IMG/VR virus record: IMGVR_UViG_3300010970_000172
Coordinates: 1-63,260 of that record
Direction: 5' to 3' (one strand)
Source of the DNA: a virus
Length of the DNA: 63,260 nt
Shown here: positions 1 through 63,260 of the stretch, piece by piece
Numbering within the stretch: the first letter of the stretch is position 1
Layout of the letters: each line of letters starts with the position of its first letter
Program-made: the position numbers and the translations under genes
The notes under the pieces: model-generated
Seen by the model: the letters and a program-made list of their open reading frames with translations, nothing else
Told to the model about the DNA's origin: nothing
The model's database searches: none

Positions 1-55
1 AAATTTAGAACGCTGATACTCTTGTAACTTAAAGTCGCTTGAGTCAGAAAGCATT
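1..55. repeat. 55-bp terminal direct repeat, exact copy of 63206..63260 (assembly overlap of a circular or circularly permuted genome)
   Basis: aaatttagaacgctgatactcttgtaacttaaagtcgcttgagtcagaaagcatt is present at both window ends. Confidence 0.95.
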
Positions 56-3000
56 TTGTTGTGAGAGTCGATAATCTTATCCGTAATAGAATACCCCATC
101 TGTACAAGAGGATTCAATGCGGGAACAATATCCTCGAAAGCTTTTTGGCTTCTTGCGGGAGATAAACCCGTAAACTTACCAAACATTTTAAATGCTTCTA
201 ATACATTTTCTGAGTTAAGCCCTTCGTTACCAACAGAAACTGGCTTAGAGTCGCTATTGTTAAAGATTGGCATTTGTTTGTACAGGTCATAGTTAAACCC
301 GTATTCTAAACCAGCCTTAGCAACAGGAATACTAACAAAAGAACTTAATGCGGGAGTAAATCCTTTTAGCCATCTGTCTGTAACGCCAGCTCTCCATTTT
401 GCTTGTCTTGATGGTTCATCAGATACAAGTTTATAATAAGCCCCTTCTCCAATATGTTGGTAAGTATTTAACCAACCTTTAACAATAGAAGGTACAGAAA
501 TCTTAACATATGGTCTTGTCCCATCCTCATTCTTCCAAGGCATAAAGATTACAATCTTATTCAATAAGTCCATTTGAACATCATCGTTATCGTAATCATC
601 TCCAGCTACCATCATATTGTAAACTGTTAAGCCCGCTAACGCAATACCCGCTTTGCTAATCTTATTAAAGAAATCAACCTTATTATTCTTAATGTATTTC
701 CAAGATATAAATGCCCCTTGCGTAAATACGTTAAAGTAAGGTACATAGCCATCCCACATTTTAGACAACAAGCCTCCACGATGATAATCCATTGCAGCCC
801 TTGCCTTATATGCGGCTTCTTCCTTAATTTGCTCTAATGCCTCTCCAACAGGATTTTGCTTTTTGCTTTGGTAGTGTTCCTCAATGAGTCTGTCACGAAC
901 TGTTCTGTATGAGTTGAGCTTAGATGCAACCTCAGATATGTTTCCAAACATTGAAAGATATTCAACAAATTTACCTCCAAAGTTTTTACCGATACCCTCT
1001 TGACTTTGACTCATCATCAAACCGCCAGATTCAGCATATTCTTGTAATAGCTTTTCTACATAAGGATCAGATTTCCCTGTCTCCATCATAAGAAGTCTTT
1101 TAGATAACTCTAAAGTACCACCCATTGCTTGCTTATATTTGCCAGCTACACCACCTGCGTAAATATCAGTAACATTAACTTGAGACATAACGTCAACAGG
1201 AATATTACTAATAAAGAAGCCTGTATTGATACCTGTCGCAAAGAATCTAACTGCTTGAGAACCAGACCACTTAGTAGTAGTATCGTAGATTTTTCTGCGT
1301 AAAGAACCTTGCTCTCCTTTTAAGTCTTTTAATTCCTCATCTAAGAATTCTCTTGCTAAATCCTCTCTTAATTGATAAGCATACTCTTTGCCATCAACTT
1401 TGTAGACCATTTTACGGAATCCTGTATCTTCTTTCAAATACTTGTATGAGCCATCTGGATTTGTCTTAATTGTACCATCGTTGTAGCGTTCGTATTTCAT
1501 TGGCTTAACCCAACCTTGATTAGTATACTGAGAGTCGTTAGCAAGCCCTTTAACCATTTTATTGGTAGCCACCTTAACCTCAGTCATAATCATTGCTCCT
1601 TGAAGCAATTTACGAGAGTCAGACATTAAATAATCGTCAGCCTTTCCATCTTTGATATTTTTGATATCTTCTGATGACAAAATAGAGCCTCTGAAATGAA
1701 ATTGATTTGAGTTTAAAAGCACATTGCCTGTAACATTACCTTGCTCATCTCTTTCTTCGATTCCAAATGCGTAGTCTAAGAACTTACGAGGAGAGTAGTT
1801 GTAATCTTTAAATAGCTCATATGTCTCTTTAGTGATTAATCCATTCTCCATTTTATACTTAAGTAAGTTACTAAACTCACTAAAATACATATCAGAGCGA
1901 GAGATTAAGTCATTGTACTCTTCTTGACCTAAATCATCTTTCATCTTTTCTAATGTAGCCTCAGCAGACTCCTTGTTAGCCTTAACTTTTCTGTCGCCCC
2001 AAACAATTGCATCTTCTCTTCCGTGTGATGGTCGAGCCTTTTCTTTAATCTTGCTTTTTAAGATGCGAATCTCATCAGCATAATCTTGAGCAATCGATGG
2101 GTCGTTCGCAATTATCTGCTTGATAGCTTCTAATTTAGCTTCAAACTCAGCTCTTTGTTTGTCAAAGTTCTCGTCAACTGCAATAACTCTTCGTAAGAAT
2201 ATAGCAGCATCCAACGCTTTAATTTGCTCTGGAGTCAAGCCTTTGTAAATCTTATTAAATGCTTTTTCAAATTTAAAGTTACCAAATTGAGATGCCCCCG
2301 CTTTGTTAAACATAAGGTACATAGAGCGATTGAATTGCGAATCCTCCATTTCCTTGCGGACATTTACCATTCTATCGAACGACATCTTATATAATCCACG
2401 ATAAAGTTCGTGCATACCTTTGTTTAACTCATCGGTACTGCCTTTCATTAAACCTTTGAAAGCCTTCTTAACTGAAGCACCTTCTCTTCTTTCTTGAGAT
2501 TCTTCTTGAGCAGAAAGTACGTTGTAAGATTTCTTCTGTTGCTTAATGGTTGACTTGTTAATAACTGTGATAGCGTCAGAATCAAACACAATGTAGTTCT
2601 TATGACCATCGTTATTACCTCCGAATGTTGCAAAGGTACTAATTCTGTTTCCATCAATACCAGCAGAACTTAGCAACATAGAAGCCATTTGTTGTGGGTC
2701 AAATTTATTCATTCTGTAGCTACCAGAATTTCTAAAAGATTCTGTTACCCAAATGTAAAAATCACCTCCATTCATTTGAGATAACTCTCTTGTATTAAAA
2801 CCCATTACTATAGCTTCGGCAATATTATATGAGTCTGTAAGTGTTAAGAATTTCTTTGTATCTACTTTCTTGGACTTACCTTCATTTTGCATTTTTTGCC
2901 CTAAAACAGACATTGTATTCTTAATCCCCATAAGAATTTGATTAGCATTAGCAAACCCAATTTGACCATTCCAGTCAAGCCAGAATCCATCTTGTAATCC

Positions 3001-6000
3001 ATTAACTCTGTCGTTGACAGCTACTTTATATAAGTTTCTTTCACCAAAAGCTTGGTAAAGTTTATTTCTGTTTGCTTTTGAAATTTTTGTTCCCAAAAAC
3101 CCTTTATTGTCTTCAAGGAACTGCTTCCATTGAGCAAGAGTTGTATTTGTGCTTTGCAACAATTTGTATGCTTGCTCTCTTAACCCATCTGAATTATTCC
3201 CAAATACAGATGCTGTACTTGGCTTTCCTAATACATCAAGGAGTCCTAATTGGCGAAATTTATTACCTTGATTAGCTTTAGAGTAAGACTTAGCTACATT
3301 TATGTCTGTACTAAAATACATCCCCCATCCAAACGCTTGTCTACCCTCCCCAATTCCAATAGATTTTGATTCAAATCTGTTAAAATTCCAAGGAGAGCCG
3401 TGATAAAGGATTTTCTGTGGCTTGATTTGGAATTGCAATTTATCTGCATCAACAGCCTTTTCTTCAATTTCAGCCGATAGCTTATCTTGGTCTTCTGTTA
3501 ATTCATTTTTTGCGTTGTTGTATTTCTCAAACTCTGATGGTTTAACCATTTGAAGCTTTGATTCGTTAACCAAGTTCGATGTTTTCTCAAACAAGTTGTC
3601 TACATCTTCTTGTGTAGCAGCTTCCATCACCTCACCATTAACAAGTGGGCGATAACCTTCATTTAAAAGCTTCTCGGCTTGAAATTCATTAGCTAACTTA
3701 ATGCCAATGTAATCATTGTTAGATAATGATTCAGATGGGTTAATAAGGAACATATTCTGAGTTTCCTTACTCTTGCTGGAAATTGCTGTATCCGCAAACT
3801 CTCCGCCCTCATAACCCTCATCTTCAAGTCTGCTAAATAACTCACTTGTTAATTCCTCTCCAATGTAGCTATCTTCGAATCTTGGGTCGATTAATTCGTG
3901 AATCATATATTCATCTTCAACTCCTAATTCATTTAGAATACCCCGAATTGTATCTTCTGAAGCAATCTTGCTCTTATCAATATTCATTTCAATAAGATTA
4001 CCCTCGTTACCTTCAGCGTAAGCTAATGCCTCTTCTTTGTCGTTAGCAACAAAGAATATCTGATCCCCACTTAATGTAGTGATGTCTTGCACTTCTCCAC
4101 CGTGGAAAACGGGAGTCATTTGTTTTTGAGCTGTTTTCTGAGCTTTAATATTAGGAATATCCTCAAAAGATATATATTCGCTATTAACCTTTCCGTCTGT
4201 CTTTTCGGCTTCAAATTTTTTCATTGCCAAATTTGCTCTTGCCCATTTGCCAATATCTCCAGATTTACTAAATTCTTCTAAATCAATAACGCCTGCGTAA
4301 TTTTTTACGTCACTTAGGCTCATTACTCCCCTCTTGTACTGTCTGTACATTATTGCTTTTTCATTTGGAGTTAAATCTGCATTATATATAATAGACAAAA
4401 CATTGCCCTCTTCCTCTGATACACCTAATATATCCTGTACTGTTTCTCCTTGAGATGCAATCGTTAAATTCTTCTGAGCCTTAATAGTCTCTCTGCTTGC
4501 AACAAGCTCTTTGCCCATTGTCTCTACAGCCTTGTATGGGGAATTTAAGCGTTTTTTAGCAATCCATTCTTTAATTACAGGGAAATAGTCAGTAACATTT
4601 TGGAACTCATTAAACACGCCAACAGGTTCTCCTTTTACAACATAAGGATAACTTGGATGATCAGGTGCATCAATGAAGAATATTCCCTTCTTTTCATTTA
4701 CTAAAGACTTTCTTGTAGTGTATATTTTAGCTAATCCATCCTCTGTATATTCTGGTGCCGCAATCTTAATTGCCGCAACAATATCGTGGTCATTTGCAGT
4801 ATCTGTCTCTTGCTCTGCTAACCCATTAACAATCTCTTCAAGTGATGTAACCTCGTTAGCTTCTAAAAACTTGTACCATTCTCCAGATGATTTTTTATTC
4901 CAACTATCCTTAAGAACTGTGCTCCAAAACCCACCTCTTTTGCTGAATGATTCTCCAACTAATCCCTTTCTTAATTCTTCAATAGAGCGAACCTCTAAGC
5001 GAGGTGCTTTGATACGAACATTTTTCCCATCCTTGTCTAATACAGGAACAGTTTTATTTTTAAGTTTACCATCCTTATCAGTAACCTTGATTACTTCAGT
5101 CTTGTTAACTGTAATTGTCTTCCCTGAATCTTTCCCATACTTTCCTAAAAAGTGTTTACCTGCTCCTAATTGCTTTCCATTAGAAATAGTATTCAACTTG
5201 TTGTTAAGTTGCGTTAAGAATTCCTCTTCTGTAATCTTCCCATTCATTACGGGAGCAATCAATTCAGCAAGAGCAATCTCATTAAAGTTTACATTACCAC
5301 GACTACCCGTAGCACGAGCCATACGATAAACCAATGTAGCATCTTGGTTAATTGCATTCATAACCATTTCTCTTGCTGCCTTTGGGGTAACAGAAGCCCA
5401 AGCAATACCAGCATCACGAATACCTTGAATGTAAGGATAAAATACCCCACCCATAAGGTTACTAACAACAACACCTGATTTACTATTTCTGTACTCACCA
5501 ACTCTTGTGTGATCGGACATTGTAGCACTATATCGTTTACCAATCATATCAGCTACTTCAATGAACGGATGTGGCATCAATTCGTAGCTACCACGCTGTT
5601 GCTTAATATCAGGCTTATCCGCCTTTTTAGGCTTTCTCTTTGACTTAGGTGGTTCTTCTGTTAATGTACCTGTGATATTCAAGTTTGTTGGCTCGAATAA
5701 ATCGCCCGCAAAATCCTCATTTAACGCATCAACATCTTCTTGCTCTTGAGCCTCTGTTGTAGTAGAAGGGCTATAAGCAAGCATTCTGTTTTGCTCAATC
5801 TGATTCTCAAGGTAAGATAAGTCAGCTTTGTTACCCAATCTAATTGATTCTGATAACGACTCAAAGAACTTAGCCAACTCTTCGATGCTTGCGGTCTCAG
5901 AGAATACGCTATTATTAATTAAATTTTGTAATCCTTTTAATTTTAGCTTACCCGCCCATTTAGATAAGAACTCACGAATAGAAAGCATTACCTTGTGCAT

Positions 6001-8874
6001 CGTTCCTCTTTGAATCTTTGCATCACGAACTACCATCATACCGCCAAGCTCCATTAAGAACTCTTCTGCCATATCAATCTTCTCTTGGTCAGTAGCATTC
6101 TTAGCGTCCTTAGCGTACATATCAGCAAACTTCTGTAGCTTATCTGTTACGTTAGTAGGAAGAACCATTATAATGCGTTTCTGCATCTGAATGAATGCCT
6201 CTGGAAACTCTACTGCAATCTGAGCGAACGCTTCGTGGAAGATTTCGTGAGACACAGTATTGTCCTGCATAGTCATTCGGTTAACATATATGTCATCCCC
6301 AACTTTTAATGCATTAGAATCCTTGGCTTTATTAACCGATTCTTTCATCGAATAACCTTTCTCCATTAAAGCTTTAGCTACCTCTGTCCTATTATCAAAA
6401 AGAATAATACGACCATTTGGATTCATTTGCTTTAAAGCTTTGTTCTGATTATTAAGACGTGCTCTTTGCTCCTTTGTTAACTTGTTAAGTATTGGATTAG
6501 CTTCAGCTACCTCTACGTTCTCATCGACAACATAGGCTCTATCTGGAGCAAACTTAACATTCTTCTTGGCTTGGTTAGCCATTAACATTGGAATCAATAC
6601 AGGTGAATTAGTAGTAAATTCTTTGCCCGTTCTTGTATCACGAACTCTGATTTGTTCTACCTCGTCATCCTCGTTCATTTTTGTATCAACTACCTCTAAG
6701 TCACCTTTAATTTTAATGGCGTTATTTACTTGAGTAGATTCTTTTGTCTCAACATTAACTCTAAATTTAGGCTTAGGTTGTAATGAAATTTGACCCTTCT
6801 CATTTACTTGTGCAGTAACTTGGAATGGGTTTCCTTTCTCATCGTATGCTGTGAAGATTTCGCCTTTAAAGCGATTATTTCTAACACGTTGAGCTCTTTG
6901 TAAAGCACGAGCTCCAGTCGTTGCGATACGACCCTCTGCTTGAGATTCTGTTAAACGAGTTCCGTTCTCTGTAGCATTAATATATGTTTCAAGATTACGA
7001 ATCTGACCATTAACCTTACCTAAGGCTTGGTCTTTTTCCAAAGGAGTAAGCTCTGAGTTATTGTAAATAACTTGCTCAATCTCATTTAGCTGGTCAGCCG
7101 CTTTATTTAATTCAGAAACCTCTACATCCTTACCTTGCTCCATCGCCTTCATTGTGTCAGCGTGGTCTTGTTGGAATACTGTATATGCGTTATTGTTAGC
7201 TAAGAACTCCTCAGCTTTAACTTTAGCTTCTTCTTGTCTTAATTTTAATGTGTCGCTATGTCTATCTCTTTCCTTGTTCCATTGCTCCTCCATTAATCCA
7301 TTAACAAAAGTTACCTTCTCTTGAATCTTTTCATCAATGCCAGCTTGAACAGCTTCGTCTTTAGCGTTTCTCTTATCTCGCTGCAATGCTTCCATTTTAT
7401 GAAGAGCATCGATAGCTTCAGAACGCTTCCCTACATCTTCGATTGAAGCGATAGCTGTATAATCATCGTAAGCACCACGTTCTTGGAACTTCATTATATC
7501 GTCAATCTTTTGATTTGCGATTTGACGAGTTTCATCAGATAATGTAGTATCGTTGGCTACTTCTTTTAAACGCTCAATAGATTTCTTTTGTGTCTCATCA
7601 AGTTTATTAGATGTAGCTAATACAAGTGTACCAGACATTGAACCACCAGATAATGAGCCAATTATGAATGCATCAGCAGCGTTTTTCGCAAGAGTGCCAA
7701 GTTCATCCCAAGTTACTTTTTGATTATCAGATTGAGCTTTATCTACAATGAAATTTCCTACTGTAGATAAAATCTCTTCTAATCCTTCTTCTCCAGCACC
7801 TCGGAATATTCTTTTAGCGGCAGGTAGCATACCTCTTACAAGTTGTCTTTTTACTTGTTCTGCACCTTCTTCTGCTACAGCAGTAACAATAGGAGACCCT
7901 CCAATTAATGCTTGCCCCGTTCTTCTTAGTTCCTTTAAGTTAGTTTGGAATAATGATTCAGTAGTTCCTTCAATTAAACCACTCCAAATTGATTTAACAA
8001 TTTCGCTACCTGAAAGACTTTGGTCTTCAGCGTAAGCTTTGTTAATCTCTGCCCCCGTACCCAAAACTGCTGAACCAGTAAATATCTCTGCAGTTCCTCC
8101 CGATGAGGCTAACGCAAGTGACATAGGAATTGTTCTTGCCGCACTTAATGTAGCAATTTTTGCCGCATCAGCATAATTTCCTTCAGAAATAAAATCAATT
8201 ACACTTTTATTCTTGTCGATATCTGACTTTTTAATACCAGAATCTTCTAATACTTGCTTAAATGATAAGTCTCCAATCTCTTGTAAATATCCTGCAGCCT
8301 CATAAATTTGCCCTACAACACTTGGTAGTGGAGCGTTTTCTGATGTCTTAGATGTTTGGAATCCAAAGTCTTCTTTTTTATCTATACTTGAATCGTACCG
8401 CTGTTTAAGATAATCCTGCTTTTCCTTCCAAGACATCTTCGATTGCTTATTTAGTTCATCAGAATCTAATGCAAGCATATCTGAAACCTTGCGACCTACT
8501 GACTGCAAATCTGAACCTACTAAAGCTCCCGCAATCTTAGCGTCAGCAAACCAGTTTCTTGGATTAGCAATATCTAATGCAAGAGCAGCAGAACCTAATC
8601 CACCACTAATTACATCGTATACACCAGAAAAGGTAGCATCACTACCGTGATTTAATCCTCTGAAAAATTTGGTAAACAAATTACCCGTATCCGCCCCTTC
8701 ATTCTTAGAAGACCCAGCCATAGAACTTATTCCCCCAGACGATTCCGTATCGTTTTTTTTTTGAAGCGTATCGTATTTTGTTAAATCGGCACGTTCGTAT
8801 CCTGAAGATGATGGTTGCTCGGAACTAACATTGTACTTAGATAAATCTGCTTTTTCAAATTGTTGCTTAGACAT
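1..8874 (-). CDS. Giant virion-associated polyvalent-type protein, first 2,958 codons. The ORF continues across the junction into 62681..63205, for 3,132 aa in total.
   Basis: My manual reverse-strand translation from the ATG at 8874..8872 (MSKQQFEKADLSKYN...) met no stop down to base 1. Its last 18 codons, MLSDSSDFKLQEYQRSKF, equal the start of track ORF 62681..63259. It contains HEIFH (6235..6249) and H-G-G/S blocks. Only short antisense or out-of-frame ORFs are listed in the track here. Confidence 0.85.
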   Translation of the reverse strand, partial: MSKQQFEKADLSKYNVSSEQPSSSGYERADLTKYDTLQKKNDTESSGGISSMAGSSKNEGADTGNLFTKFFRGLNHGSDATFSGVYDVISGGLGSAALALDIANPRNWFADAKIAGALVGSDLQSVGRKVSDMLALDSDELNKQSKMSWKEKQDYLKQRYDSSIDKKEDFGFQTSKTSENAPLPSVVGQIYEAAGYLQEIGDLSFKQVLEDSGIKKSDIDKNKSVIDFISEGNYADAAKIATLSAARTIPMSLALASSGGTAEIFTGSAVLGTGAEINKAYAEDQSLSGSEIVKSIWSGLIEGTTESLFQTNLKELRRTGQALIGGSPIVTAVAEEGAEQVKRQLVRGMLPAAKRIFRGAGEEGLEEILSTVGNFIVDKAQSDNQKVTWDELGTLAKNAADAFIIGSLSGGSMSGTLVLATSNKLDETQKKSIERLKEVANDTTLSDETRQIANQKIDDIMKFQERGAYDDYTAIASIEDVGKRSEAIDALHKMEALQRDKRNAKDEAVQAGIDEKIQEKVTFVNGLMEEQWNKERDRHSDTLKLRQEEAKVKAEEFLANNNAYTVFQQDHADTMKAMEQGKDVEVSELNKAADQLNEIEQVIYNNSELTPLEKDQALGKVNGQIRNLETYINATENGTRLTESQAEGRIATTGARALQRAQRVRNNRFKGEIFTAYDEKGNPFQVTAQVNEKGQISLQPKPKFRVNVETKESTQVNNAIKIKGDLEVVDTKMNEDDEVEQIRVRDTRTGKEFTTNSPVLIPMLMANQAKKNVKFAPDRAYVVDENVEVAEANPILNKLTKEQRARLNNQNKALKQMNPNGRIILFDNRTEVAKALMEKGYSMKESVNKAKDSNALKVGDDIYVNRMTMQDNTVSHEIFHEAFAQIAVEFPEAFIQMQKRIIMVLPTNVTDKLQKFADMYAKDAKNATDQEKIDMAEEFLMELGGMMVVRDAKIQRGTMHKVMLSIREFLSKWAGKLKLKGLQNLINNSVFSETASIEELAKFFESLSESIRLGNKADLSYLENQIEQNRMLAYSPSTTTEAQEQEDVDALNEDFAGDLFEPTNLNITGTLTEEPPKSKRKPKKADKPDIKQQRGSYELMPHPFIEVADMIGKRYSATMSDHTRVGEYRNSKSGVVVSNLMGGVFYPYIQGIRDAGIAWASVTPKAAREMVMNAINQDATLVYRMARATGSRGNVNFNEIALAELIAPVMNGKITEEEFLTQLNNKLNTISNGKQLGAGKHFLGKYGKDSGKTITVNKTEVIKVTDKDGKLKNKTVPVLDKDGKNVRIKAPRLEVRSIEELRKGLVGESFSKRGGFWSTVLKDSWNKKSSGEWYKFLEANEVTSLEEIVNGLAEQETDTANDHDIVAAIKIAAPEYTEDGLAKIYTTRKSLVNEKKGIFFIDAPDHPSYPYVVKGEPVGVFNEFQNVTDYFPVIKEWIAKKRLNSPYKAVETMGKELVASRETIKAQKNLTIASQGETVQDILGVSEEEGNVLSIIYNADLTPNEKAIMYRQYKRGVMSLSDVKNYAGVIDLEEFSKSGDIGKWARANLAMKKFEAEKTDGKVNSEYISFEDIPNIKAQKTAQKQMTPVFHGGEVQDITTLSGDQIFFVANDKEEALAYAEGNEGNLIEMNIDKSKIASEDTIRGILNELGVEDEYMIHELIDPRFEDSYIGEELTSELFSRLEDEGYEGGEFADTAISSKSKETQNMFLINPSESLSNNDYIGIKLANEFQAEKLLNEGYRPLVNGEVMEAATQEDVDNLFEKTSNLVNESKLQMVKPSEFEKYNNAKNELTEDQDKLSAEIEEKAVDADKLQFQIKPQKILYHGSPWNFNRFESKSIGIGEGRQAFGWGMYFSTDINVAKSYSKANQGNKFRQLGLLDVLGKPSTASVFGNNSDGLREQAYKLLQSTNTTLAQWKQFLEDNKGFLGTKISKANRNKLYQAFGERNLYKVAVNDRVNGLQDGFWLDWNGQIGFANANQILMGIKNTMSVLGQKMQNEGKSKKVDTKKFLTLTDSYNIAEAIVMGFNTRELSQMNGGDFYIWVTESFRNSGSYRMNKFDPQQMASMLLSSAGIDGNRISTFATFGGNNDGHKNYIVFDSDAITVINKSTIKQQKKSYNVLSAQEESQERREGASVKKAFKGLMKGSTDELNKGMHELYRGLYKMSFDRMVNVRKEMEDSQFNRSMYLMFNKAGASQFGNFKFEKAFNKIYKGLTPEQIKALDAAIFLRRVIAVDENFDKQRAEFEAKLEAIKQIIANDPSIAQDYADEIRILKSKIKEKARPSHGREDAIVWGDRKVKANKESAEATLEKMKDDLGQEEYNDLISRSDMYFSEFSNLLKYKMENGLITKETYELFKDYNYSPRKFLDYAFGIEERDEQGNVTGNVLLNSNQFHFRGSILSSEDIKNIKDGKADDYLMSDSRKLLQGAMIMTEVKVATNKMVKGLANDSQYTNQGWVKPMKYERYNDGTIKTNPDGSYKYLKEDTGFRKMVYKVDGKEYAYQLREDLAREFLDEELKDLKGEQGSLRRKIYDTTTKWSGSQAVRFFATGINTGFFISNIPVDVMSQVNVTDIYAGGVAGKYKQAMGGTLELSKRLLMMETGKSDPYVEKLLQEYAESGGLMMSQSQEGIGKNFGGKFVEYLSMFGNISEVASKLNSYRTVRDRLIEEHYQSKKQNPVGEALEQIKEEAAYKARAAMDYHRGGLLSKMWDGYVPYFNVFTQGAFISWKYIKNNKVDFFNKISKAGIALAGLTVYNMMVAGDDYDNDDVQMDLLNKIVIFMPWKNEDGTRPYVKISVPSIVKGWLNTYQHIGEGAYYKLVSDEPSRQAKWRAGVTDRWLKGFTPALSSFVSIPVAKAGLEYGFNYDLYKQMPIFNNSDSKPVSVGNEGLNSENVLEAFKMFGKFTGLSPARSQKAFEDIVPALNPLVQMGYSITDKIIDSHNKMLSDSSDFKLQEYQRSKF

Positions 8875-8914
8875 CTATTAAGATTATTTAGAATTGATAC
8901 TTTTAATAATACTA

Positions 8915-10468
8915 TTAATTAACCCACTTGACGTGTTTAACTTTATTATCTGCTGCCACTTGCTTCCATTTATCTCCTTCCTTGAAAGAGCTGTCTAAGT
9001 ATATTGTACTTGTAGCTCTATCAATATCCCCTGTAGTTGGGGCTAAAGTTTTAATTTCCATTGGAGTTCTATTGTAAGCATCCAAAGCTTTATTTACATA
9101 AATTTTTTGTTTAGCTGGGATTACAGCTTTAGCTCCATTAAATGAAGATTTATTGTATGAATTTACAGGGATTTCAACTGGTTCAAATCCTGACAATGTA
9201 CTTTGATTTGCTTCTAAATAGCCCATTGACCGTGGAGCTTTGTATCCAGAATAATATTCTTTACCGTTTTTCCATACAATACTGTTTGCAATAAAATTAA
9301 CAGGTTTCCCTGATGCATCCTTGCCTATCATTGGAATTCTCTTTCCGATAAATGCGGTTTTAGTGTTAGATGATGCATTAATATCTACTACATCGCCACC
9401 AAAATCATTCATCTGCTGCATTTCTTGGTAGTTCTTCGCTGTAGTAGACTTTGACGCAGCAATTGCGGCTCTATCTTTGTCATTCTGTAATTGTATTTCC
9501 GTATCAATATTTCCAGCTTTAGCCTTAGATACTTTAGCGTTGCTTTCAATTGTAGATAACTCATTCTTATCCTTAAGAAGAACTTCTTTACCAGCTCTAT
9601 TATTGTTCTCAACGTATCTTTGTAGTTGATTTGCTGCTAATTGGCTATCCGACAACATTGATGCTTCTGGTCCCATCTGTGCCCTTATTGCGTCAAGAGC
9701 AGGCTTTCCTTGAGTTTTAAATGCTTCAATAGCTTGCTGTATTTTAGATGTCATTATTGGAGACCCATCTGGCTTTCTCATTGGCTGTCCATCAGGTCCA
9801 ATCATAGGAGTGGCACCTGTTTCAACAAATTTACCCGTAGCCTTATCATATTGATATCCTGAAACTTGCATTCCACCAACTTGATATCTGTTGCCATCTT
9901 TTTCTACCGTTTCTGTGAATTCGGTAGCAGGTAAGAGTTGTTTAAATAAATCTCCTGAAACTTTAGTAGTATTCACATTTTTAGTGTAAGCGGCTTGCAT
10001 TTGTCTTCCCATATCTGCTGCAGATAAATTGTTTGGGTTTAACAAGATGCCTCTTAAGTCACTCAATGTAGTGGTTAGGCTTGTTAAATCATCCTTAGAA
10101 GCAAGAGATGTTTGTGTCCAATCCTTTAACATTTGAGTACCAGCCTCAAGAGCTGATTTTCTGTTTTTGATTTGTGTAACTTCGCTACGAATGTTACCTA
10201 ATGCTGAATAGTCTAACTTACCATTTTTAATAATGTCTTTTGCAGCCTTATTCATCAAGGCATTTGTTTTGCCCGTAATTTCTTCTTGTCCGTACTCCCC
10301 TAACTTATCAGTTAATGCATCGATATTCTGAAAAGTCTTTTCAGCAGTAACATAATCGTTCTGCTTTTGAGCGATTATTTGAGCAAATGCATTTCCAAGT
10401 CCAGCTTGAAATTGAGCAAACCCTTTATTAATCGTTTCGGTGGGATCGTATAAAAATGATTCTGCCAT
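8915..10468 (-). CDS. Hypothetical virion protein, 517 aa, mostly helical (putative internal/ejection module)
   Basis: Track ORF. It lies immediately upstream of the giant gene in the same operon. No recognisable motif. Confidence 0.5.
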   Translation of the reverse strand: MAESFLYDPTETINKGFAQFQAGLGNAFAQIIAQKQNDYVTAEKTFQNIDALTDKLGEYGQEEITGKTNALMNKAAKDIIKNGKLDYSALGNIRSEVTQIKNRKSALEAGTQMLKDWTQTSLASKDDLTSLTTTLSDLRGILLNPNNLSAADMGRQMQAAYTKNVNTTKVSGDLFKQLLPATEFTETVEKDGNRYQVGGMQVSGYQYDKATGKFVETGATPMIGPDGQPMRKPDGSPIMTSKIQQAIEAFKTQGKPALDAIRAQMGPEASMLSDSQLAANQLQRYVENNNRAGKEVLLKDKNELSTIESNAKVSKAKAGNIDTEIQLQNDKDRAAIAASKSTTAKNYQEMQQMNDFGGDVVDINASSNTKTAFIGKRIPMIGKDASGKPVNFIANSIVWKNGKEYYSGYKAPRSMGYLEANQSTLSGFEPVEIPVNSYNKSSFNGAKAVIPAKQKIYVNKALDAYNRTPMEIKTLAPTTGDIDRATSTIYLDSSFKEGDKWKQVAADNKVKHVKWVN

Positions 10469-10480
10469 TATTTTGTAGTG

Positions 10481-11377
10481 TTATTCCGTAGGATATTGTA
10501 TATTGTTGATTTCAGACATATCCAAAGGTGGAGTCCAATAAGTAGATTTTGTTGCCGCTGGGTTGTTTTGCAAGAATTGCGTACCTAAATCCAGATTCTT
10601 ATTTCCATACATTTGCTGTAATTGAGCCATCTTCATATTCTGCATACCCATAGCAAGTAATCCGCTACTCATTCCTCCTAAAGTATTACCTGCTCCCATA
10701 TACATTGCATCGTTAGCTTTGTTAACAATTCCCGCAGCAGATAAGTCTAACTGCATCCCTTGTGTTCCAAGATTCATCTTACCCATAAGGTTTGATTGCT
10801 GAACACCAAGTATACCTTGCTGTCTTGACGCTTGACTTGCATATTGTCTGTATTTTTCCATTGCTCCACCAGCAGCTGATTGCCCAAGTGCCGCTAATTG
10901 ACTTTGTCTTAACTGAGCGATGTTTGCCAAAGCGTATTGTTGTGAGTTAGCAATTGTACTTGCCTTTTGATTTCCAGCCAACTGTTGCCCGCTTAATAAT
11001 TGAGCAGCCATATCAGCCTTAGATAAACCTAATTTACCAGATGCTTGAACCATATTTGCAAACCCTTGGTCTGCTTGGTCTAACTGATATTGGTCTAAAG
11101 CGTTTCTTGTTGAGCCTTGAGCTTGTGCAAGGTTCTGAGATGCCTTATCAGTCATAGCATTGTACCCACTCATATCAGCTTGATATGTAGGCACTCCCAT
11201 TGCTGTAGCTTCAAGCCCTTTAGCTCCTGTATCGAATAAGGCATTTTGGTTAACATTAAATAGGTTAACCTTCTGTTGTTGTTTTACTGCATTTGATGCA
11301 GCACTATTAGCTCCAAGGACAGACATTAATCCTTGTCCTGCTGTTCCAATTAGCGATGCAATAGTTAACGGATCCAT
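10481..11377 (-). CDS. Gln/Ala/Gly/Met-rich low-complexity protein (putative internal virion protein)
   Basis: Track ORF, 298 aa. Composition and position are between a large structural protein and the ejection-like proteins. Confidence 0.45.
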   Translation of the reverse strand: MDPLTIASLIGTAGQGLMSVLGANSAASNAVKQQQKVNLFNVNQNALFDTGAKGLEATAMGVPTYQADMSGYNAMTDKASQNLAQAQGSTRNALDQYQLDQADQGFANMVQASGKLGLSKADMAAQLLSGQQLAGNQKASTIANSQQYALANIAQLRQSQLAALGQSAAGGAMEKYRQYASQASRQQGILGVQQSNLMGKMNLGTQGMQLDLSAAGIVNKANDAMYMGAGNTLGGMSSGLLAMGMQNMKMAQLQQMYGNKNLDLGTQFLQNNPAATKSTYWTPPLDMSEINNIQYPTE

Positions 11378-11387
11378 ATTTTATTAT

Positions 11388-14300
11388 TTATGAGTGACCA
11401 GATACTGGTGCAATTTCAACATCTATAGAATTAATACGCATATTCTGCGTTTTATCCTTTAAAGTTACAACAAATTTATTAAGATAGCCAACAATGTAGT
11501 CACCTTCTATTATAGCATTTGTCATAAGCAAGCCTGCCCTATAAGATAATTCATTGCGTAGGATATACGCATACAAGCGATTATCCTCCATTAGGAAATT
11601 TGATTCAACTATTGATGTCGATTGCCCATTCTCGTTTGTTATGTTAATTGACAATAAATTTGATTTAACGCTATTGGATTGTCCCCAATCAATAACATTC
11701 ATATCGTGCGTTATAGCCACATTTAATGGCATAACAGGAACTCGACTATTTAGCATTAATGATATTGAACCATCATAAGATGCATTAAGTAAATACCCGT
11801 AATCATTAGTGGTAGTATTGTCGACTGGCTTGTACATAACCCCACTCTTAAATATCACCATCTTATCACCGTAGCTTTCCGCAAAATCTGTACGGAAATT
11901 ATAATTTTCTGCTATCCAACGCTGTAATACATCTGACCAACCAGCGGAAACCGTTTCGCTTCCAAACCCAATAAAACACATATTGTAGAATGGGTCATAT
12001 GCGAAAGTAGCCTTACCTGATTTACCTAAGAAATACGACCGCATATAGATATCACTCGGAATAACAAGTCCATCAGTAGTATATTTAACTACTTTTTTGT
12101 TGAAATCGTCCCACCACCAAATCATACCTTTGTAGTTCATCACAGATTCTTTGTGTAACATACCAAGGTTGTTCCCAAAGTTTCTAATTGTACCAATCAT
12201 ATTGGCTGTCAATGACCTAATAGCAGAGTTATTTCCTTGCGATAACTCTTGCTCGCCAAGCATAATGTATGCCGATTCTTTTTGACACAACACAAGTAGC
12301 ATAGAACCATTACCTTGTAGGCGAGAGGCTCTCTGCAAAGATGTAATAGCTCCATTCTCAATAGCTACATCGTTGCTATCAGCTGCGTAGAAACTATTTA
12401 CATTATTAATACTTGTCCCTGCTACATAATTGCCACCGTAACGAATTGTATTTGTTCTACGAGGGTTAGATAGCGTATTAGTAATAATTGATGGCTTACC
12501 CGCAGATGTATACCATTGAGGGTAAGATGTAGCGTTAGAAGCCGAACGAATCAGAACCTTTGTAGTTGTAGTTGAAACTTTAGCATTGTTATTGTAAGTA
12601 GTTGTAACTTTTGGGGTAGTTCTATCTCCATTAATAGTAAACTTAACCGCTGCTCCAGTTGCTGGTTTTTCTATTGTAAATACAGCATTGTCGCAGTCAC
12701 CCAATAGTACAGGAGAGACCACTATTTCAATGTAGAATTTATCATTAGGATTTATGTCTTTTACATCATTAGGCATAGTCAATGTTTGGCTTGCCGTTAG
12801 CGAAGATGTTGTTGGTGTTCCGCTAATTCCGCTTCCAACAACCCCACCCAAAGATTCAGTTGACTTAACAAATTTCTCTACCTTCCCATAAATATTCTTA
12901 ACATTGTCGTATGGTATTCTGTATAGTTGTGCACTAATACTTAAGCTTAAGCCTCCAGATGGGGATGAAACAGAATCGTAAGTTAACGTGTGAGTAAGCT
13001 TAAAGCTGTAATCAATAACAATTCTATTTATGTCAGCGTCTTGTTCTTGTTGCTCATAATATCCAGTTAACTTAAATGCTGGTCCCGATGATGCAGCGTT
13101 CCCATCTTTATCTAAGATTACTGCTCCATCTTGGTTTGTCCCAAAAGATGTCCACTTAGGATTTAACTTAAGTTCAATCGTTTTTGGTACACTATTTTTA
13201 TTCGCATTGTAATCTGCTGTAGCGGTGAAATTCACATTTTCCGCAGTATCTGCCATAGAGCAATAAACCTCAGTAACCCTGTCTTCTACTACATAATCTT
13301 TTGATGGAACTGGTTTTTCAATATTATATAAGAAAGGGGCATTTGAGTATGTAGGCAAATCTAATGTAGTAAATACTGTATCCCCAATCAGCTTGGATGT
13401 AGTAGCACTATTCAATGTACCGTTACCTTGAAATGTCTTAACTAATGGAGATGCAAGTGGAGTTGTTGTTGACCCCCACCCTGTAATGTCAACTAAATTA
13501 CCATATTCGTAGAATACAAGCGACTCATCTTCTTGAATTTGCTTAGGAGAATATAACTCAAAAAACAATAATTTTGGGTCAGGTGTCTCAAGGTTTGTCA
13601 TTGCACCCCCATTGTATAGGCAGTACACAAGATTGTTATCTTGATGATGCACCTTCATATCAAGCAATCCATTTGGAGATGGAGTGTTGATTGTAATTCT
13701 ATCCCCCTCTTCAAATGTGTATACTCTACCAGCACGATACATTCCCATTAAGTCAACAACGAAATACTGAATGTCTTTCAACTGATCAGTAGTTACCGAC
13801 TGGCTTACACCCGAAACAACTGTAGTTTCCTTTGTTGTAGGGTTTGTTTCTGTACGATTAATCTGAAAGTATATGTTACTTGCAAAACCCTCGTAGAAAT
13901 AAGATTTAGATGTATTCTTGGTATATACTAATTGTGCATACTTTGCCCAACTTGGTCTTAGCCATCCCGCCTTGAATTCAACAGAAACAGTAGGTACTAA
14001 AGGATAGGCAAATTTACCCGTTGTAAACTTTACAAAGTTTTTCTCTACACCTCTTGTCTTTAGTGCCGAATCGTAAAAAGCAATACCCGCAGCATAAACA
14101 GAGTTATTTGCAAATGGCTTTACATATTCTGCACCTGCATATGTTGTCTCAGAGCTTGTTGGAGATGTTAATCCCACGCCACTAATATATGTATTCGCAG
14201 CACCTCCCGTTGGCAATGAGTATCCAGTTGAATCGGCTGTAATTGCAAAATTCAAGTTAGCCGCTACAATATCGTAGTCGTCTTTAACGTCAGCTAAAAA

Positions 14301-15158
14301 TATTCTGTTCTTTGCAATCTCAATATGTTTTGCGTTTACAGGAACCGCATCATAAGGGCTACCTGTAGTCACAACATCTAAGCTTTCGTAAGTTTGACCC
14401 GACCAAGTAAATGTAGGAGTACCTGTTGCATCTTGTGTGTCAATTCTTCTCCAAATACCATTGTTTCCTACACGAACATACACTTCAACTGAATCAGCAA
14501 AGTATGGCTTATTTGTAAAGTCGTAAGATAAGGTATAAGAAACTGTCCCCTTTTCACCTTTGTACATTTGACTGTAGTTGCCAAGTACAGAGTATTCGTT
14601 AGAAGAGTAATGGTATCTGCTTGCAAACTGATAATCGTTACTTTCAAGTAAATCTACTCCAGCTCCAATATTCTTCTTAAAACTAACAACATTATTTGGA
14701 GTATCTTTTTGAAGCTTTAAATCTAAAATAGTTCTGGTCCCTGACAAAGCAGTAGCAGTAGGGCAAATAAGAACCGTTCCTTCTTCAGCGTAGTTCCAAA
14801 CTACATTAGAGCCAATAACCTTAATGTCGGGGGTAAATGTTGTTGTAACTAAATGCGTATAAGTTACAAGTGCAACAGATGAATCTAAAGTGGTAGGTAC
14901 TTTATAAATTGTAGCCGTAGTCCCGTTGTCAACAAGAACAAATATTGTTCCATCAACATCTTGAGTTGTCTCCTTAATATTAGAAAACGTAACCCCTGTT
15001 GTACGGATTGATTCAAGCAAACGGATTGCTCCAGCACCCCCTGATTTACCAGAATCGAATACTATATTAGATGCTGATACATAATCGCCTTGAGGCAAGT
15101 TATTTGGGTCAACATCTTTATTTAAACCCCCTGTTGCGGTGAGACTTACTCTGCTCAT
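11388..15158 (-). CDS. Large virion structural protein, 1,256 aa (putative tail or nozzle component)
   Basis: Track ORF. Called on size and position in the late operon. No enzymatic motif seen. Confidence 0.5.
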   Translation of the reverse strand: MSRVSLTATGGLNKDVDPNNLPQGDYVSASNIVFDSGKSGGAGAIRLLESIRTTGVTFSNIKETTQDVDGTIFVLVDNGTTATIYKVPTTLDSSVALVTYTHLVTTTFTPDIKVIGSNVVWNYAEEGTVLICPTATALSGTRTILDLKLQKDTPNNVVSFKKNIGAGVDLLESNDYQFASRYHYSSNEYSVLGNYSQMYKGEKGTVSYTLSYDFTNKPYFADSVEVYVRVGNNGIWRRIDTQDATGTPTFTWSGQTYESLDVVTTGSPYDAVPVNAKHIEIAKNRIFLADVKDDYDIVAANLNFAITADSTGYSLPTGGAANTYISGVGLTSPTSSETTYAGAEYVKPFANNSVYAAGIAFYDSALKTRGVEKNFVKFTTGKFAYPLVPTVSVEFKAGWLRPSWAKYAQLVYTKNTSKSYFYEGFASNIYFQINRTETNPTTKETTVVSGVSQSVTTDQLKDIQYFVVDLMGMYRAGRVYTFEEGDRITINTPSPNGLLDMKVHHQDNNLVYCLYNGGAMTNLETPDPKLLFFELYSPKQIQEDESLVFYEYGNLVDITGWGSTTTPLASPLVKTFQGNGTLNSATTSKLIGDTVFTTLDLPTYSNAPFLYNIEKPVPSKDYVVEDRVTEVYCSMADTAENVNFTATADYNANKNSVPKTIELKLNPKWTSFGTNQDGAVILDKDGNAASSGPAFKLTGYYEQQEQDADINRIVIDYSFKLTHTLTYDSVSSPSGGLSLSISAQLYRIPYDNVKNIYGKVEKFVKSTESLGGVVGSGISGTPTTSSLTASQTLTMPNDVKDINPNDKFYIEIVVSPVLLGDCDNAVFTIEKPATGAAVKFTINGDRTTPKVTTTYNNNAKVSTTTTKVLIRSASNATSYPQWYTSAGKPSIITNTLSNPRRTNTIRYGGNYVAGTSINNVNSFYAADSNDVAIENGAITSLQRASRLQGNGSMLLVLCQKESAYIMLGEQELSQGNNSAIRSLTANMIGTIRNFGNNLGMLHKESVMNYKGMIWWWDDFNKKVVKYTTDGLVIPSDIYMRSYFLGKSGKATFAYDPFYNMCFIGFGSETVSAGWSDVLQRWIAENYNFRTDFAESYGDKMVIFKSGVMYKPVDNTTTNDYGYLLNASYDGSISLMLNSRVPVMPLNVAITHDMNVIDWGQSNSVKSNLLSINITNENGQSTSIVESNFLMEDNRLYAYILRNELSYRAGLLMTNAIIEGDYIVGYLNKFVVTLKDKTQNMRINSIDVEIAPVSGHS

Positions 15159-15182
15159 TTCTTAAATATTAAAATGACAATA

Positions 15183-15941
15183 TTAGTTCTTGATACTTCC
15201 GTGAATTCCTTTTCTTATTAAGCCAATAATTTCAGCATAATCCATTGAATTCATTCTTGCTCTAAATACTCTGCGAGCATTTTCAAAGTCTTGCTTTGCT
15301 AACTGAAACAAACCAATTCTTGCTCCATCAGCAGCAGAAGCCATCATTTTAATGTATTTAGTAATTACATCAATAGCGTATGGCGTAACAAGGTTAGCTG
15401 TAGACTTCGAAACAGAAGATGTGATATAGGTCAATGTAACTTCAGTAAGAGACATTGTATTACAAAATACAAGTTCGGAATTAGTAGTATCAATATCGTA
15501 TGTTAGCAAAGGTTTGCGTTGCTTTCCATAATATCGACCAACTAACTCTCCTCTTGTGTTTAAATTATTGGCACCAGAAATTAAGTTATAGTTAAATTCT
15601 GAGTCGTAGTTAATGTTACTATCTGTAGGGTAAGGAATCTTATTGCCCGCCTCGTCACGATTGTAGTTCTTGTTTAAAGTTCTATCCCGCTCCATTGGAA
15701 GCAATCGCTCTCCGTGCTTTGCAGAAACATCTACTACGTCAATAAAATCTGTTGGCAATATAGCTCTTTGATAAGATGTCGTACTTAATACAACACTCTT
15801 AACATTCCCCATATCGTAGTCCATCGAAAGCTCATCTAAGATACGAAGAGCGTGATGTAAGTAGCGTGTATAATAATGTAATGGTAAACCGTTATCTAAT
15901 AACGCATCCCTAACGATTATATTTATAGATTTAGTCTTCAT
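15183..15941 (-). CDS. Hypothetical structural protein, 252 aa
   Basis: Track ORF, tightly packed in the late operon. Confidence 0.5.
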   Translation of the reverse strand: MKTKSINIIVRDALLDNGLPLHYYTRYLHHALRILDELSMDYDMGNVKSVVLSTTSYQRAILPTDFIDVVDVSAKHGERLLPMERDRTLNKNYNRDEAGNKIPYPTDSNINYDSEFNYNLISGANNLNTRGELVGRYYGKQRKPLLTYDIDTTNSELVFCNTMSLTEVTLTYITSSVSKSTANLVTPYAIDVITKYIKMMASAADGARIGLFQLAKQDFENARRVFRARMNSMDYAEIIGLIRKGIHGSIKN

Positions 15942-15943
15942 CT

Positions 15944-16597
15944 TTATTGTTGTTGTTGAGTTGCCATTTCAGCTTGAGCGACACGTCCATTACTAATAAC
16001 AGCAAGCACTTCATTAATTACGGCGGTTTCAACATCTGGAGAAATTGGCAATAAGTCAGTATCTGTTAATTGAGAGAAATCAGCTACTAATAAATTCACA
16101 AGAACACTTGAGATGCTACCATTTGCTGACAATGTAATATCCTTTGTAAAGTAAACCTTTGTTCCTTGTAAGTAATATCCAACTTGCCCTTCCAAATAAC
16201 TAACATTTGTTCCGCTTGCAATTGAGCCAAAAACAAGCACATCTTGAGCGGGAATTGGAATATAAGGTGTAATTGCTGCATTAGTAGCACTAATACTCCA
16301 AATCCCTAAATCCATTGGTAAGGATAGAGGGATTGCAGGCAATGTGATATATGACCTGCTATTAGTAGAGTCCGATGTAACTGTTCTCGTATACTGAATG
16401 ATGTTACACTTTGGTACATCAATGCTGCCCGCTTTAAATGACTCAGCTACTTGTAATTTAAGTACCTTGTTAAGAGATTGCTCTACAAGTAACTTAACCT
16501 CACGCAAGTCAATTACATCCGAAGGATTATCTTTATCGAGAAACCTTGCGTAGATTCGCTGGGCTTGTTCTGCTATCTTATATTTTGTAGTTGCCAT
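15944..16597 (-). CDS. Hypothetical structural protein, 217 aa
   Basis: Track ORF. Its start and stop abut the neighbouring genes. Confidence 0.5.
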   Translation of the reverse strand: MATTKYKIAEQAQRIYARFLDKDNPSDVIDLREVKLLVEQSLNKVLKLQVAESFKAGSIDVPKCNIIQYTRTVTSDSTNSRSYITLPAIPLSLPMDLGIWSISATNAAITPYIPIPAQDVLVFGSIASGTNVSYLEGQVGYYLQGTKVYFTKDITLSANGSISSVLVNLLVADFSQLTDTDLLPISPDVETAVINEVLAVISNGRVAQAEMATQQQQ

Positions 16598-17274
16598 TAT
16601 CGTTCGTCATTTTTTTGGTTAACATCCATCATGCCCTCTATATTAGCCACATCGCCATCTTTCAATGTGATACCCAAGTACATTAATGCACGAGTCACAA
16701 TATCAGAATAGTATCTGTCAGCAACATCGATATCTACATTCCCCGATGAAGCAGCTGATATGTTACCGTTAACTACTACTGCATTATAAAATGCTGTAGC
16801 TGGCTTTCTCATATAAACAAATGTAAAAACGTAATTACCCGATGTAGGTATCGGTGCAAATTCAATTTTCGCAGTTCCCGTAGTGTCAAGATATATAGTC
16901 GCAGCAGGGTAAGCACGATCAGGAGCAAGAATCGAACTATTTTTAATTTCAAGAAATTCATCCCACGAGTATAAAGTACCCTCAATTTGGACTGTGTTTT
17001 CATTGGTGTGATATATAGTTAGACCCTCTACATAATCGGTAGGTAAGTCTTGCACACTTGTAGTTGGCGATACCGTAAAGGTTGCTCTCTTAACAAGTAA
17101 GTGGTCGTATTCGAACTTTCCAGTTTTGTGGTATTTATAGATAACGGCACTCATCCAATCAGCAACACCTCTGTTGATTGCTCTATCTATATCCTTTGGG
17201 GAGACAAAACCAGCTTTATTCTTTTTAATGATGCTGCGAATGAAATCGTGAGCATCAACTATAGAAATTGCCAT
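16597..17274 (-). CDS. Hypothetical structural protein, 225 aa
   Basis: Track ORF. Preceded by a TAACTTTG -7-like box (17298..17305, minus strand). Confidence 0.5.
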   Translation of the reverse strand: MAISIVDAHDFIRSIIKKNKAGFVSPKDIDRAINRGVADWMSAVIYKYHKTGKFEYDHLLVKRATFTVSPTTSVQDLPTDYVEGLTIYHTNENTVQIEGTLYSWDEFLEIKNSSILAPDRAYPAATIYLDTTGTAKIEFAPIPTSGNYVFTFVYMRKPATAFYNAVVVNGNISAASSGNVDIDVADRYYSDIVTRALMYLGITLKDGDVANIEGMMDVNQKNDER

Positions 17275-17388
17275 TGTATTTTATTTTTAATTTAGACCAA
17301 AGTTAATCATTTTTTTATTATATACGAGAATCCCCTGACTCATAGAATCAAGGGATTTACTTGAAAATCAAAATGAAAAAAAACGTAC

Positions 17389-17589
17389 TCAAATCTTGTC
17401 GACTAATCGGCTTATCTTATTTGCTATTTTAGTTTCTAAATCAAACTTTAAATCGTGGTCTTCTATCATCTCAATTGGCTCTATAAGCTCAATGAGAATA
17501 GCCAACTTAGTGTCAATCATAGCTATCTTTTTTACTTCAGCTATTTCTTGTTCGCTATAGTTGTCTTGGTTTAGATGGTAATGGCTCAT
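17389..17589 (-). CDS. Hypothetical protein, 66 aa
   Basis: Track ORF. Its start overlaps the stop of the upstream 45-aa ORF (ATGA). Confidence 0.45.
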   Translation of the reverse strand: MSHYHLNQDNYSEQEIAEVKKIAMIDTKLAILIELIEPIEMIEDHDLKFDLETKIANKISRLVDKI

Positions 17590-17723
17590 TTTCCTTGCCC
17601 TTGGTAGGGTTTTTTATAGTTCTTAGAAGTCTTTGATGACGATGATTTTGTCTTAGCGTGGACTCCTTTATTACTCTTTTTAGCCTTCGGCTTGAAATTT
17701 GCTGTTGCTATTGCTTTTGCCAT
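17586..17723 (-). CDS. Small Lys/Ser-rich basic protein, 45 aa (below the track cutoff)
   Basis: Manual translation: MAKAIATANFKPKAKKSNKGVHAKTKSSSSKTSKNYKKPYQGQGK. It has a TAATG overlap with the upstream gene and an ATGA overlap with the downstream gene. Confidence 0.4.
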   Translation of the reverse strand: MAKAIATANFKPKAKKSNKGVHAKTKSSSSKTSKNYKKPYQGQGK

Positions 17724-18181
17724 TATCGAGGGAATATAAACTTGAAATAAAGATAAAGCAAAATGATTAAAGTTTCAACAAATAGTGCAATAATTATCCA
17801 AGAAGGTATAATATTCTTTACAATGACTTTTTCCACAACAGAAGTGCTTCTGCCAATTTCTTTGATTTTAGTGGAATCGATAATAGACGACGTAGTTGCA
17901 GTCGCCATAACAGATGCGACAATGTTATTGTTCTTGCTTTGAATTTGAACTTTTCCATTTGGTATAGAGATTTGTGCATAAAACGAATTAATGATTCCTG
18001 AGCTGTCGCAAGGGTTGAATATAACAATAGAATCTTTCTGTGGAACAGTTCGTATTACCTCTCTGTAACGCAAGAATGTATCTATTCGTACAGATTCTTT
18101 GTTTGTGTACGATGTAGCCTTGCGTGTGCAAGAGCAAGTAATCACCGCAAATGCGGCAATTAGAAGTGTTAATCGACTCAT
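17723..18181 (-). CDS. Unimolecular-spanin-like protein (N-terminal lipoprotein signal plus C-terminal TM helix)
   Basis: The internal start MSRLTLLIAAFAVITCSC overlaps the endolysin stop (ATGA). The C-terminus is IIPSWIIIALFVETLIILLYLYF. It lies directly after the endolysin. Confidence 0.45.
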   Translation of the reverse strand: MSRLTLLIAAFAVITCSCTRKATSYTNKESVRIDTFLRYREVIRTVPQKDSIVIFNPCDSSGIINSFYAQISIPNGKVQIQSKNNNIVASVMATATTSSIIDSTKIKEIGRSTSVVEKVIVKNIIPSWIIIALFVETLIILLYLYFKFIFPR

Positions 18182-18624
18182 ATTTTTGATAATTGAAAGT
18201 GCATTCCATCTTTGCGAGTCCAAGTCCCGCCCCAATCAAATCCGTTATTTGTAAAACACGATACAAATAATTTAGACAACTTAGGCTGTTGATTCAATCC
18301 GTTTTCAAACGCATTAACATCTATTGCAATAGCCCAAGAGTGAAGGCTCATTGAAGCCAAGCCTCTTTTCTTTCTGATATTAAAGCATCCATCCCAAGTC
18401 TTCAACTCAGTAACACATCCTGTAGAGATAAGAGCTTTGAACGCTGCAGTTAATGGTGCTACCATATCCTTATTGCAATAAATCCTTTTAGGAATTACCC
18501 CAATTTCAAGCTCAGATGGAACATCCCATAATATTAAATTTGGATTAGTCTGACTCGGATTCCCGTACTTTTTTTGAGCTTGTTGGCTTGTTACCATAAT
18601 CTTGTTTTTTATTTCTTTCTGCAA
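18178..18624 (-). CDS. Endolysin, peptidase M15 (VanY / L-Ala-D-Glu peptidase-like)
   Basis: SLHSWAIAIDVN (S-x-H-x-x-G-x-A-x-D-type motif) and GFDWGGTW..DGMHFQ. Flanked by membrane proteins and a spanin-like gene. Confidence 0.8.
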   Translation of the reverse strand: MQKEIKNKIMVTSQQAQKKYGNPSQTNPNLILWDVPSELEIGVIPKRIYCNKDMVAPLTAAFKALISTGCVTELKTWDGCFNIRKKRGLASMSLHSWAIAIDVNAFENGLNQQPKLSKLFVSCFTNNGFDWGGTWTRKDGMHFQLSKI

Positions 18625-18802
18625 ATTTAGATGCTGTTGCGTTAATTAATGATCCCGAAAGTAAAATTGTCATTAAGTCTTGAATACCATCATTATCTGG
18701 GAAACAAATAAATACCCCAAAAACGCAAAACGACCCAATTATCGAAATGAGTCGTGTGTGAGAGTAGTTACCTTTGCTATCCTTAAAGAATTCAATCAAC
18801 AT
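18545..18802 (-). CDS. Membrane protein, 85 aa (holin or antiholin candidate)
   Basis: Two hydrophobic segments (LISIIGSFCVFGVFICF and LMTILLSGSLI) and position in the lysis cassette. Confidence 0.4.
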   Translation of the reverse strand: MLIEFFKDSKGNYSHTRLISIIGSFCVFGVFICFPDNDGIQDLMTILLSGSLINATASKFAERNKKQDYGNKPTSSKKVRESESD

Positions 18803-18995
18803 CTTTTTTAGATTTAATCACCTCCTCTGTCTTGTACCAATAATATCTTATTGCAAATCCTGCCGAAATAATACCCATTATACCAGCAAATATGCTTACG
18901 GTAATTTGGATGTTAGCAAGTGCCATCGAAGCAGCAGCACCAGCAAATGCTAATATGATATTTAGTATGCCAACCGAAGGATGATTCTCGTTCAT
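18792..18995 (-). CDS. Holin candidate, 67 aa, two TM helices and a charged C-terminus
   Basis: VGILNIILAFAGAAASMALA and VSIFAGIMGIISAGFAI, followed by a KTEEVIKSKKDVD tail. A canonical promoter lies directly upstream. Confidence 0.5.
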   Translation of the reverse strand: MNENHPSVGILNIILAFAGAAASMALANIQITVSIFAGIMGIISAGFAIRYYWYKTEEVIKSKKDVD

Positions 18996-19015
18996 TTATT
19001 AAATGTATTACCTAA

Positions 19016-19046
19016 CAAAGGTAAAACATATTGAATTTAACGCAAA
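19016..19046 (-). promoter_or_regulatory. Bacteroidota-type promoter TTTG-N19-TACCTTTG driving the lysis cassette
   Basis: On the minus strand, TTTG is at 19046..19043 and TACCTTTG at 19023..19016. The -7 box ends about 20 nt upstream of the ATG at 18995. Confidence 0.55.
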
Positions 19047-19171
19047 ATCTTTTTATAGGTAATATCTAAATCTTTTCGCTTTGCCCAAATAATGTACGTT
19101 AGAAGGGCGACAAAGCATAACTCTATCGCCCCTATAATAACTCCCAACAAAATTAATTGACTATCAGTCAT
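19037..19171 (-). CDS. Single-TM peptide, 44 aa (below the track cutoff)
   Basis: Manual translation: MTDSQLILLGVIIGAIELCFVALLTYIIWAKRKDLDITYKKILR. TAATG overlap with the upstream gene. Confidence 0.4.
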   Translation of the reverse strand: MTDSQLILLGVIIGAIELCFVALLTYIIWAKRKDLDITYKKILR

Positions 19172-19602
19172 TATTCCTCGATTAGCTTAAATAGTATTGT
19201 GTAATTTTCATTACTCTCTACCGCATCTAAAGCTGAGACAGGAATAGGAGTATACTCGATATCCTTGTCTTCGTTTAAAAGCTCTGTGTACTTTTTCTGA
19301 AACTCAATAAACTTAGGATTAAACTCCTTCTTATCACCTTCTCCGATAAAAGTATCTAATGAAATTTTGCCATCTTTCTCCTCGCCATACTCCTTAATCA
19401 ATTCGTCACGCAACCCATCAAGCGTAGCCTTTTCTTTCTTAAGCTCTTCAGATAGCTTTGTTAGGTAGTATTTTGTCTTAAGGTTTAACTTCTCCTTTAA
19501 GAAGCCTTCTAAAACCTTTTCTTCTGTTTGTGGATTAGTAAAGCCATTTAGCTCCGCTTCTAATGTAAGAATCTCGTGTAGTTTTAATGTAATTTGTGCC
19601 AT
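19171..19602 (-). CDS. Hypothetical protein, 143 aa
   Basis: Track ORF. Confidence 0.5.
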   Translation of the reverse strand: MAQITLKLHEILTLEAELNGFTNPQTEEKVLEGFLKEKLNLKTKYYLTKLSEELKKEKATLDGLRDELIKEYGEEKDGKISLDTFIGEGDKKEFNPKFIEFQKKYTELLNEDKDIEYTPIPVSALDAVESNENYTILFKLIEE

Positions 19603-19614
19603 TGTATGTTTGGT

Positions 19615-19812
19615 TTATTTATTTAATGATTCAAGCGTTTCATTAAACGCAATTAGATTAGCGGTTTTTCCATCTGTAAAAACACAGAAACCTTCATTAA
19701 CCCCTTCTTCAGTAATTGAATTTTGAGTTAAAAAAGCAACGTCTTCAATATTAATCCAGCTTCTTAAAATAGCGTCATCTTTTCTTGTTGTAATCTTGAT
19801 AAATTTTTTCAT
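19615..19812 (-). CDS. Hypothetical protein, 65 aa
   Basis: Track ORF. Confidence 0.45.
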   Translation of the reverse strand: MKKFIKITTRKDDAILRSWINIEDVAFLTQNSITEEGVNEGFCVFTDGKTANLIAFNETLESLNK

Positions 19813-19832
19813 TATATGTTACATTTAAAGTG

Positions 19833-20096
19833 TTAGTTTTCCCACTTACCTCTTGGGCATTTTTGCTCTTTAGGAACATCGGGTGATGTGTAAATTTTGG
19901 CTGCGATAGGACATCCGCAAGCACCACATTGAAAGTAATTATTTACGATTGAGCCTGTAACTGATTTTACATCTACTTCTTGTAACATATCACAAGATTC
20001 GCAGATACGCATTCTATCATCAGCAAGTGCTTTTTGCTCCTCTGTATGGAACATAGCTGTTCCCCAAGCCTGAATAATAGTTAGGAATTTGTTCAT
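19833..20096 (-). CDS. Cys-rich zinc-ribbon-like protein, 87 aa from the MNKFLT start
   Basis: CESCD ... CGACGC ... KCPRGKW cysteine pattern. Confidence 0.45.
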   Translation of the reverse strand: MNKFLTIIQAWGTAMFHTEEQKALADDRMRICESCDMLQEVDVKSVTGSIVNNYFQCGACGCPIAAKIYTSPDVPKEQKCPRGKWEN

Positions 20097-20143
20097 TGTA
20101 TATTGTTTGGTTGTAGCAAATTTAGGCAAAATTTGTTACAAAA

Positions 20144-22321
20144 CTATGTAGTGTATATTGTATATCCATTATAAGAGCAAGCCCCTCCTACAGAATAACC
20201 TAATCCGCCTGTGTTAAAGGAAGCATTAGTGTTACGACAGAAGTAAATAGTCTCTCCATCTTGCAACCAATAACTTGTATTGCTTCCTGCTGAACAAGGC
20301 AACCATTCGATATAAGCTTCGCTTCCGCTATTGTTGGAAATAGATATTTCTTCACAGCAAGCACAATCTGCTGAAGAAGGGGCTGATGTGCCTAAATCTG
20401 CTCCATTAGCAAAGTAGTGGTTATATGTTGAAGAGCAAACTCTTGTGTCTTTATAAACTCCGTATGGATTACAACTAATGCAAGTATTATAGCCTTGGAA
20501 AACAAGGTTTTGCGAATAGTCGCAAGAGCCTGAACTTGGAGCAGAAACTCCCACATCAACGCCGTTTACAAAGTAATGGTTATATGTAGAGCTACATACC
20601 GAAGTGTCTTTAAATACAGTATAGTTATTGCAGCTACTACAAGTTGTGTACCCTTGGCTTACGATGTTTTGCGAGGTGTTACAAGCAGATGTTGTTGGAT
20701 TGCTCGCATATGTAGTTCCTCCTGCTTGATACTGATCACCAGTAAAGCAACTATTGACGTTCTGATACACGGAATAAGTAACACAACTAATACAAGTTTG
20801 CCCCACATAAAAAGCATAGTTGGCAGATGATGAGCAAGACCCCGTTACAGGGTTGTAAGAATAAGTTGAGCCATTAGAGTAATACTGATTACCTGTAAAG
20901 CACCCATTTGTATTTTGGTATACAGCATACTCTGCACAACCAATACACATTACACCAATGTAACTTGAGTAATTTGAACTTGTATTACAAGCTCCCGTTG
21001 CAGGATTATAAGAATAGTCAACGCCATTTACTTGGTATGGAGCACCACCATAGCACGGTTTTGCAGTATAGTTATGAGCATAAACAAAATACGAGCTACA
21101 TCCAGAGCAATAGATTTGCCCCGTGTTTTCATATTGAGATGAGTAATCGCAAGCTCCGTTACTTGGTGCTGTTGTTCCCACAGCTGACCCATTTACATAG
21201 TATTGATTATATGTAGATGAATTTACATTGGTGTCTTTATAAACTGTATATGTCGAACAAGAAGAGCAAGTCGAATAACCTTGAGACGTTAATACAGGCG
21301 ATGTATTATAGCCTACCGTTAAATTAAAGTTAGCACTTGTTTTGCTATTGACTCCACTCCCAGATGCTGTAAAATTATTGCTTAATGATACGCTTTCCGT
21401 TGAAGCAATAACTCTGATTCCAAGAGAAATGAAAGTGTTAAAAATTGATCCGTGCAATACCCCAGATTTACTAAATGTAACTGTCCTTGTAGTTGAGTTA
21501 TAATTAGATGTCCATCCCGAAGGAAGCGGAGTGTAAAAGCTATCAAAACTAAGATTTGATGGCAATACATCTGTCAATACAGTATCTGAGGAATAGAGAT
21601 TACTTGTTGTATTCCTTACCTTAAGAAAGTATATGAATGTTGTATTGTAAGCTAAATTAGTCCCTGCTGCAATATCGGTTGTCCCATCGTTTTGCTTTGC
21701 AACTTTTTCAACCTCAAACGTAGGGTACTGTAAATATGGGGTTGTCGTAGTTGAATTTGTTGGGCTATATTGGGCTGTTAACGGAATAGCTAATGTCCCC
21801 GACCCATCGGATGTAGGTCGTGTTGTTGAGCAAGTAATTGTTATTACAACAGTTGCTCCCGATGCAATTGCACTTGTTATTGTTAGTACCCCCGAAACAA
21901 AAGTAGATGTTACGCCTGACGTTATTGTGTAACTAACGTAAGATGTATTGCTTGCAAATGATATGGTTAATGGTATATTAGATGCTGTTGCGAATGTTTC
22001 ATCGTTGCGAACATTAATTGTGTACACGACATTATTACCCGCCGTAACTGTAGTAGGAGATGCTGAACTTGTAAGATTTAAATTATAGTAAGGTGATATC
22101 CCTACAATCGCTTTTCTTGGAAGCAACTGACTACTTGTATGAGAAACATAATGTGTATTTGTTTCATCAAGATAAATAAGAGGAAGTATATCAGACTTTT
22201 TAATCCCTTTGGCTGACGTGGTAAACGCTGATTTTTGATATAGATCACCCGAAGAAATAGCCGCAACTAAGTCTGCATAAGTGACAATCTTATCTACATT
22301 CATTTCCGACCAAGCACTCAT
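20144..22321 (-). CDS. Tail-associated adhesin-like protein: DUF11-like beta repeats followed by six ~50-aa four-cysteine repeats
   Basis: DUF11-like VTAGNNVVYTINVRN.. and VLTDVLPSNLSF. Six repeats have the pattern C-x2-C..C..C (residues ~347-656). It is the last gene of the fibre cluster. Confidence 0.55.
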   Translation of the reverse strand: MSAWSEMNVDKIVTYADLVAAISSGDLYQKSAFTTSAKGIKKSDILPLIYLDETNTHYVSHTSSQLLPRKAIVGISPYYNLNLTSSASPTTVTAGNNVVYTINVRNDETFATASNIPLTISFASNTSYVSYTITSGVTSTFVSGVLTITSAIASGATVVITITCSTTRPTSDGSGTLAIPLTAQYSPTNSTTTTPYLQYPTFEVEKVAKQNDGTTDIAAGTNLAYNTTFIYFLKVRNTTSNLYSSDTVLTDVLPSNLSFDSFYTPLPSGWTSNYNSTTRTVTFSKSGVLHGSIFNTFISLGIRVIASTESVSLSNNFTASGSGVNSKTSANFNLTVGYNTSPVLTSQGYSTCSSCSTYTVYKDTNVNSSTYNQYYVNGSAVGTTAPSNGACDYSSQYENTGQIYCSGCSSYFVYAHNYTAKPCYGGAPYQVNGVDYSYNPATGACNTSSNYSSYIGVMCIGCAEYAVYQNTNGCFTGNQYYSNGSTYSYNPVTGSCSSSANYAFYVGQTCISCVTYSVYQNVNSCFTGDQYQAGGTTYASNPTTSACNTSQNIVSQGYTTCSSCNNYTVFKDTSVCSSTYNHYFVNGVDVGVSAPSSGSCDYSQNLVFQGYNTCISCNPYGVYKDTRVCSSTYNHYFANGADLGTSAPSSADCACCEEISISNNSGSEAYIEWLPCSAGSNTSYWLQDGETIYFCRNTNASFNTGGLGYSVGGACSYNGYTIYTT
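20354..21283 (-). repeat. Coding tandem repeat array: six ~50-codon four-cysteine units
   Basis: For example QGYSTCSSCSTYTVYKDTNV.SSTYNQYYVNG..G.TAPS.G.CDYS, repeated with variation. Confidence 0.7.
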
Positions 22322-24300
22322 ATTCCTAATTTAGCCTCTAATTCAGCAACACGTTTCTCTAATTGTAAAATCTTTAATGTATGGATATCTGTATAATTAA
22401 TTGATAATGATACACCATCGTTGTTAACGCATTCAGGAATTACCTCATAAATGTCTTGTGCAGAGTAACCATATCTGATTTTATCTTTATCATATGTGGT
22501 ACGCATATACTTGATTGTATCAATCTTAGATACATCGATATCGGGGTTAGTTCCTAATACGTTTTTGTATCTAATATCCGATGACTCAAAAAATCCACCC
22601 GTTGCTGAAATCGTACTCGTTGATGTTATAGGAGTAGATGTTGAAGCCCCTCTTGCAGTTACAGAAGCCAATGTATCTGTTTCTGTGTAAGATGACAAAG
22701 GTGTAAATCCAAGGGCTGTAGTAACCATCGATGATGTTATGCTACTTATGTACCCATTTGGATTAGTTGAATTATATGGAGTAAATCCAAGTGCCGTTAC
22801 AACTTGACTTGAGTTAATCGTAGATAGGTATCCATTTGGATTTGTCGCACCGTTGTATGGGGTATATCCTAACGCTGACGTGACATCTGAAGACCCAAGT
22901 GTTACATCTCCACTACGACCAAAAACGCTCGTTACAGGGAAAGTAAATGAGTCAGACAATGTTGAGCCATCTTGCTTAGTTATCGTTATTGTTTTTGTGC
23001 TTGTTCCCGAAAGAGCAAGAGATGTAATAGAGCGACTATAAGAAGTTCCCCAATTAGCAATATTCGTAGTTGAAATTCCAAATGAAGGAGAAGCTGTAAA
23101 AATTGGGTCTGATTCACCTGCTGAAATAGTTTGATATGTTATCGATGTACTGCCAACAGTAATTGCAGATTGATTAGTATTTCCATATCTGTAATTTATG
23201 TTTGATCCCGCAGTTATCAAGTATTGGTATCCACGAAGCTCGGCATCGGTATCTGAGTCTGTAGCTCTTGACCAAGCTCCCGAACTTGCGGTATACACAC
23301 CGTTTTCTGATTGTGTTGTCTGACCAATAACCAATATTCTATCTCCGTTTGATGGAGTATATCCTGTTATCGCAGAAAGACCCGATAATCCAACATTTGT
23401 AGTCGCAACCGTTTTTACAGAAGCACCAAGCTTTAGTCCAGTTAGGGCTGTGTTGTCCACATATTCTTTAGAGGCTGCGTGTGTTGCAGCCGTAGGAGTT
23501 GCTGGCACATTAACATTTGAGCTGAATGTCCAAGTGTTATTTGCTGTTACGCCCGCACTATTGCCAATTACGGGAGTAATTAAAGATGTTTGAATTCTTG
23601 CTGTCCCATTCACATCTAAAGGATAAGATGGAATAGCAGTCATAATGCCAAGACGATTATTAGCAGCATCCCAAAAGAAATGCTCGTTATCTTGAGTCAA
23701 AATCTCGCCATCACTAAAAATAACCGATCCCTCAGTAAATGATGGAACTGTAACAACCTTGCCATCGGGATTTACTTGTAGTAACTTATTGTAAGTTAAC
23801 GCAGGTGTCTCAATGGTGCTTGATATATAAAGGTTATTAAGACTTATTGAGCTATATCTTGCATCGCCTAAATAAATAGTATTTCCCGCATTCTTTGCGT
23901 AAGCTAAATTTCTGCCATTAATTTTGAATCCACTTGTTCCATCAACACTATCAACATTAAACGACCCCTCCTTTATATCAAAAGAATAATTAGGCGAGAT
24001 TGTATTTAGCCCTATTTTATTGCCTTGTTGGAATAATATGGAGTTTATTAAATTATTACTTTCGGGATTTACTAATGGGATATAGTTCTCATCGGCAGAA
24101 ATATCTAATGTGATTGTGCTTTCTACAGTATTAGTTACAACGGTTGCATTATTTGCAACATTCGCTGTTGTAGGAGTAGCTGTAGTGGTAGTTGCTTTTG
24201 CTGTAGTCTGAGAAAACAAGTCTCCAACTGGCACAGATACTACTGCCCCAGCATTGTCAACCATCATTATCGAAACTATATTATCAGGTAGTTGTGCCAT
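22318..24300 (-). CDS. Tail fibre with a C-terminal intramolecular chaperone (peptidase S74-type) domain
   Basis: The C-terminus reads ..SSDIRYKNV..GYSAQDIYEVIPE..LEKRVAELEAKL (SDxRxK motif, 22321..22593). ALGYTP/ALGFTP fibre repeats are present. Confidence 0.8.
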   Translation of the reverse strand: MAQLPDNIVSIMMVDNAGAVVSVPVGDLFSQTTAKATTTTATPTTANVANNATVVTNTVESTITLDISADENYIPLVNPESNNLINSILFQQGNKIGLNTISPNYSFDIKEGSFNVDSVDGTSGFKINGRNLAYAKNAGNTIYLGDARYSSISLNNLYISSTIETPALTYNKLLQVNPDGKVVTVPSFTEGSVIFSDGEILTQDNEHFFWDAANNRLGIMTAIPSYPLDVNGTARIQTSLITPVIGNSAGVTANNTWTFSSNVNVPATPTAATHAASKEYVDNTALTGLKLGASVKTVATTNVGLSGLSAITGYTPSNGDRILVIGQTTQSENGVYTASSGAWSRATDSDTDAELRGYQYLITAGSNINYRYGNTNQSAITVGSTSITYQTISAGESDPIFTASPSFGISTTNIANWGTSYSRSITSLALSGTSTKTITITKQDGSTLSDSFTFPVTSVFGRSGDVTLGSSDVTSALGYTPYNGATNPNGYLSTINSSQVVTALGFTPYNSTNPNGYISSITSSMVTTALGFTPLSSYTETDTLASVTARGASTSTPITSTSTISATGGFFESSDIRYKNVLGTNPDIDVSKIDTIKYMRTTYDKDKIRYGYSAQDIYEVIPECVNNDGVSLSINYTDIHTLKILQLEKRVAELEAKLGI

Positions 24301-24301
24301 A

Positions 24302-24628
24302 TTATGCGTAAGGTAACTGTTCTGTTTCTACTTCGTTTGAATCAATTTGCTGTTGGATGTAATTGGAAATATATTCCTCTGACTTCTTATTAAATTCAGA
24401 TGGATGAGAATCAATCCAAGACATCATCATTGGCTCAGTAATGCTTTCATATGGCGTAAATTGTGATTCGTGTGGAGTTTCAAATTCTAACTTTTCCCAA
24501 AAATCTCCTATATATCCATCTTTGTGCTTGCCAGTTTTTATAACGCTAACCCACTTAATTACATTTTGAAGACTGCCTTCTACCTTATGGTATTTCACAC
24601 CCTTTATTGCTGTTGTATAATTAATCAT
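24302..24628 (-). CDS. Small protein, 108 aa, downstream of a fibre gene (possible assembly or accessory factor)
   Basis: Track ORF. Similar in size, position and acidic C-half to 27432..27755. Confidence 0.45.
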   Translation of the reverse strand: MINYTTAIKGVKYHKVEGSLQNVIKWVSVIKTGKHKDGYIGDFWEKLEFETPHESQFTPYESITEPMMMSWIDSHPSEFNKKSEEYISNYIQQQIDSNEVETEQLPYA

Positions 24629-24638
24629 TGCTTGTCAA

Positions 24639-27428
24639 TTAATAGTAAGTAATTGAAATTTTAGACATATCTCTTGCAAATAACATAATAGTTGCGGAAC
24701 ATTTATACCCTCCAGCTCCCGTGTTTGTTGGAGATGTAAGAATATATCCGTTACCATCTGTATTCATTTCTCTTCCCATATTGCCAACATTGTTTCCTCC
24801 GAAATGGGTTAAGTCGAAATATTTGTCTCCACAAGCTCCGCTGCCATCGCTCCAGCCGCCAAATTGATATGAGAATCCAGCTCCAGTATTAGTAGCTGAA
24901 TTTGGAGGATAGTCGTCAAAGTTGTATCCAAAGATAAATCCAGTAAAATAGTTATTTGTTCCTGCGTAAATCTTAATAAATTTAGCACCTCCCACTTTTT
25001 TAACAGAGTGCGATATGATTCTCATACCTCCCGCAACATCACTTGTTCCGCTACTATTTACTGTAAAAGTTCCCCCATATAAGTGCAACATTGATAAGGG
25101 CGATGTTGTACCCATACCTGTGTTTCCTGCGGCTGAAATGTAAATTCTACTTGTGGAATTTGCACCTATATTTAGTGCAGCTCCAGCCTCTGAAAATAGG
25201 TTCAATGAGCCAGTTCCAAACTGCAAGTATCCGTATCTTGTTGTTCCTGCTGTATTCCATCCAGAAATATAGCAGTTGTCAGATGTCATTTTTAACACCT
25301 CTGTAACTGTAGAAACAATCTGCCCAGTCATTGTGCCTCCAGCCAAAGGTAACTTAGTAGAATCCGAACCACTAATCGTCCAGCTTCTATTCGCTGTCAA
25401 ATCATACGTCGTACCATTAATCGTTAAAGTACGAGCATTAGTTACAGGTGTATATCCTAAAGCAGTTGTTACGTTGCTTGATGTAATGCTTGTCAAATAC
25501 CCTGCTGAAGCGTGGTTGCCCCACCCGTAAGCTGTATTCCAATTTGAAGCGTTATTAGTAGTTGTGTACCAAGAACTTGCTACATAAACAGGGTCTGTTT
25601 CAGTATATGAAGTTAGGTATGTTGACGTATCTAAACTCCAAGTGTTAGCAGCTGTCTTCTTCAAGAAACCAGATGTGCCAGCTAACCCTGCGATAGCAGT
25701 TAAGTCGGCATCTAATGGTTGGTAAGTAGATGCGGCAGAAGATGTTGTTAAATATCCCGCTGAAGCGTGATTTCCCCAACCGTATGCTGTGTTCCAATTG
25801 GAAGCGTTGTTAGTAGTTGTGTACCAAGAACTTGCTGTATAAATTGGGTCTGTTTCCGTGAACGAAGTTAAATAAGTATTTGAGTCAACAGAACCATCGG
25901 CTTTTAAAAATTGAGATGAAGTTCCACCTGACTTAATAATTGTAGCCGCAGTAATATTGCCAGCAAACGTCCAAGTACCTCTTGCTGTTACGGCATTTGT
26001 TCCAGCTGTAGAACCAATAGTAATATTTGTTGTACTGCCAGATAATCCAGCTGTACCGATATTTATCGTCTTTGTCGCTCCAGAAACAGTAGCTTCTGTT
26101 GCAATTGCAATTGTAGTGCTACCCGTAGATGTTGTTAATGTAGTATTACCAGAAACACTAAAAGAGCCATTAATTACACTTAGATTTCCAGAAAATGTCT
26201 TAGCACCACCAAACGTCTGAGTTCCATTATTTACAACACCTCTTGCAATGGTGGACGCGTCAGGTACACTAAGTGTTATTACAGGAGTTGTAGTCCCATC
26301 TGCTACACTTGAGGTGATGTCGCTACCTGCTGAATCAATAGTTAATGCAGCAACAGATGTAACTGTACCTACATTAGTAGTGTATCCTGCTGGATTTGAT
26401 GCATCGTAAGGAGTGTACCCTAATACTGTTGCAATGGAAGCATTTTTCCATAAATTAGTAGTAGTATCTCTATAAAGTACATCTTTGTTTACATAAGAAC
26501 CTATTTGAACATCGTGTAACTCGTCTAACTCATATCCGTTTTGAATCTGATAAACAATTGTTCCGTTAGTAGGAGATGTACGAATAACCTTACCAATATA
26601 CACTAAGTGATTTGGTGCAGATGGTTTTGTTCTTGTAATGTATCCTGCAGTAGTTGGGTCTAAGTAAACTGTGTCTCCATCAACTAATGTGTCAGATGTA
26701 AACGGATATGTAGCTCCCGAACGAGTGTCTAAATTGTCAATCGTTCCGTTTGTTACAATATATCCATCTGCATTATTAGCGATATCATCTTTAACAACAC
26801 CAAATGTTCTTGCAGATGTTCCTTCTCCGTTTGCTTGAGATTTACTGAAATTTGGAATATTACCCGTTGCACCAGAAATATAAACTATAGTACCTCTATA
26901 TAAAGTAGCTCCTGTAGAGTTTCTTCCAAAAGTAGTTAATTGGCTTGCAGATGCAATTGAAGAAGGAAATGTCGCTAAAGTTCCATCTCCAGTAATATAC
27001 TGAGCAGTAGTTCCTGTAGGCTGAGGATAATAAGTCGAGTTGTCGTAAGTAATAGTAGTTCCACTTGCTTTAACAAAACCAGTTCCGTTTAGGTCATCTT
27101 GCTTGGCATTTAAAGCCGCTTGCAAATCTGTTTGATTTGACAATGTACCCGTGATGCTACCCCAAGTTCCGCCTCCGCCTGCTGAAGAGCTAATCTCAAT
27201 ATAAACAGTTCCGCTCCAACGGTAGATTTTATTTGTAGCTAAATCAACGTAAATCTTACCTGTCTCCCCTGTTGCGGGAAAAGACGCAAGATTTGCATAT
27301 TCTAACACATCATCAACGTAAGAAGGTAATTGAGATGACGGAACTAATCCGCCAACCAAGTCAGCCTTAGAACTTAAATTGACTCCGCTATCAGAAACTA
27401 TATTGCCTGAAATATTTGCTATGCCCAT
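24639..27428 (-). CDS. Tail fibre protein, 929 aa
   Basis: The N-terminus has LPSYVDDVLEY..FPATGETGKIYVDLATNKIYRWSG, a common fibre motif. A module (F/Y)TETDP(I/V)Y(T/V)ASSWYTTTNNASNWNTAYGWGNHASAGYLT is duplicated. LGYTP repeats are present. Confidence 0.75.
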   Translation of the reverse strand: MGIANISGNIVSDSGVNLSSKADLVGGLVPSSQLPSYVDDVLEYANLASFPATGETGKIYVDLATNKIYRWSGTVYIEISSSAGGGGTWGSITGTLSNQTDLQAALNAKQDDLNGTGFVKASGTTITYDNSTYYPQPTGTTAQYITGDGTLATFPSSIASASQLTTFGRNSTGATLYRGTIVYISGATGNIPNFSKSQANGEGTSARTFGVVKDDIANNADGYIVTNGTIDNLDTRSGATYPFTSDTLVDGDTVYLDPTTAGYITRTKPSAPNHLVYIGKVIRTSPTNGTIVYQIQNGYELDELHDVQIGSYVNKDVLYRDTTTNLWKNASIATVLGYTPYDASNPAGYTTNVGTVTSVAALTIDSAGSDITSSVADGTTTPVITLSVPDASTIARGVVNNGTQTFGGAKTFSGNLSVINGSFSVSGNTTLTTSTGSTTIAIATEATVSGATKTINIGTAGLSGSTTNITIGSTAGTNAVTARGTWTFAGNITAATIIKSGGTSSQFLKADGSVDSNTYLTSFTETDPIYTASSWYTTTNNASNWNTAYGWGNHASAGYLTTSSAASTYQPLDADLTAIAGLAGTSGFLKKTAANTWSLDTSTYLTSYTETDPVYVASSWYTTTNNASNWNTAYGWGNHASAGYLTSITSSNVTTALGYTPVTNARTLTINGTTYDLTANRSWTISGSDSTKLPLAGGTMTGQIVSTVTEVLKMTSDNCYISGWNTAGTTRYGYLQFGTGSLNLFSEAGAALNIGANSTSRIYISAAGNTGMGTTSPLSMLHLYGGTFTVNSSGTSDVAGGMRIISHSVKKVGGAKFIKIYAGTNNYFTGFIFGYNFDDYPPNSATNTGAGFSYQFGGWSDGSGACGDKYFDLTHFGGNNVGNMGREMNTDGNGYILTSPTNTGAGGYKCSATIMLFARDMSKISITYY
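25501..25856 (-). repeat. Intragenic duplication: two ~100-bp copies (25501..25601 and 25756..25856), offset 255 bp
   Basis: The two copies align by eye with scattered substitutions. They encode the duplicated WYTTTNNASNWNTAYGWGNHASAGYLT module. Confidence 0.8.
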
Positions 27429-27431
27429 TTT

Positions 27432-27755
27432 TTATATATTATTATCAGCCCAAGGTAGGGGTAAAGATACGGTTTTTGTTTTTAATAATTCTTGTTCAAT
27501 GGCAATATCCATTTCAGTTGTGTCAACTAATACGTCTAACCATTGCTCAATATCTTCTTTCACTAAATCTTCGTGTGCAATAAACTCGATAGGAGATGGC
27601 TCAGGGCATACTAATTGCCCAGCTAAAGAGAATGAGTTTCCTTGCTCATTAGCTCCAACTCTATCGTAGTTAATTACTACAACAACATTATCTCTACCAT
27701 TTAAACTTGGTATTGTTTCTAATGCTCCTTCTTTTAATTCCCAGTTGTAAGTCAT
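27432..27755 (-). CDS. Small protein, 107 aa, downstream of a fibre gene
   Basis: Track ORF. The C-terminus reads ..LPLPW. Confidence 0.45.
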   Translation of the reverse strand: MTYNWELKEGALETIPSLNGRDNVVVVINYDRVGANEQGNSFSLAGQLVCPEPSPIEFIAHEDLVKEDIEQWLDVLVDTTEMDIAIEQELLKTKTVSLPLPWADNNI

Positions 27756-27756
27756 A

Positions 27757-30700
27757 TTATAACATTGTTAAAGCGTGCCAAGCAGCAGATGCGTAAACGT
27801 ATAAGCCTATTGTTCCGTCAGTTTGGAATACAATTAATCCATCAGCAGGAGAAGCTATTGCAGCCCTCTGAGTAGCAGTCATTCGAGGAGGCAAGAAGCC
27901 TTGCGTTGTTGAATTTATAGTAAGCCTTGATGATGCAATATCTGTATAAGTTCCACCGTTTTGTAGAACTAAGTTTCCTGTGGTAGCATTAAATCTTCCC
28001 ATATTAGTACCAGAAACGCTAAAGTTAAATCCACCACTATAACCTTGAAATGTTGCTGCGTAGACTATGTTATTAAATATTCCATTTCCAAAAGGAACAC
28101 TACCTGTACCTATAGATGAGGCTCCAGCAGAGGTAGTATTAATATTCCCATTAACTCTTAATGCTACATTGCTTACTCCTGTAAACGCACCATTAGTAAA
28201 CGTAGGGGTAATATCCAATCCGACTAACACATCATTATTTGCGGAAGCTACTAAGGTTGTATTAACTAATTGTCCCCTTGCAATAGCTGATGCAGCAGTT
28301 TCTGTTCCACCAATAGTTAATGCAGTTGAAGTTCCGAGTGTAGTAGTTCCAATACCTGTATCTCCTGCCAAGTAGTTTTGAGCAGTACCTGTCATATACA
28401 AGTTCCAACGTCCTGTACCTGATGATATGTTTCCATAAAATCCGTAGTTGTTTGTCGCACCTGTTAAATTTGAATTTACTGCGAACCCATATTGATTTGT
28501 AATTGCACTACCTGCACCAATTGTTGATTGGAATGTATTGTAATGGTAATAATTGGCTAATGTAAATGCTGATGCCTGTGTTGTTGCAACGGAATTAAAA
28601 CTATTTACAACTGATGTTACATCTGATTGAACTGCACCTGATTGAGAAATTCCATTAGCAACTGTTCCACCTGTAATTGTTTTACCAACATTTACATTTA
28701 TGGCTGTCAAGGCAGTCGTACCAATCCCCAATGAACCTGCCAAATAGTTTGATGCAGTTCCTTGTGCGTAAATATTAAACTTGCCTGTACCTGATGCTAA
28801 ATTTAATTCAACACCTCTTGATAATGTAGTGCCTGTAAAGTCGGCAATTGAAACTCCGTAATAATTAGTTACATTCTGCGGAGTATATTGCATCTTAAAT
28901 CCAACATACTCAGTATATGAATTCGTATTTGCTGGATTACCTGATGCCCCTACTCTATATCCAATAAATGAATTAAAATTTCCCGTTCCTTGCGATGTAG
29001 ATATATTTCCTGTCGCCGATTGTGCAGCAGTTCCATTATTTTGTACAATTGATTGATGATTAACCCAACCAATAGATGCAGTGGAACTTCTTGTGATAAT
29101 TAATCTATTATCATAAATAGTAAAACCATTTGTCGTGAATGTATCATCATTAATATTCCAAGAATTCCTATTAACTAAACTCCACCCATCTGCACTACCT
29201 GTAATATTAAATGTTTGCCCTGCAAATGTATTTCCTGTTGGTAAAACTTTTCCTGCTGAACCACTAATAAATCCATTGATATTAGTATTACTTCCTAATG
29301 TAATTAAAGAACCCGAATCCTGAATATTACTATTCCCTAATGTTGTGACTGCTGTAAACTTAGGCACATAGTTAGTTGTACCAGTACCCGTAACAGGATT
29401 TGTTAATACAGATTGATATTGTGGAATATTTAATACTCCTGTAGTAGAGTTATATGTAGAAGCACCTGATGTGCCAGTTGTTGTTAAGCTAATTCCAGCA
29501 CGAACATCTGTTAAGAATGTTGACAAAGCTCCTGCTCCCGTAATGTATTGTAATGGGCTACCTGTTGCAGAAATGTTAATCGTTCCACTTGTTGTGACAG
29601 GCGAGTTGCTAACAGCGAATGCCGAAGGAACTGATATTGCAACGCTTGTTACTGTACCTGTATTTGCTCCCGCAGCTATGCCGTCGAGTTTTGCCTTGTC
29701 AGACGCTGAAAATGCCCCAGATGTACTTGTTGTTGCAAGAGCAAGAGAAAGTACCTGAGATGCCAAAGAAAGCCCGTTAGCCGTGCCAATAGTTACGGCA
29801 TTATGGAAGCGAGTGTCATTACCTTGTGCAAATGTGTTTGAAGTTGAGCCGAATGTAGGTGTGTATGTAACAATATTGTTTGCTACGTTAATCGTAAACG
29901 CTGGATTGCCCGACGATAACAACAATGTGCTACCAAGTGGAATACTATCTGTGTTTGTTCCATCAGATATACTGAATGAGTTGGTTCCAGTTGAAGCAAT
30001 TTCAAAAGGAAGCATTCTTGTTAACTGAGGAGTGTATGATGTAGCATACGGCTCAAGAATTGACAATAATTCACGCAATACAGGTTCAGAGCCATCTTGT
30101 GTAGATGTTTCGTAGCGTGTAATTAAGTGAGAGTATAATGCAATAACCAAGTCATATTGCTCGCTTAATGTATTGAATTGTGTGTCATTCTTCTCCTTGT
30201 ATGCATCAATTAATGCTCTGTAGTTATTTATTTTAACAACTAATTCTACTTGAGTAGGACATCTTTTAATTAAGTATGTCTTTGTGAATAATTCTACATA
30301 GTATACCGATAACCAAGTATTTGTGCTATGTGAATATGTAATTGCAATATCAGCTGTTGGGCTATAAGTTCCATCGTAATACTTGCCTGAGCTAATAATA
30401 TCAATAACACTTGACGAAACAGTCGATATTGGTGCTACTGCCGAAGCTTCTGATGTTGTAGGAAATGAACAAGCAAGTGTTCTTGATAATGTTCCCGAAA
30501 AGCTACCAATCGGGGAGTAAGATGTAGTATCCTCAAACTTTACCTCTGGAATAAGTACATCGGACTTATTTACTATGCCATTAGTTGGTTTTGCCCAATT
30601 AAAATCAAACGAGCGAAGTAAGTTATGTGTTGTAGATGTGCTATCAATTGCAACGAATGTAACTGAGTACGCACCCGTTAAAACATTGTTATATATGTCT

Positions 30701-30906
30701 GTTGGGGCTTGATATTCATAGTAGCCACCAGCAGTTGAGATATCGGGACTTAGAAAATCCGTATGATTAATTGCTGATCCATCAGGAAATACAATAGAGA
30801 AGTTTCCCTTACTTAATGTAAAGCCAGTAGATGTATCGGTTAGGCGAATTACTCTTGATTGAGTCTTTTCATTAATCCTAAACTGTATATTGAATCCTAT
30901 TGCCAT
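27757..30906 (-). CDS. Tail fibre or spike protein, 1,049 aa from the MAIGFNIQF start
   Basis: SGAFSASDKAKLDGIAAGA fibre motif. The C-terminus GFLPPRMTATQRAAIASPADGLIVFQTDG is typical of Bacteroidota surface and fibre proteins. The track's longer N-terminus overlaps the upstream terminator. Confidence 0.7.
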   Translation of the reverse strand: MAIGFNIQFRINEKTQSRVIRLTDTSTGFTLSKGNFSIVFPDGSAINHTDFLSPDISTAGGYYEYQAPTDIYNNVLTGAYSVTFVAIDSTSTTHNLLRSFDFNWAKPTNGIVNKSDVLIPEVKFEDTTSYSPIGSFSGTLSRTLACSFPTTSEASAVAPISTVSSSVIDIISSGKYYDGTYSPTADIAITYSHSTNTWLSVYYVELFTKTYLIKRCPTQVELVVKINNYRALIDAYKEKNDTQFNTLSEQYDLVIALYSHLITRYETSTQDGSEPVLRELLSILEPYATSYTPQLTRMLPFEIASTGTNSFSISDGTNTDSIPLGSTLLLSSGNPAFTINVANNIVTYTPTFGSTSNTFAQGNDTRFHNAVTIGTANGLSLASQVLSLALATTSTSGAFSASDKAKLDGIAAGANTGTVTSVAISVPSAFAVSNSPVTTSGTINISATGSPLQYITGAGALSTFLTDVRAGISLTTTGTSGASTYNSTTGVLNIPQYQSVLTNPVTGTGTTNYVPKFTAVTTLGNSNIQDSGSLITLGSNTNINGFISGSAGKVLPTGNTFAGQTFNITGSADGWSLVNRNSWNINDDTFTTNGFTIYDNRLIITRSSTASIGWVNHQSIVQNNGTAAQSATGNISTSQGTGNFNSFIGYRVGASGNPANTNSYTEYVGFKMQYTPQNVTNYYGVSIADFTGTTLSRGVELNLASGTGKFNIYAQGTASNYLAGSLGIGTTALTAINVNVGKTITGGTVANGISQSGAVQSDVTSVVNSFNSVATTQASAFTLANYYHYNTFQSTIGAGSAITNQYGFAVNSNLTGATNNYGFYGNISSGTGRWNLYMTGTAQNYLAGDTGIGTTTLGTSTALTIGGTETAASAIARGQLVNTTLVASANNDVLVGLDITPTFTNGAFTGVSNVALRVNGNINTTSAGASSIGTGSVPFGNGIFNNIVYAATFQGYSGGFNFSVSGTNMGRFNATTGNLVLQNGGTYTDIASSRLTINSTTQGFLPPRMTATQRAAIASPADGLIVFQTDGTIGLYVYASAAWHALTML

Positions 30907-30956
30907 TTCAAAGCCTAATATAATTTGTGTAAATATACTATAATTTCCTTTGCTAT

Positions 30957-30989
30957 GAAAAAAGAAAGAGGTCACAAAATGCGACCCCT
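30957..30989 (-). terminator. Intrinsic terminator after gene 31031..31852
   Basis: Minus strand: AGGGGTCGC-ATTTT-GTGACCTCT (9 bp with 2 G-U pairs) followed by TTCTTTTTT. Confidence 0.5.
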
Positions 30990-31030
30990 TCTAATTAACC
31001 GAAACCAAACAATCAATCCTGTAATCGGAT

Positions 31031-31852
31031 TTACCCAAGTCGGGTCTTGATGGCATTTAGCTCATCTGGATTGTTTTCTTCTAAGTAATCGGCTAATTCT
31101 TTAAAGTAGTTCTTGCCAGCGGCTTTCTTGTACTTAAAGATTTCTTTCTCCGTATCAACCCACTCGAATACTTGTGCATTGATATTGTTTTTAATAATTC
31201 CTTTCTTAACAGCCTCCTTTAAAATAAATTCAGATGCAAGAGAAGCTCTTTCTACAATTTTCAAGAACTCCTGAGGATCAGTCTCTGCGAAATCTTCAAC
31301 TAAGTTACGAATCTCTTCGATAGTTTCAGCTTCAATTCCAAGTGCTTGTCCAACCTCTTTTACTTTAACATCATCTAAATCCATTGCGGCAGTTACTGCT
31401 TGTGCAATAATTTTACGCAATTGGCGTTCTTCCATTGCTTCTTTCTTGTTATCAATTCTAACAAACATAGGTTCTTCTCCATTAGGAGCATTTCTATCTT
31501 TGTTTGAGCCATTGAAGTTACACAACTCAAGGAACTGATAAATTTTTTGATGAACAGGGTTATTTCCATTAAGGAATAGGTATCCCATATTGGATGCCGT
31601 AAATACAATGTTCAAAAATTGTGCTTCACCTTTTTCATCTTGGCGTTCAATTGCTGCAATGTTAATAAACTCTTGCTTCTGCTTATCGTAGATAATGTCA
31701 GTTGAAGGAATTTGAAATGCTGCAGGAATTAAAAACTTGCCGTAATTATCTGGGTCAGGTCTTACGTTTGCAACTCGATAAGAAGCACGTTCATCGGGTT
31801 TTAAAGCTCTTTTGTAAGATGGGGAGTAATTATTGAAATCAGATGGTTTCAT
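31031..31852 (-). CDS. Hypothetical head-associated protein, 273 aa
   Basis: Track ORF. It sits between the capsid gene and the fibre cluster and is bracketed by terminators. Confidence 0.5.
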   Translation of the reverse strand: MKPSDFNNYSPSYKRALKPDERASYRVANVRPDPDNYGKFLIPAAFQIPSTDIIYDKQKQEFINIAAIERQDEKGEAQFLNIVFTASNMGYLFLNGNNPVHQKIYQFLELCNFNGSNKDRNAPNGEEPMFVRIDNKKEAMEERQLRKIIAQAVTAAMDLDDVKVKEVGQALGIEAETIEEIRNLVEDFAETDPQEFLKIVERASLASEFILKEAVKKGIIKNNINAQVFEWVDTEKEIFKYKKAAGKNYFKELADYLEENNPDELNAIKTRLG

Positions 31853-31899
31853 ATTCTTTTATTGTTTGGTTACGCAAATGTATATAATATTCTTTAAAC

Positions 31900-31927
31900 A
31901 AAAAAAGGGGAGAATTTCTCCTCCCCC
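31900..31927 (-). terminator. Intrinsic terminator after the major capsid gene
   Basis: Minus strand: GGGGAG-GAGAAATT-CTCCCC followed by TTTTTTT. Confidence 0.7.
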
Positions 31928-31945
31928 AATTTTAACTCAAATCGA

Positions 31946-33274
31946 TTAGATAGAGTATTTAACGAAGTGCTCGTTACCTACTGTCTCTAAACCTTCGATA
32001 GAGCTGTACACGATATCAAGTGTATCAGTATCCGAAGTTGGAGTTGGAGCAAGACCGCCCAACATTTTCTCACGGAAACGAGAGTTGATACCATCAGCCA
32101 TTTCTAAGTAGCGTAATTGCATACGGTCTACTTGTCCACCACCTTGCTCAACCTTAACTTTTCCAGCAGGGATTAAGTACGCTTCTTTAGTGAAAGCGAT
32201 GTTAGTTGCTGTAGAAGTGATTTGTGGATGAGATAATGCATTTAAACGCTTCTTGTGGAAAGTACGTCCGTAAGCATTAAATGATTGAATACCCAATGCG
32301 ATAGCGATATCCTTGTTACCGTTGTAAGAACCGTAGTTAATACCACCATTCAAGAATGGAGAAGTAGAAGAAATATTAGTATCAAAAGCATTGTCAAAGT
32401 CAGCACCAGCCCACAATTGATATTCAATTGGGCAACGGTTAGCATCCATCAAACGAGACAAAGCAGATAAGTCAGATAAAGCAACTGTACCACCTGTAGC
32501 TGTGTTAGAAGTGATACCACCTGCGTTAGCGATAGTGTCACGCAAACCACGAGTTGTGTTGATTGCATTACCAGAAGCATCAGTCAAACCAGCTGACTCA
32601 CGACCGAACAATACTGCATAAAGAATGTCCATACGGTGCTTCAAATACGCATCGTGTTGTTGCTTTAAGAAGTAGTAAGGCTTGCCTTTGAACTCAACCT
32701 CAATCTTAGAACCGTAAGCGATATCTGTGATAGAAGTTTTAGTTTTGAAGATTTGCAATTTGTTAGAACGCTTAATCAAGTCAGACTTACGCATTTGGTT
32801 AGAACCAGTACCTTCAGCATATGCGTTAGACATAAATGATAACTTAGCTCCAACTGCAACTGCAGGGATAACGTCAGCAGAGTTAACAGGCTTAACAGTA
32901 ATTGTAAAGTCAGTAGCTGAATCAACAGCAGATACATAACCAACAACACCATTAGCGAATAACATTAACTCACCAACAACTGGCTTAACTGAAGTAGCTC
33001 CAGTACAAACGATAGATGCAGAAGCACCAGCAGAACCAGCAGTAGTTAAAGTCTTAACTGTAGCTGTAGCGTACAAGAAGTTGTTCTGTACTGTGAAGTA
33101 TTCAGTTTGAGCAGTAGCTTTTGAGCGACCTGTCCAATCCAATACATCAAGCATAGATGCTTCTTCATCATAGATGTCTAATACATCCTTTAAAATTTCA
33201 CGTTGCTCCAACGTGTTTGTAAACGATACGGTCGATAAGAACGAACGATCGATATTACCTGCTGCAATAGCCAT
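31946..33274 (-). CDS. Major capsid protein (putative)
   Basis: 442 aa, directly after the acidic scaffold-like gene and before a strong terminator. The call rests on position and size only. Confidence 0.6.
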   Translation of the reverse strand: MAIAAGNIDRSFLSTVSFTNTLEQREILKDVLDIYDEEASMLDVLDWTGRSKATAQTEYFTVQNNFLYATATVKTLTTAGSAGASASIVCTGATSVKPVVGELMLFANGVVGYVSAVDSATDFTITVKPVNSADVIPAVAVGAKLSFMSNAYAEGTGSNQMRKSDLIKRSNKLQIFKTKTSITDIAYGSKIEVEFKGKPYYFLKQQHDAYLKHRMDILYAVLFGRESAGLTDASGNAINTTRGLRDTIANAGGITSNTATGGTVALSDLSALSRLMDANRCPIEYQLWAGADFDNAFDTNISSTSPFLNGGINYGSYNGNKDIAIALGIQSFNAYGRTFHKKRLNALSHPQITSTATNIAFTKEAYLIPAGKVKVEQGGGQVDRMQLRYLEMADGINSRFREKMLGGLAPTPTSDTDTLDIVYSSIEGLETVGNEHFVKYSI

Positions 33275-33300
33275 TGTAGTAATCTTTAGTAGTTAGTAAT

Positions 33301-34389
33301 TTATTTCCTTGTAACTGTCATACCACGAAGGAAACCAATTTTGTCGTCATATGGATTGTCGCTTTCGCTACTTTCCGCAACAACAGATTTCGATTTCACA
33401 CTTGGTGTAACATTTTTCAACTCAGCCTCCATCGCTTTTCTCCCCAAGGACTTGCCGTGCTTAATTAGTTCACCGACAAATAAGTCAGGGTTCTCAGTAA
33501 ATGCGACTACTTTAACCCATTTCTCCCAATCAATACTGCCATCTCCTTTTGAGAAATTAGACAAAAATTGAGTTGAATCCAGTGCAAAATCAACAACTTT
33601 CTGTGGGTCAGCAACTTGGAAGTTAATTCCCTCCCCATTAGCTGCAACTTTCACAAAGTTGTCTTTCAGTACACCCGAAACTCCGCTTTCAGCTACTTGC
33701 TTAATTTGTGCCTGTTGGGCAGCAAGTTCTTCTTGCGAAGCTTGATTTTGTTCCTGTCCTTGCGGTTGGATAGACTGTAGGAATTGTTTTTGCTCTTCCT
33801 TGAAATTTTGTCTAAGCTTATTTGCATCTCGCTTTAATAATGCTTGCCCAATTTCGATGTCATCTTCTTCGTAAGAATCAAGATTATATTTCTCAAGCTC
33901 TTTTTGAAACATCCGCTCTCTTGCCTTTGGACTTAAGTCAGAATTTTCCTTATCGAATTTAATTCTTAGTAACTCCTCATCAGTAACAGCATCGTAATCA
34001 AGTTGAGTGGCTTCTAAAAAAGGCTGTAGCGTACCATACGTCTCGTAGTAGTCAACAGCTTTTTTAATAAAGTCGTCCTTGAATTTATACTCTGTAGGTG
34101 CAGATTTATCTTCTTGGCTAAGGTCTTCCTTGTCGGAATCAGCAACATCATCATTGCTTCCATCCGTTTTAACATAAACCTCTTCCTCAGATTCCTCTGT
34201 ACCCGCATTTTCTTCTGTTAAATTCTCATCTTTCTGAGAATCATTATTTTCAACAACATCATCAACTCCTTCGCCTTCAGCAGAATCATCTGCGTTATCA
34301 ACCGATTCGGTATCTGATATTTGTGTTGTATCTTCAACTACTGTTTCATTTTTATCTAACAGTTCATCTAAATTAATTGGCTCTGCCAT
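33301..34389 (-). CDS. Scaffolding protein (putative)
   Basis: Extremely acidic N-terminal half, Gln-rich coiled-coil-like middle, located between portal and capsid genes. Confidence 0.55.
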   Translation of the reverse strand: MAEPINLDELLDKNETVVEDTTQISDTESVDNADDSAEGEGVDDVVENNDSQKDENLTEENAGTEESEEEVYVKTDGSNDDVADSDKEDLSQEDKSAPTEYKFKDDFIKKAVDYYETYGTLQPFLEATQLDYDAVTDEELLRIKFDKENSDLSPKARERMFQKELEKYNLDSYEEDDIEIGQALLKRDANKLRQNFKEEQKQFLQSIQPQGQEQNQASQEELAAQQAQIKQVAESGVSGVLKDNFVKVAANGEGINFQVADPQKVVDFALDSTQFLSNFSKGDGSIDWEKWVKVVAFTENPDLFVGELIKHGKSLGRKAMEAELKNVTPSVKSKSVVAESSESDNPYDDKIGFLRGMTVTRK

Positions 34390-34421
34390 CTTTTTCTTGT
34401 TTGGTTACACAAAACTATAAA

Positions 34422-36731
34422 CTATTTTTCATTAGTTGCAATTTTCGGAGTAGATTTCTCGCCAGATTTCTTAATCTGTGCAATATATTCTCTTGAATCT
34501 GCTTCGATTTTGCTCATATTGATTTTTCCTTCAACTTTCATTTGCTCAATTTGTGCTTCCATCTGAAGTTTCATTGCAAGCATCTGTGCCTCAAGCTCTT
34601 TCTCTTTTTGAATAACTGCCATTTTAATTTGACCTTCAAGTTGAGCTGTTTGCTGTTGTGCTTGAGCTGCCGCCATTGCTGACTGCTGTTGAATTTGTCC
34701 ATTCATTTGCTGTTGCTCCATTGCACGTTTCTGAGCATCTTCTTGGTTCTTAGAAATCTTGTAAGCAAGCATTACCTCAGCATACTTTAGGTTTTCTAAA
34801 TTTTCAACCATCATAGCATCAGCTAAAGTGATTTGTCCCGCTTGAATAGCTTGCTCAATTCTTCTTGATAGCTTCTCAAGTTCAGCTTCGGTAGGTTTTT
34901 GTTGAATAACCAATCCACACTCGTATGCTGAAACATTTGGGTCTAACTTAAAGAATTGAACTGTACTTGACCCTAATGCACGGATAAATCCATCAATAGT
35001 GCCGTTGCTTGCAGCATCTTGAATTCTTAGTGTTAATGAGTAAGCTAATCTTTCAAGTAAGTTACGCTCTGCACGTTTAATAAAGTCAAGTGAGTTGTTT
35101 GTTGACTCAGATGCATATTTCGCAACACCTTTTAATGTACGAGGATCAGGCGTTGAGCCATCTGTGATTTCGTTGAAACCAAGGATATCTCTCAACAACT
35201 GAATGTTATTTGTAATGATGTTAAAGTATTGAACTGCTTCGCTACCAATACCATTATCTAATTCCTCAATAGGCTTATAGTTACTTGCATTACCTTCTTC
35301 GTTCAATCTACGGTAAACTAAGTTACCTGTTTGATTGTACAAGTCAATAATCTCCATTGGCTTCAATGCCTTACCTCCACGACCCAAAGGTACGTTTTCT
35401 AAAGCACCAAGCTCAATCATAATACCTCTTGGACGAGCTCGCAACATTACGTTTTGTAATTTGTACCAAGCCATTTGAATCTGGTCCGCAATTGGCTTCA
35501 TCTGCTCTCCCAAAGAATATGTATTCATTTGGTAGATTTGTGGAGCGACAACGTGGTAAGACAATGTAGTGTTAGTCAAATCAGATTTAGAACGCTTCAT
35601 ATTTGTAGCGAGCTTGCAATCAAAGAAAATTTCTGAATCGATAATCCATTTTCCTTGATAAACTACTTTGTAATCTGTTTTGCTATACTTTTTATCGGAA
35701 CGATTTGCTTTTGCCTTTGCAGCTCTACCCACAACCAAGTTTCCTTTTGAGTTTGTTCTCTCCTCAAGGATAAGCTGATTTGTAGAGTAGAACTCTAAAT
35801 CTAATACACGAATACGGAAACCATCGTAGTTCCGATTCATATTTGAGTTGACATTCTTCAATAATGCAGGGTTACCAAGTTTGTTTTGGTATTTCTCTGC
35901 AATTATTTCATATTGTGCCTCAGTAATTTCGCTTCCCGCAATTTCTTTTAGTTCAGAAATGGTAATCTCGATAACCTCTCCTAAATATTGTACGTCCTCA
36001 AATTGAGGGTCAATAGAGTAAGACATTACCAAGTTAGATGGGGATACATATCGAGTTTTAATATTACCGCCAGCATCTACATAATCTTTGTATCCTGAGA
36101 TACCAATGTCAACTAAATCTTCAATTACCTTTTCACGCTGTTGTGCAATTTTGTTTTGAGAGAAAATAAGCTCTAACGCTTGCTCCATCTCAATAGCCAT
36201 ACGATGCTTATATGAATAGTTCATATACATATCAAGCTCCTTAAGGTTTGCTGCATCAACATCGGGGTCCTGAACCAATGATGGGTCAATACCTTGCTTT
36301 TGGAATTCATCCTTTAAGATTAACGCTGCTGCATTCTTTGCGTAAAACTCTTTTTTATCGTCTTGTGCTATAGGGTCAATCGCATCTACAGAAATTGAGT
36401 AGTCGGATTTTAATAATGTAGCAAGTGCAATTCTACGGAACTTTGGAATAATCGGAAGGATATCCCAGTTGATGTTAATCCAAGACTGATCCTCATTTGC
36501 GGTCTGACTTGGTTGGAACAATTTTTTATATCTCGTAACTGACTGTTTACCAAGCATATACAACTTTGTTTCGTGGTACTTGTCACGACCATTGTAAAGT
36601 TGGTTAGGATAGTAGGTAGAAAAATCTCGCCAAGCGGCTTTAAGATATTGAGCTATCCATTTTTTGTCCTTTTGAGAGGAATCAATTAAGTGGCTCGGAA
36701 AGCCAAGATATTGGTTATCGTTATTGTCCAT
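34422..36731 (-). CDS. Portal protein (putative)
   Basis: 769 aa, immediately downstream of TerL, with a Gln/Ala-rich helical C-terminus. Confidence 0.65.
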   Translation of the reverse strand: MDNNDNQYLGFPSHLIDSSQKDKKWIAQYLKAAWRDFSTYYPNQLYNGRDKYHETKLYMLGKQSVTRYKKLFQPSQTANEDQSWININWDILPIIPKFRRIALATLLKSDYSISVDAIDPIAQDDKKEFYAKNAAALILKDEFQKQGIDPSLVQDPDVDAANLKELDMYMNYSYKHRMAIEMEQALELIFSQNKIAQQREKVIEDLVDIGISGYKDYVDAGGNIKTRYVSPSNLVMSYSIDPQFEDVQYLGEVIEITISELKEIAGSEITEAQYEIIAEKYQNKLGNPALLKNVNSNMNRNYDGFRIRVLDLEFYSTNQLILEERTNSKGNLVVGRAAKAKANRSDKKYSKTDYKVVYQGKWIIDSEIFFDCKLATNMKRSKSDLTNTTLSYHVVAPQIYQMNTYSLGEQMKPIADQIQMAWYKLQNVMLRARPRGIMIELGALENVPLGRGGKALKPMEIIDLYNQTGNLVYRRLNEEGNASNYKPIEELDNGIGSEAVQYFNIITNNIQLLRDILGFNEITDGSTPDPRTLKGVAKYASESTNNSLDFIKRAERNLLERLAYSLTLRIQDAASNGTIDGFIRALGSSTVQFFKLDPNVSAYECGLVIQQKPTEAELEKLSRRIEQAIQAGQITLADAMMVENLENLKYAEVMLAYKISKNQEDAQKRAMEQQQMNGQIQQQSAMAAAQAQQQTAQLEGQIKMAVIQKEKELEAQMLAMKLQMEAQIEQMKVEGKINMSKIEADSREYIAQIKKSGEKSTPKIATNEK

Positions 36732-36733
36732 AA

Positions 36734-38743
36734 TTAAAACGGAAATACATCTCGTATTTCATATAGTTTTTGTTGTTGTTCAATCTTTTGGGCAAACTTT
36801 GATTTACTTGCTGAAATTAAAGTATAACCACTTGCCATTGCCGCATCAAATTTAGTAGTATTTTTTATATCAAAGTGCAACCAATCCTGTAAAAGATTTG
36901 GAAATTTTACTTTATGTAAATTGTCCATTACATAACTTTCTGTTTCCTCGGCAATCTGTTGGTGTACTTTCGTACTCGCAGATATACCATACTTTGTAGA
37001 ATTGGGCATTTTAACTAAAAATCTTTCATACCCCCTGTACTCAAAATACTTTATCAATCCAATTTTTTGATCCTCAGATAAAATGTCACAACCAAAGAAA
37101 TGACAAAGCTTAATCATATCCTCATAAAATATTTCAGCCTTGTCGGGTCTGTTCAAATATTCTACCAAGAATGTTTCACTCAACTCATCGGTAGCATCAA
37201 ATCGTCTATAGACATATGCTGCTCCATCAGAGCGTTCATTACTTGTTGTGATTGAATGGTCGAAGGGGTCAACTCCGATTGCGTATTTAGTTTTTGCCTT
37301 TGGAACTTTTTTAGTACCGAACTCCTCCACTTGGTTATACGCCTCCGTATCAAAAGGTTTTGCCTCCTTTAGTACAAGAAACTTTCCATTTGAAGATTCC
37401 TTGAACACAACTCGTGAGTCACGAACTCCGTTCTCCCAAATAAATTCTCCTTGCAAATATAGTTCTTTTTTGTCAATCCACGATATCGTTTCTAACTGCC
37501 TATTAAGAGCCATCGCATCATACAAACAAGTTTCCCCCTCACTAAAGAATGCCTCCTCAATCGTAAATGGATTCTTACGGATATATGAAGCCAAAGCCCT
37601 TGAGTCGTCCATTAACGCTTCACGGGCGTTCATATAATGTTCCCTCGCCCTTTCTTCGTCAGCAAAGCCATATTTGTCGTAATAAAGCGTTTTATATGCA
37701 GGCATAAAATATTGATAAAGACCAGACTTAGTTCTTCCATTCTTATCTCGTTCGAGTTGATTGGAAGCCATCCATAACTGTTTAAACGCAGCACCACCAT
37801 CTTCCATCTCCTCGACTGTTGTTGTGTATAACGCCTTGCCAATAATATGTTCCTCCTGTTGTAAACAGAATTGAACAACTTGATGTCTTTCGTAAACATC
37901 AACGCTTTTTGTTTTGCCCGCTTCATCGGCAAGGTATCTGTGGAGCTTCGTTCCATCGTAAGAAAATTTATCAGAAGATTTAAAAGTTATAGTAGATTCT
38001 AATTCAATTTTCTTATCAAAGTTGTCTTCGGTCGCCCCACGCTTGTTTGTCTTAAAGAAACGCAGTTCCCCTTTTGGGGTCATACCCTTTTCTGTATCGT
38101 AAATCGGTACAAAGAAATCGGGTAGGTACTTAAATGGCATAATCACACCCTTCTGAAACACTTGCTCTTTAGCATCTTCAAATGTCTTGGATTGTATGCC
38201 CGCATTTTTATTCTTACTTCTGGAGGTGAGCTCAAACAAAAAAGCCCCTGCTCTCATAGTCTTACCCTGTCTACGCTTGGTTACCTCAATCATTCCCAAA
38301 CTGCGTGGGTCTTGCATACAGTATTCCAAAAAGTAGAAAAAGTGAACATCGGTCATACGGAAATCGGGATAGCCGACATCAAGCTTCCAATGTGTTAAAT
38401 AAAAGTAATGTAGACCAGTAACATAAGTAGCGTGACCGTTATTATAAAACCAAAGACCATTAAGTCTTCTGTCCCACTCTTGGTTACGATAGTTCTGTAG
38501 TTCGGGGTTGTAGTAGTCGGGGTTTTGCTTTTGTGTAGAAATTTCCTTCTTTCGTTTCGATTCATAATCTTTTGGAGGTTGTTGTCGTTCCCAATATTGA
38601 TTCTCCTTACGCATAGAACGCTTGATAGGTTCTCTCTTCTCCCAAGTATTCGTTAGGATATTATATACCTGCCCAATAGGAGGTACATTAACCGTAATCC
38701 CATTAATCTCAAGCTTCTTACAATTCTTATGTTCTCTATACAT
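36734..38743 (-). CDS. terL: Terminase large subunit
   Basis: Walker A KRRQGKT, Walker B LHRYLADEAGK, coupling motif YTTT, nuclease Asp motif IGVDPFD. Confidence 0.9.
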   Translation of the reverse strand: MYREHKNCKKLEINGITVNVPPIGQVYNILTNTWEKREPIKRSMRKENQYWERQQPPKDYESKRKKEISTQKQNPDYYNPELQNYRNQEWDRRLNGLWFYNNGHATYVTGLHYFYLTHWKLDVGYPDFRMTDVHFFYFLEYCMQDPRSLGMIEVTKRRQGKTMRAGAFLFELTSRSKNKNAGIQSKTFEDAKEQVFQKGVIMPFKYLPDFFVPIYDTEKGMTPKGELRFFKTNKRGATEDNFDKKIELESTITFKSSDKFSYDGTKLHRYLADEAGKTKSVDVYERHQVVQFCLQQEEHIIGKALYTTTVEEMEDGGAAFKQLWMASNQLERDKNGRTKSGLYQYFMPAYKTLYYDKYGFADEERAREHYMNAREALMDDSRALASYIRKNPFTIEEAFFSEGETCLYDAMALNRQLETISWIDKKELYLQGEFIWENGVRDSRVVFKESSNGKFLVLKEAKPFDTEAYNQVEEFGTKKVPKAKTKYAIGVDPFDHSITTSNERSDGAAYVYRRFDATDELSETFLVEYLNRPDKAEIFYEDMIKLCHFFGCDILSEDQKIGLIKYFEYRGYERFLVKMPNSTKYGISASTKVHQQIAEETESYVMDNLHKVKFPNLLQDWLHFDIKNTTKFDAAMASGYTLISASKSKFAQKIEQQQKLYEIRDVFPF

Positions 38744-39299
38744 TAGCTATGGCTTCAGGGGTCATATTTAATATCTGGTCCTTCTTCTCTTTGTTATCTC
38801 CAAATAACTTTTCCTCATACGCTTCGATGCGTTTAATAATAGCATCGCACTCGTTCATCAACTTTGTCTTAATCTCCAAAGCTTGCAACTTATCCTTGTC
38901 GTTCTTGAAGTTTACGATAGGGGTCAATAGTTCTTGCTGATACTGCCACAGCACTTCTTCGTTAGCCGCCAATACTGACCACACCTTGGACGATTGAAAG
39001 CGTAGGTACTGATTGATATAGCCCAACACTTTTGGATGGCTTAAATCAAATAGTTCTTCCCTTCCAGACTTCAATCCTACCATCTCAGCACACTCCTCTT
39101 TCCTGTTAATGATATCAGGTATCTTTAGTCTAAGCGGAGACTTTACATCATAAAGAAGGACAACGTACTTAATAATAGTTAGGTCAACAGTCGATATACC
39201 CTCTCCAAATATCTGCTTAACAAGTGGATTCTTTCCCAAGTTCTTGTCCAACACATCAAGTGTTAAATCATCAAAATCTGTATCTAAAAATAATGCCAT
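38736..39299 (-). CDS. Terminase small subunit (putative, by position)
   Basis: 187 aa. It overlaps the TerL start and is the second gene of the late arm. Confidence 0.4.
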   Translation of the reverse strand: MALFLDTDFDDLTLDVLDKNLGKNPLVKQIFGEGISTVDLTIIKYVVLLYDVKSPLRLKIPDIINRKEECAEMVGLKSGREELFDLSHPKVLGYINQYLRFQSSKVWSVLAANEEVLWQYQQELLTPIVNFKNDKDKLQALEIKTKLMNECDAIIKRIEAYEEKLFGDNKEKKDQILNMTPEAIANV

Positions 39300-39319
39300 A
39301 TCTATGTTGGTTTATCGAA

Positions 39320-39346
39320 GGTCGGAGCGGCAGGGCGGGGCGGAAC
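39320..39346 (+). other. GC-rich G-run island (GGAGCGGCAGGGCGGGGCGG) in the late-operon leader
   Basis: Strong local compositional outlier in an AT-rich genome, 20-45 nt upstream of the ATG at 39299. Confidence 0.6.
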
Positions 39347-39402
39347 TTAACTACTTTTTTTTCTTCTTCTTTTAGGGTTGAAAAATCTTTTTTAAATTAT
39401 CT

Positions 39403-39410
39403 CAAAAATA
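39403..39410 (-). promoter_or_regulatory. -7-type box TATTTTTG upstream of the terminase operon (no clear -33 element)
   Basis: Matches TAnnTTTG on the minus strand, about 100 nt upstream of the ATG at 39299. Confidence 0.35.
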
Positions 39411-39460
39411 ATTGAGCATATATTTTTTAATGTTAACTCTTATATTATATTTAATATTAT

Positions 39461-39571
39461 GGTGATACTATAGTAGCACCCCCCTGCTACCCCGCAATCA
39501 CCCCCCCTGCTACTCGGCAAGCATCTACAAATGTTTTAGTGCTACTATAGTTGCATCTACAAATGTTTTAG
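39461..39571. repeat. Iteron cluster A. It holds the near-palindrome GGTGATACTATAGTAGCACC, C-run/TGCTAC boxes, and two tandem 32-bp units TGCTAC-N7-GCATCTACAAATGTTTTAG.
   Basis: 39461..39480 is the reverse complement of 49472..49491. TGCTACTCGGCAAGCA (39508..39523) is repeated at 49452..49467. The 32-bp units are at 39508..39539 and 39540..39571. Confidence 0.8.
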
Positions 39572-40215
39572 TTTTTACATAAAATATCACTCTGACGTAT
39601 CGTATAGTAGGTTTTGCCTTCAATCACGTTTTCAAAGTTTGTATTTTTGTCTATGACAACAATTTCACCTGCGTTAACATCAATTGCATCAACATTTTTT
39701 AATGGTTTTCCAATATGAGCCAACTTTGCCCTCTTAGTTGAGTCTTCTTTTGTAACAGATGTAACGAGACCAAAAGAATTTTTTACCGCAGACATCTTAA
39801 CTCCACCAACTTCTATCTCCTCAAATTCATCTTCGTTTTCAACAATCTTCTCGCAGAACGTCCACCCACCAATAGGTATAATATCAGTACCCCTAACAAC
39901 GCAGAAAATCCAGCAATAAGGAATGCGATAATAGTTACCATATATACAAGCATTCTCATCGAATGTAGCAAGGTAATGAAAGTATACTTTATCGCCCACC
40001 CGTACATCTGCTTCAATTTCAATTCCGTCTTCGTTATAGCATTTGCCTTTTGGTACTGCTTTAACCACTCCGTATATTCTTGCATTGTGTGTGGGTTTAA
40101 ATAAAGGGTCTATAAATATCTGTAATGACCCATATTGAACTGTGTCATCGTACTGTGCACCAATCTCTACAATCAGAGAGTTAGGCGATGCTTGAGTAAG
40201 CTCGTATGATAGCAT
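39568..40215 (-). CDS. Tandem Cpn10/GroES-like protein (putative phage co-chaperonin)
   Basis: Two halves each carry a GroES-like pattern: ARIYGVVKAVPKG..VRVGDKVYF, and RAKLAHIGKP..VNAGEIVVID..YYTIRQSDIL. Confidence 0.4.
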   Translation of the reverse strand: MLSYELTQASPNSLIVEIGAQYDDTVQYGSLQIFIDPLFKPTHNARIYGVVKAVPKGKCYNEDGIEIEADVRVGDKVYFHYLATFDENACIYGNYYRIPYCWIFCVVRGTDIIPIGGWTFCEKIVENEDEFEEIEVGGVKMSAVKNSFGLVTSVTKEDSTKRAKLAHIGKPLKNVDAIDVNAGEIVVIDKNTNFENVIEGKTYYTIRQSDILCKN

Positions 40216-40241
40216 AATTGTTTTGTTTGGTTATATAAATC

Positions 40242-40249
40242 CAAAGTTA
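40242..40249 (-). promoter_or_regulatory. -7-type box TAACTTTG upstream of 39568..40215
   Basis: Matches TAnnTTTG on the minus strand, about 30 nt upstream of the ATG at 40215. Confidence 0.35.
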
Positions 40250-40790
40250 TAGCATTATTCGCAATTTTCATAGCAATTGATTCTAAGCGAGGATTTTTAC
40301 CTTAGATGATATGTTGGTCAAGTATGTATGTTTCAGCTTGTCAGCGTGGCAAGGATTAAGTGTAGCAGTAAGTGTGCACTAAAGTTTACTATGTGTTTAT
40401 TATTTTGTAGCGTAGGCTTGTGTTCTTAGGGTTATATATATTATTGGGTTCCGACCAGCAAAATTCGCGAAATCGATATTTGTAAGTGGGTGGGTTTCGC
40501 TTTTGCAATCCAAAAACCTAATTTCCAATGTCTGAAGGCACATTTTACTGCGATCTAATACATATGCTTTAACACTGGTATGTGTCTGATCCTTACATCA
40601 CATCAGATTTTTTGTCCCAACATACAGAGAGAGAGAACGAACAATCCGCTCGAACATAACCAATAAAACAAAAGACCATAACCATATCAATCCAATATCA
40701 CATAGGTACAAGACAGCAATTTTTTTTCGTACCAAAATCTGCCACAGCGAATCACCTATAGCATAGGCAAAAAATATCTTCAATGACCTA

Positions 40791-40820
40791 TTGTAAACTA
40801 ATGCTTTTGTGTTATATTTG
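40791..40820 (+). promoter_or_regulatory. Early promoter TTG-N19-TATATTTG
   Basis: TTG at 40791..40793 and TATATTTG at 40813..40820, about 120 nt upstream of the first plus-strand gene. Confidence 0.5.
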
Positions 40821-40907
40821 AAATGTCAAAAGGGACAGCAAATCATACAGAGGCAGTAAACTTAAAATGCAGTTAAACTGGTTTGCATCCCAAATGGCAA
40901 AATCAAA

Positions 40908-40931
40908 TAATCCATAAACAATCAAAACAAT
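40908..40931 (+). repeat. 24-nt leader element TAATCCATAAACAATCAAAACAAT, copy 1
   Basis: Identical to 41234..41257. The core AAACAATCAAAA also occurs at 43002..43016 and 44841..44853, each time 7-12 nt before an ATG. Confidence 0.85.
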
Positions 40932-40938
40932 TAACACA

Positions 40939-41223
40939 ATGAAAAAAGTAGAACAAATTGCAATGTTGGTAGCATCTCAAATCTTCCTACCAATGACCAT
41001 CTTCAGCATCCATCACAATGCATTCGCTGAAGCAATCATCTGTACCATCGGATGGGCTGTGATGAGTGGAATTACATTGGTGATGTTATCATCCGACAAG
41101 GCAGAAGATGTCCCAATGACAGCGACATACAATGGTCAAGAATTCAAGGATGAACAAACCATTCACGAATGGAGAGAAGAATTCGAATTCGATTATTTCA
41201 TCGACAATGCATCTCAAAACTGA
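40939..41223 (+). CDS. Small membrane protein, 94 aa
   Basis: Two hydrophobic helices and an acidic C-terminus. First early gene. Confidence 0.55.
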   Translation: MKKVEQIAMLVASQIFLPMTIFSIHHNAFAEAIICTIGWAVMSGITLVMLSSDKAEDVPMTATYNGQEFKDEQTIHEWREEFEFDYFIDNASQN

Positions 41224-41233
41224 TAAACTAAAC

Positions 41234-41257
41234 TAATCCATAAACAATCAAAACAAT
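41234..41257 (+). repeat. 24-nt leader element, copy 2
   Basis: Identical to 40908..40931. Confidence 0.85.
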
Positions 41258-41263
41258 AATATT

Positions 41264-42958
41264 ATGTCAATCGTAACAACAATTTTCGGACAATCAATCG
41301 ATTCATCAGTAGCATCTCAATTACACGATGGGAGATGGTTTTCAAGAGTAAACTACATCAATGATGCCACATCAAATGAGGCAACAAAGATTACAGCAGT
41401 AAGCAATTGGAATGGCTTGGATTGGGAAACGGCATATGCATTGAAGACAGATGCAATTCGCATCCATCGTTCACCTCAAGGTGGCAATACATACATCACA
41501 AAACGCTCATTTGATTTGGGCAATTGTCCCGCTGTTCAAATCCAATACGGAAGCAAGACATACACATTCAAATCTGCAATAGACAGATTCAATGCGGGAT
41601 ATGCTTGGTCAATGGATGAATTCAGATGGATTGACCTTAAGGTAGCAGATAGACATATGTGGGGAGATTTGCGATTGGTTAGACAAGGTGATGAGGATTA
41701 CAAGTTTGTGTATCGTAGAAATGGTAGCTACAATTCTGCTGATTATGTTGATGGAAGAGACCTTGTACGGATGTCGCAAGTTAGTTCTTTCTCATTGCCA
41801 ATCTACTACCATCCATCTCACCCATCATTGGTATTCGATGCTATTAACCATTGCACTATTCCTCTTGACATAGCAACAACATTGCATACAATAGTGGAAG
41901 GTGAATTGGTTAAATTTTATACCGAATCAAGAAGATTGTGGAGATATTCAGAAGGTGAAATGGTGGAATTAAAAGTGACAGCAGATTCACTTAGCATCTT
42001 AAGACCATATCGCAATACCATACACGATGGAATCCGTTATTTCGACAGAGAATCTGCTGTAGCAAATGGATATACACAAATCTTTTGTTCACATTGCAGA
42101 AGAGATGTAGATGCATCTCACGATATGGTGGATTGTGCATCTCGTAACTTTCGCAATGAGCGTTTCGGTTATCATTCATCACAACAAGTGAAGACAATCA
42201 ATATGCCATCTCAAATCGTATTCAAGATTGGTGTTGAAATCGAGAAACAAACACGATTGGGAGCAGTTAATGGAGCGAATGAAATTTATCACGAATTCGG
42301 ATGGAAGAAAGAAAGAGATGGTTCGTTGGATGATACAATCGGATACGAATTGGTATCACCTTGTTATCCATTGTTCACCGATGACCTTATCAATGAGGCA
42401 AAGGCAATCGAGGCAAGATTCCCTAACTTGATTGATTCGAATGAGGACAAGGCAAACTTAGGAAGATTCAAGGATGCTTGTGGTGGTCACATCCATTTCA
42501 GTAGAAGTTACACAAGTGGACAAGATACATTCGAGATGATTAGTGGTTATATGCCATTGTTCTATGCCATCTACAAGAAGAGAATTAACATCTCTTATTG
42601 TGAGGCAAAAGAGAAGAACAGAATGAAGAATTCTGTTAACACAAAATATCAAGCAGTAAAGATTATGGACAAGAGAATCGAATTCAGAATCTTCCCTTTG
42701 GTGGAGAATGTAAAGACATTGGAATGGCGAATTAATTTGCTAAGAATTATGGCTAACAATCCATCAGATTCGTTCATCGAAGTTGCGAATATGTTATGTG
42801 ATACATCTTCTGATTTGCACAAGCATATGCTCAAGATTTTTACTCTTGACAAACTGAAGAGAAGAATATCTGATTCCATTTCAATGGCAGAGCAATTCGA
42901 TAGAGATTATTCCTCTTACGATTTCACAAATCTTCGTTCAGCAATTAGTTCATTATAA
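41264..42958 (+). CDS. Amidoligase-family (glutamine-synthetase-like COOH-NH2 ligase) protein with an unknown ~310-aa N-terminal domain
   Basis: GVEIEK (42230..42244), ERDGSLDDTIGYELVSP, CGGHIHFS (42479..42502) and RIEFRIFP (42673..42696) match the amidoligase motif series. Confidence 0.6.
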   Translation: MSIVTTIFGQSIDSSVASQLHDGRWFSRVNYINDATSNEATKITAVSNWNGLDWETAYALKTDAIRIHRSPQGGNTYITKRSFDLGNCPAVQIQYGSKTYTFKSAIDRFNAGYAWSMDEFRWIDLKVADRHMWGDLRLVRQGDEDYKFVYRRNGSYNSADYVDGRDLVRMSQVSSFSLPIYYHPSHPSLVFDAINHCTIPLDIATTLHTIVEGELVKFYTESRRLWRYSEGEMVELKVTADSLSILRPYRNTIHDGIRYFDRESAVANGYTQIFCSHCRRDVDASHDMVDCASRNFRNERFGYHSSQQVKTINMPSQIVFKIGVEIEKQTRLGAVNGANEIYHEFGWKKERDGSLDDTIGYELVSPCYPLFTDDLINEAKAIEARFPNLIDSNEDKANLGRFKDACGGHIHFSRSYTSGQDTFEMISGYMPLFYAIYKKRINISYCEAKEKNRMKNSVNTKYQAVKIMDKRIEFRIFPLVENVKTLEWRINLLRIMANNPSDSFIEVANMLCDTSSDLHKHMLKIFTLDKLKRRISDSISMAEQFDRDYSSYDFTNLRSAISSL

Positions 42959-42965
42959 TTTAAAT

Positions 42966-42983
42966 GGGGAGAGTAATCTCCCC
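42966..42983 (+). terminator. Hairpin GGGGAGA-GTAA-TCTCCCC with a weak T tract (possible partial terminator or attenuator)
   Basis: Perfect 7-bp GC-rich stem between the amidoligase and GATase genes. Confidence 0.35.
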
Positions 42984-43024
42984 TTATCCAAACAAATTTT
43001 CAAACAATCAAAACAAATAATAAT

Positions 43025-43873
43025 ATGTGTATCGCAATTTTAAATTCACCAAATGTTACTTTCGAAAAATCTCTTATCAAAAATTGTTGGGATAACAACA
43101 GAGATGGTGGTGGAATGATTTGGTCAGATGAATCAAACAATCAGTTACATATCTTCAAAGAGGTTAAATCATTCGAGGCATTCTACAATAAGTATGTCGA
43201 GGTTAGAAGAGATTTCCCGACATCCAATGTCGTACTACATTTCCGTATCAGCACAAGTGGTGGAGTAAACGAAACGAACTGCCATCCATTTCAAGTTAAC
43301 AAGGATATTGCATTCGTTCACAATGGAGTAATTGGTGAACTAAACGGAATAGATGCTAAGAAGTCAGATACGAACTTGTTCAATGAAATCTATCTTCGTA
43401 AGCTACCATCCGATTTCCTTTACAATGAGGCAATCATCAATCTTATTAAGAAGTTCATTGGTAGCAGTAAGTTAGTATTCTTGAATGCATACAATGAATA
43501 CACGATTGTCAATGAGCAGTTAGGTCAGAGAGATGCTGAATTCGAAGGATGTTGGTTTTCCAATGCAACATACAAGAAGGTTAACTATGTTGATTATGGT
43601 GGCAAGAAAGTTTACAATAACAGCAAGCCAACATACACGAATCAAACCATTGTGCATTATCCTAAAGTAGTAAACAATCCTACCATTCCATTCAAGGAAG
43701 ACCTTAAGACTAACGATAAGAAATGGTATGATTATGTGGCTTATGAAAATGAGGATGATGCTATCTACGATGAATGGCAAGAGAGATACGATTATCTCAA
43801 GGCTAAAGATGTAGCATCCTTGACATCAGCCGAATGGGAAGAGATGGAGAATCTCAAATGGTATTGCATCTAA
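43025..43873 (+). CDS. Class-II (Ntn-hydrolase type) glutamine-amidotransferase-like protein
   Basis: N-terminal MCIAIL (Cys2 nucleophile), NRDGGGM, HFRISTSG, NCHPF, FVHNGVI. It has a ~90-aa acidic, aromatic-rich C-terminal extension. Confidence 0.6.
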   Translation: MCIAILNSPNVTFEKSLIKNCWDNNRDGGGMIWSDESNNQLHIFKEVKSFEAFYNKYVEVRRDFPTSNVVLHFRISTSGGVNETNCHPFQVNKDIAFVHNGVIGELNGIDAKKSDTNLFNEIYLRKLPSDFLYNEAIINLIKKFIGSSKLVFLNAYNEYTIVNEQLGQRDAEFEGCWFSNATYKKVNYVDYGGKKVYNNSKPTYTNQTIVHYPKVVNNPTIPFKEDLKTNDKKWYDYVAYENEDDAIYDEWQERYDYLKAKDVASLTSAEWEEMENLKWYCI

Positions 43874-43893
43874 TACCATCTCATTGATTACAG

Positions 43894-43924
43894 AATCCCC
43901 TACAGAAATGTGGGGGATTTTTTT
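43894..43924 (+). terminator. Intrinsic terminator after the GATase-like gene
   Basis: AATCCCC-N12-GGGGATT followed by TTTTT. Confidence 0.65.
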
Positions 43925-44167
43925 ATGCCCTATGCAATCGCATCCACTATCAACAACAAATCTGCTGTAGCATCACAATCGTTATGCTGTACCATTATAA
44001 TCGTTTAGAATCAAGATATCAGCATCCAACATCACATCACATCTGTATAATCGATTCTCAAGGGATTAGATGTTATTAATTGCTGTATCTTATTAATCAT
44101 TTCTTTTTTTTTCAGCAGATTCTGATCCCACAGGTTTCTTCTGGTTAAAACAGGTTTGATTTCAAGG

Positions 44168-44190
44168 ATTTTTTAGGTCAGTCTAAAAAT
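44168..44190 (+). repeat. Hairpin motif copy 1: ATTTTTTAGGTCAGTCTAAAAAT
   Basis: Consensus TTTTTTAGGTNAGTCTAAAAAT (inverted repeat TTTTTAG / CTAAAAA around a 6-nt loop). Confidence 0.85.
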
Positions 44191-44270
44191 TCTTTAATTT
44201 TCCGTGAACAGGGTGAAATTCCATTTTCACAGGTCTAATCCCTCTGGGCAAAACAGATCCCTTTAGAAAG

Positions 44271-44293
44271 TTTTTTAGGTGAGTCTAAAAATT
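44271..44293 (+). repeat. Hairpin motif copy 2: TTTTTTAGGTGAGTCTAAAAATT
   Basis: Same consensus. Confidence 0.85.
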
Positions 44294-44382
44294 TCTTTCA
44301 ATCTGGTACAAGTTCCTAAGCTGGTGAAGCTGATGATCACAAAAGATCCCGTCTGGTGCAAATACAGGTTAAATCGATGTGG

Positions 44383-44410
44383 TTTTTTAGGTTAGTCTAA
44401 AAATTTATTT
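44383..44410 (+). repeat. Hairpin motif copy 3: TTTTTTAGGTTAGTCTAAAAATTTATTT
   Basis: 28 nt identical to copy 4. Confidence 0.85.
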
Positions 44411-44572
44411 GTAAGTCACAGGTTACAGATCACAAATCTTTCTGGTCCAACAGGGGAAAATCTCCCAAAAACCAAAAACACTATCAACAACGACTGAACC
44501 CGATGGCAAAATTTCATATATACAGGTGAAGTTTCTGGAGTGTGTCTGGTGAACCGACTAAGCTGATAAGAT

Positions 44573-44600
44573 TTTTTTAGGTTAGTCTAAAAATTTATTT
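44573..44600 (+). repeat. Hairpin motif copy 4: TTTTTTAGGTTAGTCTAAAAATTTATTT
   Basis: 28 nt identical to copy 3. Confidence 0.85.
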
Positions 44601-44864
44601 ACTGATTTTCTGGTCTGGCTACAGGTGAAGCTGGTAACTTGCAGGATGAAAAATTCCGATCCCAAGAAGTTTTTTTTGTCACTATATAATATGCGTGTCG
44701 ACCAATCTGAGACGCAAAATCTGTGATATATAATGATAACCTATGCGATAAAAGTCACTGAAATTAAAGTTTTTCTTAATATATTGTTGCAATTTTAAAT
44801 CTAATGCTTTAATATTGTACATCATTTAACAATTGACCAGTAAACAATCAAAATTTAAAAACTT

Positions 44865-45263
44865 ATGAACAATTCAATCGCCCAGTCCTATGCGGACCTG
44901 AACACCAAGTTAAACGAGTGGTATGGATGTATGCCATATGGAGCTTTAAGTAAAATACATCAAATAGATGTGTTATCTCTTTTGTCTAATCGTTCAGACA
45001 AAGAAATCGAAGAAATCTTATGCGAGTTAAGATTCGAATGGTTTGATATGCCTACAGATGAGAAGGTGCAAGCTTACGAATTTTTATATGAGGAGTACAA
45101 AGTCTTTGTTCCCCAAGTTGCTGAGAAGGTTAATGTCTTAAATATATATGCTGATGATTTCCTTAAGTCCACCTATTGGCACGACATATGTGAAGTTTTA
45201 GAAATCGATAGAGCATCAGACAATGTATCTATTCGATTTACTGAAGTAAAGTCTAACCTATAA
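44865..45263 (+). CDS. Hypothetical protein, 132 aa
   Basis: Track ORF, preceded by the leader core TAAACAATCAAAA. Confidence 0.55.
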   Translation: MNNSIAQSYADLNTKLNEWYGCMPYGALSKIHQIDVLSLLSNRSDKEIEEILCELRFEWFDMPTDEKVQAYEFLYEEYKVFVPQVAEKVNVLNIYADDFLKSTYWHDICEVLEIDRASDNVSIRFTEVKSNL

Positions 45264-45277
45264 ACGAAATAAACGAA

Positions 45278-45496
45278 ATGAAAAAATTAATGATGATTAT
45301 CGGAAGTCCAAGCAAGGTAGATAGAAAAATCCTTGAGGATGTAAGTGGCAAAGAATTTACACCAAATCAGTTTTCTGATTTCTGTTGCCTACACAAGTTA
45401 AGCTACGAGGAGATTGGTGATTTTTGCACGAATGTCAATGATGAGTTTTTATCAGTTGATGAAAAATGGATATCATATTGTTTTGTAAACTTTTAA
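45278..45496 (+). CDS. Hypothetical protein, 72 aa
   Basis: Track ORF. Confidence 0.5.
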   Translation: MKKLMMIIGSPSKVDRKILEDVSGKEFTPNQFSDFCCLHKLSYEEIGDFCTNVNDEFLSVDEKWISYCFVNF

Positions 45497-45507
45497 ACCC
45501 TAAAAAA

Positions 45508-45855
45508 ATGTCAGTAGAAAAATTCAACAAGGAAGATTTAGTTGTGCATCTATATGAAGCACAAGAGTTTATTGCCGATGTATTAGATACAGAAGAAGGC
45601 GATGTTGGTCATAACCATATAACTAATATGATTGATGCCCTTAGCCAAGCTTGTTATACCATTGAGTCCCCTAAAGAAGTTCGAGTGTATGCAGTTGATG
45701 ATGGAATGCTTATGAAGCCCCAACAATTATATTCAGATGAAGAGTTTATTGCTTTGTCAGAAGAGGATGGAAATGTATGGTCTTTGGAAGGCTTTCAGCG
45801 AGAGCATAATAGTGGAGATTTATTTATAAGTAATTACACAATCAGATTTATATAG
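45508..45855 (+). CDS. Hypothetical acidic protein, 115 aa from the MSVEKF start
   Basis: Track ORF 45466..45855, trimmed to the first non-overlapping ATG. Confidence 0.5.
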   Translation: MSVEKFNKEDLVVHLYEAQEFIADVLDTEEGDVGHNHITNMIDALSQACYTIESPKEVRVYAVDDGMLMKPQQLYSDEEFIALSEEDGNVWSLEGFQREHNSGDLFISNYTIRFI

Positions 45856-45857
45856 CT

Positions 45858-46151
45858 ATGAATGTACGAGAGATTTTAGAAGGCAAAGACATCTCATTAA
45901 GAGATAACTATGTGCAGACAATTAAAAGGTTTGCAAAGAATCGTAATGCAAGTCAAGAGGACAAAGCTATCGTAACGATTTGCGACATCCACTTTTGGGT
46001 GGGCGAAGTTTCTGAGAAGCAGAGAGAGTGGCTAATCAAGTATGCCAATCGTAACAGAATTGTTGGTGAACAACAAGCTATCAAGGAAGTTCACGATAAA
46101 ATTATTGAGGCTATTAAGGATCAGCCGATTGCAGATTTATTTAAAATTTAG
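45858..46151 (+). CDS. Hypothetical protein, 97 aa
   Basis: Track ORF. Its stop codon lies inside the reversed hairpin motif. Confidence 0.55.
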   Translation: MNVREILEGKDISLRDNYVQTIKRFAKNRNASQEDKAIVTICDIHFWVGEVSEKQREWLIKYANRNRIVGEQQAIKEVHDKIIEAIKDQPIADLFKI

Positions 46152-46166
46152 ACTAACCTAAAAAAT
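46147..46166 (-). repeat. Hairpin motif, reversed copy: TTTAGACTAACCTAAAAAAT
   Basis: Reverse complement of the 44383-type motif. It overlaps the TAG stop of 45858..46151. Confidence 0.8.
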
Positions 46167-46169
46167 ATT

Positions 46170-46817
46170 ATGAAGAGAGTATTAGTTGCTTGCGAAGAAA
46201 GTCAAGCTGTAACATTAGCGTTTAGAAAGTTAGGATTTGAAGCCTATAGTTGTGACATCCTACCTTGTAGTGGTGGACATCCCGAATGGCATTACCAACA
46301 AGATGTGTTTGAGGTAATAGATAAAGGTTGGGATTTAATGATTGCACATCCCCCTTGTACCTATCTGTCTGTAAGTGGAGCAAGGCATCTGTACAACAAG
46401 GATGGTAGCCCTAACGAGGAGAGGTACGAGAATCAGCGACAAGCTTTATTGTTTGTATACAAGCTGATGATGGCGAAGATTCCACGAATAGCTATCGAAA
46501 ACCCCATTAGCGTAATCTCATCGAAGTTGCGTAAGCCCGACCAAATCGTACAGCCATATTGGTTTGGCGATTCAGCGAGCAAGTCTACTTGTTTGTGGCT
46601 AAAGGATTTACCGAAGTTAGTACCAACAAATATGGTCGACAAGGGAGAGTTTAAGGAGTGGATAGATAGTAAAACAGGAAAACCGAAACGACAAGCGATG
46701 TGGTATTACGAAGCATTGCAGAAGGCTAAGTCGCCAGAAGAGCGAAGAAGTTTAAGAAGTAAAACATTTCAAGGCATAGCCGATGCTATGGCAGAGCAAT
46801 GGGGTGCTGTCCTTTAG
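46170..46817 (+). CDS. Short C5-cytosine-methyltransferase-like protein, 215 aa
   Basis: AHPPCTYLS (Pro-Cys motif IV) and AIENP (motif VI). The N-terminal VLVACEESQ replaces the usual FxGxG loop. Collinear with 59786..60409. Confidence 0.55.
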   Translation: MKRVLVACEESQAVTLAFRKLGFEAYSCDILPCSGGHPEWHYQQDVFEVIDKGWDLMIAHPPCTYLSVSGARHLYNKDGSPNEERYENQRQALLFVYKLMMAKIPRIAIENPISVISSKLRKPDQIVQPYWFGDSASKSTCLWLKDLPKLVPTNMVDKGEFKEWIDSKTGKPKRQAMWYYEALQKAKSPEERRSLRSKTFQGIADAMAEQWGAVL

Positions 46818-46824
46818 ACTAACC
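46813..46824 (-). repeat. Partial reversed hairpin motif TTTAGACTAACC
   Basis: Overlaps the TAG stop of 46170..46817. Confidence 0.6.
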
Positions 46825-46864
46825 CCTAATGCAAATTTTTAATTAACAATAACCAAGCAATAAA

Positions 46865-47281
46865 ATGAGTACGAAAAAAGATTTTTACGACCTCTTAACT
46901 TACGAGGAACGAGCATTATGGGAAGCAGAGTACCATAAGCAAAATGTTGGAATTTCATTAGAGATATTCCTAAAATCAAAGGCTACATCTTTTCAGAATT
47001 TTTTAGCACAATCTTTTGTGTTTGATTTGTCGGAGCAAGGATTTGACTATTGGTTTAATATGTCACGAAGTAATCGATATTTAGCCAATTGGGTGGATGT
47101 ATACTACAATGATGTAAATATTATGACAGAGATGGTGCAGAAGGGGTGTCGTTCAATCAAGATGCCATTACAGCAAGCAAATCAAATAGCAGAGCAGATG
47201 TTAATTCAAAATCTGATAACGGGATTCGTTATTGATGAACCAAATTCAAAAATTAAATTTCAAGGTAATGACAAAGATTAA
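46865..47281 (+). CDS. Hypothetical protein, 138 aa
   Basis: Track ORF. Confidence 0.55.
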   Translation: MSTKKDFYDLLTYEERALWEAEYHKQNVGISLEIFLKSKATSFQNFLAQSFVFDLSEQGFDYWFNMSRSNRYLANWVDVYYNDVNIMTEMVQKGCRSIKMPLQQANQIAEQMLIQNLITGFVIDEPNSKIKFQGNDKD

Positions 47282-47519
47282 TGTATCGGTGAATCCGTTC
47301 ACTATGGTTGCTAAAATATCGGCAAGAATTGATAGCAAGGAGGAGAGAGCAGAAGTAATATTCTCTCCTTATGAATTTGGCGAGGCTTGGTACGAGTTTT
47401 CGTTGGGGCATAGGCTATTTGAGATTCGGTTATCTTACGATGGCGAACTTTTAGTTGAAGTAGAGGATGCTGAAGATGGATCAGCACAAGCAGTTAAATT
47501 CGAAATCGTAAAGAAATAA
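47268..47519 (+). CDS. Hypothetical protein, 83 aa from the MTKINV start
   Basis: Track ORF 47232..47519, trimmed. Confidence 0.5.
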   Translation: MTKINVSVNPFTMVAKISARIDSKEERAEVIFSPYEFGEAWYEFSLGHRLFEIRLSYDGELLVEVEDAEDGSAQAVKFEIVKK

Positions 47520-47611
47520 TGAAGAAGCACGAAACATTAGGAGATTTTTTAGAATTGGTTTTGGGATTAATATTTGTCGCCACAGCCTACTTTGTATTAG
47601 TAATTTATTAA
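47519..47611 (+). CDS. 30-aa hydrophobic peptide (below the track cutoff)
   Basis: MKKHETLGDFLELVLGLIFVATAYFVLVIY, with a TAATG overlap with the upstream gene. Confidence 0.3.
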   Translation: MKKHETLGDFLELVLGLIFVATAYFVLVIY

Positions 47612-47622
47612 AGAACAATGTT

Positions 47623-47790
47623 ATGAAAGAACTTAAAATTATATCGGGTAGCTTGACTGCTGTAGCGTTTTGCTTGCTACCATTTACGGAAAGTCGATTT
47701 GATAAGGAAAATCTATTAGCATCAATAATAGTTTGCTTACCAACATTTTTATTCGCATCACATATAACAGCAAAGAAAGATGAAAAATAA
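47623..47790 (+). CDS. 55-aa membrane protein (below the track cutoff)
   Basis: MKELKIISGSLTAVAFCLLPF...LLASIIVCLPTFLFASHI.., overlapping the next start. Confidence 0.35.
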   Translation: MKELKIISGSLTAVAFCLLPFTESRFDKENLLASIIVCLPTFLFASHITAKKDEK

Positions 47791-48034
47791 AGAAGATTTA
47801 TTTAGGGCAGTTGCTTTTGCGATAGCCTTAATAGGCACGATTATGATTTGGTTTGGAATTTCTTTGAAGTCACAGCCAATTAGCTTGAGTCAGTACGACA
47901 AATCAAGAACAATGGTGCTTAATCCTACAGATGATGAATGGGTGGATAACTTTGATTCGAGTTATGTAGATGCTACTACTGGTTGTTTATTTTTAACACA
48001 TAAAAGTTCAACAAAGTATGGGCGAATTCAGTAA
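47780..48034 (+). CDS. 84-aa membrane protein
   Basis: Track ORF with the N-terminal TM helix AVAFAIALIGTIMIWFGI. Confidence 0.5.
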   Translation: MKNKEDLFRAVAFAIALIGTIMIWFGISLKSQPISLSQYDKSRTMVLNPTDDEWVDNFDSSYVDATTGCLFLTHKSSTKYGRIQ

Positions 48035-48509
48035 TAGACTTAATCATCACAAGTTAAATTGTGGATGGTGTGGTTACAGGCAGAACGAGGAGGAGTTGGT
48101 TAAGATTTTTAGTAGGGCTAATAGGAGCAAGATGAGTATGTCTTGTGAGAAATGTGAACTACCATTAACTATATCCAAATCGGTTAAAGGATTCCTTTCG
48201 GCATATCAGTCGGACAGATTGAGGCTCTTAAGGAATATTGAGAAGGGTGTCAGTAGAAAGAACGGGTTGTACAAATTTACTAAAGAGAAGTACGATACAG
48301 GATTCTACGATGTTGTCACAAAAGAGTTAAAACCTGTTACGATAAGTGGATTTAACTTGAGTGCATCAAGGGGACATCAGATTGCGGGTTGGCTAACTTT
48401 TAGGGAGGGTGCTAACGAATTATATGGATGGGACTTGAATGGTCGTGTTCACGGATTTACCGAACGGGACAATCCACAAGACTTACTTTTAAAACTTAAA
48501 TCAAATTAA
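48018..48509 (+). CDS. Zinc-ribbon protein, 163 aa
   Basis: CGWCGY ... CEKCE. Confidence 0.5.
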   Translation: MGEFSNRLNHHKLNCGWCGYRQNEEELVKIFSRANRSKMSMSCEKCELPLTISKSVKGFLSAYQSDRLRLLRNIEKGVSRKNGLYKFTKEKYDTGFYDVVTKELKPVTISGFNLSASRGHQIAGWLTFREGANELYGWDLNGRVHGFTERDNPQDLLLKLKSN

Positions 48510-48513
48510 TATT

Positions 48514-48807
48514 ATGTCAAACAGAACGATTGCTCAGAATTATTTATCAGTTAGTGGTGTATTGAAACCAATCTACGCCATCAAGAATCACAATGTAAAT
48601 ATCCGTGAACTAACTACGGAGTCGAAGTTGCGAATCAACAAGTTTAGAGTTGCCTACAGATTAGGTAGCAAGGAGGCAGAAATTGTTTCTATGTACCTTG
48701 AGGCAACAGATGACTATAGAACATTAATTTTTTCTAACCCTACTGATTCAACACGGACAATAGGAATTCCTATTATGAATGTAATTAGTTGTGAAAGAAT
48801 AAATTAA
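48514..48807 (+). CDS. Hypothetical protein, 97 aa
   Basis: Track ORF. Confidence 0.55.
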   Translation: MSNRTIAQNYLSVSGVLKPIYAIKNHNVNIRELTTESKLRINKFRVAYRLGSKEAEIVSMYLEATDDYRTLIFSNPTDSTRTIGIPIMNVISCERIN

Positions 48808-48813
48808 TTGTAT

Positions 48814-48821
48814 TATATTTG
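48814..48821 (+). promoter_or_regulatory. -7 box TATATTTG (weak GTTG -33 element at 48788..48791)
   Basis: Matches TAnnTTTG directly after the stop of 48514..48807. Confidence 0.4.
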
Positions 48822-48827
48822 CAAACC

Positions 48828-48921
48828 AAGTTTGGAGTTCAATTGAGGGATTGTACTCGAAACAAATAGGTGAAATCCTATCCCCAAGATTCTTTCCCTC
48901 GAAGGTCTTGGGGTTTTTTTT
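48828..48921 (+). ncRNA. Candidate ~95-nt leader RNA, sRNA or attenuator between a promoter and a terminator
   Basis: Runs from the predicted start after the -7 box to the terminator at 48882..48921. No convincing ORF. Confidence 0.25.
48882..48921 (+). terminator. Intrinsic terminator upstream of the replication genes
   Basis: CCCCAAGA-N16-TCTTGGGG followed by TTTTTTTT. Confidence 0.65.
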
Positions 48922-48926
48922 CGATT

Positions 48927-49121
48927 ATGGATTTAGAAACTACAGCATTTAATGTCATTTGTAAAGTAAAGATTGCACATAGCAAGATTGAATTGGCACA
49001 ATGGGAGTCGGTAATTAAGTATGCCAAACCAGAGATGTCAGCATTTGATATGATCCTTAATAAGATTGAGGAACAGGTTGATATTATAAGAGATTTAGAA
49101 GCCAAATTAAAAGATAATTAA
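48927..49121 (+). CDS. Hypothetical protein, 64 aa from the MDLETT start
   Basis: Track ORF 48870..49121, trimmed because its N-terminus is the terminator hairpin. Confidence 0.45.
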   Translation: MDLETTAFNVICKVKIAHSKIELAQWESVIKYAKPEMSAFDMILNKIEEQVDIIRDLEAKLKDN

Positions 49122-49813
49122 TGAAGTGGTATGCCATAATTCCTAACGAAGTTCTTTCGAACAAGGAGTTGACCTCAAGTGCGAAATTATTGATTGGAGT
49201 TCTTGTTAGCTTGTCTAATAAGAATGGCTATTGCTTTGCTTCAAATCAGTACATTTCGGATGTACTTGGTATCTCTTCAGCGTATGTTCGTTCGCTAATA
49301 AAAGAGTTAGAAGACAAGAATATTATTACACGAGAATCTTCACTCAAAAGTTCGGGCGATTTAGGCACACGAATGATAAAAATAGTTGACCTATCGATGT
49401 TAAAGGAGGATTCTGAAGACAGAGGGGGTGCTACTATAGTATCAAGGGGGGTGCTACTCGGCAAGCAGGGGGGTGCTACTATAGTATCACCATATAATAA
49501 AGTTAATAATACAGATAATAAAAAAGTTAATAATGACCGATTCGAAGAGTTTTGGGATGCATACGGAAAGAAGGTTGGAAAGGAGAAAGCTAAATCCAAA
49601 TGGAGCAAGCTTAAGGAGTCTGATAAAGATGCAATTTTTTTAGCCATCCCTAAATATAAAGAATCAAGACCCGACCCGACCTACAGGAAAGACCCCGAAA
49701 GGTACATCGGACATCGGGTGTGGGAGGATGAGATACCATCATCTTCTACACAGCCAACAACATCACAAGTAAACCAAACAGATTTTGAAATTAAAATTCC
49801 CGAAAAATGGTAA
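49121..49813 (+). CDS. Replication initiator or organizer with an N-terminal winged-HTH (HTH_36/DnaD-like)
   Basis: LTSSAKLLIGVLVSLSNKNGYCFASNQYISDVLGISSAYVRSLIKELEDKNII. The C-terminus reads FEEFWDAYGKKVGKEKAKSKW. Iterons lie inside the gene and DnaB follows with a start/stop overlap. Confidence 0.6.
   Translation: MKWYAIIPNEVLSNKELTSSAKLLIGVLVSLSNKNGYCFASNQYISDVLGISSAYVRSLIKELEDKNIITRESSLKSSGDLGTRMIKIVDLSMLKEDSEDRGGATIVSRGVLLGKQGGATIVSPYNKVNNTDNKKVNNDRFEEFWDAYGKKVGKEKAKSKWSKLKESDKDAIFLAIPKYKESRPDPTYRKDPERYIGHRVWEDEIPSSSTQPTTSQVNQTDFEIKIPEKW
49424..49491 (+). repeat. Iteron cluster B (putative origin): three G5-6-TGCTACT boxes spaced 22-23 bp, followed by an AT-rich tract to about 49535
   Basis: GGGGGTGCTACTATAGTATCA / GGGGGGTGCTACTCGGCAAGCA / GGGGGGTGCTACTATAGTATCACC. 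They encode the GGATIVS repeat. Confidence 0.75.
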
Positions 49814-51240
49814 AGCCCTTCGCTAAATTAGTTGACCATCTTTTAGAAAAGGATATGATATCCTATCTACTTGAGCATTCGCATACCTTAAATGAGGTAA
49901 GTAAGATTATAAGTTCAGAGTCCTTCGTTGATGCATTAAACAAGGCTTCATTCTCTGCGATGGTTGAACTTTCTTCTATCAATAGTACATTCAATCGTTA
50001 CGATGTATTTCGTAGCCTTAAATCAAAAGAATCTGATTTAGGTATTGAGGCATCTCCTATCCTTTCGATGCTACCAACAAGGTCGGTAGATTATATGCAA
50101 GTTGCATTCGAGATAAAGGAGTTGGAGAACAAGAGACATATGTTTGATATGGCTAATAGGATTCACTCAGCATTAGATAATAATGAAGAGTTATCTACCT
50201 TATCTTCCATTATTGAGCAAGGATTGTCGTTGGTGGAGGATTCTACTGCATCGCAAGAAGTTTATTCTATCCAAAATGTTTACGATGAAGTAATCACGAA
50301 GATGGAGGAGTCGGCTGGAATCGATAAATCGTTTAGTGGTATTGATACAGGTAGTCGCAAGTTGAACTATACATTAGGTGGTTGGCAAGAGGGGATGACT
50401 ATTATAGCGGCTCGACCATCGATGGGTAAAACTATCGTTGGGTTGGAGCATACGAAGGCTTGTGCTAAGTCGGGTAAGCGAGTTTTGTTTTTAAGTTTAG
50501 AGATGCCTAAAAATTCTTTATTGTATCGATACATCTCATCAGAGATTACCGAATACAATTACTCTGATCTCAAAGCAAATCGAATTTCTCCCGAAGATGT
50601 TAAGAAGATTAAGCAGTCTCAAGCGAAGGAGTTAAGAAGTTTACCTATTTATTTCTACGATTCAGACAACAGGGATATTAATTACTTGTCAATGATGATG
50701 ACTGCCGAAGTTCGCAAGAACAAGATTGATATGGTAGTAATCGATTACCTTCAGTTGATTCGTGACAATCAAATTAAGGGGCAAGATGATTTCTCACAAG
50801 TGTCATCCGTTAGTAACAAGATACAGAAGTTGTCAAGAAAGTTGAGAATACCTATCATTTGTTTATCACAGCTTTCGAGAAATGTTGAGTCACGACCTAA
50901 CAAGACACCTATGCTTGCTGACTTAAGGTCATCGGGTAACATCGAGCAAGATGCAATCGTTGTGATTGGTTTGTATCGAGATGACTACTACAAGTATGTT
51001 GATGCGAAGGCGAATGGTCAAGCAGTTGCACCTATGGATAACACATTAAAGTATGTAATCCTAAAGAATCGAGATGGCGAAGTTGGAGATGTAAACAGAT
51101 TTGTTGATGTGAAGACAAACAGAGTTGCTGATAGTGAAGACGAGTTGTTTAGGTTCACAAAACCAGAAGTGCTGTACAAAGATTCTGTGTTGAATACAAT
51201 GACTAATGTATTTGATAATGTTCAAGAGTCCCCTTTTTAA
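49807..51240 (+). CDS. dnaB: Replicative DNA helicase, DnaB family
   Basis: ARPSMGKT (Walker A), VVIDYLQLI, PIICLSQLSRNVESR, DLRSSGNIEQDAIVV. Confidence 0.9.
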   Translation: MVKPFAKLVDHLLEKDMISYLLEHSHTLNEVSKIISSESFVDALNKASFSAMVELSSINSTFNRYDVFRSLKSKESDLGIEASPILSMLPTRSVDYMQVAFEIKELENKRHMFDMANRIHSALDNNEELSTLSSIIEQGLSLVEDSTASQEVYSIQNVYDEVITKMEESAGIDKSFSGIDTGSRKLNYTLGGWQEGMTIIAARPSMGKTIVGLEHTKACAKSGKRVLFLSLEMPKNSLLYRYISSEITEYNYSDLKANRISPEDVKKIKQSQAKELRSLPIYFYDSDNRDINYLSMMMTAEVRKNKIDMVVIDYLQLIRDNQIKGQDDFSQVSSVSNKIQKLSRKLRIPIICLSQLSRNVESRPNKTPMLADLRSSGNIEQDAIVVIGLYRDDYYKYVDAKANGQAVAPMDNTLKYVILKNRDGEVGDVNRFVDVKTNRVADSEDELFRFTKPEVLYKDSVLNTMTNVFDNVQESPF

Positions 51241-51251
51241 ATTAAAATATT

Positions 51252-51527
51252 ATGATAGAAAAAGAAAAAGCACACGAATTAATAGATAAGTTTTATCGAT
51301 ATGTTCCAGCAGATGAAGAGTGTGAACACGAATATGCTGTACAATGTGCATTAATTGCAGTAGATGAGATAATTAATAGTTTCCCAACATACCCAAGCGA
51401 AGTTGATTGGGATGATTGTGGTGCAACATATGAACGCTATTTTAGTGAACAAATGGAGCAAGCTGAAGTATTCTGGAAAGAAGTTAGGCAAGAAATAGAA
51501 AAATGTAAGAAACCAAACAAAAAATAA
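51252..51527 (+). CDS. Hypothetical protein, 91 aa
   Basis: Track ORF. Confidence 0.55.
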   Translation: MIEKEKAHELIDKFYRYVPADEECEHEYAVQCALIAVDEIINSFPTYPSEVDWDDCGATYERYFSEQMEQAEVFWKEVRQEIEKCKKPNKK

Positions 51528-51528
51528 T

Positions 51529-51894
51529 ATGATTACTAATTTTGAAAAAATCACACGGGCATTGAGTCCCGAAGAGGTTGGAGTAATTCTTTCTCTAACA
51601 CGAGTACTTAGTTCGGCATCTTATAGGAATCCGATAAAGGCAGATGAAATTGTTCGTAGAGTAAACGGGAAGCAAGAAAAGGGTGATCAGCCAGTTTTCT
51701 TTAGTCAAGTGAAGTTGCGGAAGTTGGTAAACTTTATCCGTAGCGAATCTATCTTGCCTGTAATCGCTACATCGAGAGGGTATTACCTTTCTTATGATAG
51801 GGATGAAATTGCTATGCAAATCAAATCTATGGAGGAGCGAGCAGATGCTATCACAAATGCAAAGAATGGTTTAATGATTTTTTTAGACAAATAA
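51529..51894 (+). CDS. Hypothetical protein, 121 aa
   Basis: Track ORF. Confidence 0.55.
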   Translation: MITNFEKITRALSPEEVGVILSLTRVLSSASYRNPIKADEIVRRVNGKQEKGDQPVFFSQVKLRKLVNFIRSESILPVIATSRGYYLSYDRDEIAMQIKSMEERADAITNAKNGLMIFLDK

Positions 51895-51898
51895 AGAG

Positions 51899-52060
51899 AT
51901 GAGAAACCTAATTTACATTCTGTTGATATCAATGATATCGCAGTCGTGCTTTCATCGGAGTTATGTTTGCAATAAGACAAGGATTCCGAAGTCGAGAGTT
52001 AAGATGATTCACAAGCTACAGCGTGAATATAATTACAAACCTTATAAATTTATTCGGTAA
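51899..52060 (+). CDS. Small putative lipoprotein, 53 aa (below the track cutoff)
   Basis: MRNLIYILLISMISQSCFH.. (signal peptide plus Cys), with a TAATG overlap with the next gene. Confidence 0.35.
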   Translation: MRNLIYILLISMISQSCFHRSYVCNKTRIPKSRVKMIHKLQREYNYKPYKFIR

Positions 52061-52869
52061 TGGAGATATACAAGGAACTGAATAAGTTCAAACACATTAA
52101 ATACTTTGATGCCCCGCACAAGTATTTCATCGGAGAGCAAGAGTTGGTAAGTGGTACATCGTTTCTTGGAAAGATTAAGCCAAAGTTTGATGCTCAAAAG
52201 ATGGCGAAAGGTACAGCTAAGAAGACAAAGCGTTCTGTCGAAGATGTTCTTGAGGAATGGGACTACAAAAGAGATTTCTCTGCAATGAAAGGAACATTTG
52301 TTCACAGCTACGCAGAAAACTTTTGGTCTAACAAGGTATTCCCTTACGATTTTGAGTTGCCAAATGAAAGGTTTGGCGAAGATGGAGCATCTAACTTAAA
52401 GGAAAGATATGAGGCTTGCATTCGTTTGTTCGAGGATTTCTACAAAGATGCATCTTCAAGTCTAATCCCGATAGCCTCAGAGTTAGTTGTTGGGGACCAG
52501 CATTTACCTGTTTACGATGAAGATGGAGAACTTATATCTTCGGGAGTTGCGGGTATGGTCGATGGGTTATTTTGGAACGAGAAACAGAATGAGCTTCAAA
52601 TCTGGGATTACAAGACTAACGGAAAGATTAGGATGAGTTCCGAATATCGTAAGCGTTTCAATCCTCCTATTGCTTTTATTGAGGAATGTGAATACGAGAC
52701 TTATTCGCTACAGCTAAACCTGTACAAGTACATCATTCAAAAGAACACAAACCTAAAGATTGGCAAGTGCTATCTTGTTTGGTTGCACGAGGATAACCCA
52801 TCGTACCAAGTTATCGAATGTAAGGAGTACCAAGATGTAATTAGTTTACTTTTTAAACCAAGAAAATAA
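52060..52869 (+). CDS. PD-(D/E)XK nuclease, RecB/Cas4-like exonuclease
   Basis: GTFVHSYAE, MVDGLF...LQIWDYKT (D..D-x-K), YSLQLNLYKY (QxxxY). Confidence 0.6.
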   Translation: MEIYKELNKFKHIKYFDAPHKYFIGEQELVSGTSFLGKIKPKFDAQKMAKGTAKKTKRSVEDVLEEWDYKRDFSAMKGTFVHSYAENFWSNKVFPYDFELPNERFGEDGASNLKERYEACIRLFEDFYKDASSSLIPIASELVVGDQHLPVYDEDGELISSGVAGMVDGLFWNEKQNELQIWDYKTNGKIRMSSEYRKRFNPPIAFIEECEYETYSLQLNLYKYIIQKNTNLKIGKCYLVWLHEDNPSYQVIECKEYQDVISLLFKPRK

Positions 52870-53135
52870 TGACAGACCCCGTAGAAGATTTAGTTGGTGA
52901 GGCGGAGATTACCATAAGAGATGCCTACCGAAGAGGATTTGATGATGCGAAGAATTCGACAGACAAAATCCCTAAAACAAAGAAAATACTTGCAGATTTT
53001 GAAGAGTACCTTGTTGGATTCAAGATGTATAAAAACTTGGATGGGGTGAGATACTACGAGATTGAAAGTAAACTGCTTACGATAAATGAAATAACCAAAC
53101 TTTTTCTTTTAAGATATGGATACGAAGAAGAATAG
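52869..53135 (+). CDS. Hypothetical protein, 88 aa
   Basis: Track ORF. Confidence 0.5.
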   Translation: MTDPVEDLVGEAEITIRDAYRRGFDDAKNSTDKIPKTKKILADFEEYLVGFKMYKNLDGVRYYEIESKLLTINEITKLFLLRYGYEEE

Positions 53136-53376
53136 CTTAATCACAAAGGTTAAGACTTTCCTAAAAAAGTCAAACCTTCCTTTTACTAAAATAAAAAATA
53201 CAGAAAATTTACTACTGATGAAGTCAGTTGGTAACCATCATTATCTGCTGATTCAATTTTACGATATGCCAGATAAATGGTTTGATGATCGTAATTACTT
53301 TGACATCAAGGTAGCTTATGGAATTGAATATAAGCAAGTAATAGGAGCAGTAGAAAGATATTTAAACGGACAATAA
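53116..53376 (+). CDS. Hypothetical protein, 86 aa
   Basis: Track ORF. Confidence 0.5.
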   Translation: MDTKKNSLITKVKTFLKKSNLPFTKIKNTENLLLMKSVGNHHYLLIQFYDMPDKWFDDRNYFDIKVAYGIEYKQVIGAVERYLNGQ

Positions 53377-53588
53377 TGAAAAGGTTATTTAGTTGGTTGT
53401 TCCCAAAGTACGAGGTAAGACACATATCGTTTTATAACGCTACCGCAGGAATGAAACAGCACGATGAGTTTATCGAGCATTACAATAAAGGAGGGATACA
53501 GATTATTAATTCGTTTATCACATACCATAACTACGAAAAGAGTCACATCCCACAAGGAATACATTATGTAATTAAATTTAAAAAATAA
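53376..53588 (+). CDS. Hypothetical protein, 70 aa
   Basis: Track ORF. Confidence 0.5.
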   Translation: MKRLFSWLFPKYEVRHISFYNATAGMKQHDEFIEHYNKGGIQIINSFITYHNYEKSHIPQGIHYVIKFKK

Positions 53589-53591
53589 AAG

Positions 53592-53969
53592 ATGAAACCA
53601 ATATTTAAAATAGGGGATAAAGTATTTCACTTTGCATACGGATGGGGTACTATAAAAGATTTTGTACGAGATTCAATTAGAGTAGATTTTTACGATGTAT
53701 CTAATGGAATAAGATTGTTTGACGGGAATAGTATAAAATTGATATCTTTCACCGAATACACCCTTAACGGCTTCTCACAACAACGCCCCGAAGAATTACC
53801 TAAGAAGGGGCAGATTGTTTGGGTGAGAATGGAGTTTCCTGCAAGATGGATTGTTGGACATTTTTTCGAGAAAGAAGACGATAGGTATCACATATCTTGC
53901 GACAACAAATATAGCCACGCATACGGATACGAAATTAGAACAACTAACCCGTACGAAGATGAGAAATAA
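53592..53969 (+). CDS. Hypothetical protein, 125 aa
   Basis: Track ORF. Confidence 0.5.
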   Translation: MKPIFKIGDKVFHFAYGWGTIKDFVRDSIRVDFYDVSNGIRLFDGNSIKLISFTEYTLNGFSQQRPEELPKKGQIVWVRMEFPARWIVGHFFEKEDDRYHISCDNKYSHAYGYEIRTTNPYEDEK

Positions 53970-54123
53970 CTTAATAGCATTGTCATTCCTTTGCTTTGGT
54001 TGTGAAGTGCGAGAGATGCCTGAGCCGATAAAGGTTACAAAGCTGACAAAGGTTTATTCAATTCAGGTTCAGCGTAACGGCAATACTTGGAATCCGCAAT
54101 ACTTGCCTAACATAGGTAAATAA
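53959..54123 (+). CDS. Small putative lipoprotein, 54 aa
   Basis: MRNNLIALSFLCFGCEV.., the internal start of track ORF 53851..54123. Confidence 0.35.
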   Translation: MRNNLIALSFLCFGCEVREMPEPIKVTKLTKVYSIQVQRNGNTWNPQYLPNIGK

Positions 54124-54135
54124 ACAACAAGACAA

Positions 54136-54348
54136 ATGAAACTATATACAGAAGAACAAGTAAGGAAGGCATATAAAGACGGAAATAGAGATGGGTTTAA
54201 TCACATTTGTATTTCAGCCGACTATTTAAATTTTGTAACACCTATCGAACTACCAAGTGAGGAGGAGATAGAAGAAAAATTAGCTTTTCACGCACACGGT
54301 GCAAGATGGGTAATAAATCGTATTAAACAACAAGACAATGGAAAGTAG
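54136..54348 (+). CDS. Hypothetical protein, 70 aa
   Basis: Track ORF, preceded by the junction cassette TAAACAACAAGACAA. Confidence 0.5.
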   Translation: MKLYTEEQVRKAYKDGNRDGFNHICISADYLNFVTPIELPSEEEIEEKLAFHAHGARWVINRIKQQDNGK

Positions 54349-54523
54349 AAGCTTTAAAAGAGGTGATAGAGTTTATGACAAAAGATATGGTAATGGAATA
54401 ATAGATTATTCAGAGAACCATTTAATAGTTGAATTTAAAACAGGACAATATATTACATACGACTTAAAAGGTTATAGACATTACCCAGAAGAAAAAACTC
54501 CAGCTTTAGAATTTAGGTATTAA
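54338..54523 (+). CDS. Hypothetical protein, 61 aa
   Basis: Track ORF with the same junction cassette. Confidence 0.5.
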   Translation: MESRSFKRGDRVYDKRYGNGIIDYSENHLIVEFKTGQYITYDLKGYRHYPEEKTPALEFRY

Positions 54524-54534
54524 ACAACAAGACA

Positions 54535-54735
54535 ATGGGCATACTTAAAAAACTTATTCGTAAGCAGAAAGCCAAGCAAGCGAATGAATACACTCAAGAG
54601 GAAAGGTGGAATGAATTTCTACTTAATTGTAGTGGCTTGTTATCTGAAAGACAAATTAAAAAAAGGGATGAATCAGTAAAAGAATTAATCAAATCAGTAG
54701 ATATACTTAAACAATGGGCAGACAATGGAAAATAA
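54535..54735 (+). CDS. Hypothetical protein, 66 aa
   Basis: Track ORF with the same junction cassette. Confidence 0.5.
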   Translation: MGILKKLIRKQKAKQANEYTQEERWNEFLLNCSGLLSERQIKKRDESVKELIKSVDILKQWADNGK

Positions 54736-54934
54736 ACAAACAGCAATAGATTGGCTTTTTAACCAAACAGAAACGAGGTTACTCAATCGTGACATTGATA
54801 TAACTTCATTATTTGAACAAGCCAAAGCAATGGAGAAAGAGCAGATAAGTAATGCCTATTTTCAAGGACTAATGGATGGAATGAATAATTCACCAAAACA
54901 ATACTACGAAGAAACTTATAACAATAAACAATAA
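54725..54934 (+). CDS. Hypothetical protein, 69 aa
   Basis: Track ORF. Confidence 0.5.
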   Translation: MENKQTAIDWLFNQTETRLLNRDIDITSLFEQAKAMEKEQISNAYFQGLMDGMNNSPKQYYEETYNNKQ

Positions 54935-55076
54935 TAAAAATGAAAGCACAATTTTACGTCACAAGACGATTCATCGAAGTATTACCAAGTGTTAGAGTAC
55001 GCTCAGGATTCTCTAAGATACCCACATCAATTACTTTTTCGTGGATTATTTTCTCACTAAGGATAACATTTTAACA

Positions 55077-55265
55077 ATGATAGCTAAGTTTAAATATAAA
55101 AGCAGCAAAGGTTGGGATATAAATATTTTTAATAAAAATATTATCATCGCAAAGTTCACATCACTTATGAATGTACCTGTTACTCTTTTGTTGGGAGTAA
55201 AGCCACACATTAAAGTCTTCGGATACTACATATTTATAGAAAAAGAATGGCAGAAGAAAAAATAG
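55077..55265 (+). CDS. Hypothetical protein, 62 aa from the MIAKFKY start
   Basis: Track ORF 55041..55265, trimmed to its ATG. Confidence 0.4.
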   Translation: MIAKFKYKSSKGWDINIFNKNIIIAKFTSLMNVPVTLLLGVKPHIKVFGYYIFIEKEWQKKK

Positions 55266-55480
55266 ATTACTATGCTGTAGCTATTGCTTGGGGAGAGAAG
55301 TACCTCGAAGATAATCTTGAATCAAAGTCCTGCTCCTATAAACAAGGAGAGGTTATGAACGATGATAGAAAGTTTGTTTCCGTATGTGTTGAAAGGCTCA
55401 AGTATAATTTTGGTAGAGAGAAGCAAGCGACATACAGAAGGCTTCGAGAATTTAAAATATTTATTGAAAAGAATAGGTAA
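55247..55480 (+). CDS. Hypothetical protein, 77 aa
   Basis: Track ORF. Confidence 0.5.
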   Translation: MAEEKIDYYAVAIAWGEKYLEDNLESKSCSYKQGEVMNDDRKFVSVCVERLKYNFGREKQATYRRLREFKIFIEKNR

Positions 55481-55484
55481 GTTC

Positions 55485-55516
55485 TTTGCTTTATTAAATA
55501 TTTTGAGTTAGTTTTA
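55485..55516 (+). promoter_or_regulatory. Promoter-like TTTG-N20-TAGTTTTA
   Basis: TTTG at 55485..55488 and TAGTTTTA at 55509..55516 (one mismatch to TAnnTTTG). Confidence 0.35.
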
Positions 55517-55522
55517 CATCAG

Positions 55523-55623
55523 ATTAAATGTCAAAGAATTTGCGTGTTAGTTTATAGTCGGTAAAACACCATCATTTGTAAGGGTTATGATGGAGAAATG
55601 GGAGTCCCATACACGCTTTTTTT
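55523..55623 (+). ncRNA. Candidate ~100-nt structured sRNA ending in a T7 run
   Basis: An outer stem GCGTGT (55542..55547) / ACACGC (55611..55616) encloses a 7-bp hairpin CCATCAT/ATGATGG and smaller hairpins, followed by TTTTTTT. It sits in a 340-bp ORF-poor gap. Confidence 0.25.
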
Positions 55624-55854
55624 AAATAAATTAGCCCGAAGTACAAGGGAACGAAGACAGGTTAAAGCATCCCATAAGAACTGCAACTCTCCAAAGCGTC
55701 GGTTGGCACAGTTAGAAGTTCTGGGGGTATTACAAAAACTTCACTTTACCCTCACTTTGTACCTTAAAAAGTATAAAATTGCCCTAAATGCGTAACATTA
55801 TACCCTAATGGGTATTAAAAGTTGCAAAAATTACAAGTTTTAAAACCAAACAAG

Positions 55855-56208
55855 ATGAAAAGATTACTCACAGACAAGGAGATGCGTTATATGATTTGCT
55901 ACTACGCAAAGTGTCAGTCCCTACGAGATTTTATTGATGAGAAAGTTGTTGCAAAAAACTTTCATTTCCAGAAGATTAAACAGCTTACGAATTTATTAAT
56001 CATTGAACTTGAGAAACAAGTTGATGTCATTATGAATGCTGAAGGTGGAGATAGTAAAGGGCTTGTTCTTGACCAATTCGTTAACGCTTCCATTCAAGCT
56101 GATCACCTATTCGACATTGCATTAAAGCTTGAGAGTTTGGATAATGATACCAAAATAGAATGTGCAACAAAAGTGTCTGATATATTTAAGTCTTATGGAG
56201 TCGAATAG
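55855..56208 (+). CDS. Hypothetical protein, 117 aa from the MKRLLT start
   Basis: Track ORF 55822..56208, trimmed to its ATG. Confidence 0.5.
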   Translation: MKRLLTDKEMRYMICYYAKCQSLRDFIDEKVVAKNFHFQKIKQLTNLLIIELEKQVDVIMNAEGGDSKGLVLDQFVNASIQADHLFDIALKLESLDNDTKIECATKVSDIFKSYGVE

Positions 56209-56578
56209 AGAAACAACAACATTTACTGATAGTATCGTATTCGATATCATCAAAGAGTTCGGAGAGCGGGCTAAAAAGGGTTACGAGAAGTACGGAACTG
56301 ATATGGATAGAACTGATTTGTCAGTTGCCGATTGGGCTCAACATTTACGAGAAGAGTTGATGGATGGGTTAGTATACCTTACTCGGCTTAAGAAAGATAT
56401 TATTTCTTTAGAAGAAGAACTGAATGCTCTTAAATCAGAAAAGAAATCCGAAGATGAAGATTTTGTGTTTGAACGGAAATCTGGCACAACATTTGTCTAT
56501 ACTATGATACCGAAACCAAACGATACTTACACCGATGAGGAGCCAGTTATCCGTAAACGATACGGTTTCCATCGGTAA
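56195..56578 (+). CDS. MazG-like or dNTP-pyrophosphohydrolase-like helical protein (tentative)
   Basis: KKGYEKYG...DWAQHLREELMDGLVYL resembles the all-alpha NTP-PPase pattern. Confidence 0.3.
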   Translation: MESNRETTTFTDSIVFDIIKEFGERAKKGYEKYGTDMDRTDLSVADWAQHLREELMDGLVYLTRLKKDIISLEEELNALKSEKKSEDEDFVFERKSGTTFVYTMIPKPNDTYTDEEPVIRKRYGFHR

Positions 56579-56623
56579 GATTTTTGATTGCCTATTACTT
56601 AATTTGTTTATGGTTGATTTGAT

Positions 56624-56657
56624 AAAGATACTCTGCTATGCGGGGTATCTTTTTTTT
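56624..56657 (+). terminator. Intrinsic terminator
   Basis: AAAGATAC-N13-GTATCTTT, with the T run continuing to 56657. Confidence 0.6.
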
Positions 56658-56678
56658 GAATAATATTTCATTAAATAT

Positions 56679-56709
56679 TTTGTATTATAAATCCTTTGTG
56701 TTACATTTG
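56679..56709 (+). promoter_or_regulatory. Bacteroidota-type promoter TTTG-N19-TACATTTG (SSB operon)
   Basis: TTTG at 56679..56682 and TACATTTG at 56702..56709. Confidence 0.55.
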
Positions 56710-56727
56710 CTAAAGATTAATAACAAA

Positions 56728-56907
56728 ATGAGAAAAATACGATACAGCGATTTGCTCTGCAAGGCAGAGGCTATTGCATCAGACCCCAAAAACAAAACTA
56801 TTACGGGCAGATTTAGGTCGTCCACACAAAGGAGATTATATAGGATGACTCGAAAGATTGCCTTCTTATCTCAATTTGAGAAACCAGTACAAGAGTCTAT
56901 TTATTAA
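56728..56907 (+). CDS. Hypothetical protein, 59 aa from the MRKIRY start
   Basis: Track ORF 56638..56907, trimmed because its N-terminus covers the terminator and promoter. Confidence 0.45.
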   Translation: MRKIRYSDLLCKAEAIASDPKNKTITGRFRSSTQRRLYRMTRKIAFLSQFEKPVQESIY

Positions 56908-56934
56908 TTTTTTATAACCAAATCAAACAATCCA

Positions 56935-57651
56935 ATGGCAAGATCAGATGCTTACAAGCAATCCATTCCAAGTCCAGTTAAAGCCTACTTATCGTGGTCT
57001 TCTAACGACAAATGTTTCACCTACTATGACAAAGAGAGTCAAAGTAACAAGAAGGTTACAGTCCCTCTTCAGTTCATCCATTGCGAAGAGTTCGCAAGTA
57101 TTCGTGGATTCCACGACAAGTCGCAGTCTTCAATTTGGTCGAACGAAATCAAAGATACTCGCAAGGAAGAGTTTTTTGTTCGTTCATTTAAATCGCAAGG
57201 AAATTTGGTTAGTGGTATTTATCAAAATATCAAGGCTGAAATCCAATCACTCGGAGGTCACTACAATCTTTCATTGTATGCAGTTATCGATGGGAAATTA
57301 TTAAACCTGTCTTTTAAAGGTGCAGTTCTTCAAGCTTGGTCTAACTTTGCTACAGAGAATCGTAAGAGGTTCTTGACTAACTATGTAGATATCGTAGGTG
57401 CTTCTGATGAGAAGAAGGGTTCTGTTAAGTATTCTATCCCTACATTCGCATTAGGCAAAGAAATTCCTGCAGATGTATCTAAGAATGCTGATGCTGTTTA
57501 TGATGAACTTACAGCTTATTTGTCTGCTCGTAAGGAAGGTAGCAATTCATCTGAGGAATTAGTTCACGCTGAACAAGAGCCTGAGCCTTTAGTTGCTCCT
57601 AAGTTTGACGATGCTATGTCAAAAGAAGATGTATCTGATCTCCCATTCTAA
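56935..57651 (+). CDS. ssb: Single-stranded DNA-binding protein (putative)
   Basis: The acidic C-terminal tail ends in EDVSDLPF, the SSB-type D-x-P-F tip. It lies in the replication/recombination module. Confidence 0.6.
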   Translation: MARSDAYKQSIPSPVKAYLSWSSNDKCFTYYDKESQSNKKVTVPLQFIHCEEFASIRGFHDKSQSSIWSNEIKDTRKEEFFVRSFKSQGNLVSGIYQNIKAEIQSLGGHYNLSLYAVIDGKLLNLSFKGAVLQAWSNFATENRKRFLTNYVDIVGASDEKKGSVKYSIPTFALGKEIPADVSKNADAVYDELTAYLSARKEGSNSSEELVHAEQEPEPLVAPKFDDAMSKEDVSDLPF

Positions 57652-57652
57652 T

Positions 57653-58123
57653 ATGAGTGAGTTAGTTCAACTTAAGCAATCCCCAATCGCCTCTGCAAAG
57701 AAAGCAGAGATGGTTGGGATGGTTAATCGCTATCTTGAGGAGTTAGCTTTTAACGGAGGTGAGCCTCTAAAAGACTTGGCTTTGTGTCGCAAATATATCT
57801 TCTTGTTAGAGGAACTTGAAAAGGGGCTGAAGTCATATGCAATGAACGAGATAAAGCAGTACGACAATGAAGAAGCAGAGGTATCTGATACGACATTGAA
57901 GGCTGTAGAAACGGGAGTTAAGTATGATTTTTCTGCATCAACAGCTTGGGTGTCTCAAAAGCAAGAGGTCGATAAAGCTACTGCAAAACTAAAGGAGATT
58001 GAAACTTTCGCTAAGGCTTGTAAGGGATTAACTACTATTGTAGATGATCAGACAGGCGAAGTTACAGAGTTCTATCCTCCTGTTAAGACAAGTTCAACAA
58101 CAATTCGTGTAACCCTTAAATAA
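57653..58123 (+). CDS. Hypothetical protein, 156 aa from the MSELVQ start
   Basis: Track ORF 57593..58123, trimmed. Confidence 0.5.
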   Translation: MSELVQLKQSPIASAKKAEMVGMVNRYLEELAFNGGEPLKDLALCRKYIFLLEELEKGLKSYAMNEIKQYDNEEAEVSDTTLKAVETGVKYDFSASTAWVSQKQEVDKATAKLKEIETFAKACKGLTTIVDDQTGEVTEFYPPVKTSSTTIRVTLK

Positions 58124-58233
58124 TATGAATACATCATTTAACAATGTGTGGTCACATATACATAATCAACTAACTCTTGCTCATCACATTAAGATTGAGC
58201 AAGCTAAATTAAAATTCAAATTAGAAAAGGAGT

Positions 58234-58458
58234 ATGAAGAAAGATTTAATAAAAAGAATAAGAACTGAACTTGGGATGACCCAAAGTCAGTTCGCTCAAG
58301 CATCAGGAATTAATTCATTCCAACAAGTTTCGGGATTAGAAGCTGGAAGAAGAAAGGTTGGTTTCACATTGCTTAATCGTATTATTTGTAACCTCGCATC
58401 AAATGGACATTTAGTTTCACTTGATATAAATGTAACTGTTAATGATAAAAAAATCTAA
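58234..58458 (+). CDS. XRE-family HTH transcriptional regulator
   Basis: IKRIRTELGMTQSQFAQASGINSFQQVSGLEAGRRKV. Confidence 0.7.
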   Translation: MKKDLIKRIRTELGMTQSQFAQASGINSFQQVSGLEAGRRKVGFTLLNRIICNLASNGHLVSLDINVTVNDKKI

Positions 58459-58684
58459 CATCGATGCGGATGTAAACTTGGAAAAGCTTGTGTACACAGA
58501 TGCAGAGGTTCAAGAAATGTTTGGATTCAATAAGTTCAAGATGCGACAAATACGAGGTAAGGGACTTATTGCATTCTTAAACACACGACCAATCAAGTAT
58601 ACTCGAAAGATGATTCGTGATTTCGTGAGTTATATAGATGCAAATCCAGAAGCAATAACAAATCAATTTCTTCTAAAAAAATGA
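58442..58684 (+). CDS. Possible MerR/excisionase-type HTH protein, 80 aa
   Basis: YTDAEVQEMFGFNKFKMRQIRGKGLIAF..KYTRKMIRDFV. Confidence 0.35.
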   Translation: MIKKSNIDADVNLEKLVYTDAEVQEMFGFNKFKMRQIRGKGLIAFLNTRPIKYTRKMIRDFVSYIDANPEAITNQFLLKK

Positions 58685-58881
58685 TAAACCCTAAAAATCT
58701 TAATCCATCACAAAGAGTAGATGAAATATTAGCACATTCAAATCGGTACGGAAGAATCGCTATTATTGACTACTTTATAACAGAACTATCTACGAATAGC
58801 AAACATAAAGATTTTTCTGATGAATGCTATTGGAAAGAGGTTCAAGAGGAGTTTATCTCAAGACTAAAGTATGACAACTGA
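58681..58881 (+). CDS. Hypothetical protein, 66 aa
   Basis: Track ORF. Confidence 0.5.
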   Translation: MINPKNLNPSQRVDEILAHSNRYGRIAIIDYFITELSTNSKHKDFSDECYWKEVQEEFISRLKYDN

Positions 58882-59290
58882 CCCAGCACACAACACAGAC
58901 GAAGCTATTGATAGATTTACGATTGAATGGGAGGGAGTAGACTTGTCCTTAAATAAGTGGTATGCAAATCGCCACTGGTCTTTCAGAAACAAAGAGAAAG
59001 ATTTTTGGGCAAGTCTATTCCTAAAGTTGCTCCCTAAGCGAACTAAAAAGGTAGACAAGTATATGATTACCCTTTACTTTAATAGTCGCTTAGATGCAAG
59101 CAATACCATCCCTATGGTCAAAATCCTTGAGGATACTATGAAGAAGGCTCATTATATTATTGATGACTCTAAGAAGTTCTGCAAAGGAATTGAAATCTAC
59201 CCTAACGAAACGATGGGTAAGAAAAATTATCAATTAGTATTTCATATTCTATCCTATGCCACCAAAGAAAGTAAAGCTTATCGCTCCTAA
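58871..59290 (+). CDS. RusA-like Holliday-junction resolvase (putative)
   Basis: LDASNTIPMVKILEDTMKKAHYIIDDSKKF fits the RusA D-x-x-N..K..D..DD pattern. Confidence 0.45.
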   Translation: MTTDPAHNTDEAIDRFTIEWEGVDLSLNKWYANRHWSFRNKEKDFWASLFLKLLPKRTKKVDKYMITLYFNSRLDASNTIPMVKILEDTMKKAHYIIDDSKKFCKGIEIYPNETMGKKNYQLVFHILSYATKESKAYRS

Positions 59291-59789
59291 CTTGTATCAA
59301 GAGAAACTATGTAGGCTGTTCGCTGAAAATGTTTTTCATACAAACGAGGATATGTATGTTAGGGTCAACAACAGGAACCCTTCAATAGTAAAAGAACAAA
59401 TTTATGCGGGCAAGATGGCTGAATACGCTGTCTACAATTTCTTAATAAAGAACTACGACAAGGTAACTCCTCCCGATATTATGATTTACGATGTCAGCAA
59501 GAAGAGTTATGATGCTGACCTTGTAGCAAGCGACAAGAGTGTCCACATTAAGTCGTGTACATCGGGGTCAAAGTATCCTGTTAGCTGGCTATTTCAGCCT
59601 ACTGATGGTATCACAAAGACTCCTAATGATACCGACATATTAGCACTTGTTATTTATGAGCAAGGGACTGAGTTCACTTGCTACTTTGTTAAGGCAATAG
59701 ATATGCTCGACAAGTACGAGAATCCAATCAAGGAGGAACTAATAAAGTTAGGCAAGAAGATGTTGTACGAGAAAACTATTTTACAATGA
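59256..59789 (+). CDS. Hypothetical protein, 177 aa; possible restriction-endonuclease-like fold
   Basis: GKMAEYAV ... IMIYD ... DADLVASDKSVHIKS is weakly PD-(D/E)XK-like. Its stop overlaps the start of the methyltransferase-like gene. Confidence 0.3.
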   Translation: MPPKKVKLIAPNLYQEKLCRLFAENVFHTNEDMYVRVNNRNPSIVKEQIYAGKMAEYAVYNFLIKNYDKVTPPDIMIYDVSKKSYDADLVASDKSVHIKSCTSGSKYPVSWLFQPTDGITKTPNDTDILALVIYEQGTEFTCYFVKAIDMLDKYENPIKEELIKLGKKMLYEKTILQ

Positions 59790-60409
59790 AAGTATTAGAA
59801 TTGTTTGCTGGTTCCCGTTCAATCGGTAAGGCGGCTGAGGAGTTAGGGATGGAAGTTTTCTCATCTGATCTATTACCATTTGATGGGATAGATTATGCTT
59901 GCGATATCAGAGAGTTTGATTTATCAAAGCTACCATTTGTCCCCGATGTAGTGTGGGCATCTCCGCCTTGTACTGCATTTTCTGTAGCTTCAATAGGTAG
60001 ACATTGGAAAGGTAGTACAAAAGGTAACTACACTCCTTATACTGATACGGCAAGGCTTGGCTTGGAGTTGCTTGATGCTACGATAAATTTAATTGAGCAG
60101 ATTAATCCCAAGTTTTTCTTTATTGAGAATCCACGAGGTTTAATGAGAAAGATGCCACAGCTTGCAAGCCTGTATCGGCATACAGTTACTTATTGCCAAT
60201 ATGGAGATATAAGGATGAAGCCTACGGATATTTGGCACAATCAAATCAATTATGAACCTAAGCCACATTGTAATAACGGTGACCCTTGCCACGTTTCTGC
60301 ACCAAGGGGTTCGCAGACAGGAACACAAGGATTAAAGGGTGCTTATAATAGAAGTAAGATTCCTCACGAGTTTTGCTTAGAGGTAATGCAATTTTGTAAA
60401 AACAACTAA
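59786..60409 (+). CDS. Short DNA (cytosine-5)-methyltransferase-like protein, 207 aa
   Basis: LELFAGSRS (motif I), ASPPCTAFS (motif IV), FIENPRG (motif VI). Confidence 0.65.
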   Translation: MKVLELFAGSRSIGKAAEELGMEVFSSDLLPFDGIDYACDIREFDLSKLPFVPDVVWASPPCTAFSVASIGRHWKGSTKGNYTPYTDTARLGLELLDATINLIEQINPKFFFIENPRGLMRKMPQLASLYRHTVTYCQYGDIRMKPTDIWHNQINYEPKPHCNNGDPCHVSAPRGSQTGTQGLKGAYNRSKIPHEFCLEVMQFCKNN

Positions 60410-60411
60410 TT

Positions 60412-60621
60412 ATGAAAAGGAAAGAATTTTTAATGTCTCTTGGGCTTATTGGCGTAGCACCAAAACTATTATCAAAAGATGTAGAATCTGCAAGTTTTAA
60501 TAATAATAAAGCGTTTAAGTCAAATGTAGTTACCTTGACAATCTACCAATGTGGAGGATTACAAGACATACTTGATAAAGATATGGTTTGGATAATGAAG
60601 TATAATAAGGAGACTGGCTAA
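60412..60621 (+). CDS. Signal-peptide protein, 69 aa, ending at a TAA that is followed by 64 in-frame stop-free codons (to 60816)
   Basis: MKRKEFLMSLGLIGVAPKLLS is an N-terminal signal-like sequence. See the finding on possible readthrough or a pseudogene. Confidence 0.45.
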   Translation: MKRKEFLMSLGLIGVAPKLLSKDVESASFNNNKAFKSNVVTLTIYQCGGLQDILDKDMVWIMKYNKETG

Positions 60622-60816
60622 TTTATTCCTGCAATAGAGGGGTACATTGAAAGTAATCTCATTACACTTGGAGGAATTGGTAAGATTGAGGTGGTAATTA
60701 TCCGCCAAATGCTTAGTATTAGCAATGATGATTCCATTCTGCTATACCATTCAAAAAGATTAGCTGACGATCATTATTACCGAAGAAGAATTTCTGTAGA
60801 TAGAATTGAAGGTTAA

Positions 60817-61095
60817 TTATTTTTTACCTCCACGAGCACGTTTGTCGCCCGCTGAATCTGATTTAGAGCCTCTGTTTACGGAGGCTTTTTTCATTACAAT
60901 ACCTTTACGAGTATGTGATGCATCCATACCATCTCCGTTACCATAAGTTCCTCTATCACGATTAACCTTAACTAACTCTGAACGCTTCGCCCGTTGCTCA
61001 GGCTTCTTGTTGAACTCTTTATTGTATGCATCTTTCTTCGCTTTAGCTTGAGGATTTGATGCGTAGTATTTTGCAGATGCGGATTTAGCAGCCAT
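60817..61095 (-). CDS. Small Lys/Arg-rich protein, 92 aa
   Basis: Track ORF, the last gene of the late arm. It contains GNGDGMDASH. Confidence 0.5.
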   Translation of the reverse strand: MAAKSASAKYYASNPQAKAKKDAYNKEFNKKPEQRAKRSELVKVNRDRGTYGNGDGMDASHTRKGIVMKKASVNRGSKSDSAGDKRARGGKK

Positions 61096-61107
61096 TGTTG
61101 ATAGTGT

Positions 61108-61572
61108 TTATTTTTGGTTATTGGCTATCTTCTTACACAGCTCAATAAAGTATTTTTGATTAAATGTCCACTTGGCAAAGTTAACATCTTTATGCAACAA
61201 TTGCACATTCCTTTTGACGTATCCTTTGTCGTTGTTGATTCTATCTATTGACACCATACCCTGATCAGAATCTTTGTTAAAGTCGAGTGGTAGACCCGAT
61301 AATGCACAAGCCTTACCTTGCTTAAGATAGATGCTCCAAATGTATTCTATTGTAATGCTCCACTCCCGATTTCGTATGACAGATTTTCTTTTCTTTTCCT
61401 CAAACCAACTCTTGGGGATTTCCTTGTAAAAACCTTTATGACTCTTACCCGACTTATTATTACAAGAGCGACAAAGTGTATTATTCTTTATCGCTCTATT
61501 GAGTTCTGCTTTTGTTGCGTAAGGCTGAACGCCTCCACAAGATTGACAATATTTTTTGAATTCGGGATTCAT
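61108..61572 (-). CDS. HNH-family homing endonuclease-like protein
   Basis: N-terminal CxxC..CxxC, CALSGLPL, and SIDRINNDKGYVKRNVQLLHKDVNFAKW (a phage HNH signature). Confidence 0.6.
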   Translation of the reverse strand: MNPEFKKYCQSCGGVQPYATKAELNRAIKNNTLCRSCNNKSGKSHKGFYKEIPKSWFEEKKRKSVIRNREWSITIEYIWSIYLKQGKACALSGLPLDFNKDSDQGMVSIDRINNDKGYVKRNVQLLHKDVNFAKWTFNQKYFIELCKKIANNQK

Positions 61573-61886
61573 TAAGAACCTTTAACCCATTTTTTAGAAG
61601 GTGATGCTGTCTTTGATGGACTCCATTTTACCTTATTAGCCCAATATGCAGCGGACATCTTGCCCTTTTCAATATTCTTTGCGTGTCTTGCCTTGAATGC
61701 TTCACGCTGACCAACAGTTTGATTTGTCTTAACGCCAGCTTGACCAAAACGGATTAACTTAACTTGCTCTCCTTCTTTAGCCAATACGACGTGTGACTTA
61801 CCATTGTGAGTATCTCTCTTTGGCTTATTTACGCCTTGTAAGTTATACTTATCAAGCTTTGCTTTTATTGAATCGCTACTTGCCAT
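61572..61886 (-). CDS. Small basic protein, 104 aa
   Basis: KPKRDTHNGKSHVVLAKEGEQVKLIRFGQ..FKARH resembles a small protein family I recall from marine phages and giant viruses. Confidence 0.5.
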   Translation of the reverse strand: MASSDSIKAKLDKYNLQGVNKPKRDTHNGKSHVVLAKEGEQVKLIRFGQAGVKTNQTVGQREAFKARHAKNIEKGKMSAAYWANKVKWSPSKTASPSKKWVKGS

Positions 61887-61887
61887 T

Positions 61888-62037
61888 TTACTTTTTCTTT
61901 TTTGCAGTCTTAGCTGCTTCCTTAAATTGCTTTGAGGTAGGAGCTCCCTTGCTACCTACCTTTCTCATTGTTTCACCAGAACCAGCTTCAATTCGTTTCC
62001 GTTTAGCGTGAATATTAGCGTATAGCCCATTCTTCAT
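61888..62037 (-). CDS. Small basic protein, 49 aa (below the track cutoff)
   Basis: Manual translation: MKNGLYANIHAKRKRIEAGSGETMRKVGSKGAPTSKQFKEAAKTAKKKK. Its stop is 1 nt from the next start. Confidence 0.4.
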   Translation of the reverse strand: MKNGLYANIHAKRKRIEAGSGETMRKVGSKGAPTSKQFKEAAKTAKKKK

Positions 62038-62043
62038 ACCTTT

Positions 62044-62508
62044 TTATTTAAAAGTTAACCTGTAAATAGTCTGATCTACCAATGCACTAATCTCATCCAA
62101 GATGTTTGTTAATGCAGAGTTTCCAATTACCAACATTCTTGCCTCACTCGAAATATAAGACTTAAATGACTCTAAGAATGTAACTGGTGCGTCTAATGTG
62201 TATGGCTTAACCTCCATATCGCAACCCATCATAATGCGTCCGTAGCATCCTTGATATGACTCAATAAACTTGTCCATTAATCCGTTGAATCCATCGTAGA
62301 ATTCTCCTAAAGCCTCGTGTTCTGCAAAAGAAGATGTTTGCCAATGAAATACCTTAGCTTGTGCTGATGCCTCAAGCATCTCACATAATAATTCTTCTTG
62401 TGGGTCTTCTCCATTCTCCTTACCTTCTGAAGACTGAGAGTAGTCGCTCATTAATGTTCCAAAAGCTGTAGCTCTTTTGGCTTTCTGGATTTCAATTAAA
62501 CTTGCCAT
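62044..62508 (-). CDS. Dps/ferritin-like four-helix-bundle protein
   Basis: KVFHWQTSSFAEHEALGEFYDGFNGLMDKFIES. The H-W, H-E, D-x3-E ligand pattern has the same His-to-Asp (15) and Asp-to-Glu (4) spacing as E. coli Dps. Confidence 0.55.
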   Translation of the reverse strand: MASLIEIQKAKRATAFGTLMSDYSQSSEGKENGEDPQEELLCEMLEASAQAKVFHWQTSSFAEHEALGEFYDGFNGLMDKFIESYQGCYGRIMMGCDMEVKPYTLDAPVTFLESFKSYISSEARMLVIGNSALTNILDEISALVDQTIYRLTFK

Positions 62509-62536
62509 AATATTTTTATTTTATCAAAGTTAATAC

Positions 62537-62677
62537 TTATTTCTTCTTTTTCATATGCTTGAACATCTCAACTTGCTTCTCACGTTTAATGATACCTTCC
62601 TTTGTTTTTGCAGTACCAAGATTTCGTCCAGTTGTTTTGGAGACTAACTGGTAGCCTCCTTTTATTTTCTTAATCAT
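62537..62677 (-). CDS. Small Lys-rich protein, 46 aa (below the track cutoff)
   Basis: Manual translation: MIKKIKGGYQLVSKTTGRNLGTAKTKEGIIKREKQVEMFKHMKKKK. Confidence 0.4.
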   Translation of the reverse strand: MIKKIKGGYQLVSKTTGRNLGTAKTKEGIIKREKQVEMFKHMKKKK

Positions 62678-62680
62678 CGC

Positions 62681-63205
62681 TTATTTATTTTCTGATGTTT
62701 GCACACCTGTAGGTTTGAAATAATTTTGATATTCGATACTTGTTGCAGGGTCTAAAATCTTTAGCATCATTAAATCGTTAGCAAACTTTTGCTCTTCTTC
62801 GTTTTGTGGATTCAAGTAGTTTGTTAATGGATTGTAGTTGTAAAGTTTTTCAGCTTTAGCCTTAGAATCTGCAGAGAACATAATTGTGCTATAGTCATTA
62901 AAGTTATCCTTGTAATTCAAGAAATCTCTCTTCTTTAACATAAAGAAATAATCGATAGCGTATTTCTGTTCGATAAACGGCTTATCTTTTATCTTCTGAG
63001 TTAAACCTTCCGCTGACCCGTTGTTCTTAACATAATCCTTCATATCAGCCTTTAGGTTATAGTATACATCACCACGAGCTTCATCTGAGGCTCTGAACAT
63101 ATCTCTATCCTTAGCAAACTTAATTTTAGGATCAGTTTTATCTACTGCTCTATCTTTAATTCCTGTAAAGAACGACAAAGTAACATCACTCATTTCGCCC
63201 TTACC
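62681..63205 (-). CDS. C-terminal 174 codons plus stop of the giant ORF that starts at 8874
   Basis: Track ORF 62681..63259 begins at an internal Met. The frame is continuous with 1..8874 through the 55-bp overlap. Confidence 0.85.
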   Translation of the reverse strand, partial: GKGEMSDVTLSFFTGIKDRAVDKTDPKIKFAKDRDMFRASDEARGDVYYNLKADMKDYVKNNGSAEGLTQKIKDKPFIEQKYAIDYFFMLKKRDFLNYKDNFNDYSTIMFSADSKAKAEKLYNYNPLTNYLNPQNEEEQKFANDLMMLKILDPATSIEYQNYFKPTGVQTSENK

Positions 63206-63260
63206 AAATTTAGAACGCTGATACTCTTGTAACTTAAAGTCGCTTGAGTCAGAAAGCATT
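63206..63260. repeat. Second copy of the 55-bp terminal overlap
   Basis: Identical to 1..55. Confidence 0.95.

Follow-up and report, generated by a model that had tools for sequence, protein, structure and literature searches.

The window analysed here is the whole 63,260-nt stretch of DNA from IMG/VR virus record IMGVR_UViG_3300010970_000172. Bases 1-55 are identical to bases 63206-63260; this 55-nt terminal repeat is an assembly overlap, and the unique phage genome is a circle of 63,205 bp. On the minus strand, the frame that begins at the ATG at 8874..8872 runs without a stop to base 1, resumes on the trimmed circle at 63205 and ends with the TAA at 62683..62681. The product has 3,132 aa (9,399 nt with the stop, 14.9% of the genome). 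The features of this giant gene and of the genes before it, with the basis of each assignment where one was used, are:

8915..17274, minus strand: upstream virion genes, namely an SU10-type adaptor (16597..17274) and ORFs of 217, 252, 1,256, 298 and 517 aa
11388..15158, minus strand: the 1,256-aa ORF
8915..10468, minus strand: the 517-aa ORF
1..8874, minus strand: giant ORF, codons 1-2958 (stop-free translation, start ATG 8874..8872)
62681..63205, minus strand: giant ORF, codons 2959-3132 and the stop TAA (trimmed circle)
8323..8874, minus strand: Ser/Gly-rich, poorly conserved N-terminal leader, aa 1-184 (composition)
7225..8322, minus strand: conserved Gly/Ala-rich N-domain, aa ~185-550 (alignment invariants, profile matches)
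6493..7224, minus strand: charged K/E-rich, probably helical linker, then a beta-rich stretch, aa 551-794 (composition, BLAST map)
5785..6492, minus strand: zincin-like (MPTase-like) domain, aa ~795-1030 (invariant motifs)
4435..5577, minus strand: cassette A, aa ~1100-1480 (homologue comparison)
4150..4428, minus strand: cassette I, ~90 aa, aa ~1483-1575 (homologue comparison)
3490..4149, minus strand: cassette B, aa ~1576-1795, with FHGG…IFFVAND…LIEMNID (homologue comparison)
2635..3432, minus strand: ART-PolyVal-type ADP-ribosyltransferase (ART) with a large internal insert, aa ~1815-2080 (Pfam PF18760, motifs)
1..2556, minus strand: core of the mainly alpha-helical C-terminal module, aa 2107-2958 (conservation); the rest, to aa 3132, lies in 62684..63205
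130..594, minus strand: region equivalent to LPD38 (PF18857), aa ~2761-2915 (mapped from P0018, P0023 and P0025 via the C-module HMM)

The earlier note had proposed a single ORF of this size, about 15% of the genome, spanning the window junction and ending at 62681, and all of this was reproduced: the 2,958 codons down to base 1 were recomputed with zero stops, and neither an in-frame stop nor a frameshift was found within the 3,132 codons on the trimmed circle. Its removal of 18 duplicated codons was correct, because a join of the window ends that keeps the 55 nt introduces a spurious frameshift, so that the frame stops after 2,961 codons. The reason it gave for the absence of the gene from the ORF track, the lack of a stop inside this end of the window, also holds. 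An in-frame TAA TAG immediately precedes the ATG, the N-terminus MSKQQ agrees with the homologue consensus MGKQQ, and 3 nt separate the stop from the start of the next gene. Stop trinucleotides have a frequency of 0.058 on this strand, which gives a probability of about 1e-82 for 3,132 open codons, while the remaining five frames across the region contain 124-405 stops each, and their longest open stretch is 222 codons. The hidden gene of 3,132 codons is confirmed.

The gene lies, as had been noted, after the ORFs of 1,256, 298 and 517 aa, and is the last large gene of an adaptor/internal-protein operon. The adaptor was recognized by Pfam (SU10_adaptor, E 2e-11), the upstream region 8915..17274 has matches to PHROG 'virion structural protein' families, and the 1,256-aa protein is weakly collinear with phi38:1 gp097. 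Gene callers found homologues of 2,519-3,430 aa on independent contigs of 46-65 kb, which share the order adaptor, 218, 252, ~1,256, ~300 and ~517 aa, then the giant gene. The gene order of the upstream virion block is repeated in L003, L004, phi38:1, phi46:3 and elemoF. The positional equivalents in cultured Flavobacteriia podophages, elemoF gp18 (3,694 aa), phi46:3 gp120/121 and phi38:1 gp101, carry the annotation '(virion) structural protein', labels given here as deposited in GenBank.

In the relatives the N-domain begins, at the median, 190 residues into the protein. Its invariants in the homologue alignment include G272, D284, G299, G303, E306, R347, E363, G364, E367, G373, F403, G406 and G411. 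Positions 5-370 of its profile independently match dozens of giant proteins, always near the N-terminus, and the domain was detected in Panino, elemoF gp18, phi46:3 gp120 and phi38:1 gp101. No Pfam model matches it, nor the fragments that bear it alone. For the linker region that follows, conservation is limited to close relatives. Gly/Ala/Ser-rich hydrophobic stretches had been reported in the N-terminal part, with the peptide TIPMSLALASSGGTAEIFTGSAVLGTGAEI, which maps to aa 248-277, as an example. The richness was borne out, at 37-38% for aa 1-100 and 201-300. Their hydrophobicity, in contrast, is weak, with a 19-residue Kyte-Doolittle mean of at most 1.44, and the stretches are not classical transmembrane helices. 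Because they are not of transmembrane grade, composition is a weak argument for an ejection protein.

The next domain carries HEIFH at aa 876-880 (6235..6249) and EE at aa 937-938. Across 13 homologues, residues H876, E877, H880, E937 and E938 do not vary, and the H, E, H and E are unchanged in 20 diverse copies of the domain, a mobile unit whose position varies among other giant proteins. The AF2 model places the two motifs in helices that follow short strands (pLDDT 60-74). Searches against Pfam, PDB sequences and, by Foldseek, structures gave no match, and the alignment to the MPTase of N4 vRNAP is in register and not significant. From the motifs and this medium-confidence model, aa ~795-1030 would be a zincin-like domain.

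The middle of the giant consists of exchangeable cassettes, gained or lost whole among relatives. Cassette A, with the conserved motifs SD, GG, WAS.T, GLAE and HPSYP.VV..EPV…PVIK, occurs as two diverged variants and is also N-terminal (69% identity) in P0027, together with LPD23 and a putative metallopeptidase. Cassette I is present in the giant and P0009 and missing from P0001-P0008; cassette B is missing from P0009, and the ART cassette is cleanly missing from P0007-P0009. The ART motifs are YHGS at 1824, GMYFST at 1851 and KFDPQQ…GNRISTF at 2057. Pfam PF18760 matches the giant with E 1.4e-5 and 26.3 bits, under the gathering score of 31.2 and with 46 of the 140 profile positions covered; an ART-PolyVal match was obtained in 8 of the 13 homologues (best E 1.7e-13). 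The motif alignment shows some variation across the family at the acidic catalytic position. A resemblance of cassette B to ART motifs has no statistical support (hhalign E 0.15). The AF2 model of aa 770-1830 was poor (pLDDT 49.5).

The C-terminal module, of ~1,000 aa, is kept in all homologues and also in phi46:3 and Panino. Its AF2 model (pLDDT 67.8, pTM 0.62) had no match in the PDB, while Foldseek against BFVD returned 58 matches at E<=1e-3 (TM 0.45-0.61), many of them named 'large polyvalent protein associated domain' and some instead RelA/SpoT, lytic transglycosylase or methylase. Its profile reaches P0026 at E 7e-4 (database of 5.8e9 sequences), a protein that scores 148.7 bits with LPD38, and the module is tied to LPD38 polyvalent proteins at both the profile and the fold level. 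A Pfam search of the giant itself gave no direct LPD38 match at E<=1.

A census of 176 relatives found both end modules in 49, in the order N…C without exception, with 22-1,871 aa between them. The end modules look like a chassis and the middle like a payload. Domains found in the wider family include LPD1, LPD5, LPD38, ART, methyltransferase and GNAT.

Giant polyvalent phage proteins are of a kind already described, and giant genes are already annotated in cultured relatives. Like phage-type polyvalent proteins (Iyer, Burroughs, Anand, de Souza & Aravind 2017), of which P1 DdrB/DarB and the 2,198-aa, essential gp25 of Escherichia phage PTXU04 (PMC11879866) are examples, the window protein would unite in one polypeptide a peptidase of zincin-like type, an ART and LPDs, and among the fold matches of its C-module is a PTXU04 protein named 'large polyvalent protein associated domain'. 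Unlike the known ones, its HExxH domain and N-domain fit no current Pfam model. Such proteins adjoin virion genes, and their delivery together with the DNA is a prediction; MPTase serves them as hub domain, and LPD38 is confined to the phage type (PMC5512222).

Among individual proteins, gp47 of phi24B (vb_24B_48, 2,807-2,811 aa) is likewise a giant encoded last after podophage tail/internal-protein genes; its metallopeptidase domain is accompanied by LPDs, with LPD38 at the end, and it has an HExxH…(A)GEFL motif of the same type. It was found in purified virions by proteomics, is invisible in the cryo-EM map and has been put forward as an ejection protein packaged in the capsid (bioRxiv 10.64898/2026.04.10.717836). 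The similarity is marginal, however (C-module HMM E 0.004, HExxH domain 0.04, N-domain undetected), and gp47 has LPD5 and LPD1 without an ART, in a phage of E. coli. Flavobacterium phage vB_FspP_elemoF_6-3D gp18 also stands last in a syntenic order (GroES, TerL, portal … ~1,490 aa, 135, 205, 449 aa, then gp18), takes up a bigger share of its genome and has the N-domain (E 1e-9) and HExxH domain (E 1.6e-35) in common with the giant; in contrast, its C-module was undetected by HMM, its payloads are others, it is annotated DUF3293, and tblastn of the window protein against elemoF gave no similarity. Cellulophaga phage phi46:3 gp120/gp121 and Maribacter phage Panino CDS0069 occupy the same operon position and share the N-domain and full C-module (E 1e-50 to 1e-112), but are much shorter (1,439+626 and 1,829 aa), with neither HExxH domain nor ART detected. 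The phi46:3 C-module is split across two reading frames, gp120 being labelled 'virion structural protein', and the Panino protein is labelled tRNA methyltransferase. Only a weak N-domain match is shared with phi38:1 gp101. Finally, phage N4 vRNAP gp50 (3,500 aa) is a giant with terminal regions around a central enzymatic payload, and is capsid-packaged and injected. It carries an MPTase-type HExxH domain (PMC5512222). The window protein differs in having no RNA polymerase as payload, and the two show no significant similarity in sequence or fold.

Taken together, the giant is probably a phage-type polyvalent protein (Iyer et al. 2017) with an end-module chassis and a swappable enzyme payload, packaged and injected. 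Its gene would stand last among the large genes in the late (virion) operon of a Flavobacteriia-type podophage. The N-domain and helical C-module may serve to pack it in the capsid beside other internal proteins and to thread it out through the tail at infection, by analogy with N4 vRNAP, whose terminal regions serve injection and encapsidation and surround a central enzymatic payload. Between the end modules, beside cassettes A, I and B, the putative zincin-like domain would most likely cleave the giant into working pieces, or attack host proteins or the cell wall, and the predicted ADP-ribosyltransferase may modify host targets using NAD+ during the first minutes of infection. Packaging, ejection, proteolytic processing and the activity and targets of the ART are what we infer. 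The earlier reading as a capsid-packaged, host-injected protein of a podovirus-like particle is consistent with all findings, its support coming from the relatives; as a plain ejection protein, however, it overlooked the polyvalent multi-enzyme nature. The HExxH domain, the ART, the cassettes and the LPD38 module therefore suggest more than an ejection or conduit protein.

A purely structural role, as a trans-envelope channel or 'tail extension' whose enzyme-like motifs are vestigial or wall-breaching and which has no effector function, is unlikely. The best conserved parts are indeed the non-enzymatic N-domain and the helical C-module, minimal family members are nearly without payload (the 22-aa gap), the giant has weakly hydrophobic Gly-rich helices, and the phi24B authors propose a conduit whose peptidase acts on peptidoglycan (bioRxiv 10.64898/2026.04.10.717836). 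No segment, however, reaches the hydrophobicity of a transmembrane helix, and the payloads of relatives (RelA/SpoT, methylase, GNAT, ART) are cytoplasmic effector types rather than wall-breaching ones. The HExxH…E residues do not vary even between highly divergent sequences, and the ART motifs persist wherever the cassette is present, which argues for active enzymes.

Distinctly improbable is a non-packaged intracellular protein, a late anti-defence or host-takeover factor merely located in the late operon. Polyvalent proteins do occur outside virion contexts too (PMC5512222), but synteny with virion genes is strict in at least four phage lineages, LPD38 is confined to phage-type polyvalent proteins near virion genes, and phi24B gp47 was detected in purified virions. 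Positional equivalents are annotated as structural, though only some share modules with the giant, and a late-made effector would come too late if it were not carried into the next cell.

That the giant is a virion RNA polymerase injected for early transcription, like N4 gp50 or gp66 of crAss-like phages, is very improbable. Its size, its location where the virion operon ends and its likely packaging recall N4 vRNAP, and DDYDNDD at aa 2759-2765 superficially resembles a DxDxD metal-binding site; but this acidic string follows a hydrophobic helix and departs from DxDxD in distant homologues, which have DDYEKD or LDDEED. No RNA polymerase family appeared in Pfam, PHROGs or NCBIfam searches, nor any RNA polymerase in PDB sequences at E<=10 with the full-length profile, which covers aa 1-770 too, or by Foldseek against the PDB with aa 770-1830 and aa 2101-2958, and the C-module HMM has no match to N4 vRNAP.

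An artefact of chimeric assembly, or of genes fused through sequencing errors, has a practically negligible probability: the assembly is metagenomic in style with a k-mer overlap, and the homologous region of phi46:3 is split in two frames, but set against this are the chance of such an open frame, the uninterrupted products of 3,005 and 2,749 aa from gene callers (L003, L004), and nine homologues of 2,519-3,025 aa (57-87% identity) with the same module order on independent contigs from various sources.

Bases 1-55 of the window are an exact copy of 63206-63260, as seen when its two ends were compared, and this 55-nt terminal duplicate is an assembler k-mer overlap of a circular contig. After trimming, the unique genome is a circle of 63,205 bp with 37% G+C. 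On its minus strand, the frame that begins with the ATG at 8874..8872 is open to base 1 (2,958 codons without a stop), resumes at 63205 and ends at the TAA at 62683..62681, which confirms the junction-crossing ORF of 3,132 codons proposed in an earlier note made from the sequence alone. This giant ORF encodes 3,132 aa in 9,399 nt including the stop, or 14.9% of the genome. The same note had rightly removed 18 duplicated codons from its count, because untrimmed end-to-end joining shifts the frame: the duplicate then produces a spurious frameshift and a false stop, and such joining was rejected in favor of the trimmed circle. An in-frame TAA TAG lies directly 5' of the ATG, and 3 nt separate the stop from the start of the next gene. 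Stop triplets make up 5.8% of the trinucleotides on this strand, a frequency that gives a chance probability of ~1e-82 for an open frame of 3,132 codons, while the five other frames across the region contain 124-405 stops each. The longest open run of those five frames (222 codons) holds a 218-aa ORF, antisense within the giant gene (window 4673-5329, plus strand), which is most likely a non-coding shadow ORF because the giant ORF is conserved. The recovery of a gene spanning 15% of a phage genome, hidden by linear ORF calling, makes a case for annotation pipelines to remove k-mer overlaps at contig ends, and to rotate circular contigs, ahead of ORF calling, and any analysis of junction-crossing ORFs or repeats in this record must first trim the 55-nt duplicate.

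Among 5.8 billion proteins searched, 12 homologues of the giant protein were found, all 2,519-3,430 aa long, nine of which are 57-87% identical to it and encoded on contigs of 46-65 kb. On two contigs whose linearisation cut does not fall in the giant gene, gene callers reported the product in one piece, at 3,005 and 2,749 aa. The gene order on both contigs matches that of the window:

Upstream: SU10-type adaptor (225 aa), then proteins of 218, 252, ~1,255, ~306-335 and ~512-530 aa, then the giant
Downstream: a 46-48-aa gene and a DUF5856 protein

The giant gene is the last large gene of this adaptor/internal-protein operon, a position kept in the relative contigs L003 and L004 and in the phages phi38:1, phi46:3 and elemoF. 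Portal, large terminase, capsid protein and the GroES-like gene are ~30% identical to those of Flavobacterium elemo phages, Cellulophaga phages and Maribacter phage Panino, and by these similarities the window genome is a podophage of the Flavobacteriia-phage assemblage. Two small genes lie 3' of the giant:

62044-62508, minus strand, DUF5856 protein (E 4e-21)
62537-62677, minus strand, 46-aa gene

Both are conserved in the same place in L003, L004 and a third relative contig, L005, and may be functionally linked to the giant.

Domain boundaries were drawn from a BLAST map against the homologues, together with alignments:

aa 1-184, a little-conserved leader rich in Ser and Gly
aa ~185-550, an N-domain rich in Gly and Ala, in which many Gly, Glu and Asp residues are invariant and which holds the peptide quoted in the earlier note
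aa 551-794, a strongly charged linker
aa ~795-1030, HExxH domain, with H876, E877, H880 and E937/E938 invariant in 13/13 sequences
aa ~1100-2100, cassette array (A, I, B and ART)
cassette A, in two diverged variants
cassette I, ~90 aa, only in the window protein and the homologue P0009
cassette B, absent in P0009
ART cassette, cleanly absent in the homologues P0007-P0009
aa ~2107-3132, C-module, the best-conserved part of the giant

The giant late gene is conserved: its two end modules are fixed, its metal-binding motif is invariant, it carries an ART cassette, and its relatives exchange whole cassettes. Because hydropathy is modest along the whole protein (maximum 19-residue Kyte-Doolittle mean 1.44), transmembrane helices were rejected, and the "hydrophobic stretches" that the earlier note had pointed out are instead Gly-rich amphipathic segments.

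Only H, E, H and one E are invariant across 20 diverse copies of the HExxH domain. In an AlphaFold model of aa 770-1830, the HExxH and EE each fall in a predicted helix with short strands before, as in zincins; the pLDDT of this region is 60-74 inside a model too poor overall to interpret (pLDDT 49.5). Judged from the motif and the predicted helices, the arrangement of an HExxH in a helix and a downstream Glu in a later helix is that of the zincin-like MPTases. The domain had no match in Pfam, MPTase-PolyVal included, or in a PDB profile search, and Foldseek with the low-confidence model against the PDB gave nothing below E 0.2. The HELVH of the N4 vRNAP MPTase falls in register with the motif in an alignment that is not significant (hhalign probability 8%). 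Because of these empty searches and the non-significant N4 alignment, the domain is here called zincin-like by motif only.

The match of the giant to ART-PolyVal (PF18760) covers aa 1821-1871 and profile positions 7-52 (E 1.4e-5); its 26.3 bits lie below the gathering score of 31.2 because an insert of ~180 aa splits the domain. ART-PolyVal is matched by 8 of the 13 family members, and in the homologue P0010 over the full profile length with 52 bits. The family motifs sought were [YF]HG[ST], an aromatic-[ST] strand and a C-terminal F[DE]P.Q…GN.G.F, and all three are present in the giant, as YHGS at 1824, GMYFST at 1851 and KFDPQQ…GNRISTF at 2057. Cassette B was considered as a second ART and rejected, its motifs being alike by eye and the hhalign E value 0.15 over 26 columns. 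For cassettes A, I and B and the N-domain, no family match was found in Pfam. A copy of cassette A with 69% identity begins another protein, P0027, which also carries LPD23 and a putative metallopeptidase, and a profile search with the middle region brought in one new protein only. As far as sequence models go, the N-domain and cassettes A, I and B are four conserved pieces without any family model, which is modestly new. The three cassettes are candidate new early effectors, and the N-domain is a candidate packaging/ejection signal.

The C-module profile brought in 14 further proteins, several with Pfam LPD38 (PF18857); one of these, P0026, scores 148.7 bits on LPD38 and was reached at E 7e-4 in a set of 5.8e9 sequences. 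With the giant's own sequence, there was no direct Pfam hit to LPD38 at E<=1; in the related proteins P0018, P0023 and P0025, LPD38 falls at a position equivalent to aa ~2761-2915 of the giant. Modelled with AlphaFold, aa 2101-2958 come out mostly α-helical, with medium confidence (pLDDT 67.8, pTM 0.62). The model has no counterpart in the PDB, where Foldseek found nothing below E 0.2. In BFVD, 58 predicted viral structures match it at E<=1e-3, with TM 0.45-0.61 across 830-930 columns. The name "large polyvalent protein associated domain (38)" is borne by many of them, those named LPD38 having an E value of about 1e-12 and a TM of about 0.5, and others are C-terminal pieces of proteins that take their name from another fused domain (RelA/SpoT, lytic transglycosylase, methylase). 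The matches also include gp121 of phi46:3 and proteins of Escherichia phage PTXU04. The finding that the whole C-terminal module of ~850-1,000 aa, beyond the 189-residue LPD38, is a conserved fold is modestly new. Searching PDB sequences with four profiles (whole protein, N-module, HExxH domain, C-module) yielded chance-level hits only, and neither the giant nor the three upstream proteins had hits in PHROGs or NCBIfam.

An HMM of the N-module (N-domain and HExxH domain), run exhaustively against 1.84 billion representative proteins, found 196, most of 1,500-3,900 aa. The two sub-domains of the N-module match independently, the N-domain always 150-300 residues from the N-terminus and the HExxH domain anywhere. 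Four HMMs (N-domain, HExxH domain, ART, C-module) were used to score 176 collected relatives; both end modules were present in 49, always in the order N-domain, C-module. In this census the median distance from the N-terminus to the start of the N-domain is 190 residues, and that from the end of the C-module to the C-terminus is 174; in the 49 relatives the two modules are 22-1,871 aa apart (median 1,010). Payloads of the relatives include ART-PolyVal, LPD1, LPD5, methyltransferase and GNAT domains.

Polyvalent proteins, a class defined in 2017, are encoded by phages and conjugative elements and join several domains, with a zincin-like MPTase as the hub; their genes adjoin virion genes, they are predicted to enter the host with the DNA, and LPD38 is confined to the phage type (Iyer et al. 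2017; PMC5512222). The giant combines an HExxH domain, ART-PolyVal, an LPD38-containing module and at least three further cassettes. Whole cassettes are gained, lost and reused in its family (ART missing from P0007-P0009, cassette I shared with P0009 only, cassette A reused in P0027, the gap varying from 22 to 1,871 aa), and its late, virion-gene position is conserved in two relative contigs and three phages. We are highly confident that the giant is a polyvalent protein. Giant genes of this type annotated in cultured relatives, and a distant member with virion proteomics, were already known; the explicit rule of N-domain, variable payload and LPD38 C-module is modestly new.

In cultured relatives, the gene at the equivalent position is annotated as a structural protein, labels being taken as deposited; the modules named are those detected with the HMMs:

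elemoF gp18, 3,694 aa, structural protein; N-domain (E 1e-9) and HExxH domain (E 1.6e-35)
phi46:3 gp120/gp121, 1,439 + 626 aa, virion structural protein and hypothetical protein; N-domain and C-module
phi38:1 gp101, 1,691 aa, structural protein; weak N-domain match (E 7e-6)
Panino CDS0069, 1,829 aa, same operon position, labelled tRNA methyltransferase; N-domain and C-module

In phi38:1 gp101, the C-module was not detected by BLAST, hhalign or HMM, and only short motif echoes were seen. In Cellulophaga phage phi46:3 (11614-18133), the C-module is split, with HMM positions 13-307 in gp120 and 335-793 in the next ORF, in another frame; the annotated gp121 starts later. The split may reflect a frameshift, an error in sequencing or a real division of the giant gene in that isolate. 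A literature search of Elemovirus or Pachyviridae papers found nothing specific on the giant gene.

Experimental data on the class are only now appearing. In the Stx podophage phi24B, proteomics of purified virions finds abundant gp47 (2,811 aa, with a metallopeptidase, LPD5, LPD1 and LPD38), the cryo-EM map does not show it, and the authors propose that it is a capsid-packaged ejection protein (2026 preprint, bioRxiv 10.64898/2026.04.10.717836). Its gene is the last of its genome, like the operon-end place of the giant; HMMs of the giant family reach gp47 only marginally. In PTXU04, a 2,198-aa putative polyvalent protein (gp25) is essential for plating (PMC11879866), and the proteins that match the C-module by fold include one of PTXU04 bearing the name "large polyvalent protein associated domain-containing". 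On indirect support from the structural-protein labels of the positional equivalents and from the virion proteomics of phi24B gp47, the giant is probably packaged and injected, and a polyvalent protein that is packaged and injected is the best overall explanation, one we hold with reasonable confidence.

That the giant is a purely structural conduit protein with vestigial enzymes seems unlikely, as its catalytic residues are invariant and the payloads of its relatives are of cytoplasmic type. A late protein that stays out of the particle is a still poorer candidate, opposed by synteny, the structural-protein annotations and the phi24B data. A virion RNA polymerase, of the N4 gp50 or crAss-like gp66 type, is very improbable, no polymerase signal having appeared in any family, PDB or fold search; a DDYDNDD string considered as polymerase evidence was rejected, not being conserved as DxDxD. 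An assembly artefact is excluded by the independent full-length homologues.

As a packaged and injected polyvalent protein, the giant would be packed in the capsid alongside the 1,256-, 298- and 517-aa proteins and would exit through the tail at infection. The terminal regions of N4 vRNAP serve injection and encapsidation, and by analogy the end modules of the giant may supply packaging and ejection. The HExxH domain might then cut the polypeptide into units or attack host substrates, and ART and cassettes A, I and B could act on host targets before any phage gene expression. A more tentative and rather doubtful extension is that the N-domain and LPD38 C-module form a general protein-delivery chassis, by which any insert of 22 to ~1,900 residues would enter podophage capsids and be injected. 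If so, cassettes A, I and B would be undescribed early anti-defence or host-takeover modules, and the Pfam-less N-domain an undescribed packaging or ejection domain. The census offers a testable rule for how phages might load enzymes into their capsids and fire them into the host, with fixed end modules and a swappable middle of 22-1,871 aa.

Elsewhere in the window, a GroES-like co-chaperonin gene (39568-40215, minus strand) lies just upstream of the terminase genes, with a 187-aa ORF between it and TerL; the order GroES-TerL-portal also occurs in phi38:1 and elemoF. No tRNA or tmRNA gene was found in the whole window, unlike in Maribacter phage Panino, where a block of at least 15 tRNAs lies directly downstream of the giant homologue. 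Two late proteins of the minus strand, of 660 aa (22318-24300) and 929 aa (24639-27428), have head-decoration/tail-fibre-like and peptidase/tail-fibre PHROG domains and are probably receptor-binding or tailspike proteins with an N-terminal region of the chaperone-peptidase type. At 49424-49534, a 22-bp repeat (2.9 copies) and a 12-bp repeat (3.4 copies) form adjacent tandem arrays within the ORF at 49121..49813 (plus strand), the gene for a lambda-O/DnaD-like replication initiator (PHROG 270, E 1.7e-35), which a DnaB-like helicase gene directly follows; the arrays look like origin iterons embedded in the initiator gene.

Follow-up and report, generated by a model that had tools for sequence, protein, structure and literature searches.

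The DNA analysed here, the window, is a viral sequence of 63,260 nt (IMG/VR record IMGVR_UViG_3300010970_000172). A giant open reading frame (ORF) lies at one end of it, on the minus strand (Table 1). The ORF starts with an ATG at 8874 and stays open to base 1 of the window, giving 2,958 codons and no stop. Full-length relatives of the encoded protein are 2,990-3,025 aa long, and therefore about 50-70 C-terminal residues of the giant protein are absent from the window. The HExxH motif and the ADP-ribosyltransferase (ART)-like motifs quoted in the initial annotation are all found in this one frame (8874..1, minus), essentially where they had been placed.

An N-terminal region, a protease domain and a C-terminal region of about 850 aa flank a variable cassette region, aa 1036-2115. 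In the window's phage this region is made up of four modules, A, B, ART1 and ART2, the last two being ART-PolyVal-type ADP-ribosyltransferase domains. Cassettes are variably gained and lost among relatives of the protein. The giant protein, which is largely helical with hydrophobic segments, thus holds a metallopeptidase (MPTase)-like domain, two ART domains and at least two modules without assigned function. Polyvalent proteins (Iyer, Burroughs, Anand, de Souza and Aravind 2017, PMC5512222) are known from phages and conjugative elements, and are a design by which a phage would bring several host-manipulating enzymes into the cell within a single polypeptide. Their marks are a very large polypeptide in which several effector-type domains of unrelated kinds are joined, and architectures that vary among relatives, and both are found here. 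With the giant protein, this already known class gains a new member. Profile alignments and conservation bear out the earlier proposal: the protein is of the polyvalent type, its HExxH domain is zincin-like and two of its modules are ART-like. We regard four points as established: the homologies of the domains, the conserved catalytic residues, the cassette modularity and the position of the gene. Searches of PHROGs and NCBIfam with the whole protein returned no family match. A whole-protein profile searched against PDB chains at E<=1 found only one unrelated viral protein (E=0.24), and hmmsearch of five profiles (A1, A2, A4, A5 and A7) against PDB sequences gave nothing significant.

Table 1 Features of the giant ORF in the window
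Feature	Residues (aa)	Position (nt)	Strand	Basis or remark
Giant ORF	2,958 aa in window	1..8874	minus	Stop-free translation; C-terminus beyond window edge; relatives P0001-P0012
Conserved N-terminal scaffold	231-480	7435..8184	minus	Gly-rich, weakly hydrophobic; phmmer matches in 33/162 local giant proteins
Zincin-like metallopeptidase (MPTase-like) domain	~790-1030	5785..6507	minus	AF2 model, family conservation, hhalign to ArdC
HEIFH (H876, E877, H880), predicted zinc ligands and general base	876-880	6235..6249	minus	Invariant in A1, A6, A7
E937-E938 in AEEFLMEL, candidate third zinc ligand on downstream helix	937-938	6061..6066	minus	Invariant; aligns with ArdC FEELIAEI
Junction motif 1, DIKQQR	1089-1094	5593..5610	minus	
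Module A, no assigned function	1095-1464	4483..5592	minus	Between DIKQQR and TIKAQK
Junction motif 2, TIKAQK	1463-1468	4471..4488	minus	
Module B, insertion	1469-1576	4147..4470	minus	Between two IKAQK motifs; alignment occupancy
Junction motif 3, NIKAQK	1575-1580	4135..4152	minus	
ART1 core, divergent ART-PolyVal-like, helical insert	1586-1716	3727..4119	minus	hhalign; H1591, F1608, E1689
Junction motif 4, QIKPQK	1816-1821	3412..3429	minus	
ART2, ART-PolyVal domain, ~200-aa helical insert	1817-2110	2545..3426	minus	PF18760 E=1.3e-5; hhalign
GIDGNR, predicted catalytic strand of ART2, with D2074		2644..2661	minus	Aligns with canonical [DE]G strand
GHKNYIVFD, last beta-strand of ART2	2090-2098	2581..2607	minus	Aligns with canonical QYVVF.PNQIK
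Junction motif 5, TIKQQK	2109-2114	2533..2550	minus	
Conserved C-terminal scaffold	2116-2958+	1..2529	minus	tblastn/BLASTP homologues; 47-55 local relatives among 162

No other part of the scaffold is as widely conserved as the protease domain, which has phmmer matches in 76 of 162 local giant proteins. Its HEIFH motif lies exactly at the coordinates first given for it. Residues H876, E877, H880, E937 and E938 are fixed in 13 relatives with identity down to 23%, and HEIFH and E937/E938 are also fixed in samples of 20 and 30 sequences from a wider family of 885 representatives (read from alignments A1, A6 and A7). That family forms at least 885 clusters at 50% identity, nearly all of them giant proteins. 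No family or entry in Pfam, NCBIfam, PHROG or the PDB covers the domain. Relatives that share it carry LPD38, LPD23, ART-PolyVal, SprT-like, DUF7178 and methyltransferase domains.

An AF2 model of the domain (pLDDT 77.9) has the order helix, strand, hairpin, HExxH helix, Glu helix. In model numbering, a helix (27-43), a strand (48-52) and a hairpin (81-84/87-91) are predicted before the HExxH helix. H876, E877 and H880 fall on model helix 99-115, and E937 and E938 on model helix 155-174. The model therefore predicts both hallmarks of a zincin, namely an N-terminal helix and three-stranded sheet ahead of the HExxH helix, and a glutamate on a later helix as the putative third ligand. Foldseek with this good model found no PDB match at E<=0.001, the top matches being helical bundles and none a zincin. 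Matches in BFVD were solely other giant phage proteins, in pieces, and those with names included 'Structural protein', 'Large polyvalent protein associated domain-containing protein' and 'Internal protein D'. The model of aa 1578-2116, covering both ARTs, was poor (pLDDT 56); Foldseek with it gave nothing usable and no PDB match at E<=0.001. The Foldseek check for a zincin or ART fold put forward in the initial annotation thus found no such structure.

A match of the HExxH domain to Pfam MPTase-PolyVal (PF18818), also put forward there, is absent: neither the window nor sets of 8 and 30 family members hit this model at E up to 1-10. Sub-threshold zincin families (M91, DUF5700, DUF6782, Astacin and M78) are scattered through Pfam searches of the protease family. 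A relationship with the metalloprotease domain of ArdC was sought by profile-profile alignment. Compared by hhalign, the family profile and an ArdC-type profile (82 vs 72 sequences) align over 114 columns with a probability of 55.8% and E=1.1e-4, and the alignment passes through the HExxH and EE motifs. The best of 21 controls reached E=0.046. Below threshold, hmmsearch of the protease profile against the PDB placed ArdC (E=0.29) and IrrE (E=0.37) among the top matches, in alignment at the motifs. Against the MPTase region of N4 vRNAP, a single sequence, the family gave E of about 1e-3 to 5e-3, and the alignment was limited to the strand and the HExxH helix. We consider it probable that the predicted zincin-like domain is an active protease.

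ART-PolyVal is an H-Y-D family, with His on strand 1, Tyr on strand 2 and Asp on strand 5 (PMC5512222); the ART blocks had at first been assigned to the H-Y-E type, which does not hold. The block KILYHGS..FGWGMYFSTDINVAKSYS of ART2 (aa 1821-1865) lies at 3280..3414, exactly as reported. A search with the ART-PolyVal profile, another check proposed at the outset, gave a sub-gathering match of ART2 to Pfam PF18760 (26.4 bits vs a gathering score of 31.2 bits; E=1.3e-5) over profile positions 7-52 of 140 only, with weaker matches to DUF3990 and PARP. ART-PolyVal is matched by 8 of 13 full-length relatives (best E=1.7e-13). ART2-family domains of two other proteins, P0073 and P0060, scored 32.4 and 28.4 bits against PF18760. 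By hhalign, the N-terminal part of ART2 aligns with canonical ART-PolyVal at 94.4% probability over 45 columns, and the C-terminal part at E=1.5e-4 over 42 columns (score 28.7 vs <=12.2 for shuffled sequences). The whole of ART2 is collinear with the family profile, its two parts standing on either side of an insert of about 200 aa, which is missing from canonical domains.

Within this alignment, H1825 and Y1853 match the canonical YHGT and G.[YWF]F[ST] motifs. D2074, in GIDG, matches the canonical [DE]G strand, and the Asp is kept in 10 of 11 ART2-family members. The predicted triad H1825/Y1853/D2074 is thus intact as an H-Y-D set. The sequence GHKNYIVFD was correctly read in the initial annotation and is found at 2581..2607 instead of about 2575..2605. 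Its interpretation as a strand with Asn in place of a catalytic Glu was a misalignment: because GHKNYIVFD aligns with the final strand and the position of the catalytic acid is D2074 in GIDGN, there has been no Glu-to-Asn loss. ART2 is probably enzymatically active.

ART1 is more divergent. The block MTPVFHGG..IFFVANDKEEALAYAEG that marked it in the initial annotation is present (aa 1586-1622, 4009..4119), with the lower bound of 3976 given there being 33 nt too low. The window's own ART1 has no Pfam match, and ART-PolyVal is the top sub-threshold Pfam match in 4 of 6 distant ART1 relatives. The reading of this block as a second ART-like domain was upheld by hhalign, which aligns ART1 with canonical ART-PolyVal at 91.5% probability (E=8.6e-7; score 45.8 vs <=14.1 for 15 shuffled controls), collinearly over the whole domain under relaxed mact. 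A direct comparison of ART1 with ART2 through shallow profiles gave E=0.018, which is unconvincing alone; the question was settled by comparing each with canonical ART-PolyVal. At the triad positions H1591 is kept, F1608 replaces Tyr, A1610 replaces Ser/Thr, and E1689 stands at the Asp position. Among ART1 relatives the acid position varies (E, G, D or K), a different Asp (FxD) is retained and some lack the His. Enzymatic activity of ART1 seems somewhat doubtful.

Module A has no family match in Pfam, PHROGs or NCBIfam, and 13 local relatives among the 162 giant proteins (phmmer). In P0132 the match adjoins that to the MPTase domain without a break, at 43% identity; module A is therefore not a clean cassette swap, and a lateral cassette common with P0132 was ruled out. 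Module B is lacking in the closest relatives and has a single other local match among the 162. The relative P0009 has a module-B-like segment where ART1 would stand, and the ART2 cassette is cleanly missing in P0007-P0009. The motif IK[AQP]Q[KR] occurs at all five module junctions (5 copies vs 0.1 expected), and family-wide it is enriched about 3-fold. Two events run exactly from junction to junction, namely the loss of the ART2 cassette and the presence of module B in place of ART1.

The giant gene is the last of the tail/ejection block, after the portal-to-tail genes. In a close relative it is preceded by an SU10-type adaptor, and in Rhodobacteraceae phage MD07 a similar giant gene follows an 'internal virion protein' gene. 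The scaffold, meaning the N-terminal and the ~850-aa C-terminal regions, is confined to a marine family that is known mostly from metagenomes. Hydropathy maxima of the N-terminal scaffold lie at aa 237-271 and aa 400-422, and the C-terminal scaffold has hydrophobic segments at aa 2544-2562, 2738-2758 and 2838-2856. By tblastn and BLASTP, the C-terminal scaffold is homologous to gp120, a 'virion structural protein', and gp121 of Cellulophaga phage phi46:3, and it also matches the giant CDS of Maribacter phage Panino. The Panino gene is mis-annotated as a "tRNA methyltransferase". The upstream 517-aa gene has no similarity to phi46:3 gp118, and the C-terminal region has no detectable similarity to any PDB chain. 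The source of the window is best explained as a podovirus-like phage of marine Flavobacteriia. Gene position and the homology to phi46:3 gp120 are indirect pointers to packaging of the giant protein in the virion and its injection, which we consider fairly likely.

The giant protein shares several traits with described polyvalent proteins, such as the vRNAP of Roseovarius Plymouth podovirus 1 with its MPTase and ART. These are a giant single polypeptide with a zincin-like MPTase hub, at least one H-Y-D ART, many uncharacterised modules, extensive domain shuffling and a phage late/virion gene context. Unlike the polyvalent proteins of PMC5512222, it has no detected RNA polymerase (RNAP), methylase, helicase or nuclease module. 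It further differs in its family-specific scaffold, an MPTase that Pfam MPTase-PolyVal does not match and the long ART2 insert. The prototype of that Pfam family is the C-terminal metalloprotease of ArdC (plasmid R388; PDB 6i89). Four elements are collinear between the two, namely the xIHhxx strand end, T(L/V)AHExxH, an LxxF helix and the EE(L/F)(I/L)AE(I/L)G third-ligand helix. In contrast to ArdC, the giant protein lacks the ArdC-N ssDNA-binding domain and has a longer HExxH-EE spacing (57 aa), and the similarity is remote and at profile level (56% probability).

Virion-borne enzymes of other phages offer further comparisons. Phage T4 Alt is a head-packaged ADP-ribosyltransferase that is injected with the DNA and modifies host proteins, and it is the working model for polyvalent ARTs (PMC5512222). 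Alt differs in being a single-function protein of ~70 kDa from the R-S-E clade, with no sequence relation to ART1 or ART2. DarB and DdrB of phage P1 are likewise very large, head-packaged antirestriction proteins; DdrB, whose MPTase domain is C-terminal, undergoes proteolytic processing ahead of its packaging (PMC5512222). P1, however, is a myovirus of enterobacteria, and DarB/DdrB have methylase/helicase or ParB-like content and no ART. Podoviral internal virion proteins (T7 gp16/IVP-D family, N4 gp50 and Pseudomonas phage H66 gp60; Hardies et al. 2016, PMC4819975) resemble the giant protein in being encoded by the largest gene, closing the tail/ejection block, and in being helical, with hydrophobic segments and enzyme domains workable only inside the cell. 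Such proteins can host domains destined for the cytoplasm (PMC4819975). Unlike them, the giant protein has no lytic transglycosylase domain, and no similarity of its C-terminal region to the C-terminus of N4 gp50 was detected (hhalign E=0.09).

The reading that we favor, and consider the probable one, sees in the giant protein a polyvalent effector that is delivered by the virion and joins two ART-PolyVal-type modules to a zincin-like domain. The protein would be packaged in the virion and enter the cell together with the DNA. ART2 (H1825/Y1853/D2074) would then ADP-ribosylate host targets early in infection, using NAD+, and ART1 (H1591/F1608/E1689) might have the same role or be a degenerate copy. 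The metallopeptidase may cut the polyprotein, possibly at the IK[AQP]Q[KR] junctions, releasing the modules. Such self-cleavage at the motif is a tentative idea. More speculative still is the fuller proposal that the embedded zincin cuts at the [SI]K[ASQ]Q[KR] motif of every junction, so that the ejected polyprotein would be freed into ART and other modules, and that the same joints serve to swap cassettes between phages. A different role for the metallopeptidase, as an effector directed at the host (for example at a defence or housekeeping protein) with no self-processing and with IKxQK as flexible linkers or recombination joints, is a minority possibility. N4 vRNAP, ArdC and TraC1 are transferred unprocessed despite an MPTase domain (PMC5512222). 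In every ART2-family member the motif lies a few residues ahead of strand 1 and could be a domain edge, and its modest family-wide enrichment points the same way. Yet the motif borders unrelated modules (A, B, ART1 and ART2) as well as the point where the C-terminal scaffold starts, and the wide conservation of the protease domain suits a housekeeping role for the polyprotein.

Other readings would deny the catalytic domains an active part. The giant protein could be essentially a structural ejection (internal virion) protein whose ART-like and HExxH blocks are decayed and catalytically dead, as its mostly helical make-up with hydrophobic segments, the degenerate positions F1608 and A1610 of ART1, the loss of His in some ART1 relatives and the sub-threshold Pfam score of ART2 might suggest. 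We consider this improbable: HExxH and EE are invariant in the family of 885 representatives, H, Y and D are conserved in the ART2 family, and catalytic residues fixed at 20-30% overall identity are not expected of dead domains. Far less probable is a virion RNA polymerase (crAss-like two-barrel or N4-like) hidden in the conserved parts, with ART and protease as accessories as in Roseovarius Plymouth podovirus 1. Position and size are like those of N4 gp50 and crAss-like gp66, and DDYDNDD (aa 2759-2765) in the C-terminal region resembles DxDxD. However, only D2760 is conserved across 58 family members, the remainder being a variable acidic loop, and DDYDNDD was rejected as an RNAP metal site because the motif is not conserved. 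There is also no Pfam RNAP match and no relevant PDB match, and the N4 gp50 comparison was negative. Chance matches of short motifs in a long, low-information protein of ~3,000 residues, a view with which the two Foldseek PDB searches would agree, are refuted by conservation and controls and can be given almost no weight. HExxH arises in 1.5% of 20,000 shuffles of the giant protein, which has just 23 His, and is invariant family-wide, and profile-profile scores were 37-55 vs <=20 for shuffled controls.

Polyvalent proteins are predicted to rank among the chief means that phages and conjugative elements have of disarming a cell in the first minutes of invasion, and almost none has been examined experimentally. 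The giant protein offers a tractable scaffold, with a conserved frame and enzymatic cassettes that are clearly bounded and exchangeable. Its protease-like domain founds a large family outside Pfam, NCBIfam and PHROG models. Giant genes of marine Bacteroidota phages that have been called "hypothetical" or mis-annotated gain a usable description. The junction motif suggests how polyvalent proteins might be cut to working parts; if this reading of the junctions is true, it would give them a defined processing code, so far merely postulated.

The window is a phage sequence, with large terminase and portal genes that match PHROGs. Downstream of these, on the same strand, virion and tail-fibre-like genes extend as far as the giant gene. 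The opposite strand carries a divergent replication module encoding a DnaB-like helicase, a replication initiator and an exonuclease; at ~40-41 kb, where the structural module gives way to it, strand and GC skew both change over. In its terminase the phage shares ~31% identity with Flavobacterium, Cellulophaga, Tenacibaculum and Maribacter phages. One near-identical metagenomic relative has an SU10-type adaptor gene followed by genes for 217, 252, 1255, 291 and 516 aa, then by the giant gene and small genes, and the ORF-size series in the window matches it. Gene order and ORF sizes therefore place the giant gene as the last and largest of the tail/ejection block. A 225-aa ORF is the counterpart, by size and position, of a gene in a close relative (L086) that matches Pfam SU10_adaptor. 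The Pfam match belongs to the L086 gene and suggests that the window ORF encodes an SU10/kuravirus-like head-to-tail adaptor.

Positions of features in the window and in the giant protein
Feature	Residues (aa)	Window	Strand	Basis
Large terminase		36734..38743		PHROGs match, E=1e-87 to 1e-90 (joint range with portal)
Portal		34422..36731		PHROGs match, E=1e-87 to 1e-90 (joint range with terminase)
GroES-like co-chaperonin		39568..40215	minus	
Glutamine amidotransferase-resembling protein		43025..43873	plus	
225-aa ORF, counterpart of L086 adaptor gene		16597..17274	minus	size and position
HEIFH	876-880	6235..6249	minus	translation of giant ORF
MTPVFHGG..IFFVANDKEEALAYAEG (ART1 block)	1586-1622	4009..4119	minus	translation of giant ORF
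KILYHGS..FGWGMYFSTDINVAKSYS (ART2 block)	1821-1865	3280..3414	minus	translation of giant ORF
GHKNYIVFD	2090-2098	2581..2607	minus	translation of giant ORF
Junction-motif span	1089-2114	2533..5610	minus	
Module B	1469-1576	4147..4470		
Antisense 218-aa ORF inside giant gene		4673..5329	plus	

The giant ORF begins on the minus strand at ATG 8874, immediately after in-frame stops, and stays open to window base 1 (2,958 codons). Since its close relatives are 2,990-3,025 aa long, ~50-70 C-terminal residues are missing from the window. All four motifs quoted in the initial annotation are found in this ORF, two of them with small coordinate slips. The 2,958 residues include no cysteine and 23 histidines (0.8%). 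The antisense 218-aa ORF is probably a spurious frame within a long coding region.

The HEIFH motif had been read as a zincin signature. With 23 histidines in the protein, HExxH arises in 1.5% of its shuffles. H876, E877, H880 and E937/E938 are invariant across 13 relatives with identity down to 23%, and in 20- and 30-sequence family samples these five residues are the sole or near-sole invariant columns. The family consensus is IHINxxxAxxxTvAHExFHA ... LxxFAxxY ... aEEfLaELxG. Searching 1.84 billion cluster representatives with a profile of aa 775-1035 yields 885 proteins at E<=1e-3, of which 625 reach E<=1e-10; nearly all of the 885 have lengths of 2,000-3,900 aa. A usable AlphaFold2 model of the same segment (pLDDT 77.9, pTM 0.73) orders an N-terminal helix, a strand, a hairpin, the HExxH-bearing helix and a later EE-bearing helix, the order given for zincin-like metallopeptidases (MPTases) of polyvalent proteins (PMC5512222).

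Database matches to the domain are weak. The domain has no match in Pfam (MPTase-PolyVal included), NCBIfam or PHROG, and Foldseek of the model against PDB found no zincin. Recurrent sub-threshold Pfam matches are the zincin families M91, DUF5700, DUF6782, Astacin and M78, none of them significant. BFVD matches are pieces of large phage proteins. Among those that have names are 'Internal protein D', 'Structural protein' (from Flavobacterium phage elemo, E=4.4e-4) and 'Large polyvalent protein associated domain-containing protein'. Among ten matches of a 30-sequence profile to PDB sequences are ArdC (6i89, E=0.29) and two IrrE-type zinc proteases; all three align at the strand-plus-HExxH element, and ArdC additionally at the FEELIAEIG helix. 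We compared an 82-sequence family profile by hhalign with one of 72 ArdC-type domains gathered from genomes. The two align over 114 collinear columns including both motifs (probability 55.8%, E=1.1e-4, score 36.9), while one reversed and 20 column-shuffled controls reach E 0.046 or worse and scores <=20. The domain is probably a zincin-like metallopeptidase, a remote relative of the ArdC/MPTase-PolyVal type. It represents a large family that has no model in current libraries.

The two ART-like blocks had been assigned to the H-Y-E type. For ART2, Pfam ART-PolyVal matches aa 1821-1871 at E=1.3e-5 with 26.4 bits, short of the 31.2-bit gathering score and ahead of DUF3990 and PARP, and it matches 8 of 13 relatives (best E=1.7e-13). 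The match spans only profile positions 7-52 because ART2 (aa 1817-2110) is interrupted by a ~200-aa, mostly helical insert after the helix downstream of G-M-Y-F-S-T. This insert is common to P0013 and to the distant giant proteins P0022, P0024, P0044, P0060, P0063, P0073 and P0076. As a canonical reference we used 11 ART-PolyVal domains from the same giant-protein collection, one of which matches the full Pfam profile (E=2.7e-16). Over its N-terminal half the ART2 family matches these reference domains with 94.4% probability (E=8.6e-8). The last 67 residues give an independent alignment (E=1.5e-4; score 28.7, 15 shuffles <=12.2), in which GIDG corresponds to the canonical [DE]G strand and NYIVFDSDAI to the last one, QYVVF.PNQIK. 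The likeness of GHKNYIVFD to the PARP NEYIV strand is therefore a look-alike, one strand too far. The family triad is H (strand 1), Y (strand 2) and D (strand 5) (PMC5512222), so H-Y-E gives way to H-Y-D, with D2074 as the acid. Judged by sequence, ART2 is an ART-PolyVal domain with an intact predicted catalytic triad, H1825, Y1853 and D2074.

ART1 is more divergent. The window sequence (aa 1586-1716) gave no Pfam match, and compared directly with ART2 it scores weakly (E=0.018). The HMM built from this block recovers the same domain in seven distant giant proteins (E=1e-11 to 1e-35), and in four of six of them ART-PolyVal is the top Pfam match, sub-threshold (E=2.8e-4 to 0.07). A nine-sequence ART1 profile aligns with the canonical set at 91.5% probability (E=8.6e-7; score 45.8, shuffled controls <=14.1). 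With looser settings it stays collinear as far as the end, GYEGGEF pairing with the [DE]G strand and QNMFLINP with the last one. These profile alignments identify ART1 as a divergent, ART-PolyVal-like domain that contains a helical insert. At the triad positions it has H1591, F1608 in place of Tyr and E1689 in place of Asp, with A1610 at the usual Ser/Thr. Catalytic competence is uncertain because the acid position varies among relatives and two lack the His. The ART-like reading of both blocks comes from profiles; for aa 1578-2116, AF2 returned a poor model (pLDDT 56) that had no match by Foldseek.

The architecture emerges from alignment occupancy in 13 sequences and from phmmer comparison of segments of the window protein with 162 giant proteins. 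A conserved scaffold (aa 231-480, the protease domain and aa 2116-2958) encloses a middle stretch, aa 1036-2115, whose content varies. The relatives P0007-P0009 cleanly lack the ART2 cassette. Module B is an insertion bordered on each side by an IKAQK motif and missing from the closest relatives (P0001-P0008); P0009 carries a similar segment without ART1, and this distribution looks like cassette exchange. In P0132, a 3,098-aa giant protein, aa 1294-1902 match the protease domain and module A (43% identity, 689 aligned positions). This protein has neither the N- nor the C-terminal scaffold in common with the window protein, so protease and module A may travel as a unit.

Against an expectation of ~0.1 copies, IK[AQP]Q[KR] occurs five times (aa 1090, 1464, 1576, 1817 and 2110), and the copies coincide exactly with the limits of module A, module B, ART1, ART2 and the C-terminal scaffold; none of 2,000 shuffles gave five. 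At the corresponding junctions, distant family members carry [SI]K[AS]Q, canonical ART-PolyVal modules of the family terminate in sIRQQ, and [SI]K[ASQ]Q occurs 122 times across 142 giant proteins against 39.7 expected (3-fold). The motif may serve the embedded protease as a cleavage site, or it may be a linker or a recombination joint; that the protein cleaves itself there seems rather doubtful.

The C-terminal scaffold, which has weak hydrophobic segments, is homologous to gp120 ('virion structural protein') plus gp121 of Cellulophaga phage phi46:3 and to the C-terminal part of a giant CDS in Maribacter phage Panino. Comparison with PDB chains and with the N4 gp50 C-terminus detected no similarity. 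A hidden two-barrel RNA polymerase is unlikely, since the acidic DDYDNDD loop is not conserved as a DxDxD site. In phi46:3 (L002 11614..18133) the homologue is divided between the two genes by a 320-nt gap, which is either a real split or a sequencing/annotation break. The Panino CDS (PP540027.1, L001 9565..15054; 1,829 aa) is labelled 'tRNA methyltransferase', a label that looks unsupported; it has no Pfam match at E<=0.01.

From its position, size and C-terminal homology, the giant protein is most likely an internal virion/ejection protein bearing cargo domains, a principle known from podoviral internal virion proteins (PMC4819975) and polyvalent proteins (PMC5512222). We infer that it would be packaged in the virion and ejected into the host cell. 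ART2, and possibly ART1, would then ADP-ribosylate host targets with NAD+, in the manner of T4 Alt, and the putative zincin would either process the polyprotein or act against proteins of the host. The analysis itself shows the homologies, the conservation of residues, the modularity and the order of genes. The pairing of MPTase and ART in a giant phage protein is an already published polyvalent-protein pattern, here in a little-studied lineage of marine Bacteroidota phages. Three points lie beyond that picture: how large the protease-like domain family is and that Pfam lacks it, the splitting of the ART2 domain by an insert, and the recurrent junction motif.

Follow-up and report, generated by a model that had tools for sequence, protein, structure and literature searches.

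In our analysis of the window (the whole 63-kb stretch of viral DNA, which is a complete circular phage genome with a 55-nt terminal overlap), two adjacent genes were found to form a near-obligate, virus-restricted two-gene module: gene 1, encoding a predicted amidoligase, and gene 2, encoding a predicted class-II glutamine amidotransferase (GATase). A gene 2 homologue lies on the same strand as the gene 1 homologue in 76 of 80 IMG/VR viral loci, directly downstream in 66 of them (median gap 108 bp) and directly upstream in the other 10, and three of the four unlinked loci are contig ends. No third conserved partner gene was found across the 80 loci. The gene 1 subfamily was met in cellular genomes at 3 MAG loci among 185,579 species, and this near-absence indicates that the pair is not a borrowed host gene.

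The pairing itself is known, having been described in phages since 2009 (phiEco32, LUZ24/tf, RIO-1, Marvin and the OM43 phages). According to the Pfam description, the conserved neighbours of Amidoligase_2 genes are GATase-like thiol peptidases or AIG2/GGCT cyclotransferases; the former association, which the initial annotation had also given, is borne out by the 76 linked loci. We found no biochemical characterisation of the amidoligase-GATase pair in the literature. In essence, the pair studied here adds a divergent new representative to a phage module that is already known yet functionally unsolved.

Organization of the locus

The ORF call on the window placed genes 1 and 2 (564 and 282 aa) on the same strand, with the coordinates and lengths of the initial annotation (Table 1). 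They are real genes rather than chance ORFs, as both have many homologues, and all motifs quoted in that annotation are present and coincide with invariant columns of the family alignments. The small membrane protein that it had placed with them was recovered as a 94-aa ORF with two hydrophobic 19-mers, for which no match was found in Pfam, PHROG or PADLOC. A small TM ORF stands immediately 5' of the amidoligase gene in 9/9 close-clade members against a background of 16 %, and in the wider family in 17 of 69 against the same 16 %. This ORF is a clade-specific accessory, outside the core of the module.

Table 1. Features of the three-gene unit in the window
Feature	Coordinates	Strand	Basis
Leader 12-mer AAACAATCAAAA, copy 1	40916..40927	+	Exact repeat search
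Small ORF, 94 aa, two predicted TM segments, acidic tail; first of the unit	40939..41223	+	ORF, hydrophobicity
Gene 1: beta-rich N-terminal region, C2HC zinc knuckle, predicted GS-fold Amidoligase_2-like catalytic domain	41264..42958	+	ORF, homologues, fold
Gene 1 aa 1-274, beta-rich N-terminal region	41264..42085	+	AF2, Foldseek
Gene 1 aa 275-291, C-x2-C-x7-H-x4-C zinc knuckle (C275, C278, H286, C291)	42086..42136	+	Alignment
Gene 1 aa ~318-564, predicted carboxylate-amine ligase domain and helical C-terminal cap	42215..42955	+	Alignment, hhalign, Foldseek
Intergenic hairpin GGGGAGA-GUAA-UCUCCCC between genes 1 and 2, without U-tract	42966..42983	+	RNA folding
Gene 2: predicted standalone class-II Ntn Cys2 amidohydrolase aa 1-~195, variable acidic/aromatic tail aa ~196-282	43025..43873	+	Pfam, alignment
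Intrinsic terminator, end of the three-gene unit	43892..43927	+	RNA folding

The three genes are separated by gaps of 40 nt (TM ORF to gene 1) and 66 nt (gene 1 to gene 2). The leader 12-mer occurs in four exact copies in the 63 kb, on the + strand only (the further copies at 41242-41253, 43002-43013 and 44842-44853), and the copies end 10-11 nt 5' of the start codons (ATG) of the first four + strand genes, one copy per gene. The hairpin between genes 1 and 2 (dG -13.6 kcal/mol, z -3.5, 0/200 shuffles equally stable) is possibly an RNA stability or processing element. The terminator, which starts 18 nt past the gene 2 stop, has a hairpin of dG -19.3 kcal/mol (z -3.2) followed by U7. The short gaps, the common leader 12-mer and the terminator indicate that the small TM ORF, gene 1 and gene 2 make up one three-gene unit. 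The co-expression suggested in the initial annotation is retained to this extent; no promoter of the unit was identified in our searches, and its 'early' expression is inferred from gene position. Location of the module beside the strand switch is not constant across related genomes (28 of 55 informative loci).

Gene 2 as a standalone class-II amidohydrolase

Gene 2 carries the motifs MCIAIL, NCHPF and FVHNGVI and matches Pfam GATase_4 (PF13230) above the cutoff (E 9.3e-8, 31.8 bits vs 23, aa 21-106); most of its 574 homologues have a precomputed PF13230 annotation. In an alignment of 42 sequences (gene 2 and 41 homologues), M1, C2, N25, G28, G30, H72, R74, G79, N85, F89, H99, N100, G101, D115, W177 and S179 are invariant, and Cys2, Arg74, Asn100-Gly101 and Asp115 are kept even in the Marvin, MEP402, MW202828 and DES1 homologues. 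By motif correspondence, we take R74, N100-G101 and D115 to be the counterparts of R73, N98-G99 and D123 of GlmS. As judged from the alignment, the predicted pocket keeps all the residues that hold a glutamine or γ-glutamyl group with free α-amino and α-carboxylate.

No fused synthase or acceptor domain of the PurF, GlmS or AsnB style is present in gene 2, which has only a tail of ~85 aa beyond the catalytic domain. This low-complexity tail is acidic and Trp/Tyr-rich, as the initial annotation had observed, and its type is clade-dependent. Matches of gene 2 to the NCBIfam models of GlmS and PurF are confined to their N-terminal domains and fall far under the cutoffs. The lack of a fused synthase and these N-terminal matches place gene 2 in the standalone EgtC/YafJ type, of which we know of one characterised standalone enzyme, EgtC. 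The profile match and the invariant residues identify gene 2 as a predicted standalone N-terminal-cysteine class-II GATase_4 amidohydrolase, and the class-II identity first proposed for it is upheld.

Gene 1 as a divergent Amidoligase_2 ligase

The ligase domain of gene 1 carries the ordered series GVEIEK, KERDGSLD, GYELVSP, CGGHIH, R440, KYQAV and RIEFRIF (GVEIEK at aa 323-328, DGSLD..GYELVSP at 352-366, GGHIHFS at 407-413 and RIEFRIFP at 471-478). We found 380 homologues in the databases, and the family profile retrieved 970 cluster representatives at E<=1e-3. Gene 1 gave no direct match to Pfam Amidoligase_2 (PF12224; gathering threshold 22 bits) even at E<=1; PF12224 is matched weakly by 10 of 36 gene 1 homologues (best E 5.8e-4) and is the only recurrent family among them. 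Profile comparison by hhalign aligned the gene 1 family with the clade of tf_21 from phage tf (92.5 %, E 4.9e-7, 204 columns, gene 1 residues 320-544) with the motifs in register. Since tf_21 itself passes the PF12224 cutoff (24.9 vs 22 bits), its clade is a bona fide Amidoligase_2 reference, and the missing Pfam match of gene 1 reflects divergence rather than absent homology. Across 87 gene 1-family sequences, G323, E325, E327, K328, W347, E350, D352, S354, G360, E362, G407, G408, P431, Y434, Y437, R440, E473, R475 and R489 are invariant, and H409 is at least 90 % conserved. The catalytic motifs are likewise invariant in the tf_21-clade alignment and stand in the same order. The acidic strand motif, the H-x-H and the E-x-R of gene 1 presumably correspond to the metal- and phosphate-binding residues of glutamine synthetase (GS).

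The AF2 model of gene 1 (pLDDT 92.9) points to the same fold. In a Foldseek search of the PDB, the top 50 matches were all GS, GmaS or GCL, with probability ~1 and E down to 1.5e-5, at an identity of 9-15 %; the full-chain TM-scores are low (0.18-0.23) because the match is restricted to the core. Foldseek against BFVD returned 48 matches at E<=1e-3 (best 3.5e-16), and the named ones are mostly phage 'amidoligase' proteins. By sequence, the family profile included, no PDB chain was matched. These lines of evidence, drawn from alignments and a predicted model, indicate that the C-terminal ~250 aa of gene 1 are a divergent Amidoligase_2 / glutamine-synthetase-fold ligase. The amidoligase proposed in the initial annotation is supported by hhalign, the GS fold and the invariant motifs, though not by a direct HMM match, and the residues on which that annotation had staked both families (the GxExE glutamates of gene 1 and Cys2 of gene 2) are conserved in the homologues.

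N-terminal region and zinc knuckle of gene 1

The N-terminal region is modelled with confidence (AF2 pLDDT ~90-97), and it had been called unrecognisable, which agrees with our searches: Foldseek found no relative in the PDB (best E 0.63, probability <=0.2), and there was no match in Pfam, NCBIfam or PHROG. Other family members carry unrelated N-termini in place of the beta-rich region, and aa 1-274 of gene 1 are a candidate targeting or docking domain. The knuckle residues C275, C278, H286 and C291 are invariant in 28 aligned sequences, including members with other N-terminal architectures; two family members match YHS weakly, and single members match zinc ribbons. The N-terminal architecture of gene 1 and the tail type of gene 2 co-vary among clades over constant catalytic cores, a co-variation that is confounded by shared ancestry.

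Comparison with known systems

Larger podovirus cassettes composed of amidoligases, ATP-grasp, GGCT and GATase have been described in RIO-1-like, phiEco32, LUZ24, tf, PaP3 and CW02 phages (PMC5498523; PMC10580990). As in the present genome, the cassette of tf, LUZ24, UFV-P2, phiEco32 and RIO-1-like phages has an amidoligase with an Ntn glutaminase directly after it (tf_21 and tf_22 in tf), the tf protein has the ordered catalytic motifs of gene 1, and the cassette is situated within the early/middle, replication-strand module of a divergently transcribed podovirus genome (PMC3890496). The tf-type cassettes, however, have three further genes, for a COOH-NH2 ligase (PF14395), an ATP-grasp ligase and GGCT, and the genome here is without all three: when the cassette proteins of tf, DES1 and MW202828 were searched by tblastn in the whole window, gene 2 was the sole match, and none of the three had a Pfam or PHROG match among the ORFs scanned. 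In tf and DES1, the amidoligase-GATase pair stands beside GGCT and ATP-grasp ligases. The GATase of tf has 531 aa and belongs to GATase_6/7, whereas gene 2 is a 282-aa GATase_4 with a short tail, and tf_21, unlike gene 1, lies above the Amidoligase_2 threshold and is without a large N-terminal domain or zinc knuckle.

Closer in architecture are the minimal two-gene pairs of the Mycobacterium phage Marvin (gp105/gp106), the Methylophilales phages MEP401/402 (gp06/gp07) and Caudoviricetes sp. MW202828, in which a GATase_4 with the invariant residues of gene 2 comes directly after a large protein whose C-terminal domain is Amidoligase_2-like. In size, gene 1 is close to MEP402 gp06 (548 aa) and to the protein of MW202828 (574 aa), yet the catalytic domains of these phages, whose hosts are from different phyla, share ~24-25 % identity with that of gene 1, and their N-terminal regions are unrelated to it. 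The MW202828 GATase, unlike gene 2, carries a fused GGACT domain, which is a γ-glutamylamine cyclotransferase.

Among cellular enzymes, GS, γ-glutamylmethylamide synthetase and glutamate-cysteine ligase share the catalytic fold of gene 1 and differ in the N-terminal region, and nothing in gene 1 is suggestive of the oligomer architecture of GS. In PafA/Dop, a GS-related ligase couples the γ-carboxylate of glutamate to a protein lysine, and an amidase acts before or reverses this step. PafA/Dop and MurT/GatD are precedents for γ-glutamyl and amidotransferase logics, respectively, and the likeness drawn here is one of logic: Dop, being a paralogue of PafA, is no Ntn hydrolase like gene 2, GatD is a class-I glutaminase unlike gene 2, and MurT has a Mur-ligase fold unlike gene 1. 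Gene 2 matches EgtC (TIGR03442) weakly (E 2.8e-4, 20 bits vs a cutoff of 219). EgtA is a γ-glutamyl-forming carboxylate-amine ligase, and the glutamate is later taken off by EgtC, which is of the glutamine-amidotransferase type (PMC5790434). In the Egt pathway, two other enzymes work after the ligation step and before this removal, whereas the module here has no linked third gene, and the Egt substrates certainly differ from those of the module.

Discussion

By analogy with characterised enzymes, the reading that we tentatively put foremost is that the module acts on a host molecule, on which it forms and processes an amide bond of the γ-glutamyl type. Gene 1 would convert a carboxylate into an acyl-phosphate at the expense of ATP and would then couple this activated group to a target amine. 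In line with every characterised GS-fold ligase, the group would be the γ-carboxylate of either glutamate itself or a donor that contains a glutamyl unit; this donor is extrapolated from distant relatives, since no published enzymology for any Amidoligase_2 protein was found in the literature. The target would be chosen by the clade-specific N-terminal domain and zinc knuckle of gene 1, a targeting role being favoured because the gene 1 N-terminus and the gene 2 tail change together over constant cores. Cys2 of gene 2 would cut a γ-glutamyl or glutamine amide in the same pathway, either trimming or removing the γ-glutamyl group or preparing the donor, in a logic like that of EgtA/EgtC, PuuA/PuuD or PafA/Dop, where ligation is followed by de-glutamylation. 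Expression of the module would probably fall at the start of the replication-strand programme, and the membrane may be its site of action in this clade. The γ-glutamyl chemistry is favoured by the GATase-GGACT fusion in MW202828, by the GGCT and ATP-grasp neighbours in tf and DES1, and by EgtC, which deglutamylates an intermediate made via EgtA (PMC5790434).

It is also possible, though we think it rather unlikely, that the pair is a two-subunit glutamine-dependent amidotransferase in which gene 2 would release ammonia from glutamine for gene 1, and an ATP-activated target carboxylate would become a carboxamide; a GS-fold synthetase would then work with a class-II glutaminase in trans, by MurT/GatD- or asparagine synthetase-like logic. 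Strict two-gene linkage without a third partner is expected if neither subunit works alone, gene 2 keeps the full glutaminase residue set for free L-glutamine, and its tail co-varies with the gene 1 N-terminus as docking partners would. A ligase and a hydrolase acting on the same bond with no third enzyme look futile unless host enzymes take part or the pair serves writer/eraser regulation, and a self-contained amidotransferase accounts for the strict two-gene layout at least as well as the γ-glutamyl reading does. To our knowledge, however, ammonia-donating class-II glutaminases are all fused in cis to their synthase, which counts against an amidotransferase, and ammonia supply leaves the GATase-GGACT fusion of MW202828 and the GGCT genes of the larger cassettes unexplained. 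In MurT/GatD, amidation of a carboxylate on a cell-wall precursor, lipid II, is the joint work of a ligase and a separate glutaminase (PMC3267633), whereas the characterised standalone EgtC is a γ-glutamyl amidohydrolase (PMC5790434). Either chemistry could be directed at the cell envelope, where modification of a peptidoglycan precursor would block superinfection or protect the infected cell, a target that we regard as improbable. A 'peptidoglycan modification cassette' has been proposed for the larger podovirus cassette (PMC5498523, PMC10580990), independently evolved Pseudomonas phages gained missense changes in both an amidoligase and its neighbouring GATase (PMC11450229), and the two-TM protein gene is directly upstream in all nine close relatives; in the wider family, however, this small ORF is not conserved, the genome has none of the other cassette genes, and no signal peptide or TM segment is predicted from sequence in either enzyme. 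To judge from the active sites of class-II GATases, moreover, the invariant Arg74 and Asp115 point to a glutamyl group whose α-amino is free, unlike the D-iso-glutamate of the stem peptide, and the pair has also been reported from a virus ascribed to Poseidoniales archaea (PMC11706807).

Hypermodification of DNA or nucleotides, such as the decoration of 5-hydroxymethyl-pyrimidines to shield phage DNA from restriction, was among the options of the initial annotation and now appears very improbable. Matches to amidoligase and amidotransferase Pfam families do occur alongside 5-HMUDK/aGPT-Pplase genes in some viral contigs (PMC8989533), but this complete genome has no recognisable thymidine-hypermodification genes, which disfavours DNA modification: among the ~36 ORFs scanned (Pfam/PHROGs) there was no detectable 5-HMUDK, aGPT-Pplase, dUMP hydroxymethylase/ThyA-like, TET/JBP, radical-SAM or PLP enzyme. 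For DNA modification, the search turned up two phrog_757 methyltransferases and nothing else, a DNA polymerase is absent from the phage, and across the 80 loci the pair has no linked gene of nucleotide metabolism. We give as little credence to an auxiliary metabolic pair that would boost host nitrogen or glutamine/glutamate metabolism in infection. Such a role has been proposed for a Planctomycetes phage with amidoligase, GATase, GGCT and glutathione synthase (PMC10945688), and the fold of gene 1 is that of glutamine synthetase; however, gene 1 is without the remaining GS architecture and is distant in sequence from metabolic GS, the subfamily is almost absent from cells, variable targeting-type N-termini suit an effector better than a housekeeping enzyme, and pairing a glutaminase with a glutamine synthetase would set up a futile cycle.

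In a broader and more speculative reading, which we consider unlikely as a whole, the pair would be a self-sufficient phage effector that modifies a host macromolecule covalently at the onset of infection, through γ-glutamylation or glutamine-dependent amidation of a protein or envelope precursor. The beta-rich domain, of a kind not seen before, and the C2HC knuckle would recognise the target, the GATase tail would dock on the ligase, and the two-TM protein would be the membrane recruiter. If this is true, the thousand-cluster family would be a swappable-adaptor toolkit, with a new chemistry of host take-over or superinfection exclusion.

Gene neighbourhood of the pair

From our survey of 80 IMG/VR loci encoding relatives of gene 1 (the Amidoligase_2-like ligase), a same-strand homologue of gene 2 (the class-II GATase) was found in 76, directly downstream in 66 and directly upstream in 10, with a median of 108 bp separating the downstream gene 2 homologue from the end of the catalytic-domain match. 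This bears out the amidoligase-GATase neighbourhood that the initial annotation had described. Three of the four loci with no gene 2 homologue end less than 130 bp from the amidoligase gene, and the pair is linked in ∼99% of informative loci. When all same-strand ORFs of 81 loci, including the window, were clustered, no third conserved partner emerged, the next commonest neighbour family being present in 23; the irreducible core of the system is two genes only. The N-terminal type of gene 1 and the tail type of gene 2 switch together between clades, a co-variation that fits docking or a common target and is inseparable from co-inheritance through shared ancestry. Among cellular genomes (185,579 species, each represented by one genome), the gene 1 subfamily was found at three loci only, all in MAGs; it is essentially confined to viruses. 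A predicted intact carboxylate-amine ligase domain and a predicted intact glutamine/γ-glutamyl amidohydrolase are inherited together.

Sequence and structure of the two proteins

Both ORFs lie where the initial annotation had placed them (gene 1, 564 aa; gene 2, 282 aa), and all the motifs quoted for them were found. The GVEIEK / DGSLD..GYELVSP / GGHIH / RIEFRI series read in gene 1 corresponds to invariant columns of our homologue alignment (n = 87), in which G323, E325, E327, K328, W347, E350, D352, S354, G360, E362, G407, G408, P431, Y434, Y437, R440, E473, R475, I476, and R489 are invariant and H409 is conserved in at least 90%. The database search gave 380 homologues, and the family profile matched 970 cluster representatives at E ≤ 1e-3. 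Direct searches of gene 1 against Pfam, NCBIfam, PHROG, and PDB sequences returned no match, the family profile found no relative among PDB sequences, and none of the 120 homologue matches listed carried a Pfam label. The sole recurrent family was PF12224, weakly matched by 10 of 36 homologues (best E 5.8e-4). In the fold search of the AlphaFold2 model (mean pLDDT 92.9), the top PDB matches were only glutamine synthetases, γ-glutamylmethylamide synthetase, and glutamate-cysteine ligase (E down to 1.5e-5, probability ∼1). The BFVD search gave 48 matches at E ≤ 1e-3 (best 3.5e-16), the named ones being mostly phage ‘amidoligase’ proteins, including those of Cellulophaga phage phi14:2, Pseudomonas phage tf, and a Marvin-like mycobacteriophage. 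We then compared the family with a profile built from the clade of tf_21, the phage tf amidoligase, which itself passes PF12224 (24.9 > 22 bits). The hhalign alignment (92.5% probability, E 4.9e-7, 204 columns) placed GVEIEK/GFEVELE, ERDGSL/HDGSL, CGGHIH/CSTHLH, KYQAV/KYSAL, and RIEFRIF/SVEFRGS in register (gene 1 family/tf_21 clade). These four independent lines (weak PF12224 matches, PDB folds, BFVD folds, and hhalign) assign the C-terminal ∼250 aa of the predicted protein to the Amidoligase_2 / glutamine-synthetase-fold ligases, as a divergent member beyond the reach of the current Pfam model.

Residues 1 to ∼300 of gene 1 are beta-rich and were modelled confidently, with pLDDT ∼90 in the full-length protein as well as alone. 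The fold search of PDB with these 300 aa gave no significant structural neighbour (best E 0.63, probability ≤0.2), and a Tudor/KOW/intein-like identity was rejected, the matches being only faint (E > 0.6). At the end of the region lies a C-x2-C…H…C knuckle (C275, C278, H286, C291) that is invariant in 28 sequences, including members with other upstream architecture. Other family members have unrelated segments of 125-440 aa in place of this N-terminus and keep the catalytic domain constant; such variable modules on the ligase suggest a macromolecular or host-specific target.

Gene 2 matches GATase_4 (PF13230) in Pfam (E 9.3e-8, 31.8 bits vs the curated cutoff of 23), and NCBIfam gave sub-threshold matches to the GlmS and PurF N-terminal glutaminase domains and to EgtC; a synthase domain is absent. 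The database search gave 574 homologues. We analysed an alignment of 42 sequences that included those of Mycobacterium phage Marvin, Methylophilales phage MEP402, Xanthomonas phage DES1, and MW202828. Invariant in it are M1, C2, N25, G28, G30, H72, R74, G79, N85, F89, H99, N100, G101, D115, W177, and S179, among which we take the N-terminal nucleophile, the Arg holding the α-carboxylate, the Asn-Gly oxyanion hole, and the Asp holding the α-amino group to be represented. Because these residues match class-II amidotransferase elements, gene 2 is predicted to encode a catalytically intact Ntn amidohydrolase, acting on either glutamine or a γ-glutamyl amide whose α-amino acid head is free. After about residue 195 the tail is variable, and in the window’s clade it ends in a conserved acidic/aromatic helix (LT..EW.E…LE.Y).

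Putative transcription unit and genome setting

The window starts and finishes with the same 55 nt (1-55 and 63206-63260), an assembly overlap indicating that the genome, of ∼63.2 kb, is complete and circular (or circularly permuted). Structural and packaging genes occupy the minus strand up to the Cpn10 gene, the last on that strand, which adjoins the divergent intergenic region and whose product appears to be a duplicated co-chaperonin. The plus-strand module starts with a small ORF with two transmembrane (TM) segments, gene 1, and gene 2, followed by a replication initiator, DnaB helicase, exonuclease, and two DNA methyltransferases, the sole DNA-modification genes detected (Table). No phage DNA polymerase or primase was found among the ORFs scanned, and replication is predicted to rely on the initiator protein, the DnaB-like helicase, and the exonuclease. 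The window holds no tRNA or Rfam element and no match to the PADLOC defence models.

Table. Features of the genome around and beyond the amidoligase-GATase pair
Feature	Position	Strand	Remarks
SU10-type adaptor protein	16597-17274	-	PF24175
GroES/Cpn10 protein, 215 aa	39568-40215	-	Pfam Cpn10 in two stretches; phrog_13932 over full length
Leader 12-mer AAACAATCAAAA	40916-40927, 41242-41253, 43002-43013, 44842-44853	+	four exact copies, none elsewhere in 63 kb
Two-TM ORF, 94 aa	40939-41223	+	first gene of the unit
Gene 1, amidoligase	41264-42958	+	564 aa
Hairpin, GC-rich, GUAA tetraloop	42966-42983	+	in the 66-nt gene 1/gene 2 gap; dG -13.6, z -3.5
Gene 2, GATase	43025-43873	+	282 aa
ORF-free region	43874-44864		991 bp
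Intrinsic terminator	43892-43927	+	dG -19.3 kcal/mol, then U7; 18 nt past gene 2
Quasi-palindromic 20-mer TTTTTAGGTNAGTCTAAAAA	44170-44189, 44272-44291, 44384-44403, 44574-44593		four copies, 0.03 expected by chance
Fifth TTTTTAGGTNAGTCTAAAAA copy	46145-46164	-	2 mismatches; in front of methyltransferase gene
DNA methyltransferases, paralogous	46170-46817, 59786-60409	+	both phrog_757; opposite ends of replication module
Initiator protein and DnaB-like helicase	49121-51240	+	exonuclease at 52060-52869
DUF5856 protein	62044-62508	-	

The intergenic gaps of 40 and 66 nt, the 12-mer, and the terminator are evidence that the small TM ORF, gene 1, and gene 2 form one putative transcription unit. 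All four copies of the 12-mer stop 10-11 nt short of an ATG, one copy for each of the first four plus-strand genes. The 12-mer is a shared leader, perhaps with a part in translation initiation or in regulation of the genes that are expressed first from this strand. The hairpin between genes 1 and 2 is probably not a terminator because it has no U-tract. Although the initial annotation had spoken of an ‘early promoter’, neither a sigma-70 scan nor a Bacteroidota-type (TTTG-N17-23-TAnnTTTG) scan located one upstream of the unit, both being at chance level, and ‘early’ expression therefore follows from position only. In the ORF-free region after the terminator, the 20-mer repeats, with short CAGGT/CTGGT motifs between them, could be operators, iterons, or an origin.

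The small two-TM ORF lies directly upstream in 9/9 close-clade members vs a 16% background; as a general third component it was rejected, being present in 17/69 of the wider family vs the same background. Mimicry of the gene 2 tail by the acidic tail of the TM protein was likewise discarded, the acidic tail being confined to the window and the relative closest to it. The module does not always follow a strand switch either (28 of 55 informative loci).

Comparison with other phages

The adjacency seen in the window recurs in phage MW202828 (a 574-aa amidoligase-like protein, then a GATase_4-GGACT fusion), MEP402 (gp06/gp07), Marvin (gp105/gp106), and tf (tf_21/tf_22). The pair in tf and DES1 belongs to a larger cassette that also encodes a COOH-NH2 ligase, an ATP-grasp ligase, and GGCT; a six-frame search of the window with these cassette proteins matched gene 2 alone, and this genome therefore carries the minimal form. 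The terminase large subunit shares ∼31% identity with its counterparts in Flavobacterium, Cellulophaga, Tenacibaculum, and Maribacter podoviruses, and blastn of the locus against GenBank phages gave no DNA-level relative. An adaptor protein and a DUF5856 protein were also noted (Table); the match of the adaptor may point to a structural connection with SU10/phiEco32-like podoviruses, a group that also carries amidoligase cassettes.

Discussion

We infer that the two products act on one amide-bond pathway, for which two schemes fit. Our first-ranked, though tentative, explanation is that gene 1 would ligate a γ-glutamyl-type bond and gene 2 would cleave γ-glutamyl. To our knowledge, every characterised GS-fold ligase activates the γ-carboxylate of glutamate, which we count in its favour, as we do the fusion of GATase to, or its position beside, γ-glutamyl cyclotransferases in other phages. 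A distant phage, MW202828.1 (Caudoviricetes sp.), has at 5064-6281, immediately behind its amidoligase-like gene, a fusion of GATase_4 with a GGACT γ-glutamylamine cyclotransferase domain, and this natural fusion ties the module to γ-glutamyl-amine chemistry. EgtC, a characterised standalone GATase-type enzyme that takes glutamate off a γ-glutamyl intermediate, was also counted for the first-ranked scheme (PMC5790434). A two-subunit glutamine-dependent amidotransferase accounts better than γ-glutamyl ligation and cleavage for the strict two-gene architecture, but a class-II glutaminase acting in trans is without known precedent, and we rank this arrangement a close second.

Peptidoglycan modification for superinfection exclusion, as proposed in the literature (PMC5498523, PMC10580990), is possible; against it, the window has none of the rest of the cassette, both products are cytoplasmic in nature, the gene 2 pocket is predicted to require a free α-amino group, and a putative archaeal virus is also reported to have the pair (PMC11706807). 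DNA hypermodification (PMC8989533), one of the roles that the initial annotation had considered, is disfavoured because none of its defining genes was found among the Pfam/PHROG-scanned ORFs of this complete genome, and it is unlikely as the role of the pair here.

The pairing recurs in many phage genome papers, and our literature search found genome-annotation mentions only, with no biochemical characterisation. The sole hint at function comes from Pseudomonas phage lineages that, evolving independently, acquired missense mutations in both genes (PMC11450229). The functions given to the pair since 2009 have been speculative only. Iyer et al. reportedly noted the pairing for phages in that year. 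The locus itself does not reveal the substrate, and cultured phages that carry such a pair offer a better starting point for experiments. What is new here is the assignment of a large, virus-restricted, unannotated subfamily to the amidoligase-GATase system, the demonstration of its strict two-gene core, and, in the ligase, an N-terminal domain and a zinc knuckle that lack structural relatives, along with clade-specific N-terminal modules. In essence, the locus is a divergent new member of a known, functionally unsolved phage module, whose pairs are found in many phage lineages, among them therapeutic Pseudomonas phages (LUZ24-like), mycobacteriophages, and abundant marine phages.
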